Made by a program: the position numbers and the translations under genes
Shown here: one piece after another, positions 1-64,000 of the stretch
Layout of the letters: each line of letters starts with the position of its first letter
Numbering within the stretch: the stretch's first letter is position 1
Notes under the pieces: model-generated
The model's input: the letters and a program-made list of their open reading frames with translations, nothing else
Databases searched by the model: none
Told to the model about the DNA's origin: nothing
Source of the DNA: Escherichia phage vB_EcoM_G2494
Length of the DNA stretch: 64,000 nt
Strand: one strand, 5' to 3'
Sequence record: MK327935.1

Positions 1-438
1 TCTCTGAAAGATGTTTTCGTTACTCACAATGTTGTAGTACCGGAAGAATCTGTAGACGTTGTTTCTGAACTTGACGAAGCACTCAAAGAAGAAAAAGAAA
101 AAACCTCCGAACTCTTTGATGCCAAACTGCAACTTGAAAGCGAAATTCGTGGCATGAAGCGCGAACAAGCGATCAATGAAAGCACTCGTGATCTTTCCGA
201 TACTCAGAAAGAAAAAGTAACCGCGCTGATTGAAGGTCTGGAATATAGCGAAACTTTCGATAAGAAATTAACTGCAATTGTCGAAATGGTTGCTAAGAAA
301 GAAGACAAACCAGCGAAGATTGAAGAATCACTAAATACTGATGCCGACAAGCTGAATGTTATTGCAGAAGCTGTCGAAGAATCAGAGAAAAAGGCAACTG
401 TAGATTCCGGCGTATCCCGCTACCTGAATTTCATCTAA
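1..438 (+). CDS. 22: prohead core scaffold protein gp22, C-terminal part (5' end lies upstream of window)
   Basis: Frame 1 is open from base 1 to TAA 436-438; Lys/Glu-rich coiled sequence; sits directly upstream of gp23 as in T4-type genomes. Confidence 0.7.
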   Translation, partial: SLKDVFVTHNVVVPEESVDVVSELDEALKEEKEKTSELFDAKLQLESEIRGMKREQAINESTRDLSDTQKEKVTALIEGLEYSETFDKKLTAIVEMVAKKEDKPAKIEESLNTDADKLNVIAEAVEESEKKATVDSGVSRYLNFI

Positions 439-456
439 TGTAATTCAAATCTACTT

Positions 457-464
457 TATAAATA
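457..464 (+). promoter_or_regulatory. T4-type late promoter TATAAATA for gene 23
   Basis: tataaata about 30 nt upstream of gp23 ATG. Confidence 0.7.
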
Positions 465-497
465 CTTTAGGTTAACAACAAACAAGGTTTAAAGAAC

Positions 498-2081
498 ATG
501 AAAACTACCAAAGAACTGATGGAAAAATGGTCCCCGCTGCTGGAGAACGAAAAACTGCCGGAAATCGCAACTGCGTCTAAGCAGAAACTGGTTGCTAAAA
601 TTCTGGAATCTCAGGAAGCGGATTTTGCTGTAGACCCGATCTATAAGGATGAAAAAGTTGTTGAAGCATTTGGTGGCTTTATCACCGAAGCAGAAGTTGC
701 TGGCGACCACGGTTACGATGCATCCAAAATCGCCGCAGGTCAGACCACTGGTGCAATCACCAACGTAGGTCCGGCTGTTATCGGTATGGTTCGCCGTGCT
801 ATCCCTAACCTGATCGCATTTGATATTTGTGGCGTTCAGCCGATGAGCACTCCGACTAGCCAGATCTTTGCAATCCGTTCTGTATACGGTGGCGATCCGC
901 TGAAATCCGATGCTCGCGAAGCATTCCACCCGATGTTTGCGCCGGATGTATATCATAGCTCTCTTGCCGCTAAAGACGCAACCGCAAGCTCTCCGACTGG
1001 TACTGCATTCCAGAAACTGCAAAACAGCCAAGCAATCAACGAAGGTGATATTGTATATCACGTATTCGAACAGACTGGTATTGCATATCTGCAAAACGTT
1101 AAAGGTTCTACCGTAACACCTACTCAGGCGGGAGATACCCTTGATGAATGCGTAATGAAGCTGATCGAAAAAGGCGAACTGGCTGAAATTGCTGCTGGTA
1201 TGGCTACTTCCATCGCTGAATTGCAGCAAGGGTTTAATGGTTCTCAGAATAACCCGTGGAACGAAATGTCAATGCGTATTGACAAACAGGTTGTTGAAGC
1301 GAAATCTCGCCAACTGAAAGCCCGTTACTCTATCGAAGTTGCGCAGGATCTGCGTGCTGTACACGGTATGGATGCTGACGCTGAACTGAATGCTATCCTG
1401 GCTAACGAAGTTCTGCTGGAAATCAACCGTGAAATCGTTGACGTCATCAACTTTACCGCTCAGGTTGGTAAGACTGGTATGACTCAGACCGTTGGTTCTA
1501 AAGCTGGTGTATTTGACCTGCAAGACCCGATCGATACTCGCGGTGCTCGTTGGGCTGGTGAATCCTTCAAATCTCTGATCTATCAGATCGACAAAGAAGC
1601 TGCTGAAATCGCTCGTCAGACTGGTCGCGGTGCTGGTAACTTTATTATCGCTTCCCGTAACGTTGTAAACATTCTGGCTTCTGCTGATCAGGGTATCAGT
1701 CTTGCTATGCAGGGTGCTGCACAGGGTCTGAACACCGACACCACTAAAGCTGTTTTCGCTGGTGTTCTGGCTGGTAAGTATAAAGTATTCATCGACCAGT
1801 ATGCTCGTCAGGACTACTTCACCGTAGGTTACAAAGGCGACAACGAAATGGATGCTGGTATCTACTATGCTCCGTATGTTGCTCTGACTCCGCTGCGTGC
1901 AACTGATCCGCAGTCTTTCCACCCGGTTCTGGGCTTCAAGACTCGCTACGGCATCGGTATTAACCCGTTTGCAGACAGCAAATCCCAGGCACCGTCCGCT
2001 CGCATCACCTCCGGTATGTTGAGCAAAGACAGCGTAGGTAAAAACGCATACTTCCGTCGTGTATGGGTTAAAGGTTGCTAA
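498..2081 (+). CDS. 23: major capsid protein gp23
   Basis: 527 aa; long collinear identity to T4 gp23 recalled from memory (e.g. GPAVMGMVRRAIPNLIAFDICGVQPM, GKNAYFRRV C-terminus). Confidence 0.97.
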   Translation: MKTTKELMEKWSPLLENEKLPEIATASKQKLVAKILESQEADFAVDPIYKDEKVVEAFGGFITEAEVAGDHGYDASKIAAGQTTGAITNVGPAVIGMVRRAIPNLIAFDICGVQPMSTPTSQIFAIRSVYGGDPLKSDAREAFHPMFAPDVYHSSLAAKDATASSPTGTAFQKLQNSQAINEGDIVYHVFEQTGIAYLQNVKGSTVTPTQAGDTLDECVMKLIEKGELAEIAAGMATSIAELQQGFNGSQNNPWNEMSMRIDKQVVEAKSRQLKARYSIEVAQDLRAVHGMDADAELNAILANEVLLEINREIVDVINFTAQVGKTGMTQTVGSKAGVFDLQDPIDTRGARWAGESFKSLIYQIDKEAAEIARQTGRGAGNFIIASRNVVNILASADQGISLAMQGAAQGLNTDTTKAVFAGVLAGKYKVFIDQYARQDYFTVGYKGDNEMDAGIYYAPYVALTPLRATDPQSFHPVLGFKTRYGIGINPFADSKSQAPSARITSGMLSKDSVGKNAYFRRVWVKGC

Positions 2082-2166
2082 TATAAGCCAATTCCTGAAA
2101 ACTCCGGTCGGGTGCAATACCCGACTTATCATAAACCTTATGACAGTGTAAAGTGTTAATTCCAAA

Positions 2167-2196
2167 GGGAAGACTCGAAAGGGTCTTCCCTTTTTG
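2167..2196 (+). terminator. rho-independent terminator after gene 23
   Basis: gggaagac-tcgaaagg-gtcttccc hairpin followed by TTTTT. Confidence 0.75.
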
Positions 2197-2580
2197 CGTA
2201 TTATATCCCGTTATAAATAAGGTTGCAAGCCTATATTCTATTGGGAGCGAAAATAGATACACACAACAAAGACAGGAAGATGCAGAACATCGGTGGGTTG
2301 CTAGCCTAAATCCGGTGGCTATAATATGTGATTTCTTTTGATGCTGGATTTATTAAAACACAACAAACAATTCCACCAATTTTCGTAGTAACTGCATGGC
2401 AAAGGGACAAATGAATGAAATGAGCGTTCATGTTGATATTGGGTCGGATAGATTTTGTAGATATACAGATCTGGTGTATGCCGACCTTGTTATGACATTC
2501 CAGCGTGACGCTAGCGGTAATTTTTGGTTTTGGTACGCTGTTCCCTGAATTAACCCAAAATTCTCCATAAGGAGGAATGC

Positions 2581-2733
2581 ATGAGTAAGAAAGAAAACAG
2601 CTATGTTATGACTCGTAAGGAATACAACGAATTGATGTTAGCATTAGCTTATGCAATTATTCGTTCTGATCATGCAATTAATCTGGTAAACAAAGTTAAC
2701 CGTAGCGTTGATAATGTTTCTAGGAAGAAGTAA
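2581..2733 (+). CDS. small hypothetical protein (50 aa)
   Basis: ATG preceded by AAGGAGG; clean 51-codon frame; followed by hairpin terminator. Confidence 0.45.
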   Translation: MSKKENSYVMTRKEYNELMLALAYAIIRSDHAINLVNKVNRSVDNVSRKK

Positions 2734-2742
2734 GTTTATTTT

Positions 2743-2770
2743 GGAATCCTTCGGATTCCTTTTTCTTTTT
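2743..2770 (+). terminator. rho-independent terminator
   Basis: ggaatcc-ttc-ggattcc hairpin followed by T-run. Confidence 0.6.
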
Positions 2771-2772
2771 GT

Positions 2773-2780
2773 ATAAATAT
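2773..2780 (+). promoter_or_regulatory. T4-type late promoter TATAAATA for gene 24
   Basis: tataaata about 37 nt upstream of the gp24 ATG at 2817. Confidence 0.65.
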
Positions 2781-2816
2781 GATATATCCATTAAGGCAAA
2801 TACAGGATTCATAAAC

Positions 2817-4058
2817 ATGACTCATATTTTTACTGAACTGTTGCGGGAATCTACTTCCTCAGTAGCTAACCAGACAGCGCGACCGCAACTATTATCATTA
2901 ACTCGCGCGGTAAACAACCTGATTTTCTCTGATCTGGTAGCAATCCAGCCAACGGATCAACCAGTATCTGCATTGTACGGCCTACGTTATCTTAATCGTG
3001 ATGGTCAGATGACTTTCCGAACTGCTGCGACCTACGGTGGCGCGGCTGGTGATCGCACAGAGATTGAAGAGTTTTCAAAAGAAAAATCTTATGACGAAGG
3101 CGCACTGTTCAAATCAGGCGATGTTGTATACGAAGTTGTGACCGCTGGTACAGTCGGTGAAGATGCCGAAACTCCAGAATCTGCAATCTTTAAAGGCGTA
3201 ATGACAAACAAAATTCGTTTCTATAGCGATTGTGCATCGGTAGAATACTTTGAAGATAAAAACACCGAAATTGCGTCTACCTCTATGCAGTTTGACAAGT
3301 GGCAAGTTAATGTAGGTTCTCGTAAACTGAAAACCTCGTTCACCACTGAATTAATGCAGGATCTTGAGGCAAGCCAAATCAACTCTGAAAACTCTGTAAT
3401 TGATCTTCTGGCTACTGTTGCTTCCGAAGAGATCAACAAAGATATTATTCAGAAGTTGATCACTGTATCATCTCGCTATAAAATTAAAGGGATCACCCCT
3501 GATGGCGTACTTTCTCTCGTTAGCGTTCAGGATGCACCAACACAATCGCGTGAACTTTACCGCTATGCTTGCGAGATGAGCAATCAAATGTTGCGGACTT
3601 CCTCCTTTGCTGGTACATACGTTTTGGCGTCTTCTCGCGTGGTTGGCCTCCTGCAATCATCCGGTTGGATGGAAGAAACCGACAATGCTCTAAGCGAAGG
3701 TCGTCTACGTTGCGGTCTGGAAGTGTACGCAGACACGACAACACCTTTCGATTATATGCTCGTTGGTTGTAAGCACATGATCGGTGATATGGAGAGTGTC
3801 GGTTCTCTGTTCTACTCCCCATATACAGAAGCCGACGGCGCTGGCGCGTATAAGAGCGTAATTGACCCTAATAGCTTCCAGCATCATGTAGCTATTATGA
3901 ATCGTTATTCACTCTCTGTCAACCCATACACATCAAAAGTTGATCAGGAAGAACACCAGGTCATCAAGGGTGACGATTGGGGTAAAATGGCTGGACGTTC
4001 AGAAATGTCCTACATTTTAGGAATCGAACTGCCACCACTTGAGATTGACAACGCTTAA
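2817..4058 (+). CDS. 24: capsid vertex protein gp24
   Basis: Collinear similarity to T4 gp24 (ELLREST start, C-terminal MAGRS motif); true ATG at 2817, the ORF-track start at 2769 is a TTG. Confidence 0.93.
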   Translation: MTHIFTELLRESTSSVANQTARPQLLSLTRAVNNLIFSDLVAIQPTDQPVSALYGLRYLNRDGQMTFRTAATYGGAAGDRTEIEEFSKEKSYDEGALFKSGDVVYEVVTAGTVGEDAETPESAIFKGVMTNKIRFYSDCASVEYFEDKNTEIASTSMQFDKWQVNVGSRKLKTSFTTELMQDLEASQINSENSVIDLLATVASEEINKDIIQKLITVSSRYKIKGITPDGVLSLVSVQDAPTQSRELYRYACEMSNQMLRTSSFAGTYVLASSRVVGLLQSSGWMEETDNALSEGRLRCGLEVYADTTTPFDYMLVGCKHMIGDMESVGSLFYSPYTEADGAGAYKSVIDPNSFQHHVAIMNRYSLSVNPYTSKVDQEEHQVIKGDDWGKMAGRSEMSYILGIELPPLEIDNA

Positions 4059-4646
4059 CTAAATATCTAACCAAGACAAGTCAGATCCGCCAAAGATTTT
4101 TTCGACGGCGGATCTATTTTCTTGATGATATAAGTTAAAACATGGTATCCCATGTCTACGGGCAACATAAACAGCAATTCTAGTTCCTCCCGAAACGATT
4201 CCATTAACTTCTTTCGCCCAAAATATCACACAATCTACAGGGTCATCAAGTGTCTCACCTAAGACTTGAGCAACATTTCTAGAAAACAGATTTTGCATGT
4301 ATAACGGTATAGAACGAGGATTATCATAAACGTGTTCTAATTCATCCATCGCCAGATTTTTTTGTTCTAAGGTTTGCCATGCAATCACATCATGACCGTT
4401 ATGCTTGTGGTCATAAAACTTCCAATTTGGAATGAAAATTTTTCTATAATCTGGATCGTAATACTTCATGAAAGCATTGTCCATACCGTAAGCCCCTCCA
4501 GAATGCGCTACAACGCGATTTTCTGACAATACCCTCCCAATGGTACTAGCCATTATCAAAATGTCGCTAGGCGCTTTTCTAGAGCCTATTAAAGCACATC
4601 TACGAAGTGGTTTTACTCCAAATAGATCTTGTAACTGGTCAAACAT
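4059..4646 (-). CDS. SLOG/DprA-like Rossmann-fold protein (195 aa)
   Basis: GSR motif (res 21-23) and SGGAYGMD (res 49-56) typical of the DprA/Smf-LOG (SLOG) superfamily; ATG start. Confidence 0.5.
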   Translation of the reverse strand: MFDQLQDLFGVKPLRRCALIGSRKAPSDILIMASTIGRVLSENRVVAHSGGAYGMDNAFMKYYDPDYRKIFIPNWKFYDHKHNGHDVIAWQTLEQKNLAMDELEHVYDNPRSIPLYMQNLFSRNVAQVLGETLDDPVDCVIFWAKEVNGIVSGGTRIAVYVARRHGIPCFNLYHQENRSAVEKIFGGSDLSWLDI

Positions 4647-4771
4647 AATATTTCCTCCATAGAAAGCAATATCATACTACAAGTTAATAACAAATACAAG
4701 TATCCGCGTAGCGGAAGCGAGCACAGCGAGCAATAAAAACACTTCCAGTAATTGATTAATAAATGTTCGAA

Positions 4772-4825
4772 ACAAATTTTTATTATTCTATAAGATAAGT
4801 CTTCGTTTTGATCATAATTTAATCA
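4772..4825. repeat. intergenic dispersed repeat, copy 1
   Basis: acaaattttt-attattcta...cttcgttttgatcataatttaatca; related to 4925-4974 and to reverse complement of 57378-57420. Confidence 0.6.
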
Positions 4826-4924
4826 CACATGTAAAAACTACACAAAAGGATATCGCTTCGCGAACTCCTACGGAGTATAACATTTGTGTTACAATATGTA
4901 GTGATTAATAATTAACCAAAGATA

Positions 4925-4974
4925 CATTTTCTATGTTCTAAAGATCTTTCTTCGTTTTGATCATAATTTAATCA
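4925..4974. repeat. intergenic dispersed repeat, copy 2
   Basis: ttctaaagatctttcttcgttttgatcataatttaatca; about 90 percent identical to reverse complement of 57378-57420. Confidence 0.6.
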
Positions 4975-5027
4975 AACAGTATTAATATCGTGCACATGTA
5001 AACTAAAATTATGTTAATAACATATAC

Positions 5028-5054
5028 AAAAAAAGCCGCCCCGAAGGACGGCTA
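5028..5054 (-). terminator. rho-independent terminator (minus strand)
   Basis: A-run then agccgcc-ccgaagg-acggct hairpin on plus strand, i.e. hairpin plus U-run on minus strand after gene 5062-5499. Confidence 0.55.
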
Positions 5055-5061
5055 ATGTTAA

Positions 5062-5499
5062 TTATTTGTTGATAACGATCTGATTTCGGCGAATGGTAAC
5101 ATTACTCTTAGAGATGATCAGATCATCCGGCACTACGTTAGTTTTGTATGGTTGGAAGCGAACAAGCATCTGATTGCGTTTAGACCCTTCCTTAATCTTG
5201 ATTTCCATCTGGATATTGTTGCCTACGTGAGCAACCGCAATTTCACCTTTATTCTCATAGACCCACTTGCTGGTAACGTCTCCAGCAAAAGCCTTAATAA
5301 CTTGCAATGCTTCGTCGTATGCGGTAGAGCTGTGAACTTTCAGAAGGCCAGCCGTAGCAAGACGGGAGCAGGTGATCGCCGGAGATTGCCAAACATCAAC
5401 ATTAATTTGCTCAATCAGAGTAACACCGCCCTGATCAACTGCTTTGAATGCTTCGAACATTGCCTTTTTCATTGCTACGTGGGTTTTACGGAATTTCAT
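5062..5499 (-). CDS. hypothetical protein (145 aa)
   Basis: ATG with AGAGGTG SD; no recognisable motif. Confidence 0.6.
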   Translation of the reverse strand: MKFRKTHVAMKKAMFEAFKAVDQGGVTLIEQINVDVWQSPAITCSRLATAGLLKVHSSTAYDEALQVIKAFAGDVTSKWVYENKGEIAVAHVGNNIQMEIKIKEGSKRNQMLVRFQPYKTNVVPDDLIISKSNVTIRRNQIVINK

Positions 5500-5545
5500 A
5501 ATTAGTCACCTCTATTGATTAGTTATTCAGAATATTAATTACAAA

Positions 5546-5821
5546 TCAGGACATTGCCCGTTTGAATGCGTCCATTATAACAGTGTTATTTGGCTTGTCA
5601 ACACGTTTTTGAACTTTATTTTTAAATTTTTTGTTGATGTGGTGTTTACGATAAACAACCTTTTCACGGTTGGCGTAAGCCTCGCGTGCATCTTTTACCA
5701 TCAACCATGCCTTAGCCGCATCTTGTCCGCTGATCCCGCCAATCTTTTTAGCAATATCAACAAAATTAAGACCGTGGTCTTCTCGTAGCATGTAAACCAT
5801 TAACGCTGTTTTCTTGTCCAT
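5546..5821 (-). CDS. hypothetical protein, possible helix-turn-helix (91 aa from internal ATG)
   Basis: ATG at 5821 overlaps the TGA of upstream ORF (ATGA-type coupling); ORF-track start at 5929 lacks an SD; start uncertain. Confidence 0.4.
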   Translation of the reverse strand: MDKKTALMVYMLREDHGLNFVDIAKKIGGISGQDAAKAWLMVKDAREAYANREKVVYRKHHINKKFKNKVQKRVDKPNNTVIMDAFKRAMS

Positions 5822-6018
5822 CACTTCGCCCCATTGACGATTAACAGGATAGTGATCAGCACCGGAAACTGGATCATGATAGTGCCAATAAACCGGATAA
5901 ACGCATTTTCTGACTTCCACACATGACATGCGACTAGCTGATATACCATTGTTGCCACCAAAGCCAGAAAATACATCTCGATTGGTGTTTCTTTGATCAA
6001 TCGTACAATCTCATTCAT
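5821..6018 (-). CDS. small membrane protein (65 aa)
   Basis: GAGGTG SD 4 nt upstream of ATG; two hydrophobic segments. Confidence 0.45.
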   Translation of the reverse strand: MNEIVRLIKETPIEMYFLALVATMVYQLVACHVWKSENAFIRFIGTIMIQFPVLITILLIVNGAK

Positions 6019-6183
6019 ACTTCACCTCATACATTCATAAACACAACAACGAATAGGACAGTAACAGTTATCAACGCCATTTTCAACCCCACATTCATAA
6101 TATTTTCTTCGCCTCACTATGGACAGTAGCATGTCGATGTGTGCCATTATAGGCATCTAAATCGCTCTGTCAAGCACAAAAAC

Positions 6184-6208
6184 AAAAAAGCCACCCCGAA
6201 GGATGGCT
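6184..6208 (-). terminator. rho-independent terminator (minus strand) after hoc
   Basis: A-run plus agccacc-ccgaagg-atggct hairpin on plus strand. Confidence 0.5.
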
Positions 6209-6219
6209 GATATATTTCA

Positions 6220-7434
6220 TTAAGCAGGATGCATTTCACGAATGCGTAGAACTCGCTCTAACGTCTCTCGGTCCAGTTTATGTAACTCTTTGGAATGATA
6301 CATGAAACCATTGCGAGATTCCATGCAAGTGCAATCACTATATTTTTCTTCCGCTGCCGCGATTGTCTCCAGATCTTTGGCGTACTTGCTTGTTGAATAA
6401 ACTTCTCGATCACGCCACTCTAACCCAGCCTCATTGAATTTAACAATCTCGTCAAATACCCACCATCCAATGTAGATAAATGAAGTTTTGCGCCACGGGA
6501 TCGGGTGTACGTAACGAAACATTTTAACAACTTCCATCGAACATTTTCGGCTTGTACTTGCTGCAACTTCTACTGTTTCATCTTCGATCTGTTGATATAG
6601 TTTAGCAACACACCAGAATTTGGCTGTGTCATCGTAAGTAGCACTCTCTTTGAACAGATGACCGTCTGGAGTGATAGAAAATCCTTCCAGTGCTTCGCCG
6701 ACCTCACTACCGATCAGAGTCGGTGACATTTGCCCTTCGCGCTGCAAATACCAGTTATATTTGATCGTCAAATTAGGCATACCGCTAGAATCGCCTACAA
6801 TGTTCTCTGACACAACATAATTAAGTAAGATCTCATTACCTAGTGCCACGGTCTTTGATTCCACCACATCCTGATCTAAGTTCATTGTTGCCAGCATTAT
6901 TTTAGTCGATGCGCTAGCGGCTGAATCTTCCGACTCACCCCACACTTTTACAGTATACACGCCGTTTTTATCTGCTGTAAATTCTTGGATTGTAATATCT
7001 TTTTTTGTGTCTATAACGTCTTCGCCCTTACTCCAACTATAATGTAGTTCATAGTTGTCTGCTGGAGTCTTCCCACCAGAAAATTTTACTGTTGCATGTA
7101 ATTCTACGTCTGTTTGTGATGATACGTAGAAATGCTGCGGTTCGGTGATATTTACGATTAATTCAGCTTCTTCCATGAGAAAAACTTCAGATTCTACTGA
7201 TTCCATCGTATCGGTATCCTGTACCGTTACTTTATAGATACCCGCATTTTCACTTGTTGCGTCTGCTACAGATAGCGTAGCTGTGCTATTTTCATGTGGT
7301 TGGTCGTCTTTTGTCCATGTATATGTCAAATTGCTGGGTAATGGTTCGTCACCCGATACAGTCGCCGTTAAGGTGAAACCATCGCCAGCAAGAAAACATC
7401 TTTTGTCAGATTTAATTGATACTGTGAAAGCCAT
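6220..7434 (-). CDS. hoc: highly immunogenic outer capsid protein Hoc (Ig-like domains plus capsid-binding C-terminus)
   Basis: 404 aa; C-terminal YVHPIPWRKTSFIYIGWWVFDEIVK ... ESRNGF matches the T4 Hoc capsid-binding module. Confidence 0.8.
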   Translation of the reverse strand: MAFTVSIKSDKRCFLAGDGFTLTATVSGDEPLPSNLTYTWTKDDQPHENSTATLSVADATSENAGIYKVTVQDTDTMESVESEVFLMEEAELIVNITEPQHFYVSSQTDVELHATVKFSGGKTPADNYELHYSWSKGEDVIDTKKDITIQEFTADKNGVYTVKVWGESEDSAASASTKIMLATMNLDQDVVESKTVALGNEILLNYVVSENIVGDSSGMPNLTIKYNWYLQREGQMSPTLIGSEVGEALEGFSITPDGHLFKESATYDDTAKFWCVAKLYQQIEDETVEVAASTSRKCSMEVVKMFRYVHPIPWRKTSFIYIGWWVFDEIVKFNEAGLEWRDREVYSTSKYAKDLETIAAAEEKYSDCTCMESRNGFMYHSKELHKLDRETLERVLRIREMHPA

Positions 7435-7603
7435 ATAAAGCCACTCCCATAGAAAATCCGAATTTAATTAATTGAAATAGTTGATTGCCATCAACCAGAT
7501 AACCATTGCGAGATTCCAATACATGAGTATTAGAATAGTGATGCAACGAGGCCGAAATAGTATCGATCTCGTCTGGGTATTTGTTCTGTTTGATGTAATA
7601 CAT
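7412..7603 (-). CDS. small ORF with Hoc C-terminus-like motif (possible gene remnant)
   Basis: KYPDEID ... ESRNGY resembles T4 Hoc C-terminal DYPEVDVQESRNGY; overlaps hoc start by 23 nt. Confidence 0.3.
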   Translation of the reverse strand: MYYIKQNKYPDEIDTISASLHHYSNTHVLESRNGYLVDGNQLFQLIKFGFSMGVALYGFHSIN

Positions 7604-7699
7604 TTATTTTGTTAGACATGTAGTATCCTCTTTTTAATTGCATAACGGAACTACAATTAAAATTATAACAAATATTTCACAACTTTTATCACCCAAAAA

Positions 7700-8425
7700 T
7701 TACTTGAGTGTGTGGAATTGGCTGTGTTTAGTCTCTCGCACCTTGACAGACCCATCGCGTTTGATATAATAGATCAGTGACTTGAGTGTGTCGTGTACAT
7801 ACGCGTGCGGGAAACGCTCTGGATACTTCTTCCAATCTGGAGTATTAACGATCCAGTCGAAAATCCACCACGGGCAGGAGTAGTAACCACGACCGCCACC
7901 GATCAAGCAAATGGTCGGACGGAAACCAGTAAGATCGCAAAATGAATCAGTGTCATGTGCTGGGGAACGATGCTCTGCTTCGTTAGAGAAAATGTTGGCT
8001 ACCGGAGATTCCACTTTAACTTCCGGTGCTTCTTCAACATCTGACTTAACTTCTTCGACCACTGGTTCAACTGCCGGAGATTCTTCTTTTGTTTCTTCAA
8101 TGACGATCTCAGGTTCTTTCATTGCTTCAACCAGAGACGGATCAACTTCGTCGAATACCACTTTATCATCTGCGGTGTCTGTTGCCAGAATAAGATCGTT
8201 AATACTGGTTCCTTCTGCCGGAGTTTCTTCTTCCATTTCGGAAGCCAGTTTAGTTAATTCTGTTTCTACGAACTCGATCATGTTCTCTAGCGAGAGCGTC
8301 TTTTTGACCTTTATATCAAATTGTTTTGCGTAGTCCGCTAATTCTGTTTTAGCGGCTTTCTGTGATTCTTTGTCGTCGGACGCCGCAATAGCGCGGAGTT
8401 CTTCGAAATATTCTTTATCAAACAT
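7700..8425 (-). CDS. inh: Inh-like protein (acidic N-terminal region, Hoc-related C-terminal WWIFDWIV motif)
   Basis: Position between hoc and uvsW as for T4 inh; C-terminal similarity to Hoc capsid-binding region; identity to Inh from synteny only. Confidence 0.45.
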   Translation of the reverse strand: MFDKEYFEELRAIAASDDKESQKAAKTELADYAKQFDIKVKKTLSLENMIEFVETELTKLASEMEEETPAEGTSINDLILATDTADDKVVFDEVDPSLVEAMKEPEIVIEETKEESPAVEPVVEEVKSDVEEAPEVKVESPVANIFSNEAEHRSPAHDTDSFCDLTGFRPTICLIGGGRGYYSCPWWIFDWIVNTPDWKKYPERFPHAYVHDTLKSLIYYIKRDGSVKVRETKHSQFHTLK

Positions 8426-8452
8426 GTTATTCTCCTGATTGGTGGTGTTTGT

Positions 8453-8460
8453 ATAAATAT
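8453..8460 (+). promoter_or_regulatory. T4-type late promoter TATAAATA for uvsW
   Basis: tataaata about 36 nt upstream of uvsW ATG. Confidence 0.6.
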
Positions 8461-8495
8461 TTGTATACTGTATTTATTGAGTGAGGCTATTCGCT

Positions 8496-9998
8496 ATGCA
8501 AGATATTAAAATTCACTTTCTGAACTACTCCCATGTTCAAATTGAATGTAGCGATTCAATTTTATTAGAAATGCGAGATTATTTTAGTTTTGAAGTCGAG
8601 GGAGCGCGGTTTCAAAAAAGATTTAAGTATGGTGGATGGGATGGGCGTATTCGTCTTTTAGATTACAACGGAAAGCTGCCAATCGGCCTAACTAAAACCG
8701 TGGGAATCTTCGCTAAAAATATGGGCTATAGCGTATGGGTAGATCCTCGCTTATTCGAAAAAGAACAAGTTACAGAAGAAGAAATTACAAAATGGTGTAA
8801 TGACTTAGAATTATATTCCGGTGCTAACAGGATCACCCCGCATTGGTATCAATCAAAGGCTGTCTTTGAAGGTATTCATCATAAACGCCGTATGTTAGTT
8901 TTGCCTACGTCCGCTGGTAAATCTGCGATTGCTTGTATGTTGTCTCGCTGGTACTTAGAGAACTACGAAGGGAAAGTGCTGATCATCGTTCCTACCACGT
9001 CGCTAGTGCTGCAAATGCGTGATGACTTTGTTGATTATCGCCAGTTTCCTTATGAAGCAATTCATACTATCATGAGCGGTACTAGTAAACACGTAGGTGA
9101 TCGCCTGATCGTTGTTAGTACGTGGCAATCAGCATGTAAACAGCCTCGTGAGTGGTTCCAGCAATTTGGGATGGTTATTGTTGACGAATGTCACAAAGCC
9201 ACTGCTAAAAACCTGCTAAACATCGTTACTGATATGGATCATTGCCAATTTAAGATCGGCATGACTGGTTCCCCTCGTGACGGGAAAGCTAACATGATGC
9301 AGTATGTCGGGCTTTTCGGTGATATTTCTAAGATCGTGAGTATTGACCGCCTGATGGAAGAAGGGCAGGTGACAAAACTGAAAATTAACTGTCTTTTCCT
9401 TCGTTATACCGATGATGAATGTAGCGCGGTTAAGGGGCGAGAATATGCGGAAGAGATCAAGTATATTACGTCTAACCCACGACGAAATAAGTTTGCTTGT
9501 AATTTGGCGCTAAAACTCGCTAAGAAGGGCGAAAACGTATTCCTGATGTTCCGCAATACTAAGCACGGAAAACTTATGTATGATGCGTTACAGAAGGTAC
9601 ACGACAAGGTTTATTATATTGACGGTGGAGTTAAGACAGAAGAACGTGATGAATTTAAGAAATTAGCGGAAGGGGAAACCGGGATCATTTGCGTTGCATC
9701 CTATGGTGTGTTCTCTACTGGTGTTTCAATTAAGAATTTGCATCATGTTATTTTCGGTCATCCAGTGAAGGAATCAACTATCGTTCGTCAGAGTATCGGT
9801 CGTGCATTGCGTAAACATGGTTCTAAGGATATTGCAACGGTCTGGGATCTTATAGATCATCTGGCGGTGAAGACAAAGAGCAAGAATGCTAAGAAACAGT
9901 TTAGTCACCTTAATTATGCTCTTAAACATGCCATTGAAAGAATAAAAATTTACAACACCGACCGATTCGAATATGCCACGAAAACCATCGAGATTTAA
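8496..9998 (+). CDS. uvsW: UvsW ATP-dependent DNA/RNA helicase
   Basis: Collinear identity to T4 UvsW (LPTSAGKS Walker A, DECH box); ATG at 8496, ORF-track start 8481 is GTG. Confidence 0.93.
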   Translation: MQDIKIHFLNYSHVQIECSDSILLEMRDYFSFEVEGARFQKRFKYGGWDGRIRLLDYNGKLPIGLTKTVGIFAKNMGYSVWVDPRLFEKEQVTEEEITKWCNDLELYSGANRITPHWYQSKAVFEGIHHKRRMLVLPTSAGKSAIACMLSRWYLENYEGKVLIIVPTTSLVLQMRDDFVDYRQFPYEAIHTIMSGTSKHVGDRLIVVSTWQSACKQPREWFQQFGMVIVDECHKATAKNLLNIVTDMDHCQFKIGMTGSPRDGKANMMQYVGLFGDISKIVSIDRLMEEGQVTKLKINCLFLRYTDDECSAVKGREYAEEIKYITSNPRRNKFACNLALKLAKKGENVFLMFRNTKHGKLMYDALQKVHDKVYYIDGGVKTEERDEFKKLAEGETGIICVASYGVFSTGVSIKNLHHVIFGHPVKESTIVRQSIGRALRKHGSKDIATVWDLIDHLAVKTKSKNAKKQFSHLNYALKHAIERIKIYNTDRFEYATKTIEI

Positions 9999-10041
9999 TA
10001 AATAGGGGATTTAATGCCCCTTTATTCTACGGAGATTAAAA

Positions 10042-10278
10042 ATGATTAGCTTTAAACGTTTTTTGGTTGAGGCCGCTATTGACGGTTTCATGAGTAAGAT
10101 TTATTCTTGTAATACTATCGAGGGATTAAATGAACTTGAGGCATATTATGAGAAGCGCAAGAAAGAAACAGAATTGAAACCTGCTGATGATATTTCGATC
10201 CGTGATGCCATCGCTGGACGCCGTAAGCAATTGGAAGCGGACAACGAGCCAGAAGAGGAGCCGGAAGAGGATTTTTAA
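10042..10278 (+). CDS. uvsW.1: UvsW.1-like small acidic protein
   Basis: 78 aa directly downstream of uvsW with GGAG SD. Confidence 0.55.
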   Translation: MISFKRFLVEAAIDGFMSKIYSCNTIEGLNELEAYYEKRKKETELKPADDISIRDAIAGRRKQLEADNEPEEEPEEDF

Positions 10279-10341
10279 GATATAAAAAAGCCCCATCAAT
10301 GATGGGGCAAAATAAACCAATTAAAATCGGTTATCAACAAA

Positions 10342-10518
10342 TTACATTAACAGCATTGTTTGCTCTACGAGTTGTTCTTGTTCTTCGCCGTTCGCATCTT
10401 CACTAATCGAACGTTCTGTTACTAGCTGTAAGCAGTAGCCAGTGTGAACAACGCCGTTTTCTGTCTGGACGGCTAACGCATCCTCGACAGGTTGTTTACA
10501 ACAAATACAGATTTTCAT
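10342..10518 (-). CDS. small Cys-rich protein (58 aa), uvsY.-2 position
   Basis: ATG with GGAGG SD; CICCK ... C motif; translated by hand. Confidence 0.4.
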   Translation of the reverse strand: MKICICCKQPVEDALAVQTENGVVHTGYCLQLVTERSISEDANGEEQEQLVEQTMLLM

Positions 10519-10539
10519 AAAAATTCCTCCTGCATGTAT

Positions 10540-10947
10540 TTAGCGTCCAGATTCCAGCATACGCAATTCTATAGCATTCTTGATCGCAAATCCACGAGAT
10601 TTAACGATATCAAGTGCGCGACCAGCAAAATCCATTACCATCTGGTAATATGCAATTTTCGTATCAAGCGGTAAGATCTCGTCGTCTGCTGCCATGACAA
10701 CTTTCAATTCTGATTTCTCATATTCAGCGCGACACCAGTCATCACTACGGTTAGTGTAAAAGTCAAGACGATTTTTCATAGCCTTTTTCTTTTTAGCCTC
10801 AAGAGCAATCGTCTCTCTTTTCGCCTCGCTGTAAATCCTTAACCACTTTGAGTATACTACCGGATTATTCAGCGCCTCCCATTGCAACTTAGTCGCATCG
10901 ATCTTCATGTCAGCTTCTAATTGTTCTTTCAAATCGTTTAGGTCCAT
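10540..10947 (-). CDS. uvsY: UvsY recombination mediator protein
   Basis: 135 aa; similarity to T4 UvsY (KSRGFAIK C-terminal motif). Confidence 0.9.
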   Translation of the reverse strand: MDLNDLKEQLEADMKIDATKLQWEALNNPVVYSKWLRIYSEAKRETIALEAKKKKAMKNRLDFYTNRSDDWCRAEYEKSELKVVMAADDEILPLDTKIAYYQMVMDFAGRALDIVKSRGFAIKNAIELRMLESGR

Positions 10948-10994
10948 AATATCCCCTTATTCACACTAAGACCTATATCATATCACACACAAAA

Positions 10995-11381
10995 TCACTT
11001 TGCAAGTCTTATGCGTAGTTGTTCAAGATCATCTGGGTTATCTATTACTGAAAAGTAGATTGATACTATGATTGAGTTATCGTCGTACTGCGGAGTTACT
11101 TCTACTGTCAGGTTTCGGACCCGTGGTTCATAGTTTCGGATCGCCTCATTGATGTTTTTTGATAAGGTGTCCACTGTCAGTGGGTTCATGTTCTCAAACA
11201 GTGATTTATTGAGATCGCATCCAAACAGTGGATCAAATGGACGAGATCCCTTGCGAGTAGTCACGATCAGTAGAATAGAATCCTTAACCGCTTTAATCCC
11301 TATGTTCTTTTTAACGTCGTTATTCCACGATCTGGATATATTGAGATCCAAATCAGTATACATCTGATTAATAGTTGCCAT
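10995..11381 (-). CDS. 25: baseplate wedge subunit gp25
   Basis: TTRKGSRPFDP..FGCDL, FSVIDNPDD match T4 gp25; ATG at 11381 with GAGG SD (ORF-track start is TTG). Confidence 0.9.
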   Translation of the reverse strand: MATINQMYTDLDLNISRSWNNDVKKNIGIKAVKDSILLIVTTRKGSRPFDPLFGCDLNKSLFENMNPLTVDTLSKNINEAIRNYEPRVRNLTVEVTPQYDDNSIIVSIYFSVIDNPDDLEQLRIRLAK

Positions 11382-11389
11382 GTTATACC

Positions 11390-12019
11390 TCAAAGAATTT
11401 TAAGGAAACTGGATAGACCTGATAATGAATATACACCAGATTCCCCGCATTCGCACTTGATCGGTACTGCCAGCGTGATTTGATTTCTTGTTAGCTCGTC
11501 GATCACTTCTTCCACTTTATCCGTGGTAAGCATATCCAGCACGCGGTCAAAGTCCTGTGCGTTCAGGTCGTCTATATTGAATTGCTGATCGCCGATCACG
11601 ATATATTCGATACATGCAATTACCATCTGCATAATATCAACATCTTCTGTAAACTTAGGTTGACGAAATTTGATTTTTACTTGCCCTAAGTCCAGAATAT
11701 ACGGTTCAACTTCTGGTATCTGTGTGCGTGAAACATCAAGAGAATATACTTTCTCTTTATTGCATACACCACATACCCAAGTAGCATCAATTTTCATCTT
11801 ATTGAGGCTGTGACACCATAAGAGAAGAAAAATATATTCTGCTTCGCATTTCTCTAGCTCTAATGCATTGATCCCCGTACATTCATGTATGATCTCTATA
11901 ACAACCTCTGACAGCTTGCCAGTCTCTTTTGCTGCTACCAGTTTTTGAAATTCGCCGAAGGTGAAAGCACGGGCGTGTATCAACTTTTCGCCTAATTGGA
12001 TCTTGAAAAAGTATTGCAT
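11390..12019 (-). CDS. 26: baseplate hub subunit gp26
   Basis: Synteny (between 25 and 51) and size about 209 aa. Confidence 0.75.
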   Translation of the reverse strand: MQYFFKIQLGEKLIHARAFTFGEFQKLVAAKETGKLSEVVIEIIHECTGINALELEKCEAEYIFLLLWCHSLNKMKIDATWVCGVCNKEKVYSLDVSRTQIPEVEPYILDLGQVKIKFRQPKFTEDVDIMQMVIACIEYIVIGDQQFNIDDLNAQDFDRVLDMLTTDKVEEVIDELTRNQITLAVPIKCECGESGVYSLSGLSSFLKIL

Positions 12020-12061
12020 AATAAAACACCCTTTATAAACACATAGAATTATTTAGTATTT

Positions 12062-12069
12062 TATAAATA
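12062..12069 (+). promoter_or_regulatory. T4-type late promoter TATAAATA for gene 51
   Basis: tataaata 20 nt upstream of gp51 ATG. Confidence 0.6.
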
Positions 12070-12089
12070 CCCGAAAGGGGGATTATACC

Positions 12090-12860
12090 ATGAATATTAT
12101 CCGAATAAAACTACCGGAAGGTGTGCAGAGATTTAAACCATTCACGGTAAAAGATTATAGAGATTTCCTTCTGGTGTCAACTGAAATTAAGATGAATCCA
12201 GAAGAAGAACAAACGATTCTGGATGAGCTATTAGAAGAAATATATCCAGAAGTAGATCCGGCATTTCGTGAATATATTTTCCTGAATGTCTTTACTAGTT
12301 CAATTGGTAAAACAAAGATACCGCTTTGTTTTACTTGCCCGACTTGCAACAAAGAAAGAAAAATGTTGCTTAACTTACAGGTTGAAGCACTAAAACCAAT
12401 CGTTCTAGAGGCCGCAGGGCTTAAAATAACTTTCCGGTATGTTAAACCATCAACCGACTATGCAAAAACGTTTCTGGATGCGATAGAGCGTGTATCTGAT
12501 GGTGTTAATGATTATCTATGGACTGAATTACCGGAAGAAGTTAGAGAACAGGTTATAGATTCAATCTCATTTGCTGAATTTGAAGAAGTTGTTAAGCAGA
12601 TGCACACAATCAAGATCGAACAAAAGATATCTTGTTGTGAAAGTCATGACCTGAAATACATAGGTCTTCTTCCATTATTCAAATTGTTGTTGAATCCAGA
12701 TGAGTTATTCATCTTTTATCGAATAAACCATCTATTGGCAAAATCAAATTATTCTATCAGTGATCTTATGGATATGTTACCGATTGAGAGAAACATTGCA
12801 CTGACACTGGTCGAGAAAGACGTAAAAGAGGCAAATAATGCAAAGAACGGGGTTTCCTAA
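12090..12860 (+). CDS. 51: baseplate hub assembly protein gp51
   Basis: Synteny and size; divergent transcription from 25/26 as in T4. Confidence 0.75.
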   Translation: MNIIRIKLPEGVQRFKPFTVKDYRDFLLVSTEIKMNPEEEQTILDELLEEIYPEVDPAFREYIFLNVFTSSIGKTKIPLCFTCPTCNKERKMLLNLQVEALKPIVLEAAGLKITFRYVKPSTDYAKTFLDAIERVSDGVNDYLWTELPEEVREQVIDSISFAEFEEVVKQMHTIKIEQKISCCESHDLKYIGLLPLFKLLLNPDELFIFYRINHLLAKSNYSISDLMDMLPIERNIALTLVEKDVKEANNAKNGVS

Positions 12861-13947
12861 TGTCTCAATAAAACTTTATCAGGATTATGAGGCATTTCTA
12901 AATCATCGCTTTATAGAATTGGGTGCTACCTTTGTTACAATGACTCTGCGTGATTCGATTCGTGGGGTGAACGAAGGATTGTTGCAATTCTATGATAATA
13001 AGGCGATGCATACAAAATTAAATGGACGAGAGATCATTCAGATTTCGCTATCCACTGCTAATACAGATGAAGTGTTTAACCGAATCTATGGGATCTCTCA
13101 TAGTAATGTAACAATTGACCAAAAATCCGACAACATTTTAACATTCCAGTTAAAGAGCTATCACGAAACACTAAACCTTAAATTTTCTCGCTCATTGACA
13201 AATAACGCTGTTAATAACGTAACTAGCATGATTGATGCCATCTATAAGGAAGTTCCTTTATGGAAACCTACTATAAAGGGTGATAACGTTGTTATTCCTC
13301 GTTGTCCGTGGGTTAGTACCATAAATGACTATATGGATTTTGTGAGGGCATACGGGCAAAGCGTAGAAACAGAGTCTTTCGTGTATTGCTGGGAAGATTT
13401 TGATGGTATAACGATCGCTGGACACGATACAATATTAAAAAATGAGCCAATACCAGCTATAATCTGTGAGCCTAGACTCATGGGGCAATTTATTGATATG
13501 TCGCCTAATCTGATGGTTTTTAATTTCGAGTGGCAGACTAAGAGCAATGCTAAAGTTAAAAATTCATTTAGCAATGTGACATACACAACTATTGATTTTG
13601 TTACTAAGCAGTATAATAAAATTATTGTTGGTAATGGAGATAATATTGCACACTTTGCTCATGGTGGCGCTTATGGCGATTTAACTTATAAGAATGCGTT
13701 TTTGGAAGGTTCTAAACTTGCCACAATAGAACAATATGATTCATATGCTACCGCCGTGTGTCACGGTAATTTCTCGTTGCGCCCCGGTATGGTTATTCGA
13801 TTCTTTGATGAGAAGCAACAAGCACGCAATGATTTTATTGTTGACGAAGTGGTGCATGAAATTAGCCGAGAGCAATCATTAACTCACCTGTATATGATCG
13901 GTAACAGCGAAGAATTACAGGAAGTCAAATTTGAAGGTAAGATATAA
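12838..13947 (+). CDS. 27: baseplate hub subunit gp27
   Basis: N-terminal and central similarity to T4 gp27 (PNVSIKL, RNEGLLQFYD). Confidence 0.88.
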   Translation: MQRTGFPNVSIKLYQDYEAFLNHRFIELGATFVTMTLRDSIRGVNEGLLQFYDNKAMHTKLNGREIIQISLSTANTDEVFNRIYGISHSNVTIDQKSDNILTFQLKSYHETLNLKFSRSLTNNAVNNVTSMIDAIYKEVPLWKPTIKGDNVVIPRCPWVSTINDYMDFVRAYGQSVETESFVYCWEDFDGITIAGHDTILKNEPIPAIICEPRLMGQFIDMSPNLMVFNFEWQTKSNAKVKNSFSNVTYTTIDFVTKQYNKIIVGNGDNIAHFAHGGAYGDLTYKNAFLEGSKLATIEQYDSYATAVCHGNFSLRPGMVIRFFDEKQQARNDFIVDEVVHEISREQSLTHLYMIGNSEELQEVKFEGKI

Positions 13948-14465
13948 TGACAGAAACTAAACCTATGCTAAAATTTGTTGTTCCTGTAAAAAAATTAGAG
14001 ATAAACGGGAAACATATCAAGATCCCAAAAATGGGGATTAAGCAACATCGATTATTAAAAGATGTTCGTAGCTGTGATGAAACATTAAAGATTCTTCTTG
14101 ATTCAATCTGTCCTGGGTTAAACGCTGCCGAGTCTGAATTGGTTATGCTTAACCTTTGTGCGTTTAATGGCAAGTGTCTGGAAGAAAAAGATGGTCTTAA
14201 GCTGTCTGATGTGTATATTTGTACAGAGACTGAATTTACTTTAAATGGTAAAGTCTTTAAATTTAAAAATCCAGTGTATACTTCTGACCCCATTATCGAT
14301 GACGCTGATTTCTTGAGTCATCATTATCACGATCCTAGCGTAGACTTCCATGATTTCCCCGCTTTTATTATGGATTGGGCTACAGGATTAAGAAAAACTA
14401 TTGCACTGGATACACCGGAAGGTACTATCTATGGTGGAATTAACATATTGGATCGCCTATCATGA
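13947..14465 (+). CDS. 28: baseplate hub distal subunit gp28
   Basis: Synteny, size about 172 aa, overlapping stop/start with neighbours. Confidence 0.75.
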   Translation: MTETKPMLKFVVPVKKLEINGKHIKIPKMGIKQHRLLKDVRSCDETLKILLDSICPGLNAAESELVMLNLCAFNGKCLEEKDGLKLSDVYICTETEFTLNGKVFKFKNPVYTSDPIIDDADFLSHHYHDPSVDFHDFPAFIMDWATGLRKTIALDTPEGTIYGGINILDRLS

Positions 14466-16195
14466 ATAACGCATTAACATCATTTCGCGGGATGCGCAAG
14501 GAAGCGGAAGAAAACCCGATTGATAAACTTAACAAATTAGATAAACTTGATTCTATTGATAATTTGCAAGCTGCTACCGAATTGGTGGCAGAGACAGTAG
14601 AACAAAAATCTAATGAAGTTGTTGGTGCGGTCGAGGATAACACCGCAGCCAATGAATTGACGGCAGAAAATACACAATCTACCGCTGGCAATACCCAAAA
14701 AACTTATGAAGAATTGCAAAAACTCAATAATTTCTCTTCTCAGATGAATGAGAAATTACGTGGTTTTGGTGTTATGATGGAACGTAGATTTGGTGTTGTC
14801 AGTAAAATGGCTAGCGGTATTGGTGCGATTGAAGAAGCATTGAAAAAACCGGAACAACCGCAAACAATGCCATCACCTCAGCCAGTTTTGCCTACTGTAC
14901 CGGAACAGCCTAACAATGACAACTATCAAGGTCTTCCAAAGAAAAAACCAGATGCTGATGACCGAAAGAAAAAGAACGTCACAGATAAGCGTAATGCTGA
15001 TTCTATGGAAAATCTTCTTAAAGTTGTTCGTGGAGGATTTAAAGAAACCATAGGTATCTCTAATAAGGTCTTAGGGATGTTATTTAAGATCACCTTGACC
15101 GCTATGGCAGAAGCCGCAAAATGGGGTGCCATTTTGATGGGTATTGTTTTTGTCATTGATACCCTGATGGTTCATTTCAGATATTGGAGCGATTTATTCG
15201 AGACAAAATTCAGTGAATTTATGGATAAAGCCGGAGAATGGGCTGGACCAATTAGTGATATTCTAACAACTATTCGTCAAGTTCGAGATTATTGGTCTAA
15301 AGGCGAATATGGAGAGTTAATTAAATCTCTTGTTATGGGTATTGGTGATGCATTCTATAAAACCTTTATCCAACTTGATCGAATTATCACTACTGGTATT
15401 GCTAAAATTCTTCGCATGATCCCTGGTATGGGTGATTATGCCGATAAGTTAGAATATGGTGCTTTAAAATCTGCTGTCGCTCAAGGCTATACGCCAAATG
15501 AAAGAGAACTCGAATTAATGGATAAGGTCGAGTCTGAACACGAAGAGGACAAATACGGGGAGCGTACTGGTTGGGCCGGAAAAGCCCGTGATATTGGTGA
15601 GGCTATCGGTGACTCCATTAAAGATAAAGTTAATGAAGGACTTGTTAGTCTGGGATGGAGAGATCAAAAGGATGTTGACGCAGAGAAGCGACAAGAAGAA
15701 TTAAAGCGCGGGGAATATGAGTCTGTTTCTGCTGAACAACGATCTGCTAGTCGTAAACTTAGAATTAAAAGTGAGGGCGCGATCAATAATATTAATGAAG
15801 TTATGGAGAACTTGAGCGGTGACTATGACAAAGAAAGAATGGGAGAGTTGAAAAGGGATATTGATGTTTACCGTGAGAAAGTTCAAGATCCTACATTAGT
15901 TGAAAGTGATCGTTCTCAGTTAGAGCGTCTTATTGAAAAATTTGATGAGATGTATGCTGATAAGACTAAGGGTGTTGTGCAAACACAGCCGGTTCCTGCA
16001 ACTGAAACGGAAACAGCAAAACAAGCGGAGCGTACTGAACAAATGCAGAAACAAGCTGCAATCCAGCAACAAACGACAAATCAGACCTCAAACGTAAATA
16101 ATACACAAATTGTAACAAACAATAGAACTATTAAACAGGGTGCACCAACAACTAGAATTGATGCCCCCGGTACAATTAATATGGGGAACTTTTAA
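14462..16195 (+). CDS. 29: baseplate hub / tail-length determinator gp29
   Basis: 577 aa, synteny, coiled/extended composition. Confidence 0.78.
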   Translation: MNNALTSFRGMRKEAEENPIDKLNKLDKLDSIDNLQAATELVAETVEQKSNEVVGAVEDNTAANELTAENTQSTAGNTQKTYEELQKLNNFSSQMNEKLRGFGVMMERRFGVVSKMASGIGAIEEALKKPEQPQTMPSPQPVLPTVPEQPNNDNYQGLPKKKPDADDRKKKNVTDKRNADSMENLLKVVRGGFKETIGISNKVLGMLFKITLTAMAEAAKWGAILMGIVFVIDTLMVHFRYWSDLFETKFSEFMDKAGEWAGPISDILTTIRQVRDYWSKGEYGELIKSLVMGIGDAFYKTFIQLDRIITTGIAKILRMIPGMGDYADKLEYGALKSAVAQGYTPNERELELMDKVESEHEEDKYGERTGWAGKARDIGEAIGDSIKDKVNEGLVSLGWRDQKDVDAEKRQEELKRGEYESVSAEQRSASRKLRIKSEGAINNINEVMENLSGDYDKERMGELKRDIDVYREKVQDPTLVESDRSQLERLIEKFDEMYADKTKGVVQTQPVPATETETAKQAERTEQMQKQAAIQQQTTNQTSNVNNTQIVTNNRTIKQGAPTTRIDAPGTINMGNF

Positions 16196-17253
16196 TGAAA
16201 ATTAGTGTTATCAATGATGCCGTTGATAGCTTTAAAGCGGGGGTTAAAACCTCCGCTGGTTTTACCTCAAAAAATAAAGGGAAAACATTAACCGCTCAAT
16301 TCCCCGCTGAACGTGCTAGCGGTAATGATGCTAGCGGTTATTATATCAACGACTTATATAATAATGGTCTGTTATTCACTGCATACGATTACACATCTCG
16401 TACTACTGGATCGCTGCGTGATTTCAGGAAAAAGAAAAATGTTGCTAGCGGTTTTGGCGGTAGCGTTAATATCGCTGGTTTTGATTTAAATTTGGGTGGG
16501 AGAAATGCTGCATTTGACCGAGAGGCAATTGCTAATATTCTTCTTCCTCGTAGTCAATCTGACGTTGACGCTGCCAGCCATAAGTTTAATGATGTTGGTG
16601 AATCTGTTATTTCTCGCGGCGGTGGTACTTTAGGCGGTGCTCTTTCTAATATGGCATCTACTGCCGTTTTTGGTGGTATCGAAAGTATTACTGGTGGATA
16701 CCTTGCCGATCACGGTGAACAGATTTATAATACTGCGCGAAGCATGTATGCGGGTGCTGACGCACGAACGAAAAACTACGTATGGCATCTAACCCCACGT
16801 AGTATTGAAGACCTTCGCAATATTCTGATCATATACGAAACGTTTTTAGAATTGTCTTATGGTTCTAGTGGTATTTCCAGCACCGCAAAAGAATTAAAAG
16901 CGGAAGTTGATGCGTGGTATAAAAATACACTATTGAGAAAATCCACTCCAGAGGAAGCGAAGAGAAATGATACTCTGTTTGAAGGGATCACCGATTTTCT
17001 ATCAAACGTAATTACTGTATCTAACCCGACAATATGGATGATCTCTAACTTCGGCAAGCGTACATCGTTTGAAGGGCGTAGCGATGCATTTGGTCCCGCT
17101 CAGATCTCAAGTGTACGTCTGGACAAGTCGCCTGATGGTAAGTTTAATGGCCTTGCTATTTCTCCTAACTTGCCGAGTACCTTTGTTCTGGAAGTAACAT
17201 TTAGAGAGATCTTGACACTTTCCCGTGGTACTATATTTGGGAGTGCGGCATAA
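16195..17253 (+). CDS. 48: baseplate tail-tube cap gp48
   Basis: Synteny and size. Confidence 0.78.
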   Translation: MKISVINDAVDSFKAGVKTSAGFTSKNKGKTLTAQFPAERASGNDASGYYINDLYNNGLLFTAYDYTSRTTGSLRDFRKKKNVASGFGGSVNIAGFDLNLGGRNAAFDREAIANILLPRSQSDVDAASHKFNDVGESVISRGGGTLGGALSNMASTAVFGGIESITGGYLADHGEQIYNTARSMYAGADARTKNYVWHLTPRSIEDLRNILIIYETFLELSYGSSGISSTAKELKAEVDAWYKNTLLRKSTPEEAKRNDTLFEGITDFLSNVITVSNPTIWMISNFGKRTSFEGRSDAFGPAQISSVRLDKSPDGKFNGLAISPNLPSTFVLEVTFREILTLSRGTIFGSAA

Positions 17254-18185
17254 TGTTTGATTTAAATGACTTTAACGAACAAGCCGCTAACCTTGACTTT
17301 CAGCGATCTAACTTATTCAGCGTGGCATTTGCCACCACTCCAAGTAATAAGACACAAGCGATCCTAGAAAGTATGGGTGGTGCGGTATATGATATTATAC
17401 CAAATGCATTAAATGACTATTTCGGGATTACTCGTGGTGATTATACTGACGCATTAACAAATCTTGCTGTACAGGGTGTTAGGCGTGCTGTTGATTCATC
17501 TGGTGTCAAAAAGTATCTTTTAGGTGCAATGTCATCCCGCGTAGTTCAATCTCTTCTGGGGCAATTTGATGTTGGTACGTATGCTCTTGACTGGTTCAAT
17601 ATGGCATATAAGACAAGCGGTCTTCTGGTGTATGCTGTTAAGGTTCCAGAAAACAGATTGAATTATGAAATGGACCGCAACCACAATGCGCCAAACATTC
17701 GAATTACCGGACGTGATTTTGATCCGCTTGTATTGAGCTTTAGAATGGACTCTAGCGCATCAAACTATAGAGCAATGCAGGATTGGGTTAACTCAGTAGA
17801 AGACCCCGTTACAGGGCTTCGTGCGCTTCCTGTTGACGTTGAAGCAGATATTCAGGTTAACTTACATAACCGAATGGGAGTTCCTCACACGATCATGATG
17901 TTTAATGGTTGTGTTCCTGTTGGTGTGAGTGCACCGGAATTAACCTATGAAAATAACAACGAAATTACAACATTCGATGTTACTTTCGCATATCGTTCTA
18001 TGCAAACTGGTGCTGTAGGAGAGCAAGCCGCGCGAGAATGGATTGAGGATAAGGCAATAAACGCAATAACAAACACTTTCGGCAATAATTTACTTGATAG
18101 TGGGTTATCTGCTGCTGGTAATGCTTTATCGCGTCTAAATGGCGTTGGTGGGCGTGTGGTGAATACTGTCACTAACTGGTTCTGA
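17253..18185 (+). CDS. 54: baseplate tail-tube initiator gp54
   Basis: Synteny and size. Confidence 0.78.
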   Translation: MFDLNDFNEQAANLDFQRSNLFSVAFATTPSNKTQAILESMGGAVYDIIPNALNDYFGITRGDYTDALTNLAVQGVRRAVDSSGVKKYLLGAMSSRVVQSLLGQFDVGTYALDWFNMAYKTSGLLVYAVKVPENRLNYEMDRNHNAPNIRITGRDFDPLVLSFRMDSSASNYRAMQDWVNSVEDPVTGLRALPVDVEADIQVNLHNRMGVPHTIMMFNGCVPVGVSAPELTYENNNEITTFDVTFAYRSMQTGAVGEQAAREWIEDKAINAITNTFGNNLLDSGLSAAGNALSRLNGVGGRVVNTVTNWF

Positions 18186-18194
18186 TAAGCGAAA

Positions 18195-18220
18195 GGCGGG
18201 GATTATCCCCCGCCTTTTTA
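18195..18220. terminator. bidirectional rho-independent terminator
   Basis: ggcgggg-attatc-ccccgcc hairpin followed by TTTTT; convergent genes end on both sides. Confidence 0.7.
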
Positions 18221-18703
18221 TTTTGCTAAATCATTGCAATATTTTAGTGCCTTAGTTTGAAATTCTGCGCTGTTAAGTTCTTCATAACGGTCATAATCAC
18301 CGTTTAATGCTGCCTTTCTTGCTTCTTGCTCTATCTGCATGTCAGACATGATAATACAGCGATCCCGTGCTTTCATCTTCTCAAGTTGTATAGACTCTTC
18401 TTTCTGCTTGCGCAATTCTTCTTGACGCTTCTTTTCTTCTTGTGCTTTCTCTTCCCGCGCTTCTTTGATTGCATCCTTGAACATCTGCGTTTGTGGTGCT
18501 AAACCAACTTTAACGCGATCTACGTCTCGACGTTCCATTTTAGAAATAAAGCATGATTCGATCTTATCATCACTTGCATATGTTGCTTTACATTCACGAA
18601 GCAAGAAAACCGGATCTGATTTAGCATTCATCATAGCTTCCATGTTAGCACAACCAGTAAGCATGAATACAGCCGCAAGACCAATTAGTTTAATCATTTT
18701 CAT
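18218..18703 (-). CDS. predicted lipoprotein with coiled-coil region (161 aa)
   Basis: Signal peptide with lipobox LTGC (MKMIKLIGLAAVFMLTGC); GAGGTG SD. Confidence 0.6.
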   Translation of the reverse strand: MKMIKLIGLAAVFMLTGCANMEAMMNAKSDPVFLLRECKATYASDDKIESCFISKMERRDVDRVKVGLAPQTQMFKDAIKEAREEKAQEEKKRQEELRKQKEESIQLEKMKARDRCIIMSDMQIEQEARKAALNGDYDRYEELNSAEFQTKALKYCNDLAK

Positions 18704-19524
18704 TTAGTCACCTCACCGAAAATTGTAAATTGTCTACGATTCTCATCGCCGAAAGATTCTACTACGTCGTTTACCTTGACGCAAGTCCCGCGCGGTAAAA
18801 TTACTTCACATTCGCAAGGGTTCCATGCAATGGACCCAACAACAAAACCTTTATGATCTTTTACATCAATCACCCATGATACATTACAAGAATGTTGCAT
18901 CTTTCCGGTCATTGATTCATATCGATTCTCACAATAAAGGCTAGTGCTGTTTGAAAGCCATCCTCCAAAGATGATCGGTGTCATGCTAGTAGATACAAAG
19001 TTTTTAAAGGTAAATTCCTTATCTTCAATAATACGCTCTATTGTCTGAATGTCAAGATGTTGACCGCGATAAAGAGTACCGTTTAACTTTTCGGTTTTAT
19101 CCATGACACAATCCATCAAATCAACAATCTCTGATATCTCATCGGTCATGTCTTCTTCCCCTAAGAGAGCACCATTTACCCATTCGTATTGTTCAGACAC
19201 ATAATCACAGATTGCATTATATTCTGCTGGGGTTATGTTGTTATGTTTGTAATGTTTGAATACATTATCTCCAAAGTCTTCGGAGTGTACTTCATACATC
19301 ACATTAATGATTTTCTTTACAAATCCATAATCTTGTGTCTCGCGCTCAAGGAAGCGGATAACCTTCACATAATCATCAAAGTTAATCTGATCGCTGATCA
19401 TTTCAGTGATCATGTAACCATTAATACCATCAATGTCATATGTTTCGATGTAATTATCCATACGTTCCATCATTGATTCGCGTGATTCTTCCGAAAGACG
19501 AAAATCCTGTAATTTCTTGAACAT
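18700..19524 (-). CDS. ADP-ribosyltransferase-like protein (Alt/Mod family paralog, 274 aa)
   Basis: R (LYRGQ), STS (FVSTSMT) and ExE (CECEVILPRG) motifs in the order seen in the Alt C-terminal domain. Confidence 0.6.
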   Translation of the reverse strand: MFKKLQDFRLSEESRESMMERMDNYIETYDIDGINGYMITEMISDQINFDDYVKVIRFLERETQDYGFVKKIINVMYEVHSEDFGDNVFKHYKHNNITPAEYNAICDYVSEQYEWVNGALLGEEDMTDEISEIVDLMDCVMDKTEKLNGTLYRGQHLDIQTIERIIEDKEFTFKNFVSTSMTPIIFGGWLSNSTSLYCENRYESMTGKMQHSCNVSWVIDVKDHKGFVVGSIAWNPCECEVILPRGTCVKVNDVVESFGDENRRQFTIFGEVTK

Positions 19525-19556
19525 TTTAAACCTCCCATATAACAGAAAACGGGGCT

Positions 19557-19585
19557 AGTATAAAACTAGTCCCCGTTTGAGTCAA
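19557..19585 (-). promoter_or_regulatory. early promoter with stem-loop (TTGACT-17-TATACT)
   Basis: Minus strand GTTGACT ... TATACT; GGGGACTAGT/ACTAGCCCC inverted repeat spans the -10. Confidence 0.5.
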
Positions 19586-19602
19586 CCATTATTTCTTAAA
19601 AA

Positions 19603-21654
19603 TTACATTTTAAATTTATCTGGCATTGCGTCTACCGATACCAGATCAGCGATAAGCTGACGTAGAGTTGCCTTATCTGCTTTCTTACGTTCGGTTTTAG
19701 CTTCGGTAATAAATCTGGAGAAAGACAGGTCAGAAGCAGGTTTAACAACACCTTCACGGATGAATGCATCACCGTCCGCGATCATCTCACCAGATTCTTG
19801 TAATGCTGCCAGTTCATTTTTGTTCATAATATGTGCCTCAATGTAATAAGTTTCTTGTGAATCCGTCGATGCCGTAGCACGAGTTACCGTATCAAAGGAT
19901 AACACAACACCGCGAGGAAGTAAAATCTCGCATTCTTTGTAAGCAAATGCTTTGTTACCTACTGGCAACACAGGGATGTTTTCCGCGCCAGCAATGGAGA
20001 AAGCAACATTAGCGCCACCTTCACCGCGAGAGCCAGCCATAGAATCAACACCAGCAACGGCACTAGCCACGTTTGCATTCCAGCCGCCAAAAATGTTAGG
20101 TGCAAGGGAAGTGCTCACATAGTTTTTAAAGTAAAACGCTTTTTGCTTACGTGCAGTTTCCCACATTTGCGACCGGAAGTCCATACCACGATACAGAATA
20201 GTACCCGGATCAAGTTTAACGCCATAGTTGGAGAAGGCATTATCCAGTGCATCACACATCTTGACCAATTCTTCTGGATCTGCGATGCCTTCAAACTCTT
20301 CCAGCTTACGGTCGGTTAGGAAGTTGTTCATATTGATGTATGCTGCATCGGCATATTCGCTCAACACAAAACCTTCCGCGCCTGGCAGATCAAGATCAAT
20401 ATTTGCCATCATTTCACCCATGTTGCTAGCAATTGCTTCAAACATACCGGAAGCAACATTACGTAGGGCATCGGTTTTAATCTGGGTGATATGACTACGC
20501 AGCATTTCAGCTTTTACATCTGCTGGCATAGACTGGTCTACTCGATCCATTGCCAGGGCGGTGATCTTGTTTTCGAATACTTCCTCGCTCATGATTTCTT
20601 TTAAGCGTTTGATTGATGCTGCGATAACTTCCGCAGACAACGGATCATATTGATCCTGAACTTTTACCAGTTCGCTTACTGCGTATTTTGCATCGGCTTC
20701 GCTTTCAAAAATAGTACGCATGAAACCATAGCGAGTGATAATATCACTTGTCCATTCATTCAGAGAACGGGCGGTTGAACGTTCTAAGGCTTGACGATCA
20801 ATCAGAGTATTAAACTGTTTCTTAGGTTCGGCTTCGGTGATATCTTCTTCCGGTTTAAGATTAATTTTTTCTGGATGATTCACATAGTCGCTGTTATAGG
20901 TCGCTTGAGTTTTCAGCATTTCTTCTTTAGTCAAACGAGATTTAGCCGCTACGCGTTGTTCCGCTTCCGCGTTTCGTTCTTCTTCTGACACCAGACTAGC
21001 CGCATACGCCTCATCTTTAGTCAGAGATTCACCAGTAGCCTTAGATACCCAGCGATCACCTAAATCACTTTCTACTTTAGTGAACAAGGAATCATCAAGT
21101 TTAATCCCTTTAATCTTATCAATCGCCATACCGCGACGTTTGACAACAACTAAAGCGATCTTTTTGCTGGTCATTACTTCCTGCTGGAATACTTCAAACT
21201 TCGGTGTACGACGCACCAAACGCTCTATAACGCGCTTAACCAGTTCGGTCTTACCTTTCATGCGGGATACGTTAAAACGGAACATAACAGCGTCTAATTG
21301 CGCTTTACGGGCTGTTTCCATAACCACATCAAAAGCACTTGCCATAACTGCAATCGGGTTATCGCCTAGACCATTTTTAAGCTGTACAATACGACCGCTT
21401 TTGTTCATTTCGCACAGTACAACATGTGCGGTCTTGTCACCCATACGAATGATTTTAGGTGTTTTGTTGGTGAAGTTACAAAGACGGACAATCACATCTT
21501 TATCGCGTGTCTGTACTGCAAAAAGCTGTTTAGGATTCTGCTTAGGCTTTAAGCACTGTACCGGAGCAATACTGCCAAAGTTTTCTTCCTCTTCCGTCAA
21601 CAGCCATTTCTCGAAAGATTCAATCATTAGATCGTCGATTTCTAAGTTAAACAT
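19603..21654 (-). CDS. alt: Alt ADP-ribosyltransferase (packaged early-acting ART)
   Basis: 683 aa; C-terminal YRGMDFRS ... YVSTSLAP ... YKECEILLPRG R-S-ExE motifs; position between 54 and 30 as in T4. Confidence 0.8.
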   Translation of the reverse strand: MFNLEIDDLMIESFEKWLLTEEEENFGSIAPVQCLKPKQNPKQLFAVQTRDKDVIVRLCNFTNKTPKIIRMGDKTAHVVLCEMNKSGRIVQLKNGLGDNPIAVMASAFDVVMETARKAQLDAVMFRFNVSRMKGKTELVKRVIERLVRRTPKFEVFQQEVMTSKKIALVVVKRRGMAIDKIKGIKLDDSLFTKVESDLGDRWVSKATGESLTKDEAYAASLVSEEERNAEAEQRVAAKSRLTKEEMLKTQATYNSDYVNHPEKINLKPEEDITEAEPKKQFNTLIDRQALERSTARSLNEWTSDIITRYGFMRTIFESEADAKYAVSELVKVQDQYDPLSAEVIAASIKRLKEIMSEEVFENKITALAMDRVDQSMPADVKAEMLRSHITQIKTDALRNVASGMFEAIASNMGEMMANIDLDLPGAEGFVLSEYADAAYINMNNFLTDRKLEEFEGIADPEELVKMCDALDNAFSNYGVKLDPGTILYRGMDFRSQMWETARKQKAFYFKNYVSTSLAPNIFGGWNANVASAVAGVDSMAGSRGEGGANVAFSIAGAENIPVLPVGNKAFAYKECEILLPRGVVLSFDTVTRATASTDSQETYYIEAHIMNKNELAALQESGEMIADGDAFIREGVVKPASDLSFSRFITEAKTERKKADKATLRQLIADLVSVDAMPDKFKM

Positions 21655-21722
21655 TTTATATCCTCTAGTTGATAACCTATAAACCTATATTTATGAAAAC
21701 GGGGCTTAACGCCCCCTTTTTA

Positions 21723-21935
21723 TTATAATGCACCATCGAGCAATTGCTCTAAGGTGTATCCTGAATAGTCTTTTTCAATCAGGATATATTTTCCTACTCG
21801 TTTAATACAACCGCGCATTTCAACGTATTCTGCGTAGTTGATGGTACGAGTTGTTCCATCTTCCAGTAATGCAGTACCGATTTCGTTAATGCGGTCATAA
21901 GTTACGTCGGTAATGATGATTTCGATGTTAGCCAT
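21723..21935 (-). CDS. hypothetical protein (70 aa)
   Basis: ATG with AAGGAG SD downstream of promoter 21972-22000. Confidence 0.55.
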   Translation of the reverse strand: MANIEIIITDVTYDRINEIGTALLEDGTTRTINYAEYVEMRGCIKRVGKYILIEKDYSGYTLEQLLDGAL

Positions 21936-21971
21936 TTGATACTCCTTAGTAGTTCGTTTCTGTATGTGTGT

Positions 21972-22000
21972 ATTATGATATACACCCTCTGTTATGTCAA
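21972..22000 (-). promoter_or_regulatory. early sigma70-type promoter (TTGACA-17-CATAAT) with upstream A-tract
   Basis: Read on minus strand. Confidence 0.6.
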
Positions 22001-22006
22001 CAACTT

Positions 22007-22186
22007 TTAGAACATTTTTGAAATTAATTCTGCTTTGATTTCGCAGAGAACATCTAAAGATTTCTCGTCACCCGCTTTTGCTGCTTCTGCTTGCATTTTT
22101 GAAATGGCTTCAATCTCAGTGCAATTATAAGCCGCTTGAACTTTAGCGATTGCGAGGATTGCCGATTCGATGGTTAAGTGTTTTAT
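22007..22186 (-). CDS. hypothetical protein, ATA at expected start position (possible pseudogene or non-canonical start)
   Basis: 59-codon open frame placed exactly like neighbouring genes behind AGGAGAATCAAAC, but start codon is ATA. Confidence 0.3.
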   Translation of the reverse strand: MKHLTIESAILAIAKVQAAYNCTEIEAISKMQAEAAKAGDEKSLDVLCEIKAELISKMF

Positions 22187-22218
22187 GTTTGATTCTCCTT
22201 TCGTTTCGGTATGTGTGT

Positions 22219-22247
22219 ATTATAGGGGATCGATGATCCCCTGTCAA
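22219..22247 (-). promoter_or_regulatory. early promoter, consensus TTGACA-17-TATAAT with perfect palindromic spacer GGGGATCATCGATCCCC
   Basis: Read on minus strand; A-tract UP element upstream. Confidence 0.7.
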
Positions 22248-22255
22248 CAACTTTT

Positions 22256-22774
22256 TTAGTTATTTTTTAATTGCTCATCTTGCAATAGGGCAATCACATG
22301 CTGGCGATGTTCTTCCGATTGAGGCACACCGAAAAAGTTTGTTTTGTAGAAATACTCTAATCGGTCTTCTCGTGTGCTCTCTTCCATCATGATCGCGGGT
22401 AGTCCGAGATTTCGGAAACGTCGCTTTTCTGCTGGCGTAAAATCACTGTAATACATCATAGAATCATCATTACCAGCAATGCTAAACTCATCCTTCATGA
22501 AGGAGAATATTGCGTTTAAACGCTGTTTACCGTCCACGATTTCGATCTCATAGCGAGAGCCATCATCAATCTTAGCCATTGCGATAGCACCAACCGGAAA
22601 ATCATTAATCAGGTTTTCGATAAACATACGTTTGTTTTCGGTGTCCCATACTAAAGGACGCTGATAATCTGGGTTCATGTTGATATAGCCATCTTCTAAC
22701 CATGCATCATAAACAGAGATGACAAAGTTTTTAGTATTGGTATAGTAACGGCGTTTAGGCGTTAAACGGTTCAT
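22256..22774 (-). CDS. DUF262 / ParB-like domain protein (172 aa)
   Basis: DYQRPLVW and DGKQR motifs; ATG at 22774 with AGGAG SD, 1 nt after upstream stop (ORF-track start 22810 overlaps the upstream gene). Confidence 0.6.
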   Translation of the reverse strand: MNRLTPKRRYYTNTKNFVISVYDAWLEDGYINMNPDYQRPLVWDTENKRMFIENLINDFPVGAIAMAKIDDGSRYEIEIVDGKQRLNAIFSFMKDEFSIAGNDDSMMYYSDFTPAEKRRFRNLGLPAIMMEESTREDRLEYFYKTNFFGVPQSEEHRQHVIALLQDEQLKNN

Positions 22775-22775
22775 G

Positions 22776-23105
22776 TTATAGTCTCCTGAATGGATCATCA
22801 CGTAAATCAATATCTTTTAAGAACTCATCCCATGAATGGCGGATATTGTTCTTAATTCTCCAGATAAGAGCAGGGATTGAACGCTCTCCCATCTGGAAGT
22901 ATGGATCATATGATCCGTATGCCCAATATGCTACTACAATTCCACAATCAGCGCAATAGTATTCTATTTCACTTGCTGGCGACAAAAGTCCATCAATATG
23001 ATCGGTGATCTTGCTTTCGATGTTATGGCTATGACAATCAGGGCAACGGATGCAATGACCTTGTTTATCGTAATTTGATGTTAGTGAATACTTAAACAAT
23101 CTCAT
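22776..23105 (-). CDS. Cys-rich zinc-ribbon protein (109 aa)
   Basis: CIRCPDCHSH ... CADCG cysteine pairs. Confidence 0.55.
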   Translation of the reverse strand: MRLFKYSLTSNYDKQGHCIRCPDCHSHNIESKITDHIDGLLSPASEIEYYCADCGIVVAYWAYGSYDPYFQMGERSIPALIWRIKNNIRHSWDEFLKDIDLRDDPFRRL

Positions 23106-23821
23106 TATAGATCCTTATTTGCTTCAAATACTGCCTTTGCGAATCCTCGCGGGGTAAGTGACCTTATAGTCTTTGTTTTCGTTCCTTTCCCGCCTAGCTT
23201 AGAATGCTGTTTACTGTACCCTTTATTAATCTGCAACGGTTTCTTTTCTGGCATTATAAAGCCTTGTCCGGTCCATAAGCAAGTCTTTTTTGGGTACATA
23301 TCACGGGCGGCAATATACTCAGGAAACGTAGGATGCTTATCATCTTCCGGCAAATAACCGCCATATTCCCACGGATGGAACATATAATCAGGCTTACGCC
23401 ACATGCTAGAGATAACGCTTACAGGATTCTCTATCATGTAGGGAACTCCTAGCCATTCACCCAAATAAGCGGTTATTTTGGCTGCCCTTACATCATGAAC
23501 TTGAATCAATGGTCCTTGTTCTCGTTTCTTTCGTTCAAAGTGCGCAGCGCCACTAACAGCTAAATTGGTGCATGGTGGGAATGCAAAGATAATATCCGGT
23601 TTCCCCCATTCAAGGTCCATTGCTCTTTCTAGCCAGTTAAAATCAATCCATGTGTTTACATAGGTAATGTTTGGATGTTCAAATCTGGTATTATACTTTT
23701 TGTATGTTCCGTGGTCGCCATCGTCAGCATTAAAGCAGATCACCTTATGACCTGCTTTAGCCCATTCTAACCCCATTATCCCCGATCCGTCAAAGTTACA
23801 GAATATTAATTTTTGTTTCAT
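23105..23821 (-). CDS. compact cytosine-C5 methyltransferase-like protein (238 aa)
   Basis: FxGxG (res 10-14), acidic FNADD (res 30-34), PPC (res 82-84) and ENP (res 131-133) with spacing like C5-MTase motifs I, II, IV, VI; no obvious target-recognition domain. Confidence 0.5.
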   Translation of the reverse strand: MKQKLIFCNFDGSGIMGLEWAKAGHKVICFNADDGDHGTYKKYNTRFEHPNITYVNTWIDFNWLERAMDLEWGKPDIIFAFPPCTNLAVSGAAHFERKKREQGPLIQVHDVRAAKITAYLGEWLGVPYMIENPVSVISSMWRKPDYMFHPWEYGGYLPEDDKHPTFPEYIAARDMYPKKTCLWTGQGFIMPEKKPLQINKGYSKQHSKLGGKGTKTKTIRSLTPRGFAKAVFEANKDL

Positions 23822-24063
23822 ATACGCCCCTTTAATCCAACACAGATTTTAGAAGGTTCTTTGCCGTGCCACATTAAGTAAAGTCCGTTAATGCGGCCTT
23901 GTTTTGTATATGATTCTTTTCTGATCTTCTTATAGTGTCGTGCTTCCTCAGCCGATTGTTTAGAATACCAATCATAAAGGAAGAGGCACAAAGGCCACCC
24001 ATTAGCGGCCTTAATGCAGTTATTAAGAAATTCCTTATTGCGTTTAATTAATTTTCTTTTCAC
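23818..24063 (-). CDS. hypothetical basic protein (81 aa, GTG start)
   Basis: GTG start overlapping upstream stop; part of coupled operon. Confidence 0.4.
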   Translation of the reverse strand: MKRKLIKRNKEFLNNCIKAANGWPLCLFLYDWYSKQSAEEARHYKKIRKESYTKQGRINGLYLMWHGKEPSKICVGLKGRI

Positions 24064-24311
24064 GCTGCCCCCATTGGTTTGATAGTAACAGAATCTAAAA
24101 GACCTTTGTTAGCCAGTTCGCGGCAAGTTTTCAGATCCGCAACTTCCCAGCCAGCCGCAATCAGGTTATCAATGAGGCTGTTAGCAACTTCTTCGCTCAT
24201 GAAAGAGCACTGTTTGCCGATGGTGTAGCGTACACGCTGTAATTTCAGTTTACGGAAGCCTTTAACGTTCAGGTCTTTAGCGATTTTCTTTGCGGTTTCG
24301 ATGTTAGCCAT
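24060..24311 (-). CDS. hypothetical protein (83 aa)
   Basis: First gene behind promoter 24352-24380; AGGAG SD. Confidence 0.55.
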   Translation of the reverse strand: MANIETAKKIAKDLNVKGFRKLKLQRVRYTIGKQCSFMSEEVANSLIDNLIAAGWEVADLKTCRELANKGLLDSVTIKPMGAA

Positions 24312-24351
24312 TGTTTGATTCTCCTAAGTGGTATCTCGTCTTGATGGTTGT

Positions 24352-24380
24352 ATTGTAGGGGAGTTATCCTCCCCTGTCAA
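24352..24380 (-). promoter_or_regulatory. early promoter TTGACA-17-TACAAT with palindromic spacer GGGGAGTTATCCTCCCC
   Basis: Read on minus strand. Confidence 0.6.
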
Positions 24381-24394
24381 CACTTTTTATAAAA

Positions 24395-24562
24395 TTATTT
24401 GTTAATTTCCGGTGCGTTGCTTGGATAGTAACCTTCTTTAACACCCAGGTATTTCGCAACCATCCCTACAATCTTCTGTGCTACTACAATGTCAAATTTC
24501 AGATAATCTTCGCCGTGGGTTTCAATGATATATGCTTCACATGCTGCTTTAGTCTCGAACAT
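24395..24562 (-). CDS. small protein (55 aa), duplicate copy A
   Basis: MFETKAACEAY ...; about 89 percent identical to product of 28188-28355. Confidence 0.55.
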   Translation of the reverse strand: MFETKAACEAYIIETHGEDYLKFDIVVAQKIVGMVAKYLGVKEGYYPSNAPEINK

Positions 24563-24595
24563 TTTGATTCTCCTATTTCGTTTCGTTATGTGTGT

Positions 24596-24625
24596 ATTAT
24601 AGGGGATCTCCCGATCCCCGTCAAC
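24596..24625 (-). promoter_or_regulatory. early promoter (TTGACG-18-TATAAT) with palindromic spacer GGGGATCGGGAGATCCCC
   Basis: Read on minus strand. Confidence 0.55.
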
Positions 24626-24637
24626 AACTTTTTAAAA

Positions 24638-25111
24638 TTATTTGCACCAAATTCGAATGATTTCGTCTCGTTCAAATTTTTGCCAGATTACTCGGTCGCC
24701 CGCTGCCATAATCCTGACAAATCCAGTTATATTTCCGGTGTACTTGCTTTTAGTTTCTGCATCATATTCAAAGAATGGAGCTTTAAGATCGCTAAACTCA
24801 TCTTTTCCCACAAACTTCATAACATGACGGTGTGCGTAATATTCGCTTCTTAGTGTTGTTGTGATAGTTCCGTCATCATTTGATTTCAGATGCAATTCGG
24901 CATCTTCATAAAGACTTGCATCTCGTTGTTTACTTTCGATACCATCATTATATGTTGATTTGGTTGCACTCCAACATTGATATGTCTTATCTACATTTTC
25001 GATCTTTTCCTGTGTCATGTCAAAAAGCGGCGCAACCTTTTTCTTAGCCGCGTGCGCAACGTTGGTCATAGACAGTGCCGCAACAACCGCAATAGCAATA
25101 ATTTTCTTCAT
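24638..25111 (-). CDS. secreted/periplasmic protein with signal peptide (157 aa)
   Basis: MKKIIAIAVVAALSMTNVAHA signal peptide; AAAGGAG SD. Confidence 0.6.
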   Translation of the reverse strand: MKKIIAIAVVAALSMTNVAHAAKKKVAPLFDMTQEKIENVDKTYQCWSATKSTYNDGIESKQRDASLYEDAELHLKSNDDGTITTTLRSEYYAHRHVMKFVGKDEFSDLKAPFFEYDAETKSKYTGNITGFVRIMAAGDRVIWQKFERDEIIRIWCK

Positions 25112-25172
25112 AATATCATCTCCTTTGGTTTATATGGCGGGAGTATCTTAGCAATACTCCCTTAATACTATA

Positions 25173-25454
25173 TTATTCGTGATTAGTTTCGATGTTGTGC
25201 ATTTTGCACCAGTTCAGCCAATCGCCCAGATCTTGATAGTTGATGCTTTTATCTGCTGCCATCGTTTTTGTCTTGATACCCATATGTGCGTTATGAGTAA
25301 GCATTTTTACAGTGAACTCAATTTTATCACCTTTAGCTTTAACATCAACCAGTTTGGTCCACTGGCTACCAGCGCCGCGAATGTTCATACCAACGATGTT
25401 TCCGATGTATGCTTCTTTGTTTTTCAGGATTTCGGTTGCTTTGATGAATTTCAT
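25173..25454 (-). CDS. hypothetical protein (93 aa)
   Basis: ATG with GGAGAATCAAAA spacing typical of this region. Confidence 0.55.
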   Translation of the reverse strand: MKFIKATEILKNKEAYIGNIVGMNIRGAGSQWTKLVDVKAKGDKIEFTVKMLTHNAHMGIKTKTMAADKSINYQDLGDWLNWCKMHNIETNHE

Positions 25455-25487
25455 TTTTGATTCTCCAGTTCGTTTCGGTATGGGTGT

Positions 25488-25516
25488 ATTATGCTATGTT
25501 CTTACTTTGGTGTCAA
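25488..25516 (-). promoter_or_regulatory. early promoter TTGACA-17-CATAAT
   Basis: Read on minus strand. Confidence 0.55.
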
Positions 25517-25524
25517 CAACTTTT

Positions 25525-25794
25525 TTAGATATTTTCAGAAATAAATTTTAAAACTTGACGTAAATGTTTCTCGTCTTTGATAGTCGCCGGAAGTTCTTCT
25601 TTTACTTCCTGTGCAAGATAGATATTTCCGTTCCAAGTGAAAGATCCGTCTTCGTTTACGCGATAGCTGAACATCCACTCGCAATCATTTTCGATTTCAT
25701 ATACACACAGAAGGGTGTAATCTTCAAAGCTATTGATTTCAAGGTCGAAGCCGTGACGTTTTGCAAAGTTGGTAGTGGTTTTAGTCAGTGCCAT
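25525..25794 (-). CDS. hypothetical protein (89 aa)
   Basis: ATG start behind promoter 25835-25863. Confidence 0.55.
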   Translation of the reverse strand: MALTKTTTNFAKRHGFDLEINSFEDYTLLCVYEIENDCEWMFSYRVNEDGSFTWNGNIYLAQEVKEELPATIKDEKHLRQVLKFISENI

Positions 25795-25834
25795 TGTTTG
25801 ATTCTCCTAAGTGGTATCTCGTTTCGATGTGTGT

Positions 25835-25863
25835 ATTATGCTATAGGCGTGATCTGGTGTCAA
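25835..25863 (-). promoter_or_regulatory. early promoter TTGACA-17-CATAAT
   Basis: Read on minus strand. Confidence 0.55.
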
Positions 25864-25920
25864 TGCCTTTTTTAAAATTTTATGCAATAAAAAAGCCGAC
25901 ACTAAGGTCGGCTAATAAAA

Positions 25921-26229
25921 TCATTTAGACAAATAATCATTCTGTGCAATCCGGTCGGCGTATGCTGGTGTTATGTCAATCGCCAGCACTTTAACGCGTG
26001 CTTTCTTGCGACCTGGGTTTTCTCGTAACCAGTGCTCATGACCGTGAACATTTTTATACTGCGATGCTTCTTCGAAGGTACGGATCGGACCTGGGTAATC
26101 AGCGTAAAGGATCTCTAGATCTTCGGTGATGTAAAAATATACATCGTAATTGCTGTTCTCTAGCTTAAGCAGAGACTTTCGGAACATTGGGAGATTTTCG
26201 CGGGTAAATTCAAAGATATTATCTTTCAT
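25921..26229 (-). CDS. HxHxW-motif paralog family member A (102 aa)
   Basis: YFYITEDLEILY ... HGHEHW ... VLAIDI shared with six neighbours. Confidence 0.55.
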   Translation of the reverse strand: MKDNIFEFTRENLPMFRKSLLKLENSNYDVYFYITEDLEILYADYPGPIRTFEEASQYKNVHGHEHWLRENPGRKKARVKVLAIDITPAYADRIAQNDYLSK

Positions 26230-26279
26230 AGTATTATCCTCAATAGTTGGATGAAAAGGGGGGCTTAACGCCCCGTATA

Positions 26280-26567
26280 TTAAAACAGTCCTTCCTGTAC
26301 ACCGTAGTAGAGTTCATCGCTGATAATTTCATTAATGCGACGGTGTGCATATTCCTGATTTGCGAAGTTGTCAGCAAGTTCTACTTTAGTTTCGCCGTCA
26401 TGAGTCCATTTAGTGATAACTTTACCATCTGCAAATTTGAAGTTGAACTCTTTAGCTACCGCATCGCGTACCAGACGTGCAAACTTATTGTTGCGGATTG
26501 CATTGTCGGTTTCGTGTTCAGCGTGAGCGAATTTGTTAACTTTCAGAGTGATAGTAATGTATGCCAT
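26280..26567 (-). CDS. hypothetical protein, KEFN-motif paralog 1 (95 aa)
   Basis: RLVRDAVAKEFNFK; paralog of 29845-30156. Confidence 0.5.
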   Translation of the reverse strand: MAYITITLKVNKFAHAEHETDNAIRNNKFARLVRDAVAKEFNFKFADGKVITKWTHDGETKVELADNFANQEYAHRRINEIISDELYYGVQEGLF

Positions 26568-26613
26568 AATTTGATTCTCCTAGTTAGAAAGTGTATCTCG
26601 TTTCGATGGGTGT

Positions 26614-26642
26614 ATTATGCTATACACCCGATCTTATGTCAA
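26614..26642 (-). promoter_or_regulatory. early promoter TTGACA-17-CATAAT
   Basis: Read on minus strand. Confidence 0.55.
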
Positions 26643-26648
26643 CACTTT

Positions 26649-26927
26649 TTATAAAATAATTTTTTGATATTTTTCTATGATGTTTGTGTAGGTCACATCA
26701 ACCGCGAGCACCGTTGCTTCGAATCCACCGTTTAGCCAATGGCTATGATCGTGATCGTTAAAGAAACCGAGGCCAGTGCGAAGACCTTCTTTATATTCGG
26801 CGCGTACATTCAGTTTGTCGTCGATAAACAGATAAAACCATGAATTTTTACTAGGATTGATGATACAACCTTTCAGATTAGGGAGAATATCACGACTAAG
26901 AATAAACTTATCACCTACTTTGAACAT
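26649..26927 (-). CDS. HxHxW-motif paralog family member B
   Basis: HDHSHW ... VLAVDV; ATG at 26927 with GAGGA SD (ORF-track start 26942 is GTG). Confidence 0.5.
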   Translation of the reverse strand: MFKVGDKFILSRDILPNLKGCIINPSKNSWFYLFIDDKLNVRAEYKEGLRTGLGFFNDHDHSHWLNGGFEATVLAVDVTYTNIIEKYQKIIL

Positions 26928-26931
26928 AATA

Positions 26932-27252
26932 TTAGTCCTCACTTATAAGGTCAAACCAATTGTTTTTCGCATAATGCTTAATGCGTGCTTGATCTGCTTC
27001 CGCTGGTGATAGATTCCATGCGATCACTACAACTTCTGACGCATCGTCATCCGTTTCTGATATCCAATGATTGTGATTCATACAGTTATTTGCTATCGCG
27101 TGAGCAAATGATCTCATTACTGGAGACGTATAATCATAGTAACGGATTTTCAGATTTTCATCAACGTACAAATAGATCGTATAAGGTTTATATTCAGTAA
27201 CCAGTAACAGACAGTTACGCAATTCTGGGAAAATCTTTTTAGTTAATTTCAT
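26932..27252 (-). CDS. HxHxW-motif paralog family member C (106 aa)
   Basis: YLYVDENLKIRY ... NHNHW ... VVVIAW. Confidence 0.5.
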   Translation of the reverse strand: MKLTKKIFPELRNCLLLVTEYKPYTIYLYVDENLKIRYYDYTSPVMRSFAHAIANNCMNHNHWISETDDDASEVVVIAWNLSPAEADQARIKHYAKNNWFDLISED

Positions 27253-27454
27253 AGTCTATTTCTCCGTAATACACGGTAATCCATTTTTCTTCATACTTTG
27301 TATCTTTCCAACACACAATCCCGTTTACTGTGCAATCTTTGGAATTGACGAATGATTCATATTGTTCTGCGTCTTCCATCATTGCATGAGCGGTCTTTTC
27401 ATCGAATATATCGCAGATCGCTTTATATGCTCAATAATCTTTAAATTTGCTCAT
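27239..27454 (-). pseudogene. paralog of 27457-27666 with in-frame TGA at codon 8 (27431-27433)
   Basis: Identical first 7 codons (MSKFKDY), then TGA, then 63 further open codons; no alternative start with SD. Confidence 0.45.
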
Positions 27455-27456
27455 AA

Positions 27457-27666
27457 TTAAGACCACTCAAGAGTTTTTGAAAACACATCTATCCATTGTT
27501 GAGTATATGCGGTTTCTTTCCATGATACAATACCAGTAGAATAATGGTTTTTGTTTCCAGAAAAGGACGGGCATTTTGATGCGTCTTCCATCATCTTTTC
27601 GGCGAACTCTGGTTCGTATACTCGCAAGATCTGTTGATATGCTTTGTAGTCTTTAAATTTGCTCAT
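27457..27666 (-). CDS. hypothetical protein (69 aa)
   Basis: ATG start; intact paralog of 27239-27454. Confidence 0.5.
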   Translation of the reverse strand: MSKFKDYKAYQQILRVYEPEFAEKMMEDASKCPSFSGNKNHYSTGIVSWKETAYTQQWIDVFSKTLEWS

Positions 27667-27931
27667 AATCGTTAACTACCTTATCAGCTTCTTTTATTGT
27701 TTTTACATCAACTGCGATAACCCGTAAAGGTTCGTCATGGTTCCACCAATGATCGTGAATATCGGCTTGTGATTTATCACCAAAGGAATCACGAATATCA
27801 TTTTTACATTTATAGCTAATGTGACCTTCATAGTCAACATAAAGGTAATTATCGAAAATCGGCGTTTTTAAGATCATACCGAAAAATCTTTCTTTGTGTG
27901 TCTTATCCAGTGTTGCAGTAATTCGCATCAT
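27653..27931 (-). CDS. HxHxW-motif paralog family member D (92 aa)
   Basis: YLYVDYEGHISY ... HDHWW ... VIAVDV; AAGAGGAA SD. Confidence 0.5.
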   Translation of the reverse strand: MMRITATLDKTHKERFFGMILKTPIFDNYLYVDYEGHISYKCKNDIRDSFGDKSQADIHDHWWNHDEPLRVIAVDVKTIKEADKVVNDYEQI

Positions 27932-27943
27932 AATATATTCCTC

Positions 27944-28123
27944 TTAGAAAGGGATGGTCATTTCTTGAGCTTGTACATTCTCGTTAGGATTAAACTTCAT
28001 CCAACCGATATTGTCTACCAGCATATGCACATTTTTATCATATCCTACGTGAGTAGTCAACACTAAATGTGATTTACCTTCAACGATGATTTCCATGTAC
28101 TTCTGAACTTCGATAGCTTTCAT
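27944..28123 (-). CDS. small hypothetical protein (59 aa)
   Basis: Hand-translated; ATG behind GGAGAATCAAA; below ORF-track size cutoff. Confidence 0.4.
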   Translation of the reverse strand: MKAIEVQKYMEIIVEGKSHLVLTTHVGYDKNVHMLVDNIGWMKFNPNENVQAQEMTIPF

Positions 28124-28155
28124 TTTGATTCTCCGTTTGTTGTCTTGATGGGAGT

Positions 28156-28184
28156 ATCTTACTACTCCCTTTAATCATTGTCAA
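28156..28184 (-). promoter_or_regulatory. putative early promoter (TTGACA-17-TAAGAT) with stem-loop
   Basis: GGGAGTAGTAAGATACTCCC hairpin overlaps the -10. Confidence 0.4.
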
Positions 28185-28187
28185 CGA

Positions 28188-28355
28188 TTATTTGTTAATT
28201 TCCGGTGCGTTGCTTGGATAGTAGCCTTCTTTAACACCCAGATATTTTGCAACCATTCCGGTGATCTTCTGTGCTACTACGATATCGAATTTCAGGTAGT
28301 CTTCACCGTGGTTTGCTACAATGTATGCTTCGCATTCTGCTTTAGTCTGGAACAT
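28188..28355 (-). CDS. small protein (55 aa), duplicate copy B
   Basis: MFQTKAECEAY ...; ATG behind AGGAGAATCAAAA; ORF-track N-terminal extension is the promoter region. Confidence 0.55.
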   Translation of the reverse strand: MFQTKAECEAYIVANHGEDYLKFDIVVAQKITGMVAKYLGVKEGYYPSNAPEINK

Positions 28356-28389
28356 TTTTGATTCTCCTATATCTCGTTGGTATGTGTGT

Positions 28390-28418
28390 AGTATAGGGGA
28401 TCGGTGATCCCCTGTCAA
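28390..28418 (-). promoter_or_regulatory. early promoter TTGACA-17-TATACT with palindromic spacer GGGGATCACCGATCCCC
   Basis: Read on minus strand. Confidence 0.6.
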
Positions 28419-28428
28419 CAACTTTTTT

Positions 28429-28737
28429 TTATTCTTCATCTTCATCATTATCTTTATATGCGTACTTCATAAATTTGTCTGCTACTTCGTCCGCGTTTTC
28501 AGGTTCTACGTCTGACGCTAGGACAACAGCTAGTTCGGTTTTGTCGTTTCCATCATACCAATGATTATGAGTGTCGTTTTCTTCGATATAAAACGAATCA
28601 GTTGGAGTTGTGCGACAATATACGTCTAAATTCCCATCGATATAAAAGATCCAATCCGAATACAAAATGATTGTTTTAGCAAGATTTTTATTGTCTCTCA
28701 CAAAAGGTTCTGAGACAAATAGCTTAGTTTGTTCCAT
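28429..28737 (-). CDS. HxHxW-motif paralog family member E (acidic C-terminus)
   Basis: DWIFYIDGNLDVY ... THNHW ... LAVVLA; ATG at 28737 with GAGGA SD (ORF-track start is GTG). Confidence 0.5.
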   Translation of the reverse strand: MEQTKLFVSEPFVRDNKNLAKTIILYSDWIFYIDGNLDVYCRTTPTDSFYIEENDTHNHWYDGNDKTELAVVLASDVEPENADEVADKFMKYAYKDNDEDEE

Positions 28738-28753
28738 AACATTTTCCTCAAAA

Positions 28754-28945
28754 TTATACAGCTTCGTAAACTTCCCAATGTCCAGCGCCAACACGCTTAA
28801 CGAAAAGGTTTTCTTTGATGTTATTCATAAACGTCTGGATGGATTTAATGCGGTTTGAAGGTTTCCAGTCTTCGTTGGAATTGCGTCGATACATCATAAC
28901 ATTACCAGTTCGCTTATATTCAGCAACCATTTTAAGACCATACAT
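28754..28945 (-). CDS. hypothetical protein (63 aa)
   Basis: ATG start downstream of promoter 28994-29022. Confidence 0.45.
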   Translation of the reverse strand: MYGLKMVAEYKRTGNVMMYRRNSNEDWKPSNRIKSIQTFMNNIKENLFVKRVGAGHWEVYEAV

Positions 28946-28993
28946 AATATTATCATCAATTTGTGGGAGAGTATTACCCTCCCGATTATTGTT

Positions 28994-29022
28994 ATACTAC
29001 ATTACGCAAAATGGCGTGTCAA
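28994..29022 (-). promoter_or_regulatory. early promoter TTGACA-17-TAGTAT embedded in 3' end of upstream gene
   Basis: Read on minus strand; followed by GGGAG ... CTCCC hairpin. Confidence 0.45.
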
Positions 29023-29305
29023 TACTTCTTTTTGCTGTTCCGCTAAGATTCTCGATCTCTCCTGGCATAACATCAACCGCCAGAACTTCTACAACATCCT
29101 CTGATCCTAACCAGTGAGTATGACCTTTGTAGAACTTGATATCCCATTTATCGCTATCGCTAGCCCACCACACATCACCGTCTATAAAGTTGATGTAAAG
29201 CACACTACGACACATTGAATTAGTTACTTTCAATACTGCGCCTTTCATCTCTTCCACGGTATGGTCTTCCATTTTGAAGACCTCGCCTACCTTAACTTTT
29301 GCCAT
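28997..29305 (-). CDS. HxHxW-motif paralog family member F
   Basis: VLYINFIDGDVWW ... GHTHW ... VLAVDV; ATG at 29305 chosen by alignment with paralogs, weak SD. Confidence 0.45.
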   Translation of the reverse strand: MAKVKVGEVFKMEDHTVEEMKGAVLKVTNSMCRSVLYINFIDGDVWWASDSDKWDIKFYKGHTHWLGSEDVVEVLAVDVMPGEIENLSGTAKRSIDTPFCVM

Positions 29306-29306
29306 G

Positions 29307-29573
29307 TTACATGTTCCGAATATGTTTAGATGCATCTTCCAGTTCGTCGATAGTGACACTGTGAGCCAGTAAGTGTACTGGTTGTGGTTCTTCACCTTCC
29401 ATAGTATTGATCAGATGACCGTTTCCTGGGTGGAATGTATCGTTGCCGTTCCAAATAGCATACACATCATCTTCTGTTACGTAGATAATAAGTCCAATCG
29501 GTGATTCTGGTAATTGAAAAATTTTACCCACTGCATCTTTGCGATTGTCTACGATATCTTTGACTGTCTTCAT
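29307..29573 (-). CDS. divergent member G of HxHxW paralog family (88 aa)
   Basis: LIIYVTEDDVYAIW ... HPGNGH ... VHLLAHSV; AGAGAGG SD. Confidence 0.45.
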   Translation of the reverse strand: MKTVKDIVDNRKDAVGKIFQLPESPIGLIIYVTEDDVYAIWNGNDTFHPGNGHLINTMEGEEPQPVHLLAHSVTIDELEDASKHIRNM

Positions 29574-29592
29574 TTAGTTACCTCTCTTTAAA

Positions 29593-29772
29593 TTACATCA
29601 CAATCACGCCAGCCGTAGAAAGTTGATGTTTCAACTGAGCATTTTCTGCTACTGTCAAATCAATAATTTCTTGTGACGCTGCAATCATATAGCCATTGGT
29701 GATATTGTTTTGCATCAGTTCAATGGTTTCTTCGTTGTAGCGGATTTTAGCGATGATTTCGTTGAAGTTCAT
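29593..29772 (-). CDS. small hypothetical protein (59 aa)
   Basis: Hand-translated; ATG behind AGGAGAATCAATT. Confidence 0.4.
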   Translation of the reverse strand: MNFNEIIAKIRYNEETIELMQNNITNGYMIAASQEIIDLTVAENAQLKHQLSTAGVIVM

Positions 29773-29806
29773 AATTGATTCTCCTAGTTCGTTTCGGTAT
29801 GTGTGT

Positions 29807-29836
29807 ATTATAGGGGAGTTTAACCTCCCCTGTCAA
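29807..29836 (-). promoter_or_regulatory. early promoter (TTGACA-18-TATAAT) with palindromic spacer GGGGAGGTTAAACTCCCC
   Basis: Read on minus strand. Confidence 0.55.
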
Positions 29837-29844
29837 CAACTTTT

Positions 29845-30156
29845 TTAAAGTTTTTCCATGATAACGGTCATAATTACATCTTCTGCGCGAGCGGTCAGAT
29901 TATCAGCGTCAGCATGTGGGCGGTTGGTTGTTACAGAGATAACACCGTTGCGCACTGGTTTGATATTGATATCAAGATGATCCGCGAAACGTTCGCCAGT
30001 TACAGAATGAATTTTGGTGTTAAATTCTTTTGCCAGTGCCTTGCGAACTTCACGAATCAGGATAGCGTTTTTCAGTTGGTTCTCCGCGCTCATGGTCTTC
30101 TGGGTGTTCATGGTTCCGTCGAAGTCAATCATTGGCAGCGTTACGATGTATTTCAT
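29845..30156 (-). CDS. hypothetical protein, KEFN-motif paralog 2 (103 aa)
   Basis: REVRKALAKEFNTK; paralog of 26280-26567. Confidence 0.5.
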   Translation of the reverse strand: MKYIVTLPMIDFDGTMNTQKTMSAENQLKNAILIREVRKALAKEFNTKIHSVTGERFADHLDINIKPVRNGVISVTTNRPHADADNLTARAEDVIMTVIMEKL

Positions 30157-30201
30157 TTTTGATTCTCCGTTTAAGAAAGTGTGTTTCGTTTTGATGTGTG
30201 T

Positions 30202-30230
30202 AGTATAGGGGATACGTGATCCCCTGTCAA
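30202..30230 (-). promoter_or_regulatory. early promoter TTGACA-17-TATACT with palindromic spacer GGGGATCACGTATCCCC
   Basis: Read on minus strand. Confidence 0.6.
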
Positions 30231-30323
30231 CAACTTTTTTGAATTATTTTTTCATGAGCTTAATGGCTTCTTCCATAGCCAGCACATTTCGATAGTTAGG
30301 GTATCGTGTTAGATCGTCATACA

Positions 30324-30355
30324 TTCGCTTAAGGGTGGATTCGCTTAAGGGTGGA
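30324..30355. repeat. perfect 16-bp tandem duplication (ttcgcttaagggtgga x2)
   Basis: Direct reading; sits at the 3' end of CDS 30329-30589 and shifts its frame. Confidence 0.9.
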
Positions 30356-30589
30356 AACTTCCTCAAACTCTGGGTTTTCTAGATACAGTTGAACAAATTG
30401 TTTCTCTACCATCTCGGCTTTTAGCTTGTCTGCTTGTTCCTGTTCATATGATTTAGTTGGACCCAACACCAACAAAATGATAAAGGTGATCAACGATAGG
30501 AGAACATAACCGATAACGCTACGGTTTAAACGGCTTGCGTACATGCCTACCAGGAAAACAAAAAGGATATAGATAAACAGAAAGAACAT
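30329..30589 (-). CDS. small membrane protein, C-terminally truncated by 16-bp duplication
   Basis: Two hydrophobic helices; without the duplication the frame would run 25 codons further and stop at about 30244-30246, directly at the next promoter UP element. Confidence 0.5.
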   Translation of the reverse strand: MFFLFIYILFVFLVGMYASRLNRSVIGYVLLSLITFIILLVLGPTKSYEQEQADKLKAEMVEKQFVQLYLENPEFEEVSTLKRIHP

Positions 30590-30596
30590 ATAATGG

Positions 30597-31070
30597 TTAC
30601 TCCTTATTTTCGCGCTCGTACTTTTCGAAATAAAATTCTACTGGCTGGTCGTGGATTGACAGTAAGCCAAAGCGTTTAGCCGCTCGCAATCCCATATTGC
30701 GCTGAATGTACTTCTGGAAGTTCTCGCGTATACACTTACGCCAGTATTCTAAGCCCATACAGCTTTTGTAAAGATTGCATTGCACACAAGCCGGATTCAT
30801 ATTATCAAGTATATCGTGCTCCGGTTTATGCATTCCTACAACCTTATACTTCCACGATCCATCATCATTACGGGCAATTCGTCCATTTTCATCATAGACT
30901 ACCTTTGAGCGTCGCAATACTGGTTTGATGTGGTCTGCGTGCCATCGGTCCCCTAGTTCCTCGCCACAATAGGCACAACGCCCACCGTATTTCATTTTCA
31001 GGATCTGGCGTTGCTCTTTCTTTGACAATTTTTTAGGTTTAGGGGCTTTCGCCCCTTCATTATCACACAT
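30597..31070 (-). CDS. free-standing HNH endonuclease (157 aa)
   Basis: CAYCG ... HADHIKP ... CVQCN HNH/zinc motifs. Confidence 0.65.
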   Translation of the reverse strand: MCDNEGAKAPKPKKLSKKEQRQILKMKYGGRCAYCGEELGDRWHADHIKPVLRRSKVVYDENGRIARNDDGSWKYKVVGMHKPEHDILDNMNPACVQCNLYKSCMGLEYWRKCIRENFQKYIQRNMGLRAAKRFGLLSIHDQPVEFYFEKYERENKE

Positions 31071-32559
31071 CGAATACCTCTTTTACTGTATTTGCAGTGG
31101 TCTTGTCGTAGCGAATACGTTTGATGATCGGGAGAAATAAAGAGAACTCCGGTTCATCTTCTTTACGTGATTTGCTGCGGATATACCCGTTGCATGTCAT
31201 CTCAATGACTTTTCCAATCAGGTTATGACGGTCAGCCCATAACATTTCTCGGTCGAGTTCATTTCGACGATCGAACGGAATTACACGTTCAGTACCATCA
31301 TCACCTTTTTCGGTTGTAGTGTCGGTTAATCCCGATCCGGTGTTAGTCATCATTCGTCCGCACGCACTACGGACAGTAAAACCGCCTACCTTATTGGGGT
31401 CTTTACTATGCGGATATGCATCAACAATTTCCGCGTCGAAGTCAATCACTTCTTTAAATTTAACCTGATCTTTACTACGGCGATCTTCAAATACACCATG
31501 TAAATTTTTAAGGATAATACCTTCTAAGCCCATGTTTACATAGCGATGATATACTTCGCGAGCTTCATCGATATTGTTAACTACAGTGTTTTCGATTATC
31601 TGAACACGAGGATCGTTAAGTTCTTCAACAATCTGTTTTAGTTCTTCGAATCGATCTTTATATTGCTTCGTTGCTTTCTCGTTTCCGTAATACACATCAC
31701 GGTCGATAACATCCCAGACAGTGTAAACAATACATTGGGCTTCTTCTTTTGGAATAGTTCCTTTAAGTGATTTGTTGAGGATACCATTTCCGGTCTGACG
31801 ATCTGCAACAACGGATTCTTTCACTGCTTCCGCTACTGGCGTTAATGGCATTTCCTCTTCTTCAAATATCCATGACAGAGTACCATCATAAACGCTTTCA
31901 ACGAAGTTCTGCGCTGGTGTTTGCGAAAGGGTAGGCATATATACCAATTCGCCATCTAGAACAATTCCACGGCCTCGTAGACGCTCTAAAACCGCAAACA
32001 AATCATCAAGTCCTTGATAGGTATTACCTGAGCGGGTATAGATTGCTAATGTTTCCCCGTCAATATCAGCCATACCACGAGCGCCATCGCTTTTAAGTTG
32101 TGCATACGCCGGATACTTGATATTAGCAATAGTCTTATCAGAACATGACGATGCAAGGTGGCACGGCTGCTGGGGGATCAGTTTCTTCCATACCTTGTTT
32201 GCAGTGGTAGCGGAACAACCGCATTCCAGGTCACGATTCAGGACCATCATTGCAACTTTAGCATCATCTTCTGACAAGCAAGTCAGAGTATCGGTAACTA
32301 GCTGTAATGCTGCATTACCAGTTACTTGACGCGTGGCAAGTTTATTTTTAAAGACCTGCAATGCACCGGATAAAGACAATACAGACGAATAACGCGATGG
32401 TTTATCGTATTTCTTTACGCCAAACGTAACCTGTTTGCAATATGCCAGATAAAAGCATTCTTTCAGCGTTTCATTGCTCGCGGATTCTTTCAGAATCTTT
32501 TCTTTCAGCGATGTTTTGTCTGTTGTTGCAAGCTGATTAATGATATTAAGAATTGACAT
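31063..32559 (-). CDS. 30: ATP-dependent DNA ligase gp30
   Basis: KSDGAR adenylation motif (QLKSDGARG), collinear similarity to T4 ligase; ATG at 32559 with GAGGTG SD (track start GTG at 32565). Confidence 0.9.
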   Translation of the reverse strand: MSILNIINQLATTDKTSLKEKILKESASNETLKECFYLAYCKQVTFGVKKYDKPSRYSSVLSLSGALQVFKNKLATRQVTGNAALQLVTDTLTCLSEDDAKVAMMVLNRDLECGCSATTANKVWKKLIPQQPCHLASSCSDKTIANIKYPAYAQLKSDGARGMADIDGETLAIYTRSGNTYQGLDDLFAVLERLRGRGIVLDGELVYMPTLSQTPAQNFVESVYDGTLSWIFEEEEMPLTPVAEAVKESVVADRQTGNGILNKSLKGTIPKEEAQCIVYTVWDVIDRDVYYGNEKATKQYKDRFEELKQIVEELNDPRVQIIENTVVNNIDEAREVYHRYVNMGLEGIILKNLHGVFEDRRSKDQVKFKEVIDFDAEIVDAYPHSKDPNKVGGFTVRSACGRMMTNTGSGLTDTTTEKGDDGTERVIPFDRRNELDREMLWADRHNLIGKVIEMTCNGYIRSKSRKEDEPEFSLFLPIIKRIRYDKTTANTVKEVFDV

Positions 32560-33025
32560 TTTCACCTCGTTTTGTTAAACGTTCACGAATATCATTGAGG
32601 ATACTACAAAATTCCGATTCAGTCAATATAGTCTTTAACGGATCTGTTCCACCTATACTATGACGCAATTTCTTATTTCCTGTAGCGAGTAATGCTTTAC
32701 AAAATTCTGGGTTATTCCGTGCCATCGTAACAAATGCCAGATGTACCAGTCTGTAATAATGCTCACTCATTCGATGAATCGGGCGACCCTGAAAATATAA
32801 CATGTGATTCTCAGTCTTTTCAGTTCTTCCGGTTCTTTTTGCTTTGCCACCGTGCATCAAAAAGATTTCTCTTTGTCTCTGAGGGTTCTTAAATCTTAGC
32901 CCCTGTAAAAATCCTTCTGTGCTGTTAATATCGCAACCAAATAGACGGAATGGTCTTTTATTGAAGTTACTCAATTCACCAGATGGATAAGGTCCACCCG
33001 CATAGATATCAATTTCAGAAGTCAT
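32546..33025 (-). CDS. NADAR (YbiA/DUF1768)-like protein (159 aa)
   Basis: GELSNF ... INSTEGFLQGLRF ... CKALLATGNKKL resembles YbiA FSNF ... TSEHYFQAQKF ... LRALLLAT pattern. Confidence 0.5.
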   Translation of the reverse strand: MTSEIDIYAGGPYPSGELSNFNKRPFRLFGCDINSTEGFLQGLRFKNPQRQREIFLMHGGKAKRTGRTEKTENHMLYFQGRPIHRMSEHYYRLVHLAFVTMARNNPEFCKALLATGNKKLRHSIGGTDPLKTILTESEFCSILNDIRERLTKRGENVNS

Positions 33026-33179
33026 TGAAACTAATCTCGCTAATCAGAGAGAACGGATCATAATCGTCATTAGGAATATCGATAGTAATCGAATGAGGAT
33101 TTACCCATACACCAAAGTGGTCTTCTTCGGTGAATACTTCGGTATGGATTTCGTGGATGTTTACATTCATAGTTTTCAT
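33015..33179 (-). CDS. small hypothetical protein (54 aa)
   Basis: Hand-translated; AAGGAA SD. Confidence 0.35.
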   Translation of the reverse strand: MKTMNVNIHEIHTEVFTEEDHFGVWVNPHSITIDIPNDDYDPFSLISEISFNDF

Positions 33180-33261
33180 AATAAAATTCCTTAATAATCA
33201 ATAACTTACAAAATCATATAGCCAAAATATAGGCGGGATTATTTCCCGCCGTTTAAAATCA

Positions 33262-33585
33262 TTAACCGTAAACTACCACAATATTCTGTTTGTGCGTTAC
33301 AGTCCATTTCAGGTCGATCTCTTCTTCCTTCTTAACGCCGTTAATAACGTCTGGATGAGGAACTTTATTAAGTTTCCCATGAGGAAGCAATACAGTCTTG
33401 CCCAGCAATTCTTTATCAACGTTATCACCGATATCAATAATCTTACCGACTAAAGGAATCTCTCCCATAGTTCGTTTTTGCTCGATGATAATACCAAAAT
33501 CGCTCTTTACTTCGGTCCCTGCGCTTTCCGCTTTAGCTTCAATGATCACATAGTCACCAAGTGCTTTAGGAGTTTTAACGGTCAT
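33262..33585 (-). CDS. 31: co-chaperonin gp31 (GroES-like)
   Basis: 107 aa, GroES-like sequence, position after gene 30 as in T4. Confidence 0.8.
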   Translation of the reverse strand: MTVKTPKALGDYVIIEAKAESAGTEVKSDFGIIIEQKRTMGEIPLVGKIIDIGDNVDKELLGKTVLLPHGKLNKVPHPDVINGVKKEEEIDLKWTVTHKQNIVVVYG

Positions 33586-33621
33586 AATTTTCTTACCTCT
33601 TCAATTCATCTCAATAGTAAA

Positions 33622-34233
33622 TTATTTATATTTCGCGACCTTTGGATTTCGCCGCAGACCGGAATGTATTTGCGCTATACAACAATAAGAAACATTAAAC
33701 ATATCAGCTATAATTTGCTTCTTAACTTTTCCTTTAAGCCGCATTATTTCTTCGACTTGCGCATTTGTCAGTTTTGCCCGTGAGTGGTTTTCACCGACAT
33801 TGTTATTGAGTCCAGTTCTAAATGAATGTCTCATATTTTCTAGTAAGGTTACTATTTCTAGATTCCACACATAATTGCAGGTTTTTACACCATTGATGTG
33901 ATTAACCTCAAGTCCGGTAACGTCTCCTAGAAATGCATTTGCTACAAGTCGATGTATCTTTTCGGCTTTAACTGAGATTTTACCATTGTCGTTTTGTTTT
34001 GACAATGTTGAATAATAATATCCATATCGGTCTAAAATTGGTTTTATTATTTTACCAGCACGTTTTTGCTTTACGAGCTTAATATTACCGGGAGAAACTT
34101 CTCTATAAAATTCGATACTTCGGTCAATAGATCTCAATCTACCATAATTAGAGATTTCATACCACGGATAACCTACAGCTTGTCTCCATTCTTCCGGCGC
34201 TGGTAATATGATATTATCATCTTTTGTTTCCAT
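33622..34233 (-). CDS. HNH homing endonuclease with NUMOD4-like N-terminal motif
   Basis: EWRQAVGYPWYEISNYGRLRS and HRLVANAF ... VNHINGV ... NLE; ATG at 34233 (track start TTG). Confidence 0.7.
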   Translation of the reverse strand: METKDDNIILPAPEEWRQAVGYPWYEISNYGRLRSIDRSIEFYREVSPGNIKLVKQKRAGKIIKPILDRYGYYYSTLSKQNDNGKISVKAEKIHRLVANAFLGDVTGLEVNHINGVKTCNYVWNLEIVTLLENMRHSFRTGLNNNVGENHSRAKLTNAQVEEIMRLKGKVKKQIIADMFNVSYCCIAQIHSGLRRNPKVAKYK

Positions 34234-34235
34234 TG

Positions 34236-34556
34236 TCAACTGCCACCATGAATTTCGACGATCTGCGCTGGTGTTAAACCGTCTACATTAATCAGACTAT
34301 CAAGCCCAAAACTACAGAAACCTTCAACTGCAATTTCATATACTGGCAAAGATGTTTCTGATTCTTTACGCGGTTTTTCAACATTAGGAACTAACCACTT
34401 TTCGTATGTTTCGAAAGGCATCAGTGCCGGATCTCGCGTGGCGATCATCTCACGGACAGTACCATCTTTCTTAGTAAACTGCAAAGAGTGAGTACCGACC
34501 GAAAACATTTTCTTTAGTGCTTCACGAAGTGCGATATTATCAACTTGTTCAGTCAT
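34236..34556 (-). CDS. hypothetical protein (106 aa)
   Basis: ATG at 34556 (track start TTG). Confidence 0.5.
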   Translation of the reverse strand: MTEQVDNIALREALKKMFSVGTHSLQFTKKDGTVREMIATRDPALMPFETYEKWLVPNVEKPRKESETSLPVYEIAVEGFCSFGLDSLINVDGLTPAQIVEIHGGS

Positions 34557-35055
34557 TATCAATACCCTTCAAATCAGTCAATAATGCTTTTGGAATACGC
34601 GTGATCGTAATATCTGCATTATTCAGAATATCAGCCCAATCACGCCCACCATTTCGATCATATGTGTCGCAATAGTATAAATGTTTAATTCCACTGTTTG
34701 CAATTGCTTTAGCGCAATCTGGACACGGTGAAGCAGTACACCACATACTAGCGCCTTCAATCGATACACCGCTACGGGCAGCAAACAAAATAGCATTTAA
34801 TTCAGCGTGGATCTCGTTTTTCTGTGACCATGCACTATGCTCTGGTCGTTTTTCTGGGATCATTTTTCCTTCATCATCCAGCCAACCGCTTTTATGTGCA
34901 TGACAGCTACAGTTTTCTTGTCCTGCTGGAGTGCCGTTAAATCCAGTAGAAATGATTCGCCCGTCTTTTTCGATCAGTGCGCCTACCTTCCACGAAACGC
35001 ATTTAGAGTTCTTTGCGATTAGATAGGCGATCTGCATGTAAGTTTGTGACAACAT
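34549..35055 (-). CDS. cd: dCMP deaminase
   Basis: HAELNAI and PCPDCAKAI zinc-binding motifs. Confidence 0.88.
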   Translation of the reverse strand: MLSQTYMQIAYLIAKNSKCVSWKVGALIEKDGRIISTGFNGTPAGQENCSCHAHKSGWLDDEGKMIPEKRPEHSAWSQKNEIHAELNAILFAARSGVSIEGASMWCTASPCPDCAKAIANSGIKHLYYCDTYDRNGGRDWADILNNADITITRIPKALLTDLKGIDND

Positions 35056-35076
35056 AATATAATCCTCACATATTAA

Positions 35077-35280
35077 TTAACCGTATACGCGAAAGTATTC
35101 TACTGATCCGTCGCTATACTGTTTTACATTGAATGTATTCACACCATGATCATTGCTCATAATGACATACACACTGCGACGCTCATCACTAAACGGGTTA
35201 ACTGGTGCGGGTTCAATTTCAACATTAAAACCACGTTTAGCAAGTGCTTCGCCTAATTGCTTGAGTTTATCGGTAAACAT
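35077..35280 (-). CDS. hypothetical protein (67 aa)
   Basis: ATG start, ORF between cd and pseT. Confidence 0.5.
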   Translation of the reverse strand: MFTDKLKQLGEALAKRGFNVEIEPAPVNPFSDERRSVYVIMSNDHGVNTFNVKQYSDGSVEYFRVYG

Positions 35281-36158
35281 TAAAAGTCTCCGTAGTTAAC
35301 CTGAAAACATTCTACACCAATTGAGCGGTACATGTCAACCACTTGATCACGGTCATCTACTGCCAACACAACATGATAACGCGGTGCAATTTCAGAGAAG
35401 AAAATCTCTTTCTTCACTTCATGATCAGGACGACGATCATTAGTTTCACGTTGAAAGTGATCGCTAGGTTCAATACCCTGTTCACGCAACCATTGCAGAG
35501 TATCTTCTTCGCAAACATCCTCACGCCCTGAGCATGTAATGATACGATAACCATTATCACGATACAGTTTAAGCATTTCGATCACTTGCGGACGCGGTTT
35601 ATCTTCTTTGACCTTTGTCCAGTCAAACGGATGACGACCGCCCTTATCCGCTAATGTTCCATCAATATCAAAGATCACTGCCTTCGGCAGCATGGTATTC
35701 GGTTTGTATACTTCTTGACCCATATATTCCTGCATCAGATAAAATTGGTTACGCAAATGAGAAAGTGGAATTGCTTTCTCGCCTCGATAGAAATTACGTT
35801 TCTTTAGTGTCTCAAATGATTCATTGAACACTTGTTCAGTATACACCGCGTTAAATTCTTTTGCAAGTTCTTTGTAGAATACACGATGTTTTTCTTTCAG
35901 GTTAGTATCAGAGATAATGATACTTAATCCGCGTGATAGAGTCTCACGAGCAATCATTCTCTGAATAGACTCTACCAGCTTTTCTTTTTCCTTAGTATAC
36001 TTGTATTTCAAATGTGAGTCAACACCAAACAACATAAGACGAAGATCATCACGATTCACATTACGATAATTACTAAACCGGTTACATGTTTCCATAGCCC
36101 ATGTAGTTTTACCAGACCTAGAACAACCAACGGTTAAAATCACTTCACATTTCGGCAT
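35280..36158 (-). CDS. pseT: polynucleotide 5'-kinase / 3'-phosphatase
   Basis: GCSRSGKTT P-loop, DIDGTL HAD motif, C-terminal similarity to T4 Pnk; ATG at 36158 with GGAG SD. Confidence 0.9.
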   Translation of the reverse strand: MPKCEVILTVGCSRSGKTTWAMETCNRFSNYRNVNRDDLRLMLFGVDSHLKYKYTKEKEKLVESIQRMIARETLSRGLSIIISDTNLKEKHRVFYKELAKEFNAVYTEQVFNESFETLKKRNFYRGEKAIPLSHLRNQFYLMQEYMGQEVYKPNTMLPKAVIFDIDGTLADKGGRHPFDWTKVKEDKPRPQVIEMLKLYRDNGYRIITCSGREDVCEEDTLQWLREQGIEPSDHFQRETNDRRPDHEVKKEIFFSEIAPRYHVVLAVDDRDQVVDMYRSIGVECFQVNYGDF

Positions 36159-36613
36159 TATTTCTCCTTCGGTTTGCACCGTTCCTCATTAAGTTCTTTT
36201 CGATAATAACACATGATCAACTTACTTTCAAGTGTATATCTCTTAATATCCGCAAGCCAGACTCTGAATTTTTGGGAGTCCTCCCACGACATAGAAACTC
36301 TAGGTTTACCGTCTATTGTATCCACTTTCAGGTCAATGTCAACTTTTTCTATTGGTGCTGGTAGTTGAGGATGTAATTTCGGTTCCTGTGAATACTGGTC
36401 CATTGTACACGAAGAAAGAGCAAATACAATAGGCACAGCGAAGACATGGATTATGGCGGTCTGAAAATTCTTATGTGCTTTCTTAAACATCCGGTGTATC
36501 ACGAAAATTGAAAACACCATCAGGATAATAATAATGCTTGCCCCTATCCCCAGATAATCAACCAGATTAAAATTGCTTATCTGCTCTTGCGTAGGCAATA
36601 TTTCTATGCTCAT
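36158..36613 (-). CDS. membrane/lipoprotein-like protein, putative o-spanin (start ambiguous)
   Basis: Strong AAAGGAGG SD at 36613; internal signal-peptide-like segment with lipobox LSSC after Met42; downstream of i-spanin. Confidence 0.4.
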   Translation of the reverse strand: MSIEILPTQEQISNFNLVDYLGIGASIIIILMVFSIFVIHRMFKKAHKNFQTAIIHVFAVPIVFALSSCTMDQYSQEPKLHPQLPAPIEKVDIDLKVDTIDGKPRVSMSWEDSQKFRVWLADIKRYTLESKLIMCYYRKELNEERCKPKEK

Positions 36614-36933
36614 TTAGTAGCCTCCTTTAATTCTTCGGTAAACTCCTTAAATGAATCATTAAGCTGTTTCTCTACCAACTTGGGTTTTTGTGCTACTACA
36701 TAGCCTCGTGTAGCGTCTTTCATTGCTTTGTTTTGTTCTTCTGCAAACTTAGTTCTTATTCCGTACATCTCCTTTTGTAGTGAGTCTACGACCTTCATCT
36801 TTTCATCGGTCTTTTTCTTATACTCTGTAAATTCCCGATTCAGTCGATCTACCTCCTTTTTATTTTCCCACCACATATTGCCACCTACCCCTAGCAACAC
36901 AGAGATGATAACAATGTATATCAGCTTTGACAT
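36610..36933 (-). CDS. i-spanin (N-terminal TM, periplasmic coiled-coil)
   Basis: MSKLIYIVIISVLLGVGG TM then charged coiled-coil; position as T4 pseT.3. Confidence 0.6.
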   Translation of the reverse strand: MSKLIYIVIISVLLGVGGNMWWENKKEVDRLNREFTEYKKKTDEKMKVVDSLQKEMYGIRTKFAEEQNKAMKDATRGYVVAQKPKLVEKQLNDSFKEFTEELKEATK

Positions 36934-36977
36934 ATTACCCCCAACGACAAAAGGCGGGGAACTAGCCCCGCTTATTA

Positions 36978-38147
36978 TTACCAATCAATCTTATCAGCCG
37001 GAATCAGTTTCTTATAATTCCGTAGATAGTAAGTTTTCATTGAATCCAGAATACGGTCATAATCAAGACCATCAAATGCAATCATCAGACACATGAAAAT
37101 ATATGCTTGTGCATCACCATGTTTACGTGATTCGATAGTCGCATTTGATGCATATGTCTTTCTGTCTTCTCCCGCGTGTGCGTTATAAAATTCTGTTGCT
37201 GTAGTGAAGGCATTGCGAAGAATAGACCTGAATGCTTCCTCGAATAACTCGATTCGTTCCAGTGCTTCCGGTTCGCCTTCATATGCAGCACGCAAATCAT
37301 CGGTTTCGCTTTCTACGACATAGTAGATCAGGTTATTAGGAAACATCGATGTGTTTTTAATGTTATGCACACCAATATACCATTCACTCTTCACTTTGAA
37401 CATTTGACCGTCTTTAGTGCGTGCAACAATTCCTTCGATACCTTCTGCGGTCCGAACTTCATCAAGAATATTGCTAAAATGCGCTGAATCAACCTGTAAC
37501 GCATTTACCAGATGAGGACGTAGGATTGCGTCAGCAAATAGCATTTGATGCGGTACGTACTCTCCTGTGACGTTATGGCGTACATTCAGAAGTGTTAGCG
37601 ACGGTTCAGAATATTCTACAACAATTCGGTTGCTGGGTGCTGTATATTCAAAGTTGAAAGTATAATCAGACCCAATATCAGCAATCTTAGCGCGTAGATC
37701 CGCATACTTCTCTGAATACAGAAGACCGTTTGCTCTCTCTGCCTGGCTTGAGTACAAGGCCGCTTTAGACTTCAACTGAACATAGCCGTTATCAATGTAG
37801 GTGCTTACTAGACTACCGTCCATTTTGTCCATGACCATTTCCACATCTTCCGGCTTAAAGCGAGCGCGATCATTCTCACCCAAATTAAAAAACTTCTCCA
37901 TAGGACGAGATGCGATGCGGACCGGACGACCTTTATCGTCAATTTCAAACATGATCCCGCGACACTCTAACGCATCTGGTTTATTCCACATTTCCGGTTT
38001 GCTCAAGTACAGATAGCTAAAAATGCGCATACGGGTTTGCATCGCCGTAATTTCATCTTTGTAATAGAACGTATCAGATCCGTCACACAGTGCCATCAGA
38101 TTTTTGAACAATGCTAAAACTTTTTTGTTGTTTTCTTTTGTTGACAT
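36978..38147 (-). CDS. rnlA: RNA ligase 1
   Basis: DKMDGSLV KxDG motif, IFSYLY, ALECRGIMFE match T4 Rnl1. Confidence 0.9.
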   Translation of the reverse strand: MSTKENNKKVLALFKNLMALCDGSDTFYYKDEITAMQTRMRIFSYLYLSKPEMWNKPDALECRGIMFEIDDKGRPVRIASRPMEKFFNLGENDRARFKPEDVEMVMDKMDGSLVSTYIDNGYVQLKSKAALYSSQAERANGLLYSEKYADLRAKIADIGSDYTFNFEYTAPSNRIVVEYSEPSLTLLNVRHNVTGEYVPHQMLFADAILRPHLVNALQVDSAHFSNILDEVRTAEGIEGIVARTKDGQMFKVKSEWYIGVHNIKNTSMFPNNLIYYVVESETDDLRAAYEGEPEALERIELFEEAFRSILRNAFTTATEFYNAHAGEDRKTYASNATIESRKHGDAQAYIFMCLMIAFDGLDYDRILDSMKTYYLRNYKKLIPADKIDW

Positions 38148-38544
38148 AATTTGTGTTCCATTCTGGTTTAAATTTGGTGATCAAAACAGGTTCTTCGATA
38201 TCGGCAGTGCTTATAATATCCTTACCCGTTGGATTCTCGATGTACAACTCAAAACACTGGCGGTAATAGAATGTTACTGTCTTACCTTCCTCTAGCGCCT
38301 TATGAATATTCTTACTCTTGCGAGTATCCGCTGTTGGTGTTTGTCTGTTAATGCTGGTCCGGTAATAATTGATCCGCTTTCTGAGATTGACAGTCTGACC
38401 AATGTATACCAGTTCATCATCAACCACAATAGCATAAAGAACATTTAAACGGTTCTTCTGAGGAGGTAGAATCACATCACCATCTTTACACTCTAAACAT
38501 GAATATTTAACGAATCCATAGTTTTCTATTAGCTCATTAATCAT
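38083..38544 (-). CDS. denA: endonuclease II (GIY-YIG family)
   Basis: VLYAIVVDDELVYIGQTVNLRKRINYYRTSINR closely matches T4 DenA. Confidence 0.88.
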   Translation of the reverse strand: MINELIENYGFVKYSCLECKDGDVILPPQKNRLNVLYAIVVDDELVYIGQTVNLRKRINYYRTSINRQTPTADTRKSKNIHKALEEGKTVTFYYRQCFELYIENPTGKDIISTADIEEPVLITKFKPEWNTNYVNKRKQQKSFSIVQKSDGTV

Positions 38545-38561
38545 TATCCTTTCCTCACGTC

Positions 38562-38587
38562 ACAACAAAGGCGGGATTTCTCCCGCC
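38562..38587 (-). terminator. hairpin terminator-like element (minus strand)
   Basis: ggcgggatttctcccgcc hairpin with T-rich tail on minus strand. Confidence 0.45.
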
Positions 38588-38594
38588 CACCTTA

Positions 38595-38993
38595 TTAACT
38601 TTCCAGAATATCGCGAGCTTCGTTACGCTCCTTGATGATTTTCAGGACAAATTCCAGTTTTTCTTTGTTTAGTGTTCCGTTTTCCATTGCTTCTTTGACG
38701 GTAAACACTCCGCCACCTTGCCCGTATACAGTGACAGTGATTTCACCTAACATCGTGGTATGAAAACCTCCAATTTTCGGTGATTCGAAAGAAACAATTA
38801 CCTCGCGGACAGTATTACCGTCGTTGATTTCTGAGAGGGTAATGTCGTTTTTGTAGGCGGTTGCTTTAACCATACGGATCAGCATAGTCTGATCTGGGGA
38901 GATGGTCATTTTGTCCATTGCATGTTGCAATGCAGCGTAACCGAAAACTTTAACGAAGTCCAGAACATCTTTGCGAGTTTGAAATTTAATCAT
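38595..38993 (-). CDS. hypothetical protein (132 aa)
   Basis: ATG with AAGGAG SD behind promoter 39035-39063. Confidence 0.55.
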   Translation of the reverse strand: MIKFQTRKDVLDFVKVFGYAALQHAMDKMTISPDQTMLIRMVKATAYKNDITLSEINDGNTVREVIVSFESPKIGGFHTTMLGEITVTVYGQGGGVFTVKEAMENGTLNKEKLEFVLKIIKERNEARDILES

Positions 38994-39034
38994 CTTGATA
39001 CTCCTTAGTAAGTTAGTTTCGTTTCGATGGGGGT

Positions 39035-39063
39035 ATATTACTACCCCCGTTTCATGCTGTCAA
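39035..39063 (-). promoter_or_regulatory. early promoter TTGACA-17-TAATAT with stem-loop GGGGGTAGTAATATACCCCC over the -10
   Basis: Read on minus strand. Confidence 0.55.
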
Positions 39064-39282
39064 CTACTTTTTAATGACAAGTTCGAATTTTGCTACCTTG
39101 CGTCCTCGTTTATTGAAAGCAACCCACGGACGGTTTTCAATGTAGAACAATTCTTCGCCAATAATGAATACTGGCTGATTGTAAAGGCGACCCATCAGGT
39201 CACGCTGGCGAATGGTAGTAGATTCGTATACTTCGCCTACTACAAAGTGCTTGCTGATAGAGTCGGTGCAAGTAAATTTCAT
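39064..39282 (-). CDS. hypothetical protein (72 aa)
   Basis: ATG start behind promoter 39316-39344. Confidence 0.5.
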   Translation of the reverse strand: MKFTCTDSISKHFVVGEVYESTTIRQRDLMGRLYNQPVFIIGEELFYIENRPWVAFNKRGRKVAKFELVIKK

Positions 39283-39315
39283 TTTGATTCTCCTTTGTTT
39301 CGTTTCGATGGGGGT

Positions 39316-39344
39316 ATATTACTACCCCCGTTATTCAGTGTCAA
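39316..39344 (-). promoter_or_regulatory. early promoter TTGACA-17-TAATAT with stem-loop
   Basis: Near-duplicate of 39035-39063. Confidence 0.55.
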
Positions 39345-39351
39345 CTACTTT

Positions 39352-39570
39352 TTACTTGTTGTATTCATTCCACCATTGGGTTAGCTTATCAATTATTTTT
39401 GTGTTTCTATCCAACTTCTCCCACCGTTTTCTAGGGTTTATCAACCGGAATAGGTAAGGTGTACTTGTTAAGTGGACTCGGTCAATGCAGTGATTGATGT
39501 ACTGCTTTTCAATTCTAAGTTTCATCTTTTTACGATGAAAATATGCAATGACTTGTTCTTCTGTTTCCAT
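39352..39570 (-). CDS. hypothetical protein (72 aa)
   Basis: ATG with GGAGGAACAT SD. Confidence 0.5.
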   Translation of the reverse strand: METEEQVIAYFHRKKMKLRIEKQYINHCIDRVHLTSTPYLFRLINPRKRWEKLDRNTKIIDKLTQWWNEYNK

Positions 39571-39594
39571 ATGTTCCTCCGTTTAGATGTGCGT

Positions 39595-39623
39595 ATTATG
39601 CTATGGCAAGATCAGATTGTCAA
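39595..39623 (-). promoter_or_regulatory. early promoter TTGACA-17-CATAAT
   Basis: Read on minus strand. Confidence 0.55.
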
Positions 39624-39634
39624 CACCCAATAAC

Positions 39635-39659
39635 AAAAAAGTCGCCACTATGGGCGACT
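39635..39659 (-). terminator. rho-independent terminator (minus strand)
   Basis: gtcgcc-actatg-ggcgac hairpin followed by T-run on minus strand. Confidence 0.6.
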
Positions 39660-39670
39660 TTGAACAAACA

Positions 39671-40147
39671 TTAATCATGACCGTGATTTGCAATATCCGC
39701 TCGCGTCTTATCTTTGTGATTTCCTACGTCAAAGACACGATAACCATTTTCACGCAAAACTTTAATCACTTCTGGGTTATCCTCAAAGACTCCGACAACT
39801 TCATCCTTATCAAAGGATTTAATTACCTCTAATTTGATGTGATAGTCTTTACGGGAATCGGTACGGCCTCTCATAAAGATTTTATCAAAACACACCCCGT
39901 TAGAAATTAACCAATCAATTGTTTCCATGTAAGCATGTGAACTTCGTCCGGTGAGGATGTAAATCAAATGCCCGTTGTCGGAAAGAGCATTAATAACACG
40001 AATTACATCGTAAATGGGGGAATCTCCCCCACATGCCTTGTTATATTCGATCCATGACTCGACTTTATCAAGATTTTCGGTTGGCATCTTTGCTAGTCGA
40101 TGTGTTGGATCTGTAATCGTAAAATCTAAATCGACAAAATATATCAT
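39671..40147 (-). CDS. HAD-superfamily phosphatase-like protein (resembles Pnk phosphatase domain)
   Basis: VDLDFT (DxDxT), ILTGRS, FEDNPEVIKVLRENGYRVFDVG parallel the Pnk C-terminal domain motifs. Confidence 0.5.
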   Translation of the reverse strand: MIYFVDLDFTITDPTHRLAKMPTENLDKVESWIEYNKACGGDSPIYDVIRVINALSDNGHLIYILTGRSSHAYMETIDWLISNGVCFDKIFMRGRTDSRKDYHIKLEVIKSFDKDEVVGVFEDNPEVIKVLRENGYRVFDVGNHKDKTRADIANHGHD

Positions 40148-41331
40148 AGATATTTCCCGAATCGGTTGTAGTCATCGTCTGTTAAATCGGTATTAACCTG
40201 AGATACCAGATACATGATCTCTACTTCTTGCGCCGCGTTTTGAACTTCGTCAGAGTTTAACCACTTACGCATCCACGGTAAAGGATGACGACGAACACTA
40301 AACGGGCTTTTCAGTCCGGCAGCACGCATACGGGAATCTGCCAGGTATTCTACATAGGTTTTCAGAATTTCCGGTGACAGGTTAGGAATTGCCCCCATTG
40401 CGAATAGGTGGTCTACCCATTCTTTTTCTTGCTCGACAACATCCAGAAAGATTTTCGTTGCTTCGCCTTCAAGTTCTTCCGCAATCTGTTTCCACTCATC
40501 ACCATCAACCCCAGTTTGCCATTGACGAATAATGTATTGTGTGCCTTTTAAGTGAAGTTGTTCATCACGCGCAATAAATTTCATGATCTTCGCGTTACCT
40601 TCCAGTAAACCACGTTCGGCAAAGCTGAAAGTACATGCAAAGGACACATAAAAACGGATTGCTTCCAGTGCATTTACGCAGTGTGCACACAGATAAATCG
40701 AAGCCATCAGATCTCGTTTTGTGTCTTCAAAAAATCTTCTTGCATCATCTAATTCTGTCTGATCGTCTCGTTCTTCCCAATAGTGGTGGAGAACTTCTTC
40801 TTCCCAATAGCGGAGATCTTCTTTTGCATTCTCATACTTACGAATCCAATAGAGAACATCATCATAATATTTCCCGATAGATTCCGCTCGCTTCATGATA
40901 GAAGGGTTATCGATGATCTGGTCGAACTCACTAGCAGGATCAATAAAACAGTTACGCATAATGTGTGTATAGCTTCTGCTATGAATCGTTTCGCTGAATG
41001 TCCATGTTTGCAACCATGTATCGAGAGTTGGATCAGATACAATTGGACCAAATACACGGGCTGGCGCTCTGCCTTGAATCGAATCTAGCAAAGTTTGATA
41101 ACGTAAGTTCTCGGTGAAGAAACGCTTTTCAACATCGCTCATATTCAGATATTGAATGCGGTCAGTTGCAAGTGAAATCTCTTCTGGACGCCAGAAAAAT
41201 GACAACTGCTTCTCGATCAACTCTTCAAATACTTGATGACGCTGAATATCATAACGGGCAATCCCTAAATCACTACCAAAAAACATCGGTTCGGTCATAA
41301 TATCAACATGTTCACGATTAAATACGCTCAT
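40144..41331 (-). CDS. nrdB: ribonucleotide reductase small subunit NrdB
   Basis: RNR beta diiron motifs; ATG at 41331 (track start GTG). Confidence 0.92.
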   Translation of the reverse strand: MSVFNREHVDIMTEPMFFGSDLGIARYDIQRHQVFEELIEKQLSFFWRPEEISLATDRIQYLNMSDVEKRFFTENLRYQTLLDSIQGRAPARVFGPIVSDPTLDTWLQTWTFSETIHSRSYTHIMRNCFIDPASEFDQIIDNPSIMKRAESIGKYYDDVLYWIRKYENAKEDLRYWEEEVLHHYWEERDDQTELDDARRFFEDTKRDLMASIYLCAHCVNALEAIRFYVSFACTFSFAERGLLEGNAKIMKFIARDEQLHLKGTQYIIRQWQTGVDGDEWKQIAEELEGEATKIFLDVVEQEKEWVDHLFAMGAIPNLSPEILKTYVEYLADSRMRAAGLKSPFSVRRHPLPWMRKWLNSDEVQNAAQEVEIMYLVSQVNTDLTDDDYNRFGKYL

Positions 41332-41333
41332 CA

Positions 41334-41873
41334 CTATTCTCCATCAATTTTGTTTATATTGTAGCCCATGTTGCCTTTTTCTATTTCTCTCAACGCAACT
41401 GAATTAAACGCTCTTGCCGCATCTTGTTCGCTATCAAATCTCCCTATATGAACACTCTTTCCTTGTATATTAATATGAACTAGCCATCTATTTGTGTACT
41501 TACACCAACTTACCCCGTTATATTTTGATGATGCACCTTTAAATTTAGTTCTGTTTCTATTATTGACAGAATAATCAGTACCTCGTAAATTTTCTATATG
41601 ATTGTTCAGCTTGTTTCGGTCGATGTGATCTATAACTTTAGGCTTATGCCCGTGAAACATATGATAAATCACATGATGTATTAACTTCTTTCTATTGTCT
41701 ACTGTTAGTTGAAGATATCCCCCATTATGTGGACTTCCAACCTCATCACCAACTTTAACTTTATTGCTTGTTGAAACCTTTCTGAAAAGTTTACCATCTT
41801 CGTATTTAAATAGATAATGATACCTTTCGTAAAGTATTCGGTCCTCTTCCGTATAATGTATTACCTCATACAT
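41334..41873 (-). CDS. HNH-AP2 homing endonuclease (mobE-like position between nrdA and nrdB)
   Basis: IDHIDRNKLNNHIENLR HNH motif plus AP2-like YNGVSW ... GRFDSEQDAARAFN. Confidence 0.7.
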   Translation of the reverse strand: MYEVIHYTEEDRILYERYHYLFKYEDGKLFRKVSTSNKVKVGDEVGSPHNGGYLQLTVDNRKKLIHHVIYHMFHGHKPKVIDHIDRNKLNNHIENLRGTDYSVNNRNRTKFKGASSKYNGVSWCKYTNRWLVHINIQGKSVHIGRFDSEQDAARAFNSVALREIEKGNMGYNINKIDGE

Positions 41874-41883
41874 AATATTTTAC

Positions 41884-42051
41884 TCACTTTTTAACACAAA
41901 ATAACTTAGTATTTCTGTTTACTTCGCTATCCCGCTGCAATTCCTGCACAGCTTCAAAACAATTTTGATATGATGAAAACTCTACGCTGGTAACAGTTCC
42001 TTTATTATATACGCCTACGCTAACGGAAAGCAATAACCATAATGTAGCCAT
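41884..42051 (-). CDS. small hydrophobic-N-terminus protein (55 aa), tandem paralog 1
   Basis: Hand-translated MATLWLLLSVSV ...; paralog of 42051-42224. Confidence 0.4.
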   Translation of the reverse strand: MATLWLLLSVSVGVYNKGTVTSVEFSSYQNCFEAVQELQRDSEVNRNTKLFCVKK

Positions 42052-42224
42052 TAGTTCACCTTTTGTTTTTCAACGCAATATAGATTCATAAAGCGTTTAT
42101 TGTCTTCGCTGATAATCTCGCGAGCTTTAACGCAATCCTGCTTTGTTGCAAACTCAATGCTTGACATATTTCCGTAATTATACATTGAATTGCTTATTGC
42201 AATCAATAACCATACAGTAGCCAT
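42051..42224 (-). CDS. small hydrophobic-N-terminus protein (57 aa), tandem paralog 2
   Basis: Hand-translated MATVWLLIAISN ... Confidence 0.4.
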   Translation of the reverse strand: MATVWLLIAISNSMYNYGNMSSIEFATKQDCVKAREIISEDNKRFMNLYCVEKQKVN

Positions 42225-42391
42225 TATCCGACAACCTCAAAACATTTATCATCAGGAAGAATCGCCCATTCTACACCGTATTCATCCTCGACGTAGTAGC
42301 AAGTCCCATCATGTCGAGCATCATATTCATCACCAACAACAAAGCTATCAGCTAGTTCAAAATCTACAGCAACACATTTTAATTTGGTCAT
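42224..42391 (-). CDS. hypothetical protein (55 aa from ATG at 42391)
   Basis: GTGAGGA SD; ORF-track N-terminal extension covers the promoter. Confidence 0.45.
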   Translation of the reverse strand: MTKLKCVAVDFELADSFVVGDEYDARHDGTCYYVEDEYGVEWAILPDDKCFEVVG

Positions 42392-42422
42392 AATAAAATC
42401 CTCACTTGTTTTTGATGGTTGT

Positions 42423-42451
42423 ATTATAGCGGGGATTTCTCCCCGCGTCAA
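42423..42451 (-). promoter_or_regulatory. early promoter TTGACG-17-TATAAT with palindromic spacer GCGGGGAGAAATCCCCGC
   Basis: Read on minus strand. Confidence 0.55.
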
Positions 42452-42459
42452 CACTTATT

Positions 42460-44703
42460 TTACAGCTTGCAAGATGAGCACTCGCTAGCGTCTTCCGTAC
42501 CATCTGCACCGTCGCGAACGTTCGCATAATACAGGGTTTTCAGACCGTAATATTGAGCAAACAACATATCATCTAATACATCAGCAATATCGACTTTACC
42601 AGTCTTATAAGTGCTTGGATCGTAGGATGTGTTGGAACTAATCGCCTGATCTACAAACTTCTGCATGATCGCTGCCAGTGTCAGATAAGGCTTGTTACCT
42701 TTCTTGATCAGTGTCCAAAGCAGGTCAATAACATCAGCATTATTCTCTACGTTCGGAATAACCTGATTAAATTGCCCTTCTTTCGATCCTTTAACCGATA
42801 CAATACCGCGAGGCGGTTCAATACCGTTTGTGCTGTTAGATACCTGAGAAGACGACTCACAAGGCATCAGAGCCGAAAGCGTACTGTTACGAATGCCATA
42901 TTTTTTCAGGTCTTCGCGCAGTTCTTCCCAATCCATCTCATATACCGGATCAACCAGTTCATCTACTGTCTTTTTGTACCAGTCGATAGGCAGTTCACCG
43001 CGTCCATAACGTGTTTCGTGCATCAGTTCGCAAGCACCCTTCTCTTTAGCCAGTTGCACACTAGCCTTAATCAGAGCATATTGCAAGCGTTCAAACGTTT
43101 TATGCGTAAACTCGTTAGCGTCTTCATATGTGAAGAAATTATCCGCGAGATACGATGCAAAGTTAGTCACCCCAACACCCAGAGAGCGACGTTTTTTGGC
43201 TGTCAGAGCTTGCTCTACAGGATAATCCTGGTAATCTAACAGGTTGTCAAGTGCACGCACCATAACCATAGCAATGCGTTCTACTTCTTCCATATTTTCG
43301 ATATCAAAGTTTCCTAAAACATATGCTGCCAAAGTACATAGGCTGATCTCTGAATCATCACGACCCATCGGTTTTGTAGGCAGAGCAATTTCACAACACA
43401 GGTTGGATTGTTTAATCGGTGCTACATTACGAATAAACGCCCCGTGATTGTTCATGTTGTCTGTGAACGTTGGGTAGATTCGACCAGTGTTAAAACGTTC
43501 AATTGCCACCGCTAAAAACAGGTCTTCGGCTTTAACACGAGTTTTACGAACACTCGGATCTTTTTCCAGTTTTTCGTAAAGCTGGCGGAAACCTTCCTCA
43601 TCTCGGAAGTATAGATCCCACAACAAGCCACCTGCAACATCTGGACTAAACAGAGTAATGTAATCCCGTTTAAGGAATCGCTCTACCATCAGGTTATTAA
43701 TCTGTACGCCGTAATCAAGATGACGAATGCGGTTATCTTCCACCCCCTTATTGTTCTTTAACACAATCAGACTTTCAAACTCTAAATGCCACATTGGGTA
43801 ATAGAGAGTCGCCGCCCCGCCACGAATACCGCCTTGTGAGCATGACTTAACGGCAGTCTGAAAATGTTTCCAGAATGGGATAACGCCAGTATGACGAACT
43901 TCACCATGCCCGATCTTAGATCCTTCCGCGCGAATCATGCCAGCGTTGATACCGATACCAGCACGCTTGCTAATATACTTGATGATTGCATTTGCTGTTT
44001 CGTTGATGCCCTGCAATGAGTCATCACTTTCAATCACCACACACGAACTAAATTGGCGTGTTGGGGTACGCACACCTGCCATAATCGGAGTAGGCAGAGA
44101 GATTTGCTTATTCGCAACAGCATTATAAAAATCAATCACATGTTCAAGTCGATTTTCGGTCTCTTCTTGATGCAAGCACATACCGATCAGCATATACGCA
44201 AATTGCGGTGTTTCGATGATTTTCTTAGTGCTGCGATCCTGAACAAGATATTTCTCTTTTAACTGCATCGCACCAGCATAGGTCATTTTAAAATCAAGTT
44301 TATGGTCGATGAATTTCTCCAGATATTCCACTTCTTCACGGGAATACTTTTGCAGAATTTCGCGATCATATTTTCCGATTGCAATATTACGCTCAATATG
44401 GCTATAAAAATCAATAGGTTGGAATTGACCGTATACTGATTTACGAAGCGCGAACATTGCAAGGTTACTTGCTACATATTGATAATCGGGTGTTTCTACC
44501 GTGATGTTATCTGCGGCGACCTTAATCAATACTTTCTGGATATCATTGGTAGACATACCTTCTGTCAGAAGTGGTTCAACCATATCAAACAATTCATATG
44601 GATCAACGTTATGACCTTCGGCTGCCGCTTCCAGAATTTTCATTACTTTTTCTTTTTCAAACGGAACAGTCAGACCGGAAGACTTAACAACATTTTTAAT
44701 CAT
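42460..44703 (-). CDS. nrdA: ribonucleotide reductase large subunit NrdA
   Basis: 747 aa; ATP-cone N-terminus, catalytic NLCCE / LCTL and C-terminal CSSC motifs. Confidence 0.93.
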   Translation of the reverse strand: MIKNVVKSSGLTVPFEKEKVMKILEAAAEGHNVDPYELFDMVEPLLTEGMSTNDIQKVLIKVAADNITVETPDYQYVASNLAMFALRKSVYGQFQPIDFYSHIERNIAIGKYDREILQKYSREEVEYLEKFIDHKLDFKMTYAGAMQLKEKYLVQDRSTKKIIETPQFAYMLIGMCLHQEETENRLEHVIDFYNAVANKQISLPTPIMAGVRTPTRQFSSCVVIESDDSLQGINETANAIIKYISKRAGIGINAGMIRAEGSKIGHGEVRHTGVIPFWKHFQTAVKSCSQGGIRGGAATLYYPMWHLEFESLIVLKNNKGVEDNRIRHLDYGVQINNLMVERFLKRDYITLFSPDVAGGLLWDLYFRDEEGFRQLYEKLEKDPSVRKTRVKAEDLFLAVAIERFNTGRIYPTFTDNMNNHGAFIRNVAPIKQSNLCCEIALPTKPMGRDDSEISLCTLAAYVLGNFDIENMEEVERIAMVMVRALDNLLDYQDYPVEQALTAKKRRSLGVGVTNFASYLADNFFTYEDANEFTHKTFERLQYALIKASVQLAKEKGACELMHETRYGRGELPIDWYKKTVDELVDPVYEMDWEELREDLKKYGIRNSTLSALMPCESSSQVSNSTNGIEPPRGIVSVKGSKEGQFNQVIPNVENNADVIDLLWTLIKKGNKPYLTLAAIMQKFVDQAISSNTSYDPSTYKTGKVDIADVLDDMLFAQYYGLKTLYYANVRDGADGTEDASECSSCKL

Positions 44704-44771
44704 ATTACCTCACTTCATATTTTAGCAGGAACAAGTTTATCCTCCATATTGGGGGCTTTCGCCCCCTTTGT

Positions 44772-45992
44772 TTATACTGCCATTTGAGCGGTGATCGCTG
44801 GATGGCTTTGATAGTTGTGAATTTTAAAGTCTTTCGGAGTCTTTGTCAATACCTCATCTAAAGATTTAAATTCCGGCAACTCAATTGTTGGTTTATCAAA
44901 CGGAACACGGCTTAACTGTTCCATAACTTGATCAAAGTGGTTTTTGTAAATGTGAGTATCTCCACCAGAGAAAATCAGTTCTCCTACCTCAAGATCACAC
45001 ATTTTCGCTATGATGTGAGTTAACAGCGCATAGCTGGCAACATTAAAGGGCAAGCCCAAAAAGCTGTCTACGCTTCGCTGAAACCACATACAAGACAGTT
45101 TACCTTCATTGACGTAGAATTGCACGAAAGGATGACATACACCTAATACAGCATTATGTGTTCCTTGTACGTTCCATGAGTCAATAATGATCCGGCGATC
45201 CGTTGGATTATTTTTAATTTGTTCAATCACGTTTTGTAACTGGTCTTCCCAAATCTTCGGGCGATAGACATATTCTTCATCGTCTTTAGGGCTTGATGTG
45301 TCTACATCCATACTAACAAAGATCGTGGTATCAGGTGCTAAAATGTCACCGCCCAGATATTCATTATCAAACAGATAACCGAAATAACCATCATCTACCC
45401 ATTCCTGGAATCCCCACAAGCAATATGCATCATTAACAAAATTAGATTGAGTCTTCCAGTGATCTGCTACCAGAATATAATCAAACTCTTCATAACGCAT
45501 ACCACGCCAGATAGCACATAAACGGTCTTCTGTTTCATTGGTTGGCGTAAAGTCTTCTACCCACGGGTGTTTAAATGTATGTGTATATTTGCTCTTAACG
45601 CGCTTAATTTTGATTTCACCGTGTGGATGAATCGGTTTGCGTCGCCATGCCATACCATACATATTGCCGACATTATAACCATTGAATCGCAAAGGATTCT
45701 TTTCTTTCATATCAAGACAGTTGCCGCGCCAAATGTCGAAGGCTTCTTCGTCAAACTTACCGCGTGTAATTTCCTGTAAGCGACGGCGGTCAAGTGATCC
45801 CTCCATAAACCATAGCAATTCACCAATTACAGAGGCTGTAGCCATCTTTTTAGTGGTCAGTAAGGGGAAACCCTTGCTTAAGTCAATTCGCATTTCTGCA
45901 CCGAATTTAGAGAGCGTACCTATCCCCGTTCGGTCTTCACGAGGCCAGCCATTATCAAGAACATCACGCAACAGTTTCAAATATTCTTTCAT
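44772..45992 (-). CDS. td: thymidylate synthase with about 115-residue internal insertion
   Basis: ThyA motifs (DRTGIGT, LGVCHPFVQFY, DRRIIIDSWNV, C-terminal AITAQMAV) but 406 aa versus 264-286 aa typical; insert between WRR and DQLQNVIEQIK. Confidence 0.85.
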   Translation of the reverse strand: MKEYLKLLRDVLDNGWPREDRTGIGTLSKFGAEMRIDLSKGFPLLTTKKMATASVIGELLWFMEGSLDRRRLQEITRGKFDEEAFDIWRGNCLDMKEKNPLRFNGYNVGNMYGMAWRRKPIHPHGEIKIKRVKSKYTHTFKHPWVEDFTPTNETEDRLCAIWRGMRYEEFDYILVADHWKTQSNFVNDAYCLWGFQEWVDDGYFGYLFDNEYLGGDILAPDTTIFVSMDVDTSSPKDDEEYVYRPKIWEDQLQNVIEQIKNNPTDRRIIIDSWNVQGTHNAVLGVCHPFVQFYVNEGKLSCMWFQRSVDSFLGLPFNVASYALLTHIIAKMCDLEVGELIFSGGDTHIYKNHFDQVMEQLSRVPFDKPTIELPEFKSLDEVLTKTPKDFKIHNYQSHPAITAQMAV

Positions 45993-46232
45993 CCCACATC
46001 ACCTTTTTCTTATTGATTGCTTTCTTACGCAGTTTTGCTACTGTCTCGTCAATATCGATAAAGACAACGCCACGGTCGAATACAGTAGCAGGTCTTGAGA
46101 TATCGCTATTTTCTTGCACAGGAAGCCATGATGCGCTCGCTTCATCATAGAGATATTATAAACCGTAATAATCTACGGCTACTGCGTAGTTTTCACTGGT
46201 AGCCGTCCATAATTGAATAATACCGACTTTCA

Positions 46233-46325
46233 TTATTGTTCCCGTCCGCAATGTAAGCACCGACTACCAGCAAACATTAAAGATTCACCACAATGTTTGC
46301 ACTCATAATCTGTCAGAATTTTCAT
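46233..46325 (-). CDS. tiny zinc-ribbon-like ORF (30 aa)
   Basis: CKHCG ... CLHCG; ATG 1 nt after frd stop; hand-called. Confidence 0.3.
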   Translation of the reverse strand: MKILTDYECKHCGESLMFAGSRCLHCGREQ

Positions 46326-46326
46326 G

Positions 46327-46908
46327 TTACGCCTTCTTACGTTCTAAAATTTGTTCGCTGATCAGGTAATTATCAAGGAAGTAATTATGTTCTTCTTTGG
46401 TTACAAAGTCAAAATACAATTCCTGAATCATTTCCTTAGATATACCAACATCATATTCAAATGGATCGTTGATCCCTGAACGTTGAACATACGTTAACAC
46501 AATACGGTCCGCAAAGTCAACTGCTTTTTCAATCAGGGAAGGTCCGCCAATAACGCTTACCAAACCTTGCAATTTCTCTATGACTTCTAATAATTCCTTC
46601 AATCCACCATCATTAGTAATCGCGGTATACACATCTGGTTGGTCGCCGTTTTTTGCTTTCGGTGCTGGCTTACTGGTATCGGTGCTAACAACCACATTCA
46701 CACGGCCTTCCAGTGCTTTAGGTAGACTTTCAAAGGTATTACGTCCCATTACAACCGCCGCAAGATCAACATCTCCCATAGTGCGCATTTTAAAGTTTTC
46801 CATGTCTTTTTTGATTGGACGTCCCCACGGTAAACCGCCTTTAAAACCAAAAGCCCAATTTTCATCTGACATTTTAGTATCACCAATCGCAAATACACAT
46901 TGAATCAT
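46327..46908 (-). CDS. frd: dihydrofolate reductase
   Basis: 193 aa; GLPW, VMGRNTFES DHFR motifs; adjacent to td. Confidence 0.88.
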   Translation of the reverse strand: MIQCVFAIGDTKMSDENWAFGFKGGLPWGRPIKKDMENFKMRTMGDVDLAAVVMGRNTFESLPKALEGRVNVVVSTDTSKPAPKAKNGDQPDVYTAITNDGGLKELLEVIEKLQGLVSVIGGPSLIEKAVDFADRIVLTYVQRSGINDPFEYDVGISKEMIQELYFDFVTKEEHNYFLDNYLISEQILERKKA

Positions 46909-46923
46909 AATATAAATCTCCCA

Positions 46924-47253
46924 TCAAATCAGTTTGAAATAGTTTTCATTTACATTTTCTTCTGTGATTGCTGTCTTAAATTCTTGACCGTTATCCGGTG
47001 TGATGAAATAACGGTCTGAATAATCACGAAAACGTTTTAAGTGAGATACCCCAACATTAACACCATGTTCCCAAAAACGAAAGGTAATCATTTTTGGTTC
47101 ATATCGATAGTCGCTGGTCAACACAGTACCATCACCGCGACGGGCTTCATAAACCGTAATACATTCACGATTGGCGGCTTTTAGGCATTCTTCAATAGTG
47201 CCGCACGAGATAATACTTACTTTTTCATCTACGATTTGTTCTACAGTCCACAT
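46924..47253 (-). CDS. hypothetical protein (109 aa)
   Basis: ATG start behind promoter 47285-47312. Confidence 0.55.
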   Translation of the reverse strand: MWTVEQIVDEKVSIISCGTIEECLKAANRECITVYEARRGDGTVLTSDYRYEPKMITFRFWEHGVNVGVSHLKRFRDYSDRYFITPDNGQEFKTAITEENVNENYFKLI

Positions 47254-47284
47254 AATATAATCCTCTCTTTGTTTCGATGTTTGT

Positions 47285-47312
47285 ATTATACATCATCTGT
47301 GTTCGGCGTCAA
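47285..47312 (-). promoter_or_regulatory. early promoter TTGACG-16-TATAAT
   Basis: Read on minus strand. Confidence 0.5.
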
Positions 47313-47638
47313 CCTTTTTGTTCCATGAAAAGCGGTGCTGTTTCTTCTTTCAGTTTAATAACTAGCGCGGAAACTTCATCAAGAAAATCTTTTTCCATAT
47401 GAGCAAGCATTGATTTAGAATCTTTGATGACTTTCAAAGAATATTCACTTAGATTTCCTTTTCCTAACAATAATGCAGGATACACACTATGTGGGATCTC
47501 GATTTCATGATATTCACTCATAGTATAATATTTGTGAATTTTTAAATCTATATTTCTTCGTTGTACGTCTACATCAGCAATGACATACAGACGTTCGATT
47601 TTATCACTTTTTTGAGAAAGGGTAGCATTCAAAAACAT
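47309..47638 (-). CDS. hypothetical protein (109 aa)
   Basis: ATG start behind promoter 47668-47695. Confidence 0.55.
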   Translation of the reverse strand: MFLNATLSQKSDKIERLYVIADVDVQRRNIDLKIHKYYTMSEYHEIEIPHSVYPALLLGKGNLSEYSLKVIKDSKSMLAHMEKDFLDEVSALVIKLKEETAPLFMEQKG

Positions 47639-47667
47639 TGTTAATCCTCCGTTGTTTCGATGTGTGT

Positions 47668-47695
47668 ATTATACATTACCGCGCCAGCATGTCAA
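47668..47695 (-). promoter_or_regulatory. early promoter TTGACA-16-TATAAT
   Basis: Read on minus strand. Confidence 0.5.
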
Positions 47696-47721
47696 TATAT
47701 TTTTCATAAAAATTTAGGTAA

Positions 47722-47750
47722 TAAAAAAGCCCCCCGAAGGAAGGCTTTAA
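47722..47750 (-). terminator. hairpin terminator-like element after gene 32 (minus strand)
   Basis: A-run plus aagcc ... ggctt hairpin on plus strand. Confidence 0.4.
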
Positions 47751-47756
47751 AATTCA

Positions 47757-48731
47757 TTACATCCCTAACAGAGCGTCAAGATCATCCAGATCAGAAGCGG
47801 AGGAAGTACCGCCACCCAGATCCAGCGATGCCATCAGGTCATCAGCGGAAGAATCTAACGCCGTGCTAGCTGCGTTAATACCAACTACAGTGCTAGCTGC
47901 GTTAATACCAGCATCGAATGCATTCATCTGTGCGTCAAAATCGTCAAGCTGGCTGTTAATCGCTGCCGCAGCACTGAAAGCCACAGCACCAGCTACCATA
48001 GAAACGCCCATAGTTTTCTTAAATTTGGTTTCCAGTTCATCGAACGGTTTAAACTGGCTAGGTGCTACAATCTCACTCAGATCAACCATGTTTTCCATCA
48101 GATATTTCTGATATGCTTCGTCTTCAATTTTCGGAAGCTGTGATTGCTGCATGAAACGAGAATCATCATAGTTCTGGTGTTTATCAACCTTCTTAGCTTT
48201 CAGGAGGAAGTTAGCACCGGAGAACACACAAGTTACATCTACCGGAACTTCGCCCATGTCGGTATTCACGTTCACCATTGCAACGATCTTATCATAAATT
48301 TTCTGACCGAAGCGGAATTTGAATACCTTACCTTCATTTTCTGGTGCTTGAGGATCTTTCAGTACCAGAATATTTGCGTAGTAAGACGCTTTACGCTTAA
48401 TCAGTTGCCATTCGGTTTTATCGGTATTGTACAGGTCTTTTTCGTTAATATATTTGCACACAGGGCAAGAATCAAAATCACCGTGGGTGCTGGAGCAGTT
48501 TTCCCAATACCATTTGCCATTAACTTTGAAGGAATGGTTTACCAGTTTCACAATCGGCAGACCGTCTTCTGTCTTAGGCGGCAGGAAGCGAATCAGGGCT
48601 TCACCGTTACCTGCTGCATCAGTCTTAATCTTCCACTCTTTCGGATCTTCTTTGGAGAAACCGTTGCCACCTTTCAGTGCGGCCAGTTGAGCTTGCAGTT
48701 TGGAGCTATCTTGACGACGAAACATGTTCAT
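47757..48731 (-). CDS. 32: single-stranded DNA-binding protein gp32
   Basis: Collinear identity to T4 gp32 (HGDYDSCPVC zinc site, KDPAAPENEGKVFK); acidic C-terminal tail. Confidence 0.93.
   Translation of the reverse strand: MNMFRRQDSSKLQAQLAALKGGNGFSKEDPKEWKIKTDAAGNGEALIRFLPPKTEDGLPIVKLVNHSFKVNGKWYWENCSSTHGDFDSCPVCKYINEKDLYNTDKTEWQLIKRKASYYANILVLKDPQAPENEGKVFKFRFGQKIYDKIVAMVNVNTDMGEVPVDVTCVFSGANFLLKAKKVDKHQNYDDSRFMQQSQLPKIEDEAYQKYLMENMVDLSEIVAPSQFKPFDELETKFKKTMGVSMVAGAVAFSAAAAINSQLDDFDAQMNAFDAGINAASTVVGINAASTALDSSADDLMASLDLGGGTSSASDLDDLDALLGM
47863..47909. repeat. 27-bp-period in-frame tandem repeat in gp32 acidic tail coding region
   Basis: gtgctagctgcgttaatacc occurs twice 27 bp apart. 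Confidence 0.7.
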
Positions 48732-48791
48732 AATTATACCTCTTTATACATTAACTATTGATTAATTTACGTTTTATACTATATCAGATAC

Positions 48792-49388
48792 TTAATTGCT
48801 TGTCAATACTTTATCAATTATATCTAACAGTTTTGGCTTTCTATTTTCAAATTCTAACATCTCTTCGGGAGAAATGTCAACTACTTCTGTTTTGTTGAAA
48901 AAGTTTGGGTCTATAGCATCAGCAACAAAGTTTCTCGCAAGTGCTGCCGCTTTCTCATGAACATATATTCCCAAATATATCAACTTCTTTCTTTCGACCT
49001 GAATATTGGCAACATATTTACCATCTCGTTTATAAAGACTAACACCGATATATTCAGACGATCGACCTTTCTGTTTACCCATATTTCTTGAGTTTTGTTG
49101 CTCGTTCGCATCTCTCAAGTTTTCAATCCGATTATCTGTTATAATTCGGTTAACATGGTCAACGTATTTTGGCATGTATCCATGATGCATAAAGAAAATT
49201 ATTCTATGCTCTTTATGATGTTTACCATCGATACACACCAATCTGTATCCATGACTAGGATTAACTCCACCCGCTCTAGATCCGACTTTATGCTTTCTGT
49301 TTGTCGATATCTTGCGAATCAGCTTACCGTTATCATATTTAAAGAGTTCATGACAACGAGCATACAATTCAGGATCATATGTTTTCAC
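48792..49388 (-). CDS. HNH-AP2 homing endonuclease (GTG start), between genes 32 and 59
   Basis: VDHVNRIITDNRIENLR HNH motif and AP2-like YIGVSL ... paralog of 41334-41873. Confidence 0.65.
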   Translation of the reverse strand: MKTYDPELYARCHELFKYDNGKLIRKISTNRKHKVGSRAGGVNPSHGYRLVCIDGKHHKEHRIIFFMHHGYMPKYVDHVNRIITDNRIENLRDANEQQNSRNMGKQKGRSSEYIGVSLYKRDGKYVANIQVERKKLIYLGIYVHEKAAALARNFVADAIDPNFFNKTEVVDISPEEMLEFENRKPKLLDIIDKVLTSN

Positions 49389-50052
49389 CTTTTAACCTCG
49401 ATATTTCTTTACACTCTTTAACTACTTTAACAAATAATGCTCTTGCTTTTGCGGCGTCAATAACAAGTAGTTTCTTGTACGCCTTCATTTTAACACTATA
49501 AGTTTGCCAAATCAAGTCTTTGGCTACCTTGTCGTGTTCGTCGATTATATTTAGAAAGCTATCTAACAACATAAACGACTCAAACGATATAATCCGATTT
49601 TGCAGTAGTTTAAAGATACCGCTAGTTTCGGTTGCGGGATTGTATGTAATTAGCTCTTTAAGAGTAACCCCGCGTTTCTCGGAGAAGTATACCAGACTTT
49701 TAATGTCATCGTCAAATCGTGTTGCTGCATCGGTTATCTTTCCTATGTATTCCATATAAAAGCCGTATGCGTCAACATCAGTGATTTCACCTACCCATGC
49801 ATCGGTATTAGCTACCAGATTGCTTAGGAATAGGAAGTATAATTCTCTTAGATTGTACTTTTCCGCTAATTTTGCGAAATAATACTTATCTCTGCGTTTA
49901 TTGAATGCGGCATCAGACAACCGCATCCTCCAATTGTATTTTACGCAATCATAACGCCCGTTCATATGAGCTTTCATCATGCAATATAACATATACACAG
50001 ATTTAGCATTAATTCGCATATCTGGTTCTGGAGGAAGACGGTTTCTGATCAT
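49375..50052 (-). CDS. 59: helicase loader gp59
   Basis: KSVYMLYCMMKAHMNGRYD ... ISFESFMLLDSFLNIID matches T4 gp59. Confidence 0.9.
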   Translation of the reverse strand: MIRNRLPPEPDMRINAKSVYMLYCMMKAHMNGRYDCVKYNWRMRLSDAAFNKRRDKYYFAKLAEKYNLRELYFLFLSNLVANTDAWVGEITDVDAYGFYMEYIGKITDAATRFDDDIKSLVYFSEKRGVTLKELITYNPATETSGIFKLLQNRIISFESFMLLDSFLNIIDEHDKVAKDLIWQTYSVKMKAYKKLLVIDAAKARALFVKVVKECKEISRLKGENI

Positions 50053-50061
50053 ACATACCCC

Positions 50062-50331
50062 TTAAATATCGAGAGTGTTGGTCGGTTCGTCGATCACTCC
50101 CTTCCTGAGTGTTCTATTTACTATACATTCTTGTGTGATCTTGTCAATAATGGACACCGGAATATACTTCTGATAGTGACCATATTCTATAGAGTTTTCC
50201 TCTACAAACTGAGTGGTCGCTTCAAGATAAGTCAATCCCTCTTCAACAACCAGTTTTTCGATTGCAAGACCGTTTGCTGTTTTGTTCGCGGCTTTTACCG
50301 CATGTTCATTAAGCATTGAACACCCGATCAT
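50062..50331 (-). CDS. 33: late transcription co-activator gp33
   Basis: YLEATTQFVEENSI matches T4 gp33; start may be the internal ATG at 50316. Confidence 0.75.
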   Translation of the reverse strand: MIGCSMLNEHAVKAANKTANGLAIEKLVVEEGLTYLEATTQFVEENSIEYGHYQKYIPVSIIDKITQECIVNRTLRKGVIDEPTNTLDI

Positions 50332-50584
50332 AGAGTTCTACCGCTTCGTCGCGTTCTGCTTCGAAGGTTTCGCGCTGTTGCTGGTGATACAGTTTAAACA
50401 GAATGCCCCACATTTTACCATCTACGCCTAATTCTTCTTTAGCACGCTGTTTGATCTCTTTGATCTTATCGCCGTATGCTTCTTGAATGGTTTTCTGATC
50501 GCTGGCTTCTTTAATCAGTTGTGCCAGGGTATTTCCGTGTACATTTTCATCGAATACTACTTTTTCTTTTTTCTGTTCAGTCAT
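50309..50584 (-). CDS. dsbA: dsDNA-binding protein DsbA
   Basis: RAKEELGVDGKM ... FEAE ... VELYD matches T4 DsbA. Confidence 0.8.
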   Translation of the reverse strand: MTEQKKEKVVFDENVHGNTLAQLIKEASDQKTIQEAYGDKIKEIKQRAKEELGVDGKMWGILFKLYHQQQRETFEAERDEAVELYDRVFNA

Positions 50585-50589
50585 AATAT

Positions 50590-50982
50590 TTAACCCTCTT
50601 TCGTCATTAATTGAAAACCACGTTCAGCTTTTGAGATTTCGCTAGGACTTAAATCGTCACCCACATATTCTAGCATCATTTCTCGGATAATGTCAAGTGC
50701 TTTTTCATCACCTGATTTTAACTCGAACTCAAGTTCATAGTGAGCATCTCCCATGACTTCGCCGACTTTGCAATAATAGAAAGTGTCTTTGCACATTTCC
50801 ACTATAGCACCCTCAAGGTCAAGTGTCAATGACTTGCGGTATGTCCTTACTTGCAATAAAGGAACGATAAGGTCGGAGTTTACGCCTAGACTATCAACAT
50901 AATGATAGAAATCATCCATTGTTGAAAAAGTGATTTCTTCTCGGTTGAATAGTCCAGATTCACGATCACCTATTTTGAGCAT
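50590..50982 (-). CDS. hypothetical protein (130 aa)
   Basis: ATG at 50982 (track start TTG); accessory gene between dsbA and rnh. Confidence 0.5.
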   Translation of the reverse strand: MLKIGDRESGLFNREEITFSTMDDFYHYVDSLGVNSDLIVPLLQVRTYRKSLTLDLEGAIVEMCKDTFYYCKVGEVMGDAHYELEFELKSGDEKALDIIREMMLEYVGDDLSPSEISKAERGFQLMTKEG

Positions 50983-50984
50983 GA

Positions 50985-51185
50985 TCAATGATCTATTAAC
51001 GTCAAGTCTAGATAAATTCCTTTTCGACGCAGTGCATGATCTTCGTTATCATAATAAAATTCGTGTTTTAGTGTGTTAGCATGATCTACGATATTGTACC
51101 CGTCATACATTGCTACCCACAAATCACAGATTGTTTCGACGCCAATTTGTGAGTGTGCATAGTATTTTAATTCAAGTTCTTTCAT
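50985..51185 (-). CDS. hypothetical protein (66 aa)
   Basis: ATG start; accessory gene. Confidence 0.45.
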   Translation of the reverse strand: MKELELKYYAHSQIGVETICDLWVAMYDGYNIVDHANTLKHEFYYDNEDHALRRKGIYLDLTLIDH

Positions 51186-51195
51186 ATGTCAACCC

Positions 51196-52143
51196 TTAGA
51201 ACTCACCAATTTTCTGCAACATTTTAACTAACGCATTTGTTACAAAATAGTTATAAATTTTACCGCGTGGTGCTGGTTTAGATTTTTCCCATGCTAACAA
51301 AATTTCATATTCGATGTTATCAGGAATAAATTCAAAATCAATAAGTTCGCGGTTTTCGTCAAAGCGTCGTGCTTCTTCCTCTGTCATCAAAGACTTTGGA
51401 TCTTCGGCATCGAAAATTTGCTCTAACCATTTGGTTGCAATTGGTTTAGCTCGTTCCCCTTCCAGTCGTGAGATAATGAAATCACTACGGCACTTGATCG
51501 AAGCTACACCGTCTTTTGCGTCACCCTTAACACATTTTACCATCAGGTCTTTGTAAGGGCTACCATATTTGCATTTCTTCCATGCTTTCTGTACTGGCGC
51601 CCACTGTTTCACGTTTTTGTATTTGTGCAACTGTGTGTAGTCACCATCACCTGAGTTGATCAGCACCTGGCGACCTTCGACAGAAAACTTTTTAGTTAAT
51701 ACAGCGATTATATCATCTGCTTCAACTTTGTCAACCTTAATAACGTGATAAGGCATGTTCTCTTTAAACTCTTCGGTGATCTTATTGATCGCAGCAAAGA
51801 TCATCTCCCAATCACGCGGATCTGCGTCTCGTTTTTCCTTACGGTTGCGTTTATAGTAAGGGGCGATATCACGTCGCCAGTAACCTTTACTTGAATCAAA
51901 GGCAAGTACCGTAATTGGGTATTGCTCTTTGAATTTTGTCATATTATAACGCATGGTGTCAAGGATAAGATGACGGATCATGCCTTCATTAATAGGGTCT
52001 TCCGGTTTAAAGGTATGCGAGATAGTAGCAATCATAAGCTGCGACATATCAATCAAATGCACACCTTCCGGTAGTTTATCTTCTGGATCATCAAAGAAAT
52101 CATTAAGTGTAGCGATAGTTTTTGTAAACGGGTTATACGTCAT
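51196..52143 (-). CDS. rnh: RNase H (FEN-family 5'-3' exonuclease)
   Basis: GYWRRD, YHVIKVDKVEADDIIAVL, HKYKNVKQW match T4 RNase H. Confidence 0.9.
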   Translation of the reverse strand: MTYNPFTKTIATLNDFFDDPEDKLPEGVHLIDMSQLMIATISHTFKPEDPINEGMIRHLILDTMRYNMTKFKEQYPITVLAFDSSKGYWRRDIAPYYKRNRKEKRDADPRDWEMIFAAINKITEEFKENMPYHVIKVDKVEADDIIAVLTKKFSVEGRQVLINSGDGDYTQLHKYKNVKQWAPVQKAWKKCKYGSPYKDLMVKCVKGDAKDGVASIKCRSDFIISRLEGERAKPIATKWLEQIFDAEDPKSLMTEEEARRFDENRELIDFEFIPDNIEYEILLAWEKSKPAPRGKIYNYFVTNALVKMLQKIGEF

Positions 52144-52145
52144 AA

Positions 52146-52331
52146 TTAAGTTCTCTCCACTCTCACAACAACAGACTCATCAAACGAGCTAGATACTTCA
52201 CGATCATACCCGTATTTCTCCATAACTCGCAGAATTGCATTGTTTAATTCGGCACGGAAATAATTGTAATCCTTATCTGGGATTCTGTCAACTACCCATT
52301 TTGCACCATCTGACAAATCAACTTTAACCAT
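52146..52331 (-). CDS. hypothetical protein (61 aa)
   Basis: ATG start; small ORF upstream of rnh. Confidence 0.4.
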   Translation of the reverse strand: MVKVDLSDGAKWVVDRIPDKDYNYFRAELNNAILRVMEKYGYDREVSSSFDESVVVRVERT

Positions 52332-52369
52332 AATATATCATCCTCTTTTGTTTCTATCAAGCCTTATTT

Positions 52370-52377
52370 TATAAATA
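52370..52377 (+). promoter_or_regulatory. T4-type late promoter TATAAATA for gene 34
   Basis: tataaata about 30 nt upstream of gp34 ATG. Confidence 0.65.
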
Positions 52378-52405
52378 TGAACATACTATAAAAGGAGACC
52401 CAATA

Positions 52406-55400
52406 ATGGCAGATTTTTCTCAACATTTCAAGGCCACATTTGGCTTTGACGCTGGTAATGAAAAGGTCGTCAATGTAGCATTGGCTGATAAGAATGTCAA
52501 CACCGATGCGGTCAACGTTGAATTTTTCAATTACCATAATGGTATTACTCAGTATGACACAACTCGCGGTTATGATCAATACGGAACTACAATCTATCAA
52601 AACCGCCCGTATTATGCAAAAGAAGATATCGCAAAACCAGCAGGTGACTTTGACCCGACTAAATGGCAAGCACTGCGCACGGACCCACGTTGGGATTATG
52701 TTGCAGCAACTTCCGGCGATACTCCTTTAAAGTCCGGTGATTATATCGCAGCGGACTGTCAGTTTGCAAACTTGACATTCTCAATGCCTACTAATCCGGC
52801 AGAGGGCGACACTATAACAGTAAAAGATATCGGTGGCAAGTGTGGTGTTAATGAGTTATCGTTCCTTGCGGCTGGTCATGAGTTCTATCATAACGGTAAT
52901 GTGTATAACCGCAAATGGTATTGCACTACCCCGTATGCAATGAACTATTTCATCTTTGTTCGTAATCGTTGGCATGTTTATCAGACAGGAACAGAGCCAC
53001 GCGGTGTGTACGCACAGCCAGCGATTGATGCTATTCAAATGCAGAATGGTGATCAGGTATTCCGCCGTAGTTCTTTGGGTAACATTGTTTTGATGCTTCC
53101 TAAGTTTGCTAATAACGGTGATATGATCCAGACTACCGATCTTGACGGATTGACTGCAACCAACCATGTTACGGTAAAAGTGCATGAAGGTGCGCAAGAA
53201 CAATCGATCGGTACTTTCGGGGTAAAAGAAATTGTTGGTAAGCGTAGCGGTCATGGTGTATTCATATTTGACAAACCGGAAAACTTATGGCGTTTGTGGG
53301 ATGGTGATCAGTCTGTTCGCTTGAATCCTATCATTAGTGATACTCGCTTATCCCCTAATAGCTATGTTGCAGTATTTGGTGATCGTGATGTTACCTTGAC
53401 TTTACCGACCAATGTCGAGCCGGGTGATCGCATTCAAGTTTCTATGCAGTATATGCACGGAAACCAGACTTGCCGAATCATTACCTCAGAAGAGGATACA
53501 AAAATCCTTATGCAGAAAAACATGGTTCAGTTTCCTAAGCGTAGCGAGTACCCATTCAATGGGACCGATACATGGAGTGGAGTGTCTGAATTGTCTTTCA
53601 ACGCTGCAAATGATTATGTACCTTATCTGGAGTTCTCTTATTCAGAAGGTGATGATGGTAAGAAATACTGGTTGGTGGCACATGCTCACCCGATTGTAGA
53701 ACGAGTAGATCCGACTCGTAAAGATCGTGTTGGTGTAATTGCACTGGCTACCCAGGATGAAACAAACAAAAACCATGAAGATAATCCTAGCGACGAAGTT
53801 GCGGTGACTCCAAAGGTTCTGGCTAATAAAACAGCCAACGAAACTCGACGCGGTATTGCTCGCATTGCAACTCAAGCGGAAACGCATCAAGATACTGGTT
53901 CCAGCTTCCTGGATGATGTTATCGTTACGCCTAAAAAGTTAAATGATTGTGTTGCTACCGAAGCCCGTCGTGGTGTAATGGAAATTGCAACTCAACATGA
54001 AACCAACGAAGGTTTAGACGATACTCGCGCAATAACTCCTAAGAAGTTAGAAGAACGTCGCGCTTCCGAAGATCTCGCTGGTATTGCTGAAATTGTTCAG
54101 GTTGGCGGTAGTGCTTCCGCTCGACGTGGCGAAGCTGGTACAGGGATCTATAACATCAACGACCATGCTAAAATTGTTACGCCACAAAACATCAACGAAG
54201 TCAAGGCGACCGAAACTTCCCGTGGTGTTGGCTATCTGGCAACTGACGCGGAAGTGCAAGGGGCTACAGAATCAACCCCGCAAGATGCTTTACTAATCAC
54301 GACTCGCACGCTAACGAAGCGTACTGCTACAGAATCGCGTACTGGTATCGCTGAAATTGCAACTCAGGAAGAAACAAACTTAGGTCAAAGTGATAACCAT
54401 ATCATCACGCCTAAAAAGCTGCATAATCGCCGCGCAACGGAAACTTTACACGGTTTAGCAGAAATTGCAACTCAGTCGGAATTTGACGCAGGTCGTGACG
54501 ATGCTCGCATTTCTACCCCATTGAAGATTAAAACCTTCTTTGAGAATGCACAGCGTTTGAAAGTAGATCCGACTCAGGGGCTTAACCTTACGGGTGACTT
54601 GTGGCAAGGTATCATGATCAGCGGTCTTGATGCAACCGAAGACACAAAAGGTGTCGCTAAAGTTGCTACTACTCAGCTTACGGATGTTGGTCAAGATGAT
54701 ACTACAATCATCACTCCTAAAAAGCTGCAAGGCAAAAAGGCCACCGAAGGTAAAGAAGGTATTATCCGAGTTGGTACTCAAGCCGAAACCGTGGCTGGTA
54801 CACTGGCTAATGTAGCAATTTCTCCGAAGAACTTCAAATATGTTGTTCAGACAGAGGATACATGGAAAGCAACCGAAGCGCGTCGTGGATTCTTGAAAGT
54901 TGCTACTCAGGAAAACTGTTTTGTTGGTGATAATCTGCAAGGTTCTACTCAAGAACTAGGAAACTACCAGCATGACGGAATTGCTGTTACTCCGAAAGGA
55001 TTAAACTACGCACTTGCTAATTTCTTACCTAAGATGGCAACCGCTCAGAATAGTTTGAAATTGGGTAACGTAGAGGCCGCTAAATGGGCGCGTAGAGACA
55101 TTGACCAGATCATAGAGAGCAATTACACGTTTAATAAAAACGTTAACGTGAAGGGCGATTTAGAGTGCTTAAAATCTGGTTCCTTTGAAACTCTGTCTGT
55201 GACTAAGAACTCTACTGATGATCTGAGTAATGGTCATCTGGTGTTGGGTGAGCGTGGAGTTGACGGTCACACCGGAATTACTCTGCATGGCACAACCGCA
55301 TCGGAAGGTATGGAAAACTCATGGTCTATTATCGTTGGTGGTACTGGAACAGCGCAAGTCGTTGATAGTGATGCTATCGCTTTCGGTAAAATCAGTGATG

Positions 55401-56146
55401 GTGGAGTCGTCGAGCATTACTCCTTTGCTATGGAACATGACGGCGATGCGTTAGCCTATAGAGACTTTATTGCAGGTCGTAACCTGTATGCGAAACAAGG
55501 CGGTTTATACATTGTTGACCAGTCTAATCCGGCAATGACTCGTTCCCCAGATGGTATGCTGAATATCGGTCACGGTGGAAGTGTTAACATCAAGGCAGGT
55601 CATCAAACGTTAACTACAGAGATCGCCGGACAGAAATATCAGATCGTCCACGCAGGAAACGCAGACGAAGTTCTTAACCGTCAGTTTGTTAAGAATGCTG
55701 GCGATACAATGGTCGGTAAGCTGACTATGGATAATGCGCCTATTGTTTCTGTTAAGCATGAAGCTAGCGCGGCAACCGCTCCGGCAATCGGTAACATCGG
55801 TTTCTGGAACATGCGAGTAACTACCCAAAACATCAAAGAAACCTATCCAGAGAAGAAAAACGGCACATTGATGCAATGGGGTACTGATGAAAACGGCCTT
55901 ACCCAAATCTGGTCACCTGATGGTACTCATAAACATTATATCCGTTCCGGTACTGGTGGTCAATGGACCGCATGGGGTGAAATTTACACCAAACAGAATA
56001 AGCCTACCGCTCAGGAAATCGGGGCAGTAGTTGCAGAAGGTGGTTTAATGAACTCTATGACGGTTCGTGATTGGATCAAAGTTGGTAATGTTAAAATCAT
56101 CGCCAATAATCTGACTCGTACCGTAGACTTTATCTGGGAAGACTAA
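52406..56146 (+). CDS. 34: long tail fibre proximal subunit gp34
   Basis: 1246 aa; repeated motifs GIAEIATQ ... ITPKKL as in T4 gp34; C-terminal GNVKIIANN. Confidence 0.93.
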   Translation: MADFSQHFKATFGFDAGNEKVVNVALADKNVNTDAVNVEFFNYHNGITQYDTTRGYDQYGTTIYQNRPYYAKEDIAKPAGDFDPTKWQALRTDPRWDYVAATSGDTPLKSGDYIAADCQFANLTFSMPTNPAEGDTITVKDIGGKCGVNELSFLAAGHEFYHNGNVYNRKWYCTTPYAMNYFIFVRNRWHVYQTGTEPRGVYAQPAIDAIQMQNGDQVFRRSSLGNIVLMLPKFANNGDMIQTTDLDGLTATNHVTVKVHEGAQEQSIGTFGVKEIVGKRSGHGVFIFDKPENLWRLWDGDQSVRLNPIISDTRLSPNSYVAVFGDRDVTLTLPTNVEPGDRIQVSMQYMHGNQTCRIITSEEDTKILMQKNMVQFPKRSEYPFNGTDTWSGVSELSFNAANDYVPYLEFSYSEGDDGKKYWLVAHAHPIVERVDPTRKDRVGVIALATQDETNKNHEDNPSDEVAVTPKVLANKTANETRRGIARIATQAETHQDTGSSFLDDVIVTPKKLNDCVATEARRGVMEIATQHETNEGLDDTRAITPKKLEERRASEDLAGIAEIVQVGGSASARRGEAGTGIYNINDHAKIVTPQNINEVKATETSRGVGYLATDAEVQGATESTPQDALLITTRTLTKRTATESRTGIAEIATQEETNLGQSDNHIITPKKLHNRRATETLHGLAEIATQSEFDAGRDDARISTPLKIKTFFENAQRLKVDPTQGLNLTGDLWQGIMISGLDATEDTKGVAKVATTQLTDVGQDDTTIITPKKLQGKKATEGKEGIIRVGTQAETVAGTLANVAISPKNFKYVVQTEDTWKATEARRGFLKVATQENCFVGDNLQGSTQELGNYQHDGIAVTPKGLNYALANFLPKMATAQNSLKLGNVEAAKWARRDIDQIIESNYTFNKNVNVKGDLECLKSGSFETLSVTKNSTDDLSNGHLVLGERGVDGHTGITLHGTTASEGMENSWSIIVGGTGTAQVVDSDAIAFGKISDGGVVEHYSFAMEHDGDALAYRDFIAGRNLYAKQGGLYIVDQSNPAMTRSPDGMLNIGHGGSVNIKAGHQTLTTEIAGQKYQIVHAGNADEVLNRQFVKNAGDTMVGKLTMDNAPIVSVKHEASAATAPAIGNIGFWNMRVTTQNIKETYPEKKNGTLMQWGTDENGLTQIWSPDGTHKHYIRSGTGGQWTAWGEIYTKQNKPTAQEIGAVVAEGGLMNSMTVRDWIKVGNVKIIANNLTRTVDFIWED

Positions 56147-56179
56147 TTAAAGGGGGCGAAAGCCCCCTATGGGGTTATT

Positions 56180-57319
56180 ATGACACAAGAGATAGAATTA
56201 CGCAACACTGGAATTAAGTTTGCGCATTTCGACGAAGACTCCGCGACATTTACAAGCATTTCAGAAAACAACTCTGTGATGTATAAGCTGGAAGTGCGCG
56301 GATCTAATGCGGATTCTACCAAACCAGCAAGAATTAGATTTAATGGAGTGGAGATCGTTGGCGCTGGCTATGAAAATGGCCTAAATTTTAAAGTTCTTAC
56401 TCCAACTGGACAACTACACGAAGAAAAGGTATTCTATGGTCGCGGTGCTGTTTTGGCGATGCGTGATTATCTTTCTTTGCTGAAAGGTGATTATATCATT
56501 GCGATGGCAACGCATGGAGAATTGTTTGCAGATCCGATAAGTGATGTTGTATTTTCTAAGATGGGATCTGTATCATTCCCGAATCACATTTTGCTACAGC
56601 AAATGCCTCGTGTATCCTATGCAGCAATTTATTCTACTAAAATGGGTAAAATTGTGTGCGAAGGGATGCAAGCAACGCACGGAGAAGGTCAAGATTCGTC
56701 TATACAAATTGAGAAAGTTTATGATACTATAGACGATCTTGCAATAACAGGAACACCACAACGATTTTTAGATTATCCGGTTGAGTATGTTAGCGAAGAT
56801 GCCGAACATTTCGAGCTAATACAATGGCCTCATGATGAGATCAGCGCACCACTTGAATATTTTAACATAAAGGCAGGTGACAAACTATCAATATCCTTTG
56901 AATTGTTCCGTGATAGTGCCGCAGCCGCAGCCAACGTAACAGCGCGTTTCTATCACAACTACTTCACCGATGGACAATATCAAACTGGTGTTCGATACAA
57001 TGCCAGCAAAAAAGACCAATGGGAAAAGTTTGAAGCCGTCTATACCGTACCGGAAGGAGTTGATAGTGTAGTAACTGGTTGTATCAGATATCCAACCAAC
57101 TCCAATGAAGGTATTGTTAAAATTAGAAACATACTAATAACGCCGATCAGTGGAGTCGTCAAAACTACTGGTCCTACTTCATTTGGTGTTAATGGTGTTA
57201 GAACAACTCATATTCAGGATAACGGTGATTTTACTAACCCTGTAATGAGTCTTCTTAAACTGCCTAGAGATAATAAACACATCACATCCAACAACTTTAA
57301 AGAGTTCGATGTTGATTAA
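56180..57319 (+). CDS. 35: long tail fibre hinge protein gp35
   Basis: Synteny and size (379 aa). Confidence 0.8.
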   Translation: MTQEIELRNTGIKFAHFDEDSATFTSISENNSVMYKLEVRGSNADSTKPARIRFNGVEIVGAGYENGLNFKVLTPTGQLHEEKVFYGRGAVLAMRDYLSLLKGDYIIAMATHGELFADPISDVVFSKMGSVSFPNHILLQQMPRVSYAAIYSTKMGKIVCEGMQATHGEGQDSSIQIEKVYDTIDDLAITGTPQRFLDYPVEYVSEDAEHFELIQWPHDEISAPLEYFNIKAGDKLSISFELFRDSAAAAANVTARFYHNYFTDGQYQTGVRYNASKKDQWEKFEAVYTVPEGVDSVVTGCIRYPTNSNEGIVKIRNILITPISGVVKTTGPTSFGVNGVRTTHIQDNGDFTNPVMSLLKLPRDNKHITSNNFKEFDVD

Positions 57320-57330
57320 CATTTTTAACA

Positions 57331-57360
57331 AGCCGATCCATGTGGTCGGCTTTATTTTTA
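57331..57360 (+). terminator. rho-independent terminator after gene 35
   Basis: agccga ... tcggct hairpin followed by TTTATTTTT. Confidence 0.6.
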
Positions 57361-57377
57361 TACAGTTGGTTAAATTG

Positions 57378-57470
57378 TAACCAAAACGAAGAAAGATCTT
57401 TAGAATAATAGAAAATTTGTTTCGGTTAAAAATTAGTCAGTGCCTACGGCACGTCGCGAAGCGATATTTT
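57378..57470. repeat. intergenic dispersed repeat, inverted copy of elements at 4772-4974
   Basis: Reverse complement closely matches 4772-4825 and 4925-4974, and less closely 4846-4890. Confidence 0.6.
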
Positions 57471-57480
57471 GTTAACATTC

Positions 57481-57488
57481 TATAAATA
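57481..57488 (+). promoter_or_regulatory. T4-type late promoter TATAAATA for gene 36
   Basis: tataaata 36 nt upstream of gp36 ATG. Confidence 0.65.
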
Positions 57489-57523
57489 CTCGGAACTATA
57501 ACTAATTTTTTTGAGGTTACTTT

Positions 57524-59014
57524 ATGGCAGATTTGAAATATGGATCTACTGTAGGCGGATCTCCCATTTGGACGCAAGGAAACTTGACGATCCAGCCAGC
57601 GGGGGATCAGCTTTTCTACAAAGGTCATAAAATCTATACCGCTTTTGATAGACCTTCGGCTACCGATTTTGATGCTGTTAGTGCATCCGAAGGTGGCACA
57701 TTTCAAAAGCAAGTTCATTTCGAGGAAGGTTTAAGCGTAGGTAGCGCATCGGCTGGAGAAACCAAAAAGAACGGGATCTTTAAAGGAAAGAGCGATGCTG
57801 CTAACTTTGATGGTGTAAGTTGGGGTCTGCATTCGTGGAAATCCATTGGTTTTGTTAATGCTCGTGATGATGTTATCATGGCTTATATTGACACTACCAC
57901 AGGTGATTTTAAAACTAAAGGGACCATCGAAGGGACAACCATTAAAGACACTGGTCAACGCGTCTATAGTCCTGTTAATAAGCCGACAAACAATGATTTG
58001 GATTTGGTGTCTCGTCGCGGTGATACTCTCACGGGAACGTATAATTTAAACACGGCTACATTTAAACTTGATGTTAATTCGAAAATACTTGCGCGGGATC
58101 GTGGTTTCATTGCTTTCGATTCTAATGCCATTTATTTTGGAAATAGTCTTGATACTTTGGCATTCAGTAGCAAAAACGAGCCGACAATTTCTGTTAATGG
58201 CAAGGCAGGTAGATTCTACCACACCAACAATAAACCGACTAAAGCCGATGTTGGACTAGGTAATGTCACCAATGATGCACAGGTTAAACGTGCTGGTGAT
58301 ATTATGGAAGGCAACTTGCAAGCGCCTAGAATGTTGGCGACAAACGATCCTGCTGGTCCTAATGAATTGGTTCGTTTGAGCTACTTTGAGAGAAAATCAA
58401 TGGTAGCAAATCCAACAATCATTGGAAACGTTGATTGGAACACTCTTATTAATCGCGGTATCTATCGTGTGGAAAATGCTGGATCAGGTACTAATAAACC
58501 GTCTGATAGCTATTATAACGGCGTTTTGATGGTATATCGCCCAGAAGATGCGGTCGGTACTCGTCGAATTGTTCAGGTATACTATCCTGAATCTATTGAT
58601 CATCCGATGTGCTGGCGTTCTTGTTCTAATGAATCATGGACTGCATGGAACTATGTAGATCACCGTAAATTGGCTGATATTCGCTATGTTAACGTCACTG
58701 GCGATACCATGACAGGACCGTTAACTGTTCCGGCGGCAAATGGCGTTCATACCGCAGAAGCTAACTATAATGGTGATAATTGCTACGCTGGACTTAATAG
58801 CTTAAATGGCACAGCAATGATTCATCGTGTTAGTGATATTAAAGCGCACGAGAAACTAGGCATCACACATGATTCTAAAATTATTTTCGTTAAATCACGC
58901 AACAATACTCAGGACACCGATACATTTGAATTATACCACGAAGGACACAAACCAACTCCTGATGATGTTGGCGCTGTTCCGCTTAATGCGGTAATTGATT
59001 TTGGTACTTTCTAA
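57524..59014 (+). CDS. 36: long tail fibre distal subunit gp36 (extended, 496 aa)
   Basis: N-terminus MADLKYGSTVGGSPIW matches T4 gp36 MADLKVGSTTGGSVIW; much longer than T4 gp36. Confidence 0.8.
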   Translation: MADLKYGSTVGGSPIWTQGNLTIQPAGDQLFYKGHKIYTAFDRPSATDFDAVSASEGGTFQKQVHFEEGLSVGSASAGETKKNGIFKGKSDAANFDGVSWGLHSWKSIGFVNARDDVIMAYIDTTTGDFKTKGTIEGTTIKDTGQRVYSPVNKPTNNDLDLVSRRGDTLTGTYNLNTATFKLDVNSKILARDRGFIAFDSNAIYFGNSLDTLAFSSKNEPTISVNGKAGRFYHTNNKPTKADVGLGNVTNDAQVKRAGDIMEGNLQAPRMLATNDPAGPNELVRLSYFERKSMVANPTIIGNVDWNTLINRGIYRVENAGSGTNKPSDSYYNGVLMVYRPEDAVGTRRIVQVYYPESIDHPMCWRSCSNESWTAWNYVDHRKLADIRYVNVTGDTMTGPLTVPAANGVHTAEANYNGDNCYAGLNSLNGTAMIHRVSDIKAHEKLGITHDSKIIFVKSRNNTQDTDTFELYHEGHKPTPDDVGAVPLNAVIDFGTF

Positions 59015-59016
59015 TT

Positions 59017-59040
59017 CTAGCGGGGATTATCCCCGCTTTT
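59017..59040 (+). terminator. hairpin terminator-like element after gene 36
   Basis: agcgggg-attat-ccccgct followed by TTTT. Confidence 0.5.
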
Positions 59041-59081
59041 CTAAATAATATTATTCTAACAACCGTTAAGGATTTTATAAA

Positions 59082-61862
59082 ATGGCAGATTTACAGAGAA
59101 TCCAATTTAAAAGAACAAGTACGGCAGGTCGCAAGCCGGATGCGAATATTCTAACTCCGGGTGAACTTGCTATTAACCTAGCGGATCGAGAACTATATAC
59201 AAAAGATGACAGCAATAATGTAATTACTTTGGGACACTTTCGCGGTGAGTTGCCATCTGATGCAAATTTAGATAATTATGGACCTACTGGTAAATTTACT
59301 GGCGTTTGGTCTAAATCAACTTCAACAAATGCGCAGCCAGCAAATAAATTCCCAGAAGAGAATGCTGTAGGTGTATTAGAAGTATTTGTGGCTGGTCAAT
59401 TTGCTGGCACTCAGCGTTATACTGTTCGGTCTGGTAACGTTTATATCCGTTCTTTGTCTGCGAAATGGAATGGCGTAGATGGTCCATGGGGTCCGTGGCG
59501 CAATATTCAAACTGGCACACGTCCACTATCAACTACACTAGACTTGAATACTTTAGGTGATGCTTCTCATTTTGGGTTATGGCGAAATAGTTCAAGTTCC
59601 ATTGCATCATTTTCTCGAAATTACCCAGAAGAAGGTGGTCTCGCGCAAGGTCTTTTAGAAATTTATGAAGGTGGTAACTATTCTCGCACGCAACGTTATA
59701 CTACCCGAATGGGTGTTGTATATGTTCGTTGTCTTGCTGGTGCATGGGATCCAGAAGCTCCGAATTGGGGACCGTGGCAACAAGTAGGTATGGTTACTCC
59801 CAACACATTCTATGACGGGGATCTTAATAATTTTCGTTCTCCTGGCTTATATAATATTTTAGGCACTGATGCCGTTATTAACCGTCCAGTTGCAGAAGGT
59901 GTTCCGGTTGAGATGACCGGATTGCTTGAGGTTAAACAGCGTGCTTCCGGTGGCGCTATTTTCCAACGTTTCACTACCGCAGGAACGGGATCTACTACCC
60001 GTGGTCGTGTTTTTGAACGTGCAATGACAAATAATATCTGGGGAAATTGGCATGAAGTATATACATCTTATTCTCTGCCAATTACTTTGGGTATGGGTGG
60101 TATTAAAACTCAATTAGCGGAGCTAGATTGGCAAACATTTGATTTTGTTCCTGGTAGTATGTTTAGCGTTCCTTTGAACAAAATAAAGAACATGCCAGCA
60201 AATATGGATTGGGGTGCGATTGACGGAAACTTGGTTATGTTTTCTGTCGGTCCTAGCGAACACACTAGCACAGGGCGTACTGTTCAGGTTTGGCGTGGTA
60301 CTGTATCCCAGACAAACTACCGTTATTTTGTCGTTCGTGTGTTCGGTAATTCTGGAAATAGAACTTGTACAGTTCGCCGTGTTGTTCTTGAAGACGGATC
60401 ACATACTTGGACTGCTAAACAAGATTTTAATGGTGCTGTCAACTTTGGTGGTTCGACAACTTTTAAGTCCACTACAACTTTTAACACAGAAGTTAAATTC
60501 CGTTCATCCAATGCATTTAAAATGTATGGCGGTAATTTTGGCACAATTTTCCGTAATGATGGTGAAAGTCTTTATATTCTTTCCACCGACGAAAATGATC
60601 AAGATGGAAACTTTAATACAAATAGACCTTTCCGCTATCAATTAAAAACTGGCGATGTTACTTTGGGTGGCACTAGCGGTGCTAACGCTTTAGTATTAAA
60701 AGGCGGTTCTCTTGCTGCTACCTTTAGCGGTGATGTTAATTTAAGTAAAGGTACGCTGACGTTTGAAGCGGGTGGTAAGCAATCACGCGATTATTTCCGG
60801 TTTAATCATTGGGGTGATAGCAATAACGCTCGTGATAACATTATTCAGTTAGAAGATAGTAAAGGCGCTCATTTTTCCACTGAACGTACTTTAGCGACTG
60901 GTGCAATTAAAACTAAATTCTTTGGTGAAGTTGAATCAACTGGTCGATTGACTATTAAACGTCCGGGTGGTGCTATTGTATTATCGACTACAGCCAGCAA
61001 CGCTTTGCATATTCGCGGTGACGTAGACGGGAATGGTAACTGGTATATTGGTAAAGGTGGTGCTGATAATTCGCTAGCATTTTATAGCTATGCTACTCAG
61101 GCGGCAGTACATATAACAAACAATGGTGAGATTGCGTTAAACCCGCAAAATACCTTAATGGTTAACGTTAACCGCGATCGTATGTATATCAATGGTGCAA
61201 GTTGGGTTGCCAGACAACCAGGTGATTGGGGCAACCAATGGCGAGTAGAAGCTCCATTATTCGTTGATCATGGTTATGTTGGTCAAGATAGTTATTATCC
61301 TATTCTTAAAGCAAGAAGCGTTATAACCAATCAAGGATATAGCACCGCTGTTGACTTTGGTATGCGTCGTATTCCATCACAGTGGGGGCAAGCAATCATT
61401 CGTGTCGGATCCACGGAGGCTTCTCCTGATGCTGGACACCCACAAGCTGTGTTTGAATTCCATCATGATGGGTTCTTTTATACACCAGGAAATGGTAGCT
61501 TTAGCGATGTGTATATTCGTTCTGACTCCCGTCTTAAGATTAATAAAGAAGAGTTAGAAAACGGAGCACTTGAAAAAGTATGCCGTCTGAAAGTTTATAC
61601 TTACGATAAAGTTAAGTCTATTAAAGATCGTAGTGTGATTAAACGTGAAGCTGGTATTATTGCTCAGGATCTTGAAAAAGAATTGCCGGAAGCTGTATCT
61701 AAAGTTGAAGTTGATGGATCTGATGTTCTGACAATTTCTAACTCGGCAGTGAATGCTCTTTTAATTAAGGCTATTCAGGAAATGAGTGAAGAAATTAAAG
61801 AATTGAAAACTCCTTTCTTTACTAAAATTGCTCGCAAAATTAGTAAATATTTTAAATTCTAA
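59082..61862 (+). CDS. 37: long tail fibre distal subunit gp37 with C-terminal intramolecular-chaperone-like domain
   Basis: N-terminus IQFKR ... PGELAINLADR ... TKDDSNN matches T4 gp37; C-terminus GIIAQDLEKELPEAV ... NALLIKAIQEMSEEIKELK resembles autoproteolytic chaperone domains of other fibre/spike proteins. Confidence 0.85.
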   Translation: MADLQRIQFKRTSTAGRKPDANILTPGELAINLADRELYTKDDSNNVITLGHFRGELPSDANLDNYGPTGKFTGVWSKSTSTNAQPANKFPEENAVGVLEVFVAGQFAGTQRYTVRSGNVYIRSLSAKWNGVDGPWGPWRNIQTGTRPLSTTLDLNTLGDASHFGLWRNSSSSIASFSRNYPEEGGLAQGLLEIYEGGNYSRTQRYTTRMGVVYVRCLAGAWDPEAPNWGPWQQVGMVTPNTFYDGDLNNFRSPGLYNILGTDAVINRPVAEGVPVEMTGLLEVKQRASGGAIFQRFTTAGTGSTTRGRVFERAMTNNIWGNWHEVYTSYSLPITLGMGGIKTQLAELDWQTFDFVPGSMFSVPLNKIKNMPANMDWGAIDGNLVMFSVGPSEHTSTGRTVQVWRGTVSQTNYRYFVVRVFGNSGNRTCTVRRVVLEDGSHTWTAKQDFNGAVNFGGSTTFKSTTTFNTEVKFRSSNAFKMYGGNFGTIFRNDGESLYILSTDENDQDGNFNTNRPFRYQLKTGDVTLGGTSGANALVLKGGSLAATFSGDVNLSKGTLTFEAGGKQSRDYFRFNHWGDSNNARDNIIQLEDSKGAHFSTERTLATGAIKTKFFGEVESTGRLTIKRPGGAIVLSTTASNALHIRGDVDGNGNWYIGKGGADNSLAFYSYATQAAVHITNNGEIALNPQNTLMVNVNRDRMYINGASWVARQPGDWGNQWRVEAPLFVDHGYVGQDSYYPILKARSVITNQGYSTAVDFGMRRIPSQWGQAIIRVGSTEASPDAGHPQAVFEFHHDGFFYTPGNGSFSDVYIRSDSRLKINKEELENGALEKVCRLKVYTYDKVKSIKDRSVIKREAGIIAQDLEKELPEAVSKVEVDGSDVLTISNSAVNALLIKAIQEMSEEIKELKTPFFTKIARKISKYFKF

Positions 61863-61898
61863 CAACAAGGGGGCGTTGCCCCCTTTGGAGTATAAATT

Positions 61899-62699
61899 AT
61901 GGCAGTAGTTGGTGTTCCTGGTTGGATTGGAAGTTCAGCCGCAAATGAAACAGGACAACGATGGATGAGTCAAGCGGCTGGTCAATTAAGATTGGGTGTT
62001 CCTTGCTGGATGAGTCAATTTGCAGGTCGCTCGCGAGAAATTATTCATACTGTAGGAGCAAACCACAATTTTAATGGTCAGTGGTTCCGTGATAGATGCT
62101 TTGAAGCTGGCGGTGCACCTATTGTATTCAATATTGTTGGTGATATCGTTTCTTATTCTAAAGATGTACCGCTTTTCTTTATGTATGGTGACACTCCTAA
62201 CGAATACGTTGTCCTTAATATTCATGGTGGTGTCCATATGTGGGGTCGAGGTGGTAATGGTGGATACACTCACTCAGGTGGAGATGGTAACGGTACACAA
62301 GGCGGTCATGTTATTCAAAATGATATCGGTGGACGGCTTCGTATTTGGAACTACGGTGTTATAGCTGCTGGCGGTGGTGGCGGTGGTGGTATTGCATATC
62401 GTCCACACTCAGGGGCAAACTGGCAAGATATCGGTGGCGGTGGCGGTCGACCTTTCGGTGGTGCTGGCGGTGGCGGTTATTCCGGTGGTGCTGCTTCTTA
62501 TGAAGGTCCGGGTGGTGGTTACAACTATGGTAACGCACACTCCGGCGCGGGTGGTAATGCTGGCGCTGCTGGTCAGAATGCATGGTCTGATGGCGGTAAA
62601 GTTCTTAAAGTTGGTGTTGGTGGTGCTTCTGGTCATGCCGTGTTTGGATCTTCTCCAACTTGGGGCGCTGTAGGGACAATTTATGGACCTTACATTTAA
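61899..62699 (+). CDS. 38: gp38 receptor-recognising adhesin (T2-type, glycine-rich motifs)
   Basis: N-terminal [14 protein letters not shown] ... and poly-Gly segments as recalled for T2-type gp38. Confidence 0.8.
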
Positions 62700-62758
62700 C
62701 CGTTAAAAAAGAATTAAGGAAAAATCCCAGGGAAGGGAACTACTAAGGAGAAACGGCT

Positions 62759-62998
62759 ATGGTCTATAATATCGTCATTGGTGCTTTGTCTAATTTCGGA
62801 ATGAAATTATTGTCAAAGTTAATTAGTGAAAAGATGCTCACTAAAATTTTCTTCTATTGCGCTCGTCGTCTTGCGGCTTATACCAATACGCCAATTGATG
62901 ATCGTTTTGTGGAAGAACTTTATAAGGAGTTTAATAAAGATCAGTCAGAAGATAGTAACGAGCAAGATAAACCTAGTGATAGTCAACTACCTAAATAA
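62759..62998 (+). CDS. hypothetical protein with hydrophobic N-terminus (79 aa)
   Basis: AAGGAG SD; between gene 38 and holin. Confidence 0.5.
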   Translation: MVYNIVIGALSNFGMKLLSKLISEKMLTKIFFYCARRLAAYTNTPIDDRFVEELYKEFNKDQSEDSNEQDKPSDSQLPK

Positions 62999-63031
62999 GA
63001 GTACACTGTCATAGTTATCTTAGGGCATTAT

Positions 63032-63688
63032 ATGCAAGTTTCTGAAAAAGGGAAAGACTTTGCTATCTCAAATGTCCTGCGCGCTATTTTCACAACTAAA
63101 AGCACGGAGTTGCTCGTACTTCGTGTTTTTGCTGCCGTCGTGTTGTCCATATTAGCATTTGTCGTTTATAGTAAAAACGAGTTATTTGCGCTTTATAAAG
63201 AGACTCGTTATGAGACTTATGCTCACATTCTCCAGGTAGAGAAAGACCGCAATTTTGATAATGCAGCACAGGAGCAGTTACAGATAGTTCATGTGTCGGC
63301 TGATGCCGATTTTTCTGCTGTTTTTAGTTTTCGTCCGAAAAACCTAAACTATTTTGTTGATTTGGTGGCATATGAAGGAAAGCTACCTCACACAATCGAT
63401 GAAAAAAATTTAGGCGGATTCCCTATCAATAAAACGAGTGAAGAATATCGTAGGCATCTTTTAGGTAAATCATATTTTACCGATAAAGATTTCCAGTATA
63501 TTCCATCAAGAGAAAAGAAATTAGAGAATATCGATATAGGGTTTATGTATTCTTGCCCTATATTCAATCTCGATAATGTCTATTCTGGTAGTATCGCCAT
63601 TGCATGGAAGAATAAACCGGATATTGACATTGAGAATTTAGATACTCTTTGCAATCAATCTGCCAGAATCCTCGGAAGGATTAGATAA
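63032..63688 (+). CDS. t: holin T
   Basis: 218 aa; QLQIVHVSADADFSAVFSFRPKNLNYFVDLVAYEGKLP ... ARILGR matches T4 holin. Confidence 0.92.
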   Translation: MQVSEKGKDFAISNVLRAIFTTKSTELLVLRVFAAVVLSILAFVVYSKNELFALYKETRYETYAHILQVEKDRNFDNAAQEQLQIVHVSADADFSAVFSFRPKNLNYFVDLVAYEGKLPHTIDEKNLGGFPINKTSEEYRRHLLGKSYFTDKDFQYIPSREKKLENIDIGFMYSCPIFNLDNVYSGSIAIAWKNKPDIDIENLDTLCNQSARILGRIR

Positions 63689-63693
63689 CTTAA

Positions 63694-63726
63694 AGGGGAA
63701 GCCTTTCGGCCTCCCCTTCTTTTTAT
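63694..63726. terminator. bidirectional rho-independent terminator
   Basis: aggggaagcc-tttc-ggcctcccct hairpin followed by T-run. Confidence 0.65.
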
Positions 63727-63971
63727 TGGCGCATAGAAGCCCCTGAATCACATTTTGACGCTGTATGATGAAAACAGGTAGCGTACCAGTCATCGGCTTG
63801 TTTGTCTTCGTCAGAAAACGCGTAATTGCGTTGTATGCCGTTTTCTACTTTGACCAGTGCAATAGCTGTTTCTGGAAGATCAATCAATCGGACAAAATCA
63901 CCATCTTCCCACTCTACACGAGCAATATCATAGCCCATCTCAAAGTATACAATCGCTTGTTCTAATTTCAT
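63723..63971 (-). CDS. hypothetical protein (82 aa)
   Basis: ATG start near window end; no recognised family. Confidence 0.45.
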   Translation of the reverse strand: MKLEQAIVYFEMGYDIARVEWEDGDFVRLIDLPETAIALVKVENGIQRNYAFSDEDKQADDWYATCFHHTASKCDSGASMRQ

Positions 63972-64000
63972 TCTGGAAACTTCCCGTAAACATTCTCTGC

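Follow-up and report, generated by a model that had tools for sequence, protein, structure and literature searches.

A stand-alone DprA-type SLOG-core protein convergent with gene 24 in a Krischvirus

Bacterial DprA binds single-stranded DNA (ssDNA) through two short signatures, G-S/T/A-R and F/L/Y-x-x-R-N/D, described with the structure of Helicobacter pylori DprA (HpDprA) bound to ssDNA (PMC3950713). In HpDprA, the R52E and R143E substitutions lower affinity 315-fold and 173-fold, respectively, and Tyr108, Asn144 and Gly164 touch an inserted thymine; that study also identifies PGGxGTxxE as characteristic of LOG proteins (PMC3950713). For the phage relatives of this fold, two incompatible predictions have been published, an ssDNA binder and a processor of ADP-ribose signals: phage DprA homologues were suggested to serve in recombination as an additional ssDNA-binding protein (PMC7824862), whereas the Aravind group predicted a role for viral SLOG domains in sensing or degrading immune signals derived from ADP-ribose (PMC9503650). 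The first-pass annotation of the DNA analysed here, which proposed either a recombination mediator or a protein acting on nucleotide signals, restates predictions already in print (PMC7824862, PMC9503650). A search of the experimental literature found no binding or genetic experiment on any member of the family, and no phage SLOG/DprA-like sponge or anti-defence protein. Here we compare one member with these systems. It is encoded in a stretch of 64,000 nucleotides (the window) from Escherichia phage vB_EcoM_G2494, a Krischvirus (RB49/Phi1-type T4-like coliphage). Its identification is already known, as RefSeq names the 99%-identical Phi1 ORF164 a ‘DprA-like DNA recombination-mediator protein’ and PHROGs does likewise.

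The minus strand of positions 4059–4646, for which the first-pass annotation names no strand, encodes a stand-alone 195-aa protein with a DprA-core/SLOG fold, the orthologue of Phi1 ORF164 (ORF listing, PHROG 768). Direct reading of this strand places a Shine–Dalgarno sequence, GGAGG (4654–4658, minus strand), 7 nt before the ATG (4646–4644). The protein is 100% identical to that of Escherichia phage vB_EcoM_G5211 and 99% identical to RefSeq ‘DprA-like’ proteins, and the surrounding bases (3500–5600) share 99.9% identity with vB_EcoM_G5211 and ~99% with Phi1, GEC-3S and ECD7. At ≥90% nucleotide identity the locus occurs in 58 phage records, and dN/dS is 0.05–0.13 against four relatives (one at 86% amino acid identity, dS 0.75). 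The ribosome-binding sequence, a full-length match to PHROG 768, the low dN/dS and the 58 records together establish that the 4059–4646 reading frame is a genuine gene, subject to purifying selection. The gene runs convergently towards gene 24, the two stop codons abutting; ORF165, a 24.3-like DUF2774 gene, hoc and inh are found upstream of it on the minus strand, with uvsW farther out on the opposite strand. A strong hairpin with a U-rich run (4072–4124, plus strand) lies inside the 3′ end of the gene, at the junction with gene 24. It folds at a minimum free energy of −23.8 kcal/mol (z −5.25; equally good folding in 0 of 200 shuffles), related GenBank records annotate ‘terminator’ features under the same stretch, and it is probably the terminator of the gene 23–24 transcript. 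The 415-bp upstream intergenic region (4647–5061, minus strand) presumably holds the gene’s own promoter. It contains a terminator-like hairpin after ORF165 (5034–5053, terminator scan) and two pairs of direct repeats (4792–4829/4941–4978 and 4683–4699/5013–5029); no convincing sigma-70, T4-late (TATAAATA) or MotA-type site was seen in it, and an Rfam scan of positions 2000–6300 returned chance-level matches only.

The protein matches a phage DprA-like profile over its full length and bacterial DprA profiles below their cut-offs. Residues 15–186 match positions 4–180 of the 191 in PHROG 768 (‘DprA-like’; E 3e-60, 204 bits), and the best matches in a viral-model search were phage ‘DprA-like’ or Phi92_gp047-type proteins. 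The Pfam DprA model (PF02481) scores 22.2 bits, below its cut-off of 29.6, over residues 15–60 only, in an alignment that begins at model position 45, and the NCBIfam dprA equivalog (TIGR00732) scores 14.3 bits against a cut-off of 191. PADLOC models for PsyrA (E 4e-5) and ShosA (E 3.5e-4) match weakly over the same 45 N-terminal residues. Among 50 family members, 38 have DprA as their closest Pfam family, at similarly weak scores, and none matches LOG (PF03641), YpsA or YAcAr; the window protein has no PF03641 or DUF1273 match. Profile–profile similarity to DprA is significant in the first ~48 columns only (E 8.5e-4; the alignment stops at column 58), with E. coli Smf alone and a shallow profile of 14 enterobacterial DprA sequences (68–99% identity) as comparators. 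The AlphaFold2 (AF2) model (pLDDT 82, pTM 0.80) has the Rossmann-like three-layer α/β fold of the SLOG superfamily (Pfam clan CL0349), with only one helix after the last strand, and the best ten Foldseek matches are all DprA, so that the SLOG/Rossmann fold expected from the first-pass annotation agrees with the predicted structure. The 195-aa protein is a DprA-type SLOG core, or ‘mini-DprA’. It is not a canonical DprA, because SAM and C-terminal domains are missing and scores fall below curated thresholds, and it is not a LOG-type enzyme.

Two other identities were considered and rejected. A LOG-type hydrolase would carry PGGxGTxxE where this protein has S-G-G-T-R-I-A-V, and alanine (Ala158, 134 of 141 family members) occupies the position of the catalytic glutamate. 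Loss of this residue makes LOG-like hydrolase or N-glycosidase chemistry unlikely, as judged from the aligned sequences; for the window, this is all that our analysis adds to the RefSeq and PHROG annotation. The other candidate is a disguised RNA ligase; a ‘putative RNA ligase’ label on the locus in one GenBank record is positional. The protein has no ligase motif and no RNA-ligase profile, with no RNA-ligase Pfam match at E ≤ 10. The absence of K.DG, pointed out in the first-pass annotation, is correct, yet KxDG is the wrong motif for this test, as motif I of the Rnl2-type ligases in CC31, K65 and Roth27 reads EKIHG. The protein has no KxHG motif either, and no similarity to the RnlB proteins of these three phages.

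The conserved residues converge on one pocket. Both motifs reported in the first-pass annotation are present on the minus-strand product, GSR at residues 21–23 and SGGAYGMD at 49–56; of the DprA/Smf and LOG signature that they were taken to represent, the DprA-type part stands and the LOG-type part does not. G21-S22-R23 (4578–4586, minus strand) is the first DprA ssDNA-binding motif, aligned by phmmer and hmmsearch to HpDprA G50-T51-R52, with R23 as the counterpart of Arg52, and is conserved at 140, 125 and 138 of 141 members, respectively. S49-G-G-A-Y-G-M-D56 (4479–4502, minus strand) is the glycine-rich SLOG loop (DprA ‘SGxAxGID’); it aligns with HpDprA ‘SGGALGVD’ and Smf ‘SGLARGID’, and S49, G50, A52, G54 and D56 vary little or not at all across the family. 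L120-F-S-R123-N124 (4275–4289, minus strand) matches the pattern of the second ssDNA-binding motif (L 115/141, R 140/141, N 135/141). In the AF2 model it lies within a helix (residues 115–129) ahead of strand 139–142, the fourth core strand, and MAFFT and extended hhalign place R123-N124 on Smf R211-N212, both with low confidence. G153-G154-T155 (4182–4190, minus strand; GGT in 140/141) forms the loop that opens the last pocket helix and is, by alignment, the counterpart of DprA ‘SGS’ (HpDprA Gly164) and of ‘GT’ in the LOG motif, with no glutamate after it. The alignment with E. coli Smf is co-linear over four blocks, GSR, SGLARGID, PRRNRIISGL and SGSLVTA...FALPG. Near-invariant positions across the 141 members are G21, S22, R23, P26, S49, G50 (and G51), A52, G54, D56 and F59 in the N-terminal part, P73, F77, L120, R123, N124, Q127, L129, G130 and P136 in the middle, and G153, G154, T155, A158, A162, I167, P168 and N171 in the C-terminal part; the window protein has all of the family invariants GSR, SGGAxGxD, RNxxQxLG, GGT and IPxxN. 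Together these make a near-invariant polar pocket of R23, S49, D56, F77, R123, N124, Q127, G153-G154-T155 and N171, matching in sequence pattern the two motifs that in H. pylori DprA grip a single base of ssDNA together with its neighbouring phosphates. The window protein departs from its family in charge. Its pI is 6.4 (mildly acidic) against a family median of 8.6, and basic residues common elsewhere are replaced (R48 by H, K118 by Q, K119 by N); at the level of sequence, this is an argument against any reading in which the window protein binds DNA.

The family is widespread and almost always encoded as a single domain. It was detected by tblastn in 1,330 of 50,697 phage records (about 1 in 40), including T4-, T5-, N4-, phi92- and Pakpunavirus-like phages and others. 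An exhaustive profile search gave 4,319 clusters at 50% identity, almost all of them stand-alone proteins of ~180 aa, and a second search with a 50-sequence profile gave 2,657 clusters at 90% identity on phage-sized contigs. These profile searches were required because a word-indexed search with the single protein yielded only six matches; a related-locus search with the single protein likewise found only three near-identical loci. Fusions of the DprA-like domain to NADAR, DUF4326 and RecJ are rare, and the motifs are intact in the aligned fused copies. NADAR is the partner in four proteins, two of which are polyvalent proteins of ~1,480 aa that also carry YAcAr and LDcluster4 SLOG domains; other partners are DUF4326 and a complete RecJ (DHH-DHHA1-OB). 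On one contig, Macro, DUF4326 and NADAR::SLOG genes are consecutive. Fusions to HNH, 3′–5′ exonuclease and SF1 helicase domains have also been listed (PMC9503650). The sole phage NADAR protein tested, T4 gp30.3 (AdfN), strips DarT1-derived ADP-ribose from phage DNA (PMC11825919), and the window encodes a gp30.3 homologue (32546–33025; Pfam Phage_30_3, E 7e-39) that overlaps the DNA ligase gene.

Genomic neighbourhoods in other phages link some homologues to nucleic-acid ligases. In CC31, K65_evo1 and CHI14, the homologue overlaps the stop codon of rnlB (Rnl2-type) and lies between rnlB and gene 24; in Roth27, an RNA-ligase/DprA-like pair is found at a different genomic site. The homologue is translationally coupled to an Rnl2-type RNA ligase in four T4-like lineages. 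It is thus a neighbour of rnlB and not a replacement for it, and of the assignment to the T4 rnlB position in the first-pass annotation, the synteny beside gene 24 survives and the replacement of rnlB does not. Among the T5-like phages, AAS21 and PM135 have the homologue overlapping the start of the gene for NAD-dependent DNA ligase subunit A; Chazly21 has it between subunits A and B; and in Vibrio phage X1, an annotated RNA ligase is one gene away. Association with the NAD-dependent ligase A/B cluster, by coupling or by a position inside it, is thus seen for three of the four T5-like genera sampled, the fourth showing the X1 pattern. PS24 encodes an ATP-dependent DNA ligase three genes away and a RecB-like helicase adjoining the homologue, and a gene for single-stranded DNA-binding protein (SSB) adjoins it in flopper and is also a neighbour in Pokken. 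Other neighbours encode ribonucleotide reductase (RNR), dCMP deaminase, thymidylate kinase/dUTPase, MazG-like NTP pyrophosphohydrolase, PhoH and carbamoyltransferase. No ligase is nearby in 18 of the 28 neighbourhoods sampled, that of the window phage among them, and no RnlB homologue was found in the 64-kb window. There is no universal partner either, as the downstream neighbours in PS24, SD2 and DSS3phi2 belong to unrelated PHROGs of no known function. Context is weak evidence here, because phage genes for early and middle DNA metabolism cluster anyway. The ligase coupling is not mentioned in the literature searched. Alone among our observations it may be new, and it was made in sister phages, not in the window.

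Our best explanation, to which we give a probability of roughly 0.4, is that mini-DprA is a non-catalytic accessory of phage repair that binds single-stranded nucleic acid. An ssDNA-type pocket is favoured because GSR and LFSRN match the published signature (PMC3950713) and are the most conserved parts of the 141-member alignment. By this reading, the pocket would hold single-stranded nucleic acid, as suggested by motif identity with DprA and by the domain’s fusion to, or coupling with, enzymes working on DNA or RNA strands, namely RecJ, NADAR/AdfN-type proteins, three kinds of ligase and SSB. The protein, probably dimeric by analogy with DprA, would shield phage DNA (possibly RNA) where it is single-stranded or broken and present these sites to repair enzymes. 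Candidates for the latter are ligases, nucleases that process ends, and de-ADP-ribosylases of DNA, the phage’s own gp30.3/AdfN among them; classical loading of RecA would not be the role of the protein. In this Krischvirus the protein would work alone, its gene transcribed from the region upstream of it and opposite in strand to the head genes. Against the repair-accessory reading, DprA homology is significant only over the N-terminal ~48 residues, and the equivalence of the second motif comes from co-linearity and low-confidence alignments. The polyvalent multi-SLOG proteins with NADAR and the Macro operon would also fit a small ligand, such as an ADP-ribose derivative, equally well.

The main rival is a counter-defence reading, which we regard as doubtful but worth weighing, in which the SLOG pocket would sponge or cleave an immune signal derived from NAD+ or ADP-ribose, for example a cADPR isomer. 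It was predicted explicitly (PMC9503650) and is consistent with the NADAR fusions, the Macro–DUF4326–NADAR::SLOG gene order, the copies placed beside YAcAr and LDcluster4 domains, and the nicotinamide phosphoribosyltransferase gene 1.3 kb downstream in Roth27, and the conserved pocket residues (R, D, R-N, Q, T and N) are typical of small-ligand sites. However, the protein is nearer to DprA than to ThsA or YpsA in both sequence and structure, and without the LOG glutamate N-glycosidase activity is unlikely. The main fusion partner, phage NADAR, acts on ADP-ribosylated DNA and not on soluble signals (PMC11825919), and this reading leaves the RecJ fusion and the ligase coupling unexplained. Two recent large phage-sponge screens (2025) do not mention SLOG/DprA-like proteins, and the modules in which the family is found serve replication and nucleotide metabolism and are not obvious anti-defence islands. 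A more specific but unlikely role is one in which mini-DprA would be a dedicated partner of phage nucleic-acid ligases, holding their single-stranded or nicked substrate, which may also be a 5′-adenylated or base-damaged end. T4-like phages would use it with Rnl2, and T5-like phages with their split NAD-dependent DNA ligase, as part of an unrecognized break-repair or counter-defence module of which Krischvirus would keep the binder alone. If true, this would open an experimental route to what T4-type RNA ligase 2 does in vivo, a long-standing puzzle.

Three lesser rivals were also weighed. A classical recombination mediator, which would bind ssDNA and load UvsX or host RecA to supplement UvsY, agrees with the DprA-like fold and motifs, with the published suggestion for phage DprA homologues (PMC7824862) and with a gene position ~4 kb from uvsW and ~8 kb from uvsY. 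We consider it quite unlikely, since the phage already encodes UvsY, the RecA-binding and dimer surface of DprA is formed by C-terminal helices that are largely absent here, and a recombinase gene adjoins the homologue in 0 of 28 neighbourhoods. The family is also common in T5-, N4-, phi92- and Pakpunavirus-like phages, a distribution apparently not tied to T4-type recombination genes. The recurring nucleotide-metabolism neighbours listed above, PhoH apart, would suit a SLOG-type enzyme with free (deoxy)nucleotides as its substrates, such as an N-glycosidase or transferase with a non-LOG active site. This is improbable, as the protein carries none of the catalytic motifs known from LOG or deoxyribosyltransferases, the nearest characterized relatives (DprA and ShosA) are non-enzymatic binders, and no single metabolic neighbour is conserved. 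Lowest in our ranking, and very improbable, is an orphan antitoxin that mimics ShosA or PsyrA to neutralize ShosTA/PsyrTA-type defence, proposed by analogy with the orphan NADAR antitoxin AdfN. Phage orphan antitoxins have precedent, ShosA antitoxin activity requires ssDNA binding (PMC12961424), and the weak PADLOC matches point the same way; those matches, however, are limited to the shared 45-residue N-terminal motif region, and the protein is no nearer to ShosA than to ordinary DprA. ShosA also requires a SAM domain, which is absent here, as well as dimerization and RecA binding, and the family, with 1,330 phage records from many hosts, is broader than selection by a single rare defence system would explain. 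Deciding between the two published predictions would give a function to a very common phage gene, and could uncover either an immune-signal antagonist of a new class or a new accessory of phage ligases and DNA de-ADP-ribosylases.

Compared with known systems, mini-DprA is most like the core of bacterial DprA/Smf (PF02481), for which structures from H. pylori (4LJK/4LJR), S. pneumoniae (3UQZ) and R. palustris (3MAJ) are available. It is about half the size of three-domain DprA, without the SAM and C-terminal winged-helix domains, and misses approximately the first 45 positions of the Pfam model, in which a full DprA domain has ~205 residues; E. coli Smf combines PF02481 with PF17782 and PF25317, and these additional domains were not found in the phage protein. 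It has instead a family-specific segment (residues 73–115, with ‘LPWxGFN’ in most members), and, unlike DprA, is phage-encoded with no known link to RecA. The ShosA and PsyrA antitoxins of ShosTA and PsyrTA (PDB 8ZVA) have the DprA-type SLOG core in common with it, and ssDNA binding is central to ShosA. It lacks the PGGxGTxxE motif and catalytic glutamate of LOG/PpnN enzymes and, unlike the SLOG sensor of ThsA (type I Thoeris), is not fused to an effector and gives no YpsA or YAcAr profile match. The viral SLOG domains surveyed by Iyer, Burroughs, Anantharaman and Aravind in 2022 (PMC9503650) are likewise fused to NADAR or placed beside DUF4326 and Macro in medium and large phages; that study puts most of them in a YpsA-like clade and predicts that they act on soluble ADPr signals, whereas here the nearest relative by profile and fold is DprA. 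The family of the window protein is PHROG 768/VOG1369, the ‘DprA-like DNA recombination-mediator protein’ of virulent phages that includes Phi1 ORF164 and Phi92 gp047, a putative function named from homology. Within PHROG 768, the Krischvirus branch is more acidic and carries an N-terminal extension of ~15 residues, with otherwise no structural difference, and the gene at 4059–4646 is an ordinary, already annotated member of this widespread phage family.

Phage mini-DprA genes are repeatedly linked to nucleic acid ligase genes. A gene for an Rnl2-type RNA ligase is translationally coupled to the mini-DprA gene in four T4-like lineages (loci L002:2506-4055, from CC31, L025:1491-3046, L029:1494-3052 and L026:1453-3043), with one of the four pairs lying at a different genomic site. 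In the T5-like phages AAS21 (L003:4001-5520), PM135 (L027:2483-4113) and Chazly21 (L034:854-3973), the mini-DprA gene is coupled to, or embedded in, a split NAD-dependent DNA ligase cluster. No mention of this mini-DprA/ligase linkage was found in the literature searched. The orthologue of the window gene in vB_EcoM_Skers (GenBank MW748999.1) is named 'putative RNA ligase', but an RNA ligase identity was ruled out for the DprA-like protein encoded in the window, which has neither a ligase motif nor a ligase profile match, and the label therefore appears to be a positional transfer from T4 rnlB. The position that rnlB holds in sister genera is taken in the window by ORF165 (5062-5499, minus strand; 145 aa, PHROG 15652), which has no Pfam match.

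The same SLOG family also occurs in a compact ADP-ribose-reversal gene set, an operon on a metagenomic contig (Logan SRR12487045; L013:2348-4440) with the order Macro (weak match), DUF4326 and a NADAR::DprA-like SLOG fusion. In the window, a homologue of T4 gp30.3 (32546-33025, minus strand; Pfam Phage_30_3, E = 7e-39) overlaps the DNA ligase gene (31063-32565, minus strand). In T4, gp30.3 is the NADAR enzyme AdfN, which removes the ADP-ribose that DarT1 attaches to phage DNA (PMC11825919), so this phage is probably resistant to DarTG1. The ligase/30.3 pair is flanked on either side by an HNH-type endonuclease gene (HNH, 30597-31070; NUMOD4+HNH_3, 33622-34239; both minus strand); these two are likely homing endonucleases. 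Past the NUMOD4+HNH_3 gene follow a small WYL_2 protein gene (34236-34562), cd, pseT and rnlA.

The DprA-like ORF and gene 24 converge with zero gap. At their junction, within the final ~20 codons of the ORF, a strong hairpin followed by a U-rich run (4072-4124, plus strand; -23.8 kcal/mol, z = -5.25) probably terminates the late transcript of genes 23-24, and the DprA-like coding sequence would thus overlap an opposite-strand terminator. Upstream of the ORF is an unusually long intergenic region (4647-5061, 415 bp). A GC-rich terminator hairpin lies there at 5034-5053 on the minus strand. The region also has two pairs of direct repeats: 4792-4829 pairs with 4941-4978 (38 nt, 89%, with 25 consecutive nucleotides exactly alike), and 4683-4699 with 5013-5029. 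Although a search for a sigma-70 consensus found none in it, this region may be the counterpart of the PeSL promoter/stem-loop shuffling cassettes known from RB49 and Phi1 (PMC2839356).

Follow-up and report, generated by a model that had tools for sequence, protein, structure and literature searches.

What is the repeat that recurs in the intergenic DNA of a T4-type coliphage, in direct copies upstream of a DprA-like gene and as an inverted copy upstream of a gene 36 homologue, and what might it do there? A first-pass annotation of the DNA analysed here (the window: 64,000 nucleotides of Escherichia phage vB_EcoM_G2494, record MK327935.1) had noticed the element and had offered a regulatory site, a recombination hotspot, or the remnant of a mobile element as its possible nature. 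Judged by its sequence, the window is Krischvirus DNA (RB49-like T4-type coliphage); the 1.6 kb around the first locus was 95–99.9% identical to 58 phage records, all of them Krischvirus (RB49, phi1, JSE, GEC-3S, and others).

Four oriented copies in Krischvirus

The repeat sequences quoted in that annotation were located where it had placed them. Its direct copies were borne out by 89% identity over 38 nt between 4792–4829 and 4941–4978, and its inverted copy by a 24-nt exact match between two of the units named below, B and A2 (BLAST E ~1e-8 in the window); B was also similar to A1 and to the 'atatcgcttcgcga' segment. Units A2 and A1 lie in tandem upstream of the DprA-like gene, B lies upstream of the gene 36 homologue, and C lies upstream of gene 3. 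This last copy, which had not been recorded before, brought the count by genome self-comparison to four; it falls outside the window, at 62870–62785 on the minus strand of RB49, and shares 97.7% identity with B over 87 nt. The segment duplicated between B and C extends from the first hairpin of the unit (hairpin 1) to the end of the second of its closing hairpins, with sharp boundaries. Most of the 58 Krischvirus records had four matching places (blastn).

Two outcomes had been named as fatal to the repeat, similarity limited to low-complexity AT-rich sequence and lack of conservation in any relative, and neither was found. A profile of the 77-nt core described below recovered every copy in the 164 kb RB49 genome at E 1e-11 to 1e-19 with no other match (nhmmer); with the BLAST statistics, this rules out chance or low-complexity AT similarity. 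The element is present in 58 of 58 Krischvirus records, and a family of E. coli prophages carries a homologue. The 13-mer of the repeat, searched alone with two mismatches, gave 9 matches against 5.4 expected, which is not significant; the significance of the repeat rests on the longer alignment and not on the 13-mer.

The genes and signals around the two loci of the window are as follows.

2769–4058, plus strand: gene 24 (RB49 annotation)
4059–4646, minus strand: DprA-like gene, previously called SLOG-like, phrog_768 (RB49 annotation, PHROGs)
5034–5053, minus strand: intrinsic terminator of the upstream 145-aa gene, with a UUCG loop and T-run, immediately 5' of A2
5062–5499, minus strand: orphan gene (RB49 annotation)
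52406–56146: gene 34 homologue (RB49 annotation)
56180–57319: gene 35 homologue (RB49 annotation)
57330–57352, plus strand: intrinsic terminator of the gene 35 homologue, immediately 5' of unit B
57481–57488, plus strand: T4-type late promoter motif TATAAATA of the gene 36 homologue, downstream of B and outside the element
57524–59014: gene 36 homologue, start codon at 57524 (RB49 annotation)

The same orientation relative to the downstream gene, claimed earlier for the two loci of the window, holds for all four copies at all three loci, and the start codon follows 38–59 nt past the end of the last hairpin; that of the DprA-like gene, at 4646, lies 57 nt beyond the terminal hairpin of A1. Each Krischvirus unit has either a divergent gene or a strong intrinsic terminator on one side and the promoter or Shine-Dalgarno site of the downstream gene on the other, and the three loci are late-gene regions. 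The site equivalent to 5034–5053 carries a terminator annotation in phage GEC-3S. The late-promoter consensus against which TATAAATA was matched is that of PMC1524935, and the sequence downstream of copy C, AATAAATA, is an accepted late-promoter variant in RB49-like phages (PMC1524935).

Anatomy of a unit and its prophage relative

Each module spans ~100 non-coding bases: a 77-nt imperfect palindrome (the core), then short GC hairpins with 3-nt loops and a GATAY/T-rich tail. By inspection, no small ORF lies inside the element in any frame. The repeat noticed in the first pass exists, but its units are longer than had been thought, and the 77-nt palindrome, like the fourth copy and the prophage relative, was absent from that description. 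A 'related segment' at 4846–4890 does belong to the repeat; it is not a separate copy but the twin hairpin that closes unit A2 (4876 to 4853), homologous in architecture to 57440–57465. The parts of the units in the window are these.

4900–4976, minus strand: core of unit A2, a 77-nt imperfect palindrome that starts TTTGATTAAATTATGATCAAAACGAAGAAAGATCTT, has TAGAAC at its centre, and finishes TTGGTTAATTATTAATCA (nhmmer E 1.6e-15 for the RB49 equivalent)
4935–4940, minus strand: -10-like hexamer of A2, TAGAAC, without the final T
4853–4876, minus strand: twin hairpins of A2, ACTCC-GTA-GGAGT (4876 to 4864) and TCGC-GAA-GCGA (4863 to 4853), then TATCCTTTTG
4751–4827, minus strand: core of unit A1, a 77-nt imperfect palindrome 149 nt downstream of A2 (inverted repeat with 31-nt arms; nhmmer)
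4785–4790, minus strand: -10-like hexamer of A1, TAGAAT, at the palindrome apex, with TGATCA 18 nt upstream
4717–4731: direct repeat GCTCGC, twice, preceding the terminal hairpin of A1
4703–4715, minus strand: terminal hairpin of A1, TCCGC-TAC-GCGGA, then a T-rich tail (scored terminator-like)
57355–57366, plus strand: 12-mer TTTTTATACAGT abutting the 5' end of B (RB49 12-mer count)
57365–57441, plus strand: core of unit B, a 77-nt imperfect palindrome with hairpin 1 TTGGTTA-AATTG-TAACCAA, the conserved block CAAAACGAAGAAAGATCTT, and TAGAAT at 57401–57406
57440–57465, plus strand: twin hairpins of B, GTGCC-TAC-GGCAC (57440–57452) and GTCGC-GAA-GCGAT (57453–57465), then ATTTTG (the second scored terminator-like)

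The register of the palindrome is fixed within the core, position i pairing with position 78-i, and the -10-like hexamer at its centre is TAGAAT in A1, B, and C and TAGAAC in A2. Hairpin 1 opens the 5' arm, as TTGGTTA-N5-TAACCAA in B and C and as TTGATTA-N5-TGATCAA in A1 and A2. The block that follows it, CAAAACGAAGAnnnATCTT, is invariant across copies; for sequences other than the window and RB49 this is in part built in, because the block doubled as the retrieval pattern. The 3' arm is much less conserved than the 5' arm. Within lineages, the places that vary are the loop of hairpin 1 (five loops, the stems invariant), the bases next after TAGAAT, and the A-run ahead of the twin hairpins.

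Two GC hairpins, 0–1 nt apart, close A2, B, and C; one closes A1. Those of C are as in B, with AAA or GAA as the second loop. The last loop reads GAA on the sense strand in most units, the exceptions being RB49 copy C (AAA) and A1 (TAC). Three-nucleotide-loop hairpins of this kind (GAA, TTC, GTA, or TAC closed by C-G) number nine in the RB49 genome, six of them inside the four copies, as compared to ~2 in shuffled genomes. The pattern of an intrinsic terminator, a GC-rich stem-loop with a U-run directly behind it, was seen at the last hairpins of B and A1, weakly at that of A2, and not at those of C and of the prophage units.

The 12-mer TTTTTATACAGT beside B occurs only twice in RB49, the second time 20 nt beyond the 5' end of C and inverted relative to that copy. 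Three records from different laboratories (kvi, Skers, and pEJ01) all begin at RB49 position 62901, inside this 12-mer; the pEJ01 study employed PhageTerm, and the kvi record lacks the 811 bp left of position 62901, including gene 3 and copy C. Either a genuine preferred DNA end or a convention that was copied may lie behind this shared record start.

A relative of the core was found outside the phage genus. When viral contigs were scanned for the pattern and the matches compared by BLAST, it appeared at 76–85% identity over 60–85 nt in ~25 contigs of 17–45 kb, which represent a ~36 kb E. coli prophage family inserted in hicB. Its genes include a serine recombinase, siphovirus-type structural genes, a gpA-type terminase, and a Rha regulator; no replication genes were recognisable in the prophage genome. 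Of 5,426 complete E. coli genomes, 58 carried the prophage; with the phage element as query, 53 genomes were found. Each prophage carries a single copy, at the edge of a 1.26 kb gene-free control region that also holds eight AGTGTAGGTTT iterons, one sigma-70 promoter matching 11 of 12 positions, and two further 'TAGAAT ... GTA hairpin + GAA hairpin' units without the conserved 5' arm. One of these has TTGTTA-18-TAGAAT and was scored promoter-like; the other is convergent with it. Five of the six prophage TATAAATA motifs also fall in the control region, a clustering that is due to its AT-rich promoter DNA.

The centre of the prophage core is TAGAAT (TATAAT in one variant). Its twin hairpins are GCAACC-GAA-GGTTGC with ATCCC-GAA-GGGAT, or GACGCTC-CCT-GAGCGTC with TGC-GAA-GCA, and no U-run follows them. 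These stems are unrelated to those of Krischvirus, with the architecture and the GATAY tail identical; the hairpin is kept between lineages although stem sequences differ. The sequence GCGAAGC itself recurs in A2 and B, in part of the C copies, and in the prophage. An LprI-like gene (56–64% amino-acid identity) and a distal tail-fibre segment are further sequences that the prophage has in common with RB49 (tblastn), from which it follows that DNA has moved between the two; the element itself was apparently exchanged horizontally, as judged from these similarities. A DNA-binding protein common to both was sought with the same search, which returned only that gene and that segment. The genes neighbouring the prophage element were all orphans in PHROGs and Pfam, bar one small-terminase-like protein. 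A physical prophage end (cos) at the element was rejected, as contig ends were scattered and none was common.

Wider searches added no further lineage. Among 50,697 phage records the element was confined to Krischvirus (blastn); a plasmid search found no element, a search of one genome per species gave chance pattern matches only, and a metagenome scan returned the two known lineages only. Two looser viral pattern scans yielded no third lineage among the matches listed (342 loci, profile screen).

A possible small transcription unit

Of the three explanations offered in the first pass, a regulatory one fits best, because it accounts for the constant orientation, for a position with a terminator upstream and the downstream gene's own promoter on the other side, for the -10-like TAGAAT, and for the terminator-like hairpins; the signs of recombination or mobility are circumstantial. 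More specifically, each copy may be a small autonomous non-coding transcription unit, or a promoter-leader cassette, a tentative reading to which we assign a probability of roughly 40%. The conserved 5' half would then be a promoter region for the host sigma-70 RNA polymerase, composed of the AT-rich hairpin-1 region, a weak -35 (TnAnCA), a conserved spacer of 17–18 bp (AAACGAAGAnnnATCTT), and TAGAAT as the -10. Transcription would start a few bases past TAGAAT and proceed through an AU-rich stretch of 30–90 nt, to be terminated or attenuated at the GC hairpins with their 3-nt loops and T-rich tail. This would yield a short structured RNA of ~55–95 nt or, by read-through, extra mRNA for the downstream gene. 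The sequences show the anatomy, the copy number, the orientation, the conservation, and the homology to the prophage element; the use of TAGAAT as a -10, the action of the hairpins on RNA, and a role for that RNA are what we infer.

Several observations argue for such a unit. A terminator upstream and the next gene's own promoter downstream give the layout of an independent unit, and 4 of 4 copies are co-oriented with the downstream gene. TAGAAT is conserved and is replaced by TATAAT in one prophage variant; its spacing from TnAnCA is 17–18 nt; and substitutions and indels are found in the bases that follow it, as would be expected of a start-site region. Element-specific hairpins close the unit, two of them scored terminator-like. 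The paralogous units of the prophage indicate that the recurring part runs from TAGAAT to the hairpins, which we count in favour of the same reading, and the boundaries of the B/C duplication are gene-like.

Against it stand features of the same sequences. The -35 fits at only 3 of 6 positions, and a promoter scan of both window loci found no sigma-70-type site on the sense strand, the best candidate being TnAnCA-17-TAGAAT with 8 of 12 positions. TAGAAC in A2 lacks the near-invariant final T. The spacer is the best-conserved stretch of the element, beyond what a plain sigma-70 promoter needs, so that something other than plain sigma-70 must read CAAAACGAAGA. A promoter also leaves the fixed-register palindrome, the strongly covarying pair, and the reliance on G-U pairs (see below) unexplained, and the prophage hairpins, without a U-run, are not canonical terminators. 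A literature search found no transcriptome of an RB49-like phage. The transcription unit and the three alternatives that follow, an RNA hairpin, a DNA site, and a relic, are not mutually exclusive.

RNA hairpin, DNA site, or relic

The palindrome could instead act as RNA. Transcripts reading through the element would fold the core into a hairpin of ~23 bp, with a role in RNase III-type processing, in stability, or as an insulator between transcription units; we consider this cis-acting RNA unlikely. RNAfold predicted a common, long and irregular hairpin for the sense RNA of the prophage, A1, A2, and B cores, and for C it gave this hairpin as the centroid structure, although the 3' arms have diverged: an outer stem of 7–8 bp, an internal loop, a middle stem of 10+5 bp, and TAGAAU in the apical loop. 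When 17 distinct cores were aligned without gaps, 81.8% of cells paired in register as compared to 30–55% with the partner slid by 1–3 columns (~70% of positions when only Watson-Crick pairs were counted). Pair 15:63 occurs as four pair types (CG, GC, GU, AU), one per lineage, and pair 17:61 as three. Several differences are of the A-U/G-U or U-G/U-A kind, in which pairing is kept only in sense-strand RNA, and the orientation of the units always follows the direction of transcription. DNA energy parameters gave local hairpins only, which favours RNA over DNA as the folded molecule and leaves a cruciform or a long hairpin in single-stranded DNA unsupported.

The local model of hairpin 1 was 92.6% paired with one compensatory pair, and the G:C/A:T change that the first pass had seen there is genuine, pair 5:17 being AU in 10 sequences and GC in 4. 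Other results weigh against the long hairpin. Its z-scores were modest (-1 to -2), and RNAalifold favoured local hairpins only, with a total of -2.6 kcal/mol, and did not recover the long helix. The far greater conservation of the 5' arm is unlike that of a purely structural element. The A and B copies lie directly behind strong terminators, and copy C and the prophage copy have neither a co-oriented upstream gene nor a conserved upstream promoter from which read-through would come. At copy C, hairpin 2 of pEJ01 has the exact inverse of the RB49 loop (TAC/GTA), and B and A2 differ in the same way; by its sequence, such an inversion indicates hairpin-mediated template switching at the DNA level, and the complementarity of the arms could therefore be partly mutational upkeep rather than selection. 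Because the comparison covers only ~5 independent lineages, we regard the predicted structure as suggestive, not decisive.

A known RNA family was also sought. Rfam gave no match over the whole window at the gathering score, and at permissive thresholds the loci and the prophage region gave only chance-level matches (E >0.02). Dispersed, oriented, imperfect-palindrome intergenic repeats that can form irregular RNA hairpins of ~20 bp are familiar from the intergenic RNase III hairpins of T7 and from ERIC and Correia elements, the last of which can carry promoter-like boxes. The likeness ends with an oriented palindromic intergenic repeat foldable into such a hairpin: there is no sequence similarity to any of them, and the present element has four copies and specific twin hairpins with 3-nt loops.

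A role at the level of DNA also seems unlikely to us. The element could be an origin-type module like T4 ori(uvsY)/ori(34), could be bound by a host protein, or could mark places at which DNA is nicked or ends are formed. As an origin, it would consist of a promoter with an upstream box that is not of the sigma-70 type, next to AT-rich DNA that unwinds; stable hairpins would form on the displaced strand. T4 oriF and oriG are ~100 bp units with a promoter that has a sigma-70-like -10 and a special -30 box, followed by a sequence-nonspecific AT-rich unwinding element, and active T4 origins lie in late-gene regions near strand switches (PMC3016281). The likeness is one of layout only: ~100 bp, a sigma-70-like -10, a non-sigma-70 upstream box, AT-rich DNA downstream, and a setting in late-gene regions. 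RB49 has no MotA and no middle promoters (PMC1524935). The T4 origins, by contrast, are MotA-dependent, have no palindrome or twin hairpins, sit at other genes, and have no sequence similarity to the element. TAGAAT and an AT-rich downstream stretch are present, which may correspond to the promoter -10 and the unwinding element of an R-loop origin, and conservation of the upstream half and not the downstream half would fit the same picture, as would the position of the prophage element beside the array of eight AGTGTAGGTTT iterons in a genome with no recognisable replication genes.

The twin hairpins bear on the same question. GNA mini-hairpins with 3-nt loops, of the d(GCGAAGC) type, are known from the early promoters of phage N4 and from single-strand initiation signals, and C-GAA-G and C-GTA-G loops are a very stable motif in DNA; the hairpins of the element resemble them in their short GC stems and C-G closure around GAA or GTA. 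Neither Krischvirus nor the prophage, however, encodes the N4-type virion RNA polymerase. The TAC/GTA flip between RB49 and pEJ01 at one locus points to hairpin events in DNA, and a 12-mer that occurs only twice flanks B and C, with three GenBank records starting inside it, although that common start may be convention rather than a physical end. Further against a DNA-level role, no site-reading protein was found in common between the two phage groups (only the tail-fibre segment and the LprI-like gene), the ~70% Watson-Crick pairing and the folds with DNA parameters make a cruciform unlikely, and comparison by eye with several E. coli binding-site consensus sequences gave no convincing match.

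That the element is a relic, or a recombination homology patch like the promoter-early stem-loops (PeSLs) of these phages, with no present function and kept because the genus is young, strikes us as quite improbable. Across the element the 58 Krischvirus records agree at 92% identity or more, so that conservation within the genus carries little information; the element and two genes were apparently exchanged with the prophage; the 97.7% identity of B and C suggests recent duplication or gene conversion; and copy C has an insertion junction at its 3' edge (in a metagenomic relative) and adjoins a homing-endonuclease polymorphism. Yet Krischvirus and the prophage differ by 15–25% with the register, TAGAAT, and the twin-hairpin architecture kept on non-homologous stems, within-lineage variation spares the stems and falls in loops and spacers, and neither the strict orientation nor the strand-specific GAA loop would be expected of a relic. 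A MITE- or ERIC-like mobile repeat was rejected, as no terminal inverted repeats with target-site duplications were seen at the four copies, which are only four and keep one orientation relative to genes.

PeSLs themselves are the nearest system within the genus. In RB49 and phi1 they combine a sigma-70 promoter of consensus -35 and -10 with a GGGG...CCCC stem, number ~50 per genome, lie mostly in hyperplastic regions upstream of ORFans, and act as recombination patches (Arbiol et al. 2010, PMC2839356). The present element is likewise a small repeated intergenic cassette with a promoter-like part and a stem-loop just upstream of genes, and both occur at indel junctions, so that it too could serve as a recombination patch. 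It is nevertheless not a PeSL: neither locus has a sigma-70 consensus promoter on the sense strand, the stems (TTGGTTA/TAACCAA and 4–5 bp of mixed GC with 3-nt loops) contain no G/C tracts, and its only four copies lie at gene 3, the gene 36 homologue, and the DprA-like gene, in late-gene and core regions. Given these differences, the lack of an Rfam match, and the layout-only likeness to T4 origins, we take the element to be a new variant of composite promoter/stem-loop cassette with a putative function; in sequence it matches no described element.

It is also conceivable, if highly improbable, that the element is a cis-signal common to a lytic T4-type phage and a resident E. coli prophage. 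As a promoter or origin box it may be read by a factor of Krischvirus infection, and the prophage could use it to sense, resist, or exploit that infection. Alternatively, specific DNA ends or nicks may be made at the site, the 12-mer TTTTTATACA^GT being found only beside B and C (at RB49 149998/149999 and 62900/62901) and three independent records beginning there. Defined genome ends are not known from T4-like phages, nor middle promoters from RB49; a shared signal, if true, would be a new cross-phage regulatory or DNA-end signal in T4-like phages.

Apart from that possibility, a discrete, strictly oriented module in four copies is a concrete candidate for a role in middle transcription, for a replication origin, or for a small RNA in RB49-like phages, which lack the MotA middle-transcription system of T4. 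Its sharing with a temperate prophage, alongside tail-fibre and LprI-like genes, suggests that non-coding, putatively regulatory DNA crosses between virulent and temperate phages of one host. RB49-like phages are used in phage-therapy cocktails, and an unannotated, putatively regulatory or recombination-prone element near their tail-fibre genes may thus be of practical interest as well.

The 12-mer beside copies B and C and the starts of database records

Across the whole 164 kb genome of the Krischvirus RB49 there are exactly two copies of the 12-mer TTTTTATACAGT, both on the plus strand and both about 20 nt or less from the 5' end of a copy of the element (B, before the gene 36 homologue, and C, before gene 3):

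Window 57355-57366, plus strand: TTTTTATACAGT, adjoining copy B
RB49 genome 62891-62902 (12891-12902 of its sequence piece L003), plus strand: TTTTTATACAGT, near copy C

The GenBank records of the related Krischviruses kvi, Skers and pEJ01 begin at an identical base inside TTTTTATACAGT, at TTTTTATACA^GT. This shared start could mark a point where the DNA physically ends or is nicked, or it could be a start convention copied from one record to another. The kvi record (MN850615.1; L344) is labelled 'complete genome'; it ends within gene 1 and is without approximately 811 bp (equivalent to RB49 62090-62900), including the essential gene 3 and copy C of the element. The record is probably incomplete, with its break adjoining the repeat.

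Variation in and around copy C

Copy C of pEJ01 (L345, 275-382) and that of RB49 (62785-62830) have the same stem in hairpin 2, the first GC hairpin after the core, but its 3-nt loop is exactly reverse-complemented (TAC/GTA) between them. Such an inversion is characteristic of template switching mediated by a hairpin. The intergenic region between genes 3 and 2 is plastic. It holds the following small gene in RB49 and, in about one-third of genomes, a homing endonuclease of the GIY-YIG/segC type:

RB49, within 62748-63222 (the gene 3/gene 2 intergenic region), opposite strand: RB49p130, a small gene carrying the late-promoter motif AATAAATA

In L040, a metagenomic relative, the RB49 sequence directly after copy C is replaced by a sigma-70 consensus promoter (TTGACA-17-TAGATT), which places an insertion junction at that point.

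A candidate promoter and a look-alike array

The DNA separating unit A1 from the beginning of the DprA-like gene contains TTGTAT-17-TATGAT (window 4669-4697, minus strand), a possible sigma-70-type promoter; it fell under the threshold of the promoter scan because its -35 hexamer matches at just three of six positions. Elsewhere, an unrelated 64 kb viral contig (L192) contains a tandem array (3219-4051; 6.4 units of 130 nt) whose units carry CATACAGTTGGTTAAAAAGTAATCAAAAC, a close match to the 5' flank and hairpin 1 (the 5' arm start of the core) of copy B. The array did not match the profile of the element core, and the likeness may be coincidence or a putative common binding motif.

The prophage control region and genes shared with RB49

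The single-copy relative of the element lies in a gene-free control region of an E. coli prophage of about 36 kb, inserted in hicB; no replication or repressor genes were recognisable in this prophage:

L036 7753-8998 and L095 12004-13264: control region, 1.26 kb
L095 16443-17222 and 1-1958, versus RB49 157925-158683 and 151717-154656: segments shared by prophage and RB49

The control region contains eight AGTGTAGGTTT iterons (replaced by CAGGGGCAAAAAT in other variants), three TAGAAT/twin-hairpin units and one sigma-70 promoter (11/12), and five of the six TATAAATA motifs of the prophage cluster in or around it. Prophage and RB49 have in common an LprI-family (lysozyme-inhibitor-like) gene, with 56-64% amino-acid identity and stretches above 90%, and the distal tail-fibre protein is shared in part, at 42% over 376 aa. 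This shared gene and tail-fibre part are evidence that genes have passed between a virulent T4-type phage and a temperate one.

Follow-up and report, generated by a model that had tools for sequence, protein, structure and literature searches.

The locus considered here raises the question of what a small lipoprotein, encoded between a baseplate gene and alt, does for a T4-type phage. It lies in a 64,000-nt stretch of DNA (hereafter the window; sequence record MK327935.1) from Escherichia phage vB_EcoM_G2494, a Krischvirus (RB49-like, T4-type) coliphage. The ORF is a genuine phage gene for a lipoprotein; it gives a full-length match to PHROG 16112 (E 2e-108), and its product is 98.8% identical to RB49p182, with two residue differences and the same genomic place. 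Every one of the 58 database phages with the locus has the gene. The initial annotation had located it between the baseplate and alt clusters and had read a lipoprotein signal with the lipobox LTGC at its N-terminus. Both readings stand: gp54 is found on one side and an Alt-like ADP-ribosyltransferase (ART) gene and alt on the other, the N-terminus follows a PROSITE PS51257-type rule, and Cys18 is invariant among homologues. Existing records call the protein "hypothetical protein" (RB49p182), "putative lipoprotein" (phage W115) or "Lipoprotein" (UniRef, KFS-EC). What was known already is thus limited to its existence as recorded in databases, PHROG 16112 being catalogued without function. In the published literature that we searched there was nothing on the lipoprotein itself, its allele cassette, its architecture or its independence from receptor-binding proteins. 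The features discussed below are collected in the table.

Table. Features of the lipoprotein locus (positions in the window)
Feature	Position	Strand	Basis
gp54, convergent baseplate gene	17253-18185	+	
Bidirectional intrinsic terminator, common to the convergent gp54 gene	18191-18218	both	11-bp stem, 7 GC pairs, T-runs on both sides
Lipoprotein precursor CDS, 161 aa, ATG start (RB49p182 orthologue; PHROG 16112)	18218-18703	-	ORF and translation
C-terminal helical module, codons 112-161, with C116 and C156	18221-18370	-	Invariant columns, 11 diverse members
Exchangeable mature-domain cassette, codons 20-156	18235-18646	-	Unalignable with E26 and G37-3
Charged Glu/Lys/Arg helix, spacer-like, variable length, codons 76-106	18386-18478	-	Within predicted helix 72-133, pLDDT >95
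Predicted signal peptide with lipobox, codons 1-18, MKMIKLIGLAAVFMLTGC	18650-18703	-	Follows PS51257-type rule
ART and alt genes, other neighbours of the lipoprotein gene	18700-21654	-	
274-aa Alt-like ART, upstream gene, same predicted transcription unit	18700-19524	-	PF03496 E 4e-16, PHROG 15144
Shine-Dalgarno GAGGTG, strong, 5 nt before the lipoprotein ATG	18709-18714	-	Read from sequence
PeSL-type (promoter-early stem-loop) cassette, alt-ART spacer	19525-19602	-	TTGACT-17-TATACT (19585-19557)
alt	19603-21654	-	

The lipoprotein family is tiny and confined to RB49-like (Krischvirus) coliphages. An exhaustive phmmer search of 1.84 billion representatives returned 7 clusters, from the phage family only, and single-sequence and profile searches of 5.8 billion proteins found no remote homologues outside it. 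The protein had no sequence match in Pfam, NCBIfam, PADLOC or the PDB sequences, and Foldseek found no fold match outside the family in the PDB (models of two alleles, A and B2) or in BFVD (allele A model). Within the family the gene order (ART, lipoprotein, convergent gp54) persists at 29–45% identity: the lipoprotein gene is convergent with gene 54 in five metagenomic relatives of this range, and an ART of 272–282 aa lies directly upstream in every relative whose contig reaches that far.

The putative signal peptide consists of an n-region MKMIK (with K2 and K5), an h-region LIGLAAVFM and a lipobox L-T-G-C that ends in Cys18. The PS51257-type rule calls for a positively charged n-region, an uncharged hydrophobic h-region and [LVI][ASTVI][GAS]-C with the Cys at 15–35. 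The window holds 534 ORF candidates that start with ATG and have 60 aa or more; of these the rule selected four, namely the lipoprotein ORF, the o-spanin and two evidently spurious ORFs; the expectation from shuffled sequences is ~0.4 matches. Homologues as distant as ~25% identity retain the signal peptide and Cys18, the lipid cysteine being invariant in every member. The +2 residue is Ala19 here, Thr or Ser in a few relatives and Asp in no family member, so that sorting to the outer membrane is expected. Lipidation at Cys18 and outer-membrane anchoring of the mature protein are predicted from these features.

We then considered how the gene may be expressed. Its ATG overlaps the ART stop codon (ATGA, 18700-18703). 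In most relatives, too, the start and the ART stop overlap or all but touch; in two of them (L009 and L010) the gap is 11 nt. As read from its sequence, the alt-ART spacer qualifies as a PeSL cassette, an element class described for RB49 and phi1 (PMC2839356): it is intergenic and contains sigma70-like -35 and -10 elements, a GGGG...CCCC stem-loop, a Shine-Dalgarno sequence and an ATG. The promoter is interleaved with the GGGG...CCCC stem-loop (stem aacggggactag/ctagccccgtt), which is followed by the Shine-Dalgarno sequence GGGAGG; in a promoter scan of the spacer the sigma70-like site scored 10/12, and the annotators of phage GEC-3S marked a promoter at the same site. The late promoter TATAAATA was not found near the lipoprotein gene on the minus strand and is present upstream of plus-strand late genes. 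At the other end of the gene, the terminator site is annotated on both strands in GEC-3S, and a terminator is also annotated at this position in G37-3 and G2248. The PeSL promoter, the ATGA overlap, the lack of a late promoter and the terminator together define ART and the lipoprotein gene as one predicted early transcription unit. The lipoprotein gene is probably transcribed early, together with ART, from the PeSL promoter; this timing is deduced from matches to promoter consensus sequences and from an element class that was characterised elsewhere in RB49 and phi1. The alt-ART PeSL stem-loop also resembles a terminator for alt.

The AlphaFold2 model of allele A, which is the allele of the window, is all-helical (pLDDT 89; helices 31–41, 45–65, 72–133, 137–143 and 146–159). 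The model of allele B2 shows the same order of helices at pLDDT 80, with the central helix broken at 100–104. Four cysteines of the mature protein, C38, C51, C116 and C156, are invariant across the family (11 diverse members aligned). The mature 143-aa protein is thus predicted to comprise a proximal hairpin with C38 and C51, a long helix with a charged spacer, and a distal module with C116 and C156. By their spacing, the cysteines may pair within each module, as disulfides C38–C51 and C116–C156, and so staple two hairpins. The C-terminal module (predicted helices 112–133, 137–143 and 146–159) is the best conserved part of the protein and carries the motifs G-[DN]-[YF], S-x-[EQ]-[FY] and K-x-x-K-x-C. 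Provided that the protein is monomeric and its 62-residue helix straight, the distal module could stand up to ~9 nm from the membrane.

The initial annotation had taken the Glu/Lys-rich stretch for a coiled coil, a description that its heptad statistics do not support. Codons 76–106 are 62–71% charged and 5–10% hydrophobic. Within residues 78–105 (64% charged), 25% of the best-register a/d positions are hydrophobic, as compared with 100% in Lpp, and along the charged helix a/d occupancy is 0.25–0.5 versus 1.0 for Lpp. Furthermore, the indels seen among close relatives (-5, -7, -15 and +11 aa) all fall within residues 81–101 (window 18400-18463), and changes of 5–15 residues are evidently tolerated. 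Judged from this composition and length variation, the stretch is a charged spacer-like (ER/K-type) helix and not a heptad coiled coil. The length variants of the charged helix are P0006, P0007, P0029 and P0033, and the +11 variant is a tandem duplication of EEESRKENKHQ.

The central observation concerns the mature domain, which in 8 of the 58 phages is only 27–29% identical while the signal peptide is unchanged or almost so. Three alleles can be distinguished: A (window, RB49), B1 (Whisky, JK32) and B2 (E26, G37-3, AV108). There are hence at least two diverged alleles besides A, and further metagenomic types exist. B1 and B2 have a similar C-terminal third, and all three alleles share the signal peptide with little or no change. 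(The lipobox of B2 is L-N-G-C, with an Asn at -2 that falls just outside the PROSITE pattern.) Comparing E26 and G37-3 with the window, the lipoprotein is 29% identical and ART, gp54, gp48, gp29 and gp27 are 98–100% identical. At the DNA level the flanks of the cassette (window 12222-18234 and 18647-23820) are ~98% identical to both phages, and the lone unalignable stretch between them implies that the mature domain is a discrete exchangeable cassette. What is new here, as read from these alignments, is that the mature domain, with alleles at most 30% identical, forms a discrete cassette behind a shared signal peptide. Each replacement preserves the reading frame and the full architecture. The PeSL class has been proposed as a mediator of modular shuffling (Arbiol et al. 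2010). The boundaries of the lipoprotein cassette lie inside the coding sequence, at the end of the signal peptide and in the last five codons, not at the PeSL. The B2 lipoprotein ORF of E26 (L020 6001-6513; MN655998.1 112060-112569) is intact and unannotated in the GenBank record.

We asked which other genes, if any, change together with the allele. Co-variation with the baseplate hub was suggested by Whisky, JK32 and AV108, in which B1, and B2 in the case of AV108, occur with diverged hubs; it was rejected when E26 and G37-3 were found to pair B2 with the hub of the window. ART is 97–100% identical throughout, whatever the lipoprotein allele. Co-variation with the adhesins gp37 and gp38 was likewise rejected, the same allele being found with unrelated adhesins and different alleles with similar ones: E26 and G37-3 have an identical B2 allele and gp37 proteins that are just 48% identical, and RB49, despite its nearly identical lipoprotein, has an unrelated gp37 tip and no Ox2-type gp38. 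Finally, a comparison of RB49 with E26 (one allele-B genome) over ~150 kb, with ~12 kb of E26 outside it, found no co-swapped partner gene; the lipoprotein cassette is the sole allele replacement in these ~150 kb. The other differences between the two phages are small ORFans and HNH or homing-endonuclease-like genes that one of them lacks, and indels in two genes (RB49 26366-26930, 117428-118000 and 139419-140858; E26 4975-5780 and 82977-83924). E26 has an extra 311-aa ORF between the neck genes 13 and 14.

The receptor-binding module of the window occupies 57546-62705 and comprises the C-terminal end of gp36, gp37 (59082-61862) and gp38 (61899-62699). This interval had no close (>=88%) DNA match in the RB49 or E26 sequence compared. 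Its gp38 is of the Ox2 type, 95% identical to gp38 of phage Ox2 and otherwise matching Tequatrovirus phages; among the best 60 gp38 records, G5211 alone also carries the lipoprotein locus. By these matches, a Krischvirus backbone has here received an imported adhesin module. In RB49 the gp38-like gene (RB49p079) lies at another locus, and its similarity covers only the N-terminal 110 residues, at 45%.

Comparison with an 82%-identical relative gave a dN/dS of 0.11, indicating that the lipoprotein gene is under purifying selection; fast evolution by positive selection is contradicted by the same value, which comes from one comparison. Within this pair dS is 0.29 at the 5' end and climbs to >1.2 at the 3' end, a gradient that marks the divergence as that of an older lineage joined by recombination inside the gene. 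As far as the sequences tell, the cassette polymorphism marks the protein as being under specificity-type selection, even if it is not an exclusion factor.

Our main reading, to which we assign a probability of roughly 0.4, is that the protein serves in envelope conversion or superinfection exclusion, working in the periplasm and independently of the receptor bound by the phage's own long tail fibres. The predicted outer-membrane lipoprotein would convert the envelope of the infected cell and, from the periplasmic side, hinder the entry of secondary phages. The blocked step or target would be independent of this phage's own long-tail-fibre receptor, and the three highly diverged mature-domain alleles, swapped behind the shared signal peptide, would give different target specificities. 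Exclusion is plausible because the protein is predicted to be sorted to the outer membrane, because a sigma70-type early PeSL promoter and no late promoter lies upstream, because allele-cassette polymorphism is typical of specificity determinants, and because no homologue of T4 imm or sp was detected by tblastn in the RB49 genome pieces (NC_005066.1) or, in the same search, in the window. For T4 Sp the best hit against the window and the RB49 pieces had E 0.065, lay inside gene 41 and is not credible. The tblastn miss for Imm and Sp does not prove that other exclusion genes are missing from Krischvirus genomes. In RB49 the slot between genes 61 and 41, which holds sp in T4, is taken by Dc1 and Dc2.

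FhuA is blocked on its periplasmic side by outer-membrane lipoproteins of phage origin, T5 Llp and the Cor proteins of T1 and phi80, with which the initial annotation had drawn an analogy. In its specific form the analogy would have the lipoprotein attach to the periplasmic face of the outer-membrane protein that serves the phage itself as receptor; re-adsorption would be blocked and the progeny shielded from debris. The likeness is that of a phage-encoded lipoprotein, predicted to be in the outer membrane and, as for T5 Llp, to have an early promoter, that is sequence-diverse between related phages; the allele diversity recalls the receptor-specific Llp variants. The analogy nevertheless fails in each respect that could be checked. 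Unlike Llp and Cor (~60 aa), the protein has 143 mature residues, is predicted to be all-helical and has no sequence or fold relation to them: a PHROG scan matched Cor (phrog_1119) at E 0.011 over residues 1–47, that is, the signal peptide, and gave no Llp match. Its gene is not adjacent to a receptor-binding gene, lying ~40 kb from gp37 and gp38, and the allele is uncoupled from the adhesin both between the window and RB49 and between E26 and G37-3. Since the allele varies independently of the tail-fibre adhesin, of the baseplate hub and of ART, and no second gene was swapped between RB49 and E26, a mask for the phage's own receptor is disfavoured, and we consider it most improbable. We are less dismissive of a target on the host side, doubtful as it seems to us. 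Here the distal module would bind a host periplasmic, peptidoglycan-associated or inner-membrane-anchored protein, such as a stress sensor, a cell-wall enzyme or an envelope-located defence, and keep the cell productive, and the alleles would match polymorphic or alternative host targets. The cassette polymorphism is equally compatible with a host target, and no phage gene is replaced alongside the cassette in RB49 versus E26. Predicted co-transcription with ART, a host-takeover enzyme, also fits such a modulator, as does the predicted architecture, some outer-membrane lipoproteins being known to reach across the periplasm with a spacer and a distal domain. However, our searches revealed no similarity to any known regulator or inhibitor (a Foldseek match to the lipoprotein QseG, at E 8.5, is not significant), and because the periplasm-facing parts of the E. 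coli envelope are presumably conserved in general, alleles at most 30% identical would be hard to explain by host polymorphism.

A role as an envelope stabiliser or lysis-timing accessory appears improbable. The protein would in this case tether the outer membrane to peptidoglycan through a C-terminal Lys, in the manner of Lpp, or, in a variant of the idea, be a factor in lysis inhibition or in resistance to lysis from without. It does resemble Lpp/OprI in being a predicted helical outer-membrane lipoprotein, dominated by one long helix of Lpp-like length, and in ending in Lys in most alleles (...DLAK, ...DLIK, ...QLLK), namely A, B2 and most metagenomic relatives; moreover, RB49 has rI, t and rII, and hence lysis inhibition exists. 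But Asn is the last residue in allele B1 (Whisky, JK32) and in the related P0040, the heptad or alanine-zipper pattern of Lpp/OprI is missing, and there are extra modules with paired cysteines. The Lpp/OprI family model NF040598 matched only residues 2–36 of allele P0038 (E 0.088), which is signal peptide, and a structural role gives no reason for cassette-type allele diversity. An accessory role in lysis is also at odds with the complete spanin pair present elsewhere (36158-36933), a separate location that agrees with the remark in the initial annotation that the lipoprotein gene is not placed like spanin genes. The o-spanin ORF (36158-36613) has 151 aa, with a lipobox LSSC after an internal Met (start 36490, MFKKAHKNF...), and the i-spanin (MSKLIYIV...) starts inside the ORF 36610-36984. 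Hardly credible, finally, is a dispensable ORFan without significant role that is kept by linkage at a recombination hotspot between the alt and baseplate blocks. The block boundary does show recurring recombination breakpoints, and the family is tiny and confined to one genus. Against this, none of the phages with the locus lacks the gene, the low dN/dS points to constraint, the signal peptide, the four cysteines and several motifs are invariant at ~25% identity, and allele replacement leaves both frame and architecture intact.

The periplasmic exclusion factor that we favour can also be set beside other phage proteins. T4 Spackle (Sp, gp61.3) is a periplasmic inhibitor of the gp5 tail lysozyme of a superinfecting phage. 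The Krischvirus lipoprotein is comparable in being a small, cysteine-containing, predicted early and periplasmic protein of a T4-type phage, and with no Sp homologue detected in RB49 the Spackle role has no known occupant there. It differs from Sp, which has an ordinary signal peptide without a lipobox and sits between genes 61 and 41; membership of the Spackle family was rejected, there being no detectable similarity to Sp. Ltp of Streptococcus phage TP-J34 is a lipoprotein that reportedly blocks DNA injection after adsorption. A post-adsorption action is the mode that we propose for the Krischvirus lipoprotein; TP-J34 differs in being temperate, in having a Gram-positive host and in the unrelated sequence of its protein. 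Like the o-spanins of the Rz1 and T4 PseT.2 type, the protein is a phage lipoprotein with cysteines, predicted to be in the outer membrane. Unlike them it belongs to an early-type unit, is much larger and is predicted to be helical. Identity as an o-spanin was rejected, since its neighbours are ART and gp54 and the locus holds no partner i-spanin gene.

A more far-reaching version of the exclusion reading is that the mature domain is the specificity cassette of a new T4-type exclusion factor, whose alleles define exclusion groups independent of receptor choice. We regard this as unlikely in its full form. The protein would be a "reach" protein: on an outer-membrane anchor it would carry a proximal hairpin, then a charged helix serving as a ruler, and at the distal end a recognition module. 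The exclusion groups (A, B1, B2 and the metagenomic types) would span co-circulating Krischvirus and other coliphages, and incoming phages might, for instance, be caught in the periplasm by their tail tip or DNA conduit. Collections for phage therapy of E. coli commonly include Krischvirus phages. An exclusion factor that is genus-wide, early and located in the envelope, with a specificity part traded between near-identical phages, would give a natural point of access to competition among the phages of a cocktail. With it, the task of Llp, Cor and Spackle would have been solved a second time, by a protein of unrelated structure.

Some further observations concern the neighbouring genes. Compared with Alt, the 274-aa ART comprises the C-terminal catalytic part, the N-terminal region being absent. 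At the ART position T4 has only alt.-1 and alt.-2, which are annotated as remnants of an alt duplication. T4 alt.-3, found at the same position as the lipoprotein gene, was rejected as its counterpart, being unrelated, without a signal peptide and non-secreted. Upstream of alt lies a gene for a 172-aa hypothetical product (RB49p187; L005 1928-2446) with a precomputed Pfam match to PF03235 (GmrSD_N / DUF262), and this gene is two genes away from a DNA methyltransferase gene (RB49p189 in RB49).

Follow-up and report, generated by a model that had tools for sequence, protein, structure and literature searches.

A compact, apparently long-diverged Alt-type ADP-ribosyltransferase gene behind its own predicted promoter cassette, next to alt in an RB49-like phage

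Why should a phage keep two genes for Alt-type ADP-ribosyltransferases (ARTs) side by side, one of full length and one reduced to the catalytic part? The question is raised by the 64-kb window analysed here, a stretch of MK327935.1 from an RB49-like T4-type phage of the genus Krischvirus (RB49/JSE/Phi1). The initial annotation had proposed two adjacent paralogues, Alt and a 274-aa Alt-like protein, with common catalytic motifs. Both reading frames are there (Table 1), and all the motifs it quoted are found in the translations (LYRGM and LYRGQ; FKNYVSTSLAPNIFGGW and FKNFVSTSMTPIIFGGW; YKECEILLPRG and CECEVILPRG). The paralogy itself is already known, since RefSeq annotates the short gene as "ADP-ribosyltransferase" and Nolan et al. 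2006 list RB49ORF183c as an alt duplication (PMC1524935); it is recorded in PHROGs as well. As a genomic observation, the pair is ordinary and already annotated. What is added here concerns the age of the short family and the purifying selection on it, the fixed module in which it resides, the regions missing from it, the separate putative promoters of the two genes, and the occurrence of modB without modA.

Table 1. Features of the alt region, numbered by position in the 64-kb window
Feature	Position	Strand	Evidence
Bidirectional terminator hairpin between lipoprotein gene (-) and gp54 (+)	18191..18218	both strands	11-bp stem
Predicted lipoprotein, 161 aa	18218..18703	(-)	ORF; signal peptide + lipobox LTGC; PHROG 16112
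Short ART, 274-aa compact Alt-type ADP-ribosyltransferase, RB49ORF183c family	18700..19524	(-)	ORF; PF03496; PHROG 15144; hhalign
alt / short-ART intergenic cassette, PeSL type (predicted)	19525..19602	(-)	promoter scan, hairpin folding, conservation
alt, 683-aa full-length Alt-type ADP-ribosyltransferase	19603..21654	(-)	ORF; PF03496; PHROG 802; BLASTP to T4 Alt
CATAAATA, late-promoter-like motif 5' of alt	21688..21695	(-)	7/8 match to T4-type late promoter TATAAATA
Intrinsic-terminator-like hairpin 5' of alt, GGGGCgttaaGCCCC + T-run	21701..21715	(-)	also in L006, T4

The larger protein is an Alt homologue along its entire length, N-terminal domain and C-terminal tail included. BLASTP aligns its residues 31-681 with T4 Alt at 27% identity over 695 aa (E=1e-60), the match to PHROG 802 runs end to end (16-683, E=2e-179), Pfam PF03496, which represents the R-S-E (cholera-toxin-like/C3-like) ARTs, is matched with 37.8 bits (gathering cutoff 23.4), and the 683-aa gene is annotated as alt in the RefSeq entry of JSE. 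The protein is composed of an N-terminal Alt domain of about 330 aa, a linker, an ART core carrying the catalytic residues R489, S514-T515-S516 and E574-x-E576, and a conserved C-terminal tail (DGD...MPDKFKM). PF26846 (Tevenvirinae_ADPRT) is present in precomputed annotations of Alt homologues and was unmatched in the Pfam scan of the window Alt, the family presumably being missing from the Pfam copy scanned; the assignment of the N-terminal domain is thus based on the PHROG and BLAST alignments. A PDB sequence search with Alt gave no match, and no NCBIfam family was matched by Alt, the short ART or the lipoprotein.

The sequence comparisons identify the 274-aa protein as an Alt-type, not a Mod-type, paralogue. 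It aligns with the window Alt at 37% identity over 109 aa (BLASTP, E=1e-16), matches PF03496 with 59.3 bits (gathering cutoff 23.4) and PHROG 15144 at E=8e-198, and hhalign, aligning the profile of the short family to that of the Alt family, returns a probability of 100% (E=1.5e-40, 225 columns). With ModA and ModB, the corresponding probability is 5.9% (BLAST E>1), and the Alt-family HMM misses both. The paralogy thus withstood the profile comparison that the initial annotation had named as its possible refutation: the catalytic motifs align. R153, S178-T179-S180 and E238/E240 of the short ART share alignment columns with the catalytic residues of the window Alt and, residue for residue, with R478, S503-505 and E574/E576 of T4 Alt, and the R, S-T-S and E-x-E residues of both window proteins are invariant in three homologue alignments. 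An ExE motif is an arginine-type signature, and arginine specificity is probable for both enzymes. The second Glu of the motif is essential in T4 Alt, as known from E577A (PMC11404850), which is residue 576 in the RefSeq translation.

The match of the short ART covers about Alt residues 379/380-611, hence it lacks about 330 aa at the N-terminus. The loss of the N-terminal region had been noted initially; that the conserved C-terminal tail of about 70 aa is missing too had been overlooked. What is left is a helical N-terminal subdomain together with the R-S-ExE core. Modelling covered the short ART and predicts an ART fold: its AF2 model (pLDDT 81.6, pTM 0.79) finds Certhrax, C3bot2, Vis, CDTa and iota-Ia in the PDB with Foldseek at E values of 2e-10 to 1e-8, and it also matches models of phage Alt and of "split Alt" (the latter at E of about 1e-14). 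Sequence search of the PDB with the short ART gave marginal matches only (E>=0.065). Between STS and ExE lies a loop (residues 188-209) that is conserved and specific to the family, and that the model renders with low confidence.

The short ART appears to belong to an old, long-diverged family and not to be a recent copy of the neighbouring alt, because foreign Alts outscore its own Alt (97 and 88 compared to 67 bits) and because the Krischvirus Alt clade is separate from the short clade (bootstrap 90) in a neighbour-joining (NJ) tree built from 167 columns of the ART core for 84 taxa, with 200 bootstraps. The tree recovers the short ARTs as a monophyletic clade (bootstrap 89), which reaches down to members of 33-47% identity. 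The deep placement of this clade has bootstrap values of at most 41, too low to assign it to the duplication that gave T2 alt.-1. Alt and some short ARTs both begin with "MFN"; an argument for internal deletion from this motif was discarded, since it is too short. Thirty columns and the catalytic residues are invariant in the short family, with members down to 29% identity, length is kept at 264-288 aa, and dN/dS values of 0.07-0.10 indicate strong purifying selection.

Regarding expression, the alt locus resembles that of T4, with gp54 and gp48 as neighbours and with a terminator and a late-promoter-like motif at the homologous position; in L006, a related locus, a ligase gene lies about 4 kb upstream of alt. 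In T4, the terminator is followed by TATAAATA and then by ACTAGAGAGGATAT-ATG. CATAAATA is the sole occurrence of that sequence in the window, and related motifs are found at the equivalent place 5' of alt in L006 (AATAAATA) and L012 (TCTAAATA). The canonical TATAAATA counts 8 occurrences with 5.6 expected, so the 8-mer by itself is not statistically distinctive, and the putative late-promoter role of CATAAATA draws its weight entirely from positional homology to T4. The hairpin in front of the motif may insulate alt from upstream early transcription; a terminator 5' of alt is conserved in five of six T4-like genomes (Nolan 2006; PMC1524935).

The interval between the two genes is organized differently. 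A predicted promoter with a -35 box TTGACT (19585-19580), a 17-nt spacer and a -10 box TATACT (19562-19557), scoring 10/12 in the promoter scan, overlaps a hairpin (19575-19550; CGGGG-A-CTAG / CTAG-CCCCG; dG -20 kcal/mol, z=-3.9) that is followed by a T-run (19549-19546) and the ribosome-binding site GGGAGG (19536-19531). The interval, read on the minus strand, thus combines the parts that define a PeSL, namely AT-rich upstream sequence, sigma-70 -35/-10 boxes, a stem-loop of G/C tracts, and a Shine-Dalgarno sequence with ATG, and it is predicted to be a PeSL-type promoter/terminator cassette. Arbiol et al. 2010 introduced PeSLs as early promoters plus terminators in RB49/phi1, and the activity of other PeSLs was demonstrated there with lacZ fusions (PMC2839356). 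TTGAC(A/T)-17-TATACT and the stem are kept in six of seven diverged lineages; among five sequences only, the stem is 97.8% paired and shows two compensatory pairs. The exception is L024, with a 26-nt spacer that lacks the -10 box and the hairpin, and a separate promoter for the short gene is therefore not universal. No late-promoter motif was found upstream of the short gene. Since a PeSL hairpin may weaken transcription and still let some of it pass, the short gene could also be expressed late by read-through from alt.

The module extends beyond the short gene. Its stop codon overlaps the ATG of the lipoprotein gene (ATGA), and the two genes appear to be translationally coupled and co-transcribed, the lipoprotein gene being the last of the cassette, ahead of a hairpin with 7 GC pairs in its stem and T-runs on each strand. 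PHROG 16112, the family of the 161-aa protein, is one of unknown function; the L006 homologue is 38% identical and keeps the lipobox. The order alt, short ART, ORF of 159-174 aa, gp54 was found in all eight independent contexts examined.

Taken together, we consider it about 60% probable that the two genes encode long-diverged arginine-type mono-ADP-ribosyltransferases deployed at different times. By homology with T4, alt would be transcribed late from the promoter-like motif behind the terminator, and Alt would be packaged into the head through parts other than the ART core and then injected together with the DNA, modifying host proteins at once. The short enzyme is most likely made early and not packaged. 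The initial annotation had suggested that it may escape packaging or have a different target, and the separate promoter motifs lend this indirect support. Its production in the cell would begin in the first minutes of infection via its own sigma-70 PeSL cassette, and a further round of ADP-ribosylation, with a substrate range of its own, would result, alongside the single ModB orthologue of the genus and without ModA. That the short ART has neither the N-terminal nor the C-terminal region of Alt does not in itself prove non-packaging. The searchable literature yielded no usable virion-proteome or expression data for Krischviruses. L/I-x-E tripeptides occur near both N-termini (L19-T20-E21 in Alt, L10-S11-E12 in the short ART); as sites of the prohead protease they were dismissed as packaging signal, being too frequent by chance in Glu-rich sequence.

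The two full-length enzymes that T2 encodes in tandem, alt and alt.-1, are likely to be co-packaged, and the Krischvirus enzymes might similarly both be late, packaged and injected together, the short form being a smaller internal head protein. The short gene comes immediately after alt and on its strand, the PeSL stem-loop may merely attenuate transcription, the L024 arrangement implies co-transcription in that case, and many phage ARTs are head-packaged (PMC9503650). We nevertheless regard this explanation as unlikely: a sigma-70 promoter and a terminator are kept between the genes in most lineages, the late-promoter motif is missing in front of the short gene, and the protein is devoid of every Alt region outside the catalytic part. 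It is also very improbable that the 274-aa frame is a functionless, decaying remnant of a second alt copy, comparable to alt.-1/alt.-2 of T4. Even though the corresponding slot of T4 holds non-catalytic pieces of an alt duplicate and split second copies exist elsewhere (L009: 273 + 415 aa), the low dN/dS, the invariant active site and the conserved length effectively refute decay, and the confident compact model and the gene's own ribosome-binding site and promoter point the same way.

Still less probable is that the protein represents the Krischvirus orthologue of T4 ModA or ModB. Similar size, probable early expression, a stand-alone ART domain and the absence of modA from RB49 would fit; the profile comparison, which together with BLAST and HMM searches revealed no similarity to Mod proteins, and the locus refute it. 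RB49 already carries a modB (ModA+B profile, E=3e-13) in the srd-adjacent slot of the dda-srd-modA-modB early cluster, and the short gene is located elsewhere, with alt on one side and gene 54 beyond it on the other. Rather unlikely is the proposal that counter-defence, or the modification of nucleic acid or NAD-capped RNA, is the main role of the short ART, and not modification of the transcription/translation machinery; the association with a variable lipoprotein would then mark an accessory host-range module. L025 is mosaic downstream of the PeSL (Alt 98%, short ART 83%, lipoprotein 34% identical), and such mosaicism is typical of accessory, arms-race genes. The ExE motif, with its arginine-type signature, speaks against the proposal, and the conserved family-specific loop for it. 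The R-S-E clade moreover includes the RNAylating ModB (PMC10468400) and a defence ART that modifies mRNA (PMC11618068). Returning to the two-phase deployment that we prefer, its more specific version can be put forward only tentatively: the short ART could be the functional ModA substitute of Krischviruses, early and non-packaged, completing or extending the modification of RNA polymerase alpha (Arg265) or hitting a distinct target set.

Phage ARTs are under renewed study for RNAylation by ModB and for ART-based defence and counter-defence. The Krischvirus pair provides a natural experiment, with one ART domain in the Alt packaging context and one bare, in a genus without ModA. If the split in timing and packaging is real, it would reveal the parts of Alt needed for virion incorporation, and it would offer an Alt-type enzyme that is compact, probably soluble and thus suited to the mapping of targets. 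If the short ART does substitute for ModA, the three-ART programme of T4 (one injected, then two early enzymes) would have been assembled independently from a different paralogue, and the short ART and the lipoprotein, bounded by the PeSL, would form a cassette that can be exchanged as a module.

Comparison with known systems places the pair among several related arrangements. T4 Alt (gpAlt, NP_049811), of the Alt/VIP2 family of R-S-E ARTs, agrees with the window Alt in catalytic residues, neighbourhood and layout of terminator and late promoter, at an identity of only about 27%. With the short ART it has the catalytic half in common (BLAST E of about 1e-23); the short ART lacks Alt residues 1 to about 330 and the last 70 or so, and has an early-type promoter of its own. 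T2 alt.-1, the second Alt of Citrobacter phage Ursula, and T4 alt.-1 and alt.-2 are likewise found between alt and gene 54; by pairwise distance they are marginally the nearest relatives of the short ART outside its family. The T2 and Ursula copies have the same Alt-type domain, but they have the full length of 685-707 aa and adjoin alt without a promoter; in T4 and T2, the second copy begins 3 nt past the alt stop codon, likewise with no promoter. T4 alt.-1 and alt.-2 preserve non-catalytic N-terminal fragments only, whereas the Krischvirus form preserves only the catalytic part. ModA and ModB, which in T4 are early products in contrast to the injected Alt (PMC2988021; PMC3014915), resemble the short ART, itself probably early, as small stand-alone, R...S...ExE-type enzymes, yet belong to another family and another locus. 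In the "split RNA polymerase ADP-ribosylase" of Acinetobacter phages ZZ1 and Henu6, the ART half is a separate ORF of similar structure, and metagenomic T4-like contigs contain split copies as well (L009, as above; L011, 356 + 316 aa). In split Alts an adjacent ORF still encodes the N-terminal half, and the C-terminal tail is retained on the ART half. Neither applies to the short ART, whose compact form has long been stable and which has an intact alt next to it. Lastly, the intergenic element shares its defining parts with the PeSL cassettes of RB49/phi1 (Arbiol et al. 2010; Comeau et al. 2014), with the difference that here it would separate a late gene from its early paralogue.

The two minus-strand reading frames of 683 and 274 aa lie exactly where the initial annotation had put an adjacent pair of ADP-ribosyltransferase (ART) paralogues; the feature is real and had been read correctly. 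Every motif string quoted there occurs in the translations, the paralogy is borne out by BLASTP of Alt against the short protein (37% identity over 109 residues, E=1e-16), and the N-terminal part of Alt said to be lacking from the short protein amounts in the alignment to ~330 residues. T4 Alt has an end-to-end homologue in the 683-aa protein (BLASTP: E=1e-60 at 27% identity), and the short protein corresponds to Alt residues ~379-611. The catalytic motifs hold under profile comparison, eight short-family members against eight Alts giving a probability of 100% (E=1.5e-40, 225 columns). Both proteins score above the gathering cutoff of Pfam PF03496, and the PHROG families that they match carry the annotation Alt-like or ADP-ribosyltransferase. 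The columns of the catalytic Arg, Ser-Thr-Ser and Glu-x-Glu coincide among T4 and T2 Alt, the second copies of T2 and Citrobacter phage Ursula, Krischvirus Alt and the short family, and the residues are invariant in the alignments. Mutation of the second Glu, given as E577A, abolishes T4 Alt activity (PMC11404850); that Glu is residue 576 in the translated RefSeq gene, so the two numberings appear to differ by one. AlphaFold2 models the short protein with confidence (pLDDT 81.6, pTM 0.79) except at residues 188-209, the loop between STS and ExE, and a structure search with this model retrieves C3-like, Vis, Certhrax and binary-toxin ARTs at E about 1e-10. In the R-S-E clade (catalytic Arg, Ser-Thr-Ser, Glu-x-Glu) the ExE ARTT motif is associated with arginine specificity, and by analogy both the short ART and Alt may be arginine-specific. 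The 188-209 loop and the pre-ExE segment are family-specific, conserved and unlike Alt's. Also absent from the short protein is the C-terminal ~70-residue tail of Alt (…DGD…ETG…MPxKF), which no full-length Alt in the alignments lacks and which the split ART halves of other phages keep as well.

Coordinates of genes and sequence elements at and around the alt locus
Feature	Coordinates	Strand	Remark
gp48	16195..17253	plus	ORF listing
gp54	17253..18185	plus	ORF listing
Predicted lipoprotein, 161 aa	18218..18703	minus	ORF listing
Short ART, 274 aa	18700..19524	minus	ORF listing
Hairpin	19575-19550	minus	dG -20 kcal/mol, z=-3.9
Predicted promoter TTGACT-17 nt-TATACT	19585-19557	minus	interwoven with hairpin
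alt, 683 aa	19603..21654	minus	ORF listing
C-terminal tail motif DGD..(M/I)(E/R)(T/E)G … MPxKF	19603-19830	minus	Alt residues ~610-683
Conserved alt leader block	window 21687-21655; L006 5897-5929; L012 3926-3957	minus (window)	Alt proteins just 39-46% identical
Late-promoter-like CATAAATA	21695-21688	minus	after hairpin, then RBS
Terminator hairpin	21715-21701	minus	sequence scan upstream of alt
PeSL-type element	22000-21972	minus	before small ORF
PeSL-type element	22247-22219	minus	before small ORF; palindromic spacer GGGGATCATCGATCCCC
184-aa ORF	22256-22810	minus
238-aa ORF	23105-23821	minus
RB49 modB orthologue, 167 aa	OZ035808 86701-87258 = NC_005066 8917-9420	minus (OZ035808)	adjoins srd; outside window

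The core finding of alt with a short paralogue is already known, because it is recorded in RefSeq (JSE, RB49 and Phi1, where the long gene is named alt and its short neighbour "ADP-ribosyltransferase"), in PHROG 15144 (274 positions, covering the whole of the short protein, E=8e-198), in BFVD (a structure model of the same protein) and by Nolan et al. (2006, PMC1524935), who describe RB49ORF183c, 44RR ORF188c and T4 alt.-1/alt.-2 as paralogous duplications of the adjacent alt. A literature search found no functional study of the short ART. The added value of our analysis is the regulatory and evolutionary context of the pair. Over the 4-kb region, 58 Krischvirus phage records, RB49, JSE, Phi1 and GEC-3S among them, show 98-99% identity to the window, and these alone in the phage collection carry full-length orthologues of the short ART, all at least 96% identical. 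Metagenomic members of 264-288 aa show 83, 63, 47, 46, 45, 44 and 33% identity, and only 87 relatives, nearly all of them Alts of 600-710 aa, turned up when 1.84 billion representatives were searched exhaustively. In a neighbour-joining tree of the ART core the short family forms a clade (bootstrap 89; 61 with the sequence P0012) and the Krischvirus-type Alts a separate one (bootstrap 90), deeper branches being unresolved. Judged by its scores, the short ART is an old paralogue and not a recent local copy, since foreign Alts outscore the Alt of its own genome as matches to it.

Every retrieved context has the same gene order: alt, short ART, an ORF of 159-174 aa, and gp54 on the opposite strand. 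Between the window and metagenomic contig L006, identity is 46% for Alt, ~45% for the short ART and 38% for the lipoprotein, with the lipobox retained. The start codon of the 161-aa ORF overlaps the stop of the short gene (ATGA), pointing to translational coupling. Its predicted lipoprotein product starts MKMIKLIGLAAVFMLTGC..., with a charged, coiled-coil-like middle and several Cys; neither Pfam nor NCBIfam has a family for it, and its PHROG, 16112, is without assigned function. The counterparts in every lineage are fast-evolving (dN/dS about 0.4, 34-45% identity). In metagenomic contig L025 (1-3567, against window 18218-21654) similarity to the window changes abruptly, in mosaic fashion, at the intergenic cassette: Alt is 98% identical (dS 0.29) and the cassette itself nearly identical; downstream, the short ART is 83% (dS 1.18) and the lipoprotein 34% identical. 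This pattern fits modular exchange of the short-ART/lipoprotein cassette mediated by the intergenic element.

By its sequence, the 78-nt spacer between alt and the short gene is of the PeSL (promoter-early stem-loop) design, for which Arbiol et al. (PMC2839356) demonstrated both early-promoter and terminator activity in RB49/phi1. The hairpin and T-run are followed by GGGAGG and the ATG of the short gene. Boxes, spacing and stem are kept in six of seven lineages despite flanking proteins at 33-63% identity; two stem pairs show compensatory changes, and 97.8% of cells are paired, compared with about 44% in slid controls. Upstream of alt, the order of hairpin, late-promoter-like motif and RBS region is that of T4, where the late promoter is the canonical TATAAATA and the RBS region nearly identical (ACTAGAGAGGATAT in T4, ACTAGAGGATAT in the window); the corresponding position holds AATAAATA in L006 and TCTAAATA in another metagenomic contig, L012. 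The 8-mer alone is statistically unremarkable, and the case for a late promoter is one of positional homology to T4. The leader block …GGTTATCAAC…GAGGA…, common to the window, L006 and L012, may serve in regulation or translation. Farther upstream, the boxes of the two additional PeSL-type elements match TTGACA-17-TATAAT/CATAAT perfectly or almost so. The IVDGKQRL motif of the 184-aa ORF, read by eye from the translation, recalls DUF262/ParB-like nuclease domains, and the 238-aa ORF is the counterpart of a JSE gene annotated as DNA methyltransferase.

The reading best supported by these sequences is a temporal division of labour between Alt and its compact paralogue. Full-length Alt would be a late product that, judging from its homologues, is packaged and injected; the compact paralogue would be synthesised in the cell from a predicted early promoter, would not be packaged, and would act as an arginine-type mono-ART with a substrate range of its own. 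Alternatively, read-through could lead to co-packaging of both enzymes. The exception among the seven lineages is that of contig L024 (1503-1530; short ART 46% identical), where the spacer after alt is only 26 nt and, with TTGACA kept, has neither -10 box nor hairpin; co-transcription of the short gene with alt is probable there. A counter-defence or nucleic-acid target is a further rival to the proposed division of labour. A decaying or dead remnant is effectively excluded by the dN/dS of 0.07-0.10.

In T4, Alt is injected and ModA and ModB are early (PMC2988021; PMC3014915). An all-ORF scan of the complete RB49 genome yields three ARTs, namely Alt, the short Alt-type protein and one Mod-type protein (ModB E=2e-9; ModA+B profile E=3e-13), which RefSeq has as modB in an srd-modB-56 cluster; T4 has srd-modA-modB at this place, and neither the scan nor the RefSeq annotation contains a modA in RB49. 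A functional analogy between the short ART and ModA is possible, though in our judgement less likely than not. Orthology to the Mod enzymes is effectively excluded: against a ModA/ModB/RB49-ModB profile the short family reaches a probability of 5.9%, compared with 100% for Alt, with agreement at the Arg and Ser motifs only, and the Alt-family HMM detects neither ModA nor ModB at all.

The slot next to alt is duplication-prone. T2 and Ursula have two full-length tandem alts, the second copy starting 3 nt after the alt stop in T2 as in T4, in contrast to the 78-nt spacer of the window, and in T4 N-terminal fragments alone remain (alt.-1 and alt.-2). In a T2-like metagenomic phage (L009 7183-9248; L010) the second alt is split into two ORFs that overlap by 4 nt, an N-terminal one of 273 aa and an ART ORF of 415 aa, a state present on 16 contigs; another phage (L011 2366-4386) has a split of 356 + 316 aa, and in Acinetobacter phages Alt is annotated as "split". 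The L009/L010 and L011 splits are intermediate states between T2, with its intact alt.-1, and T4, with fragments only.
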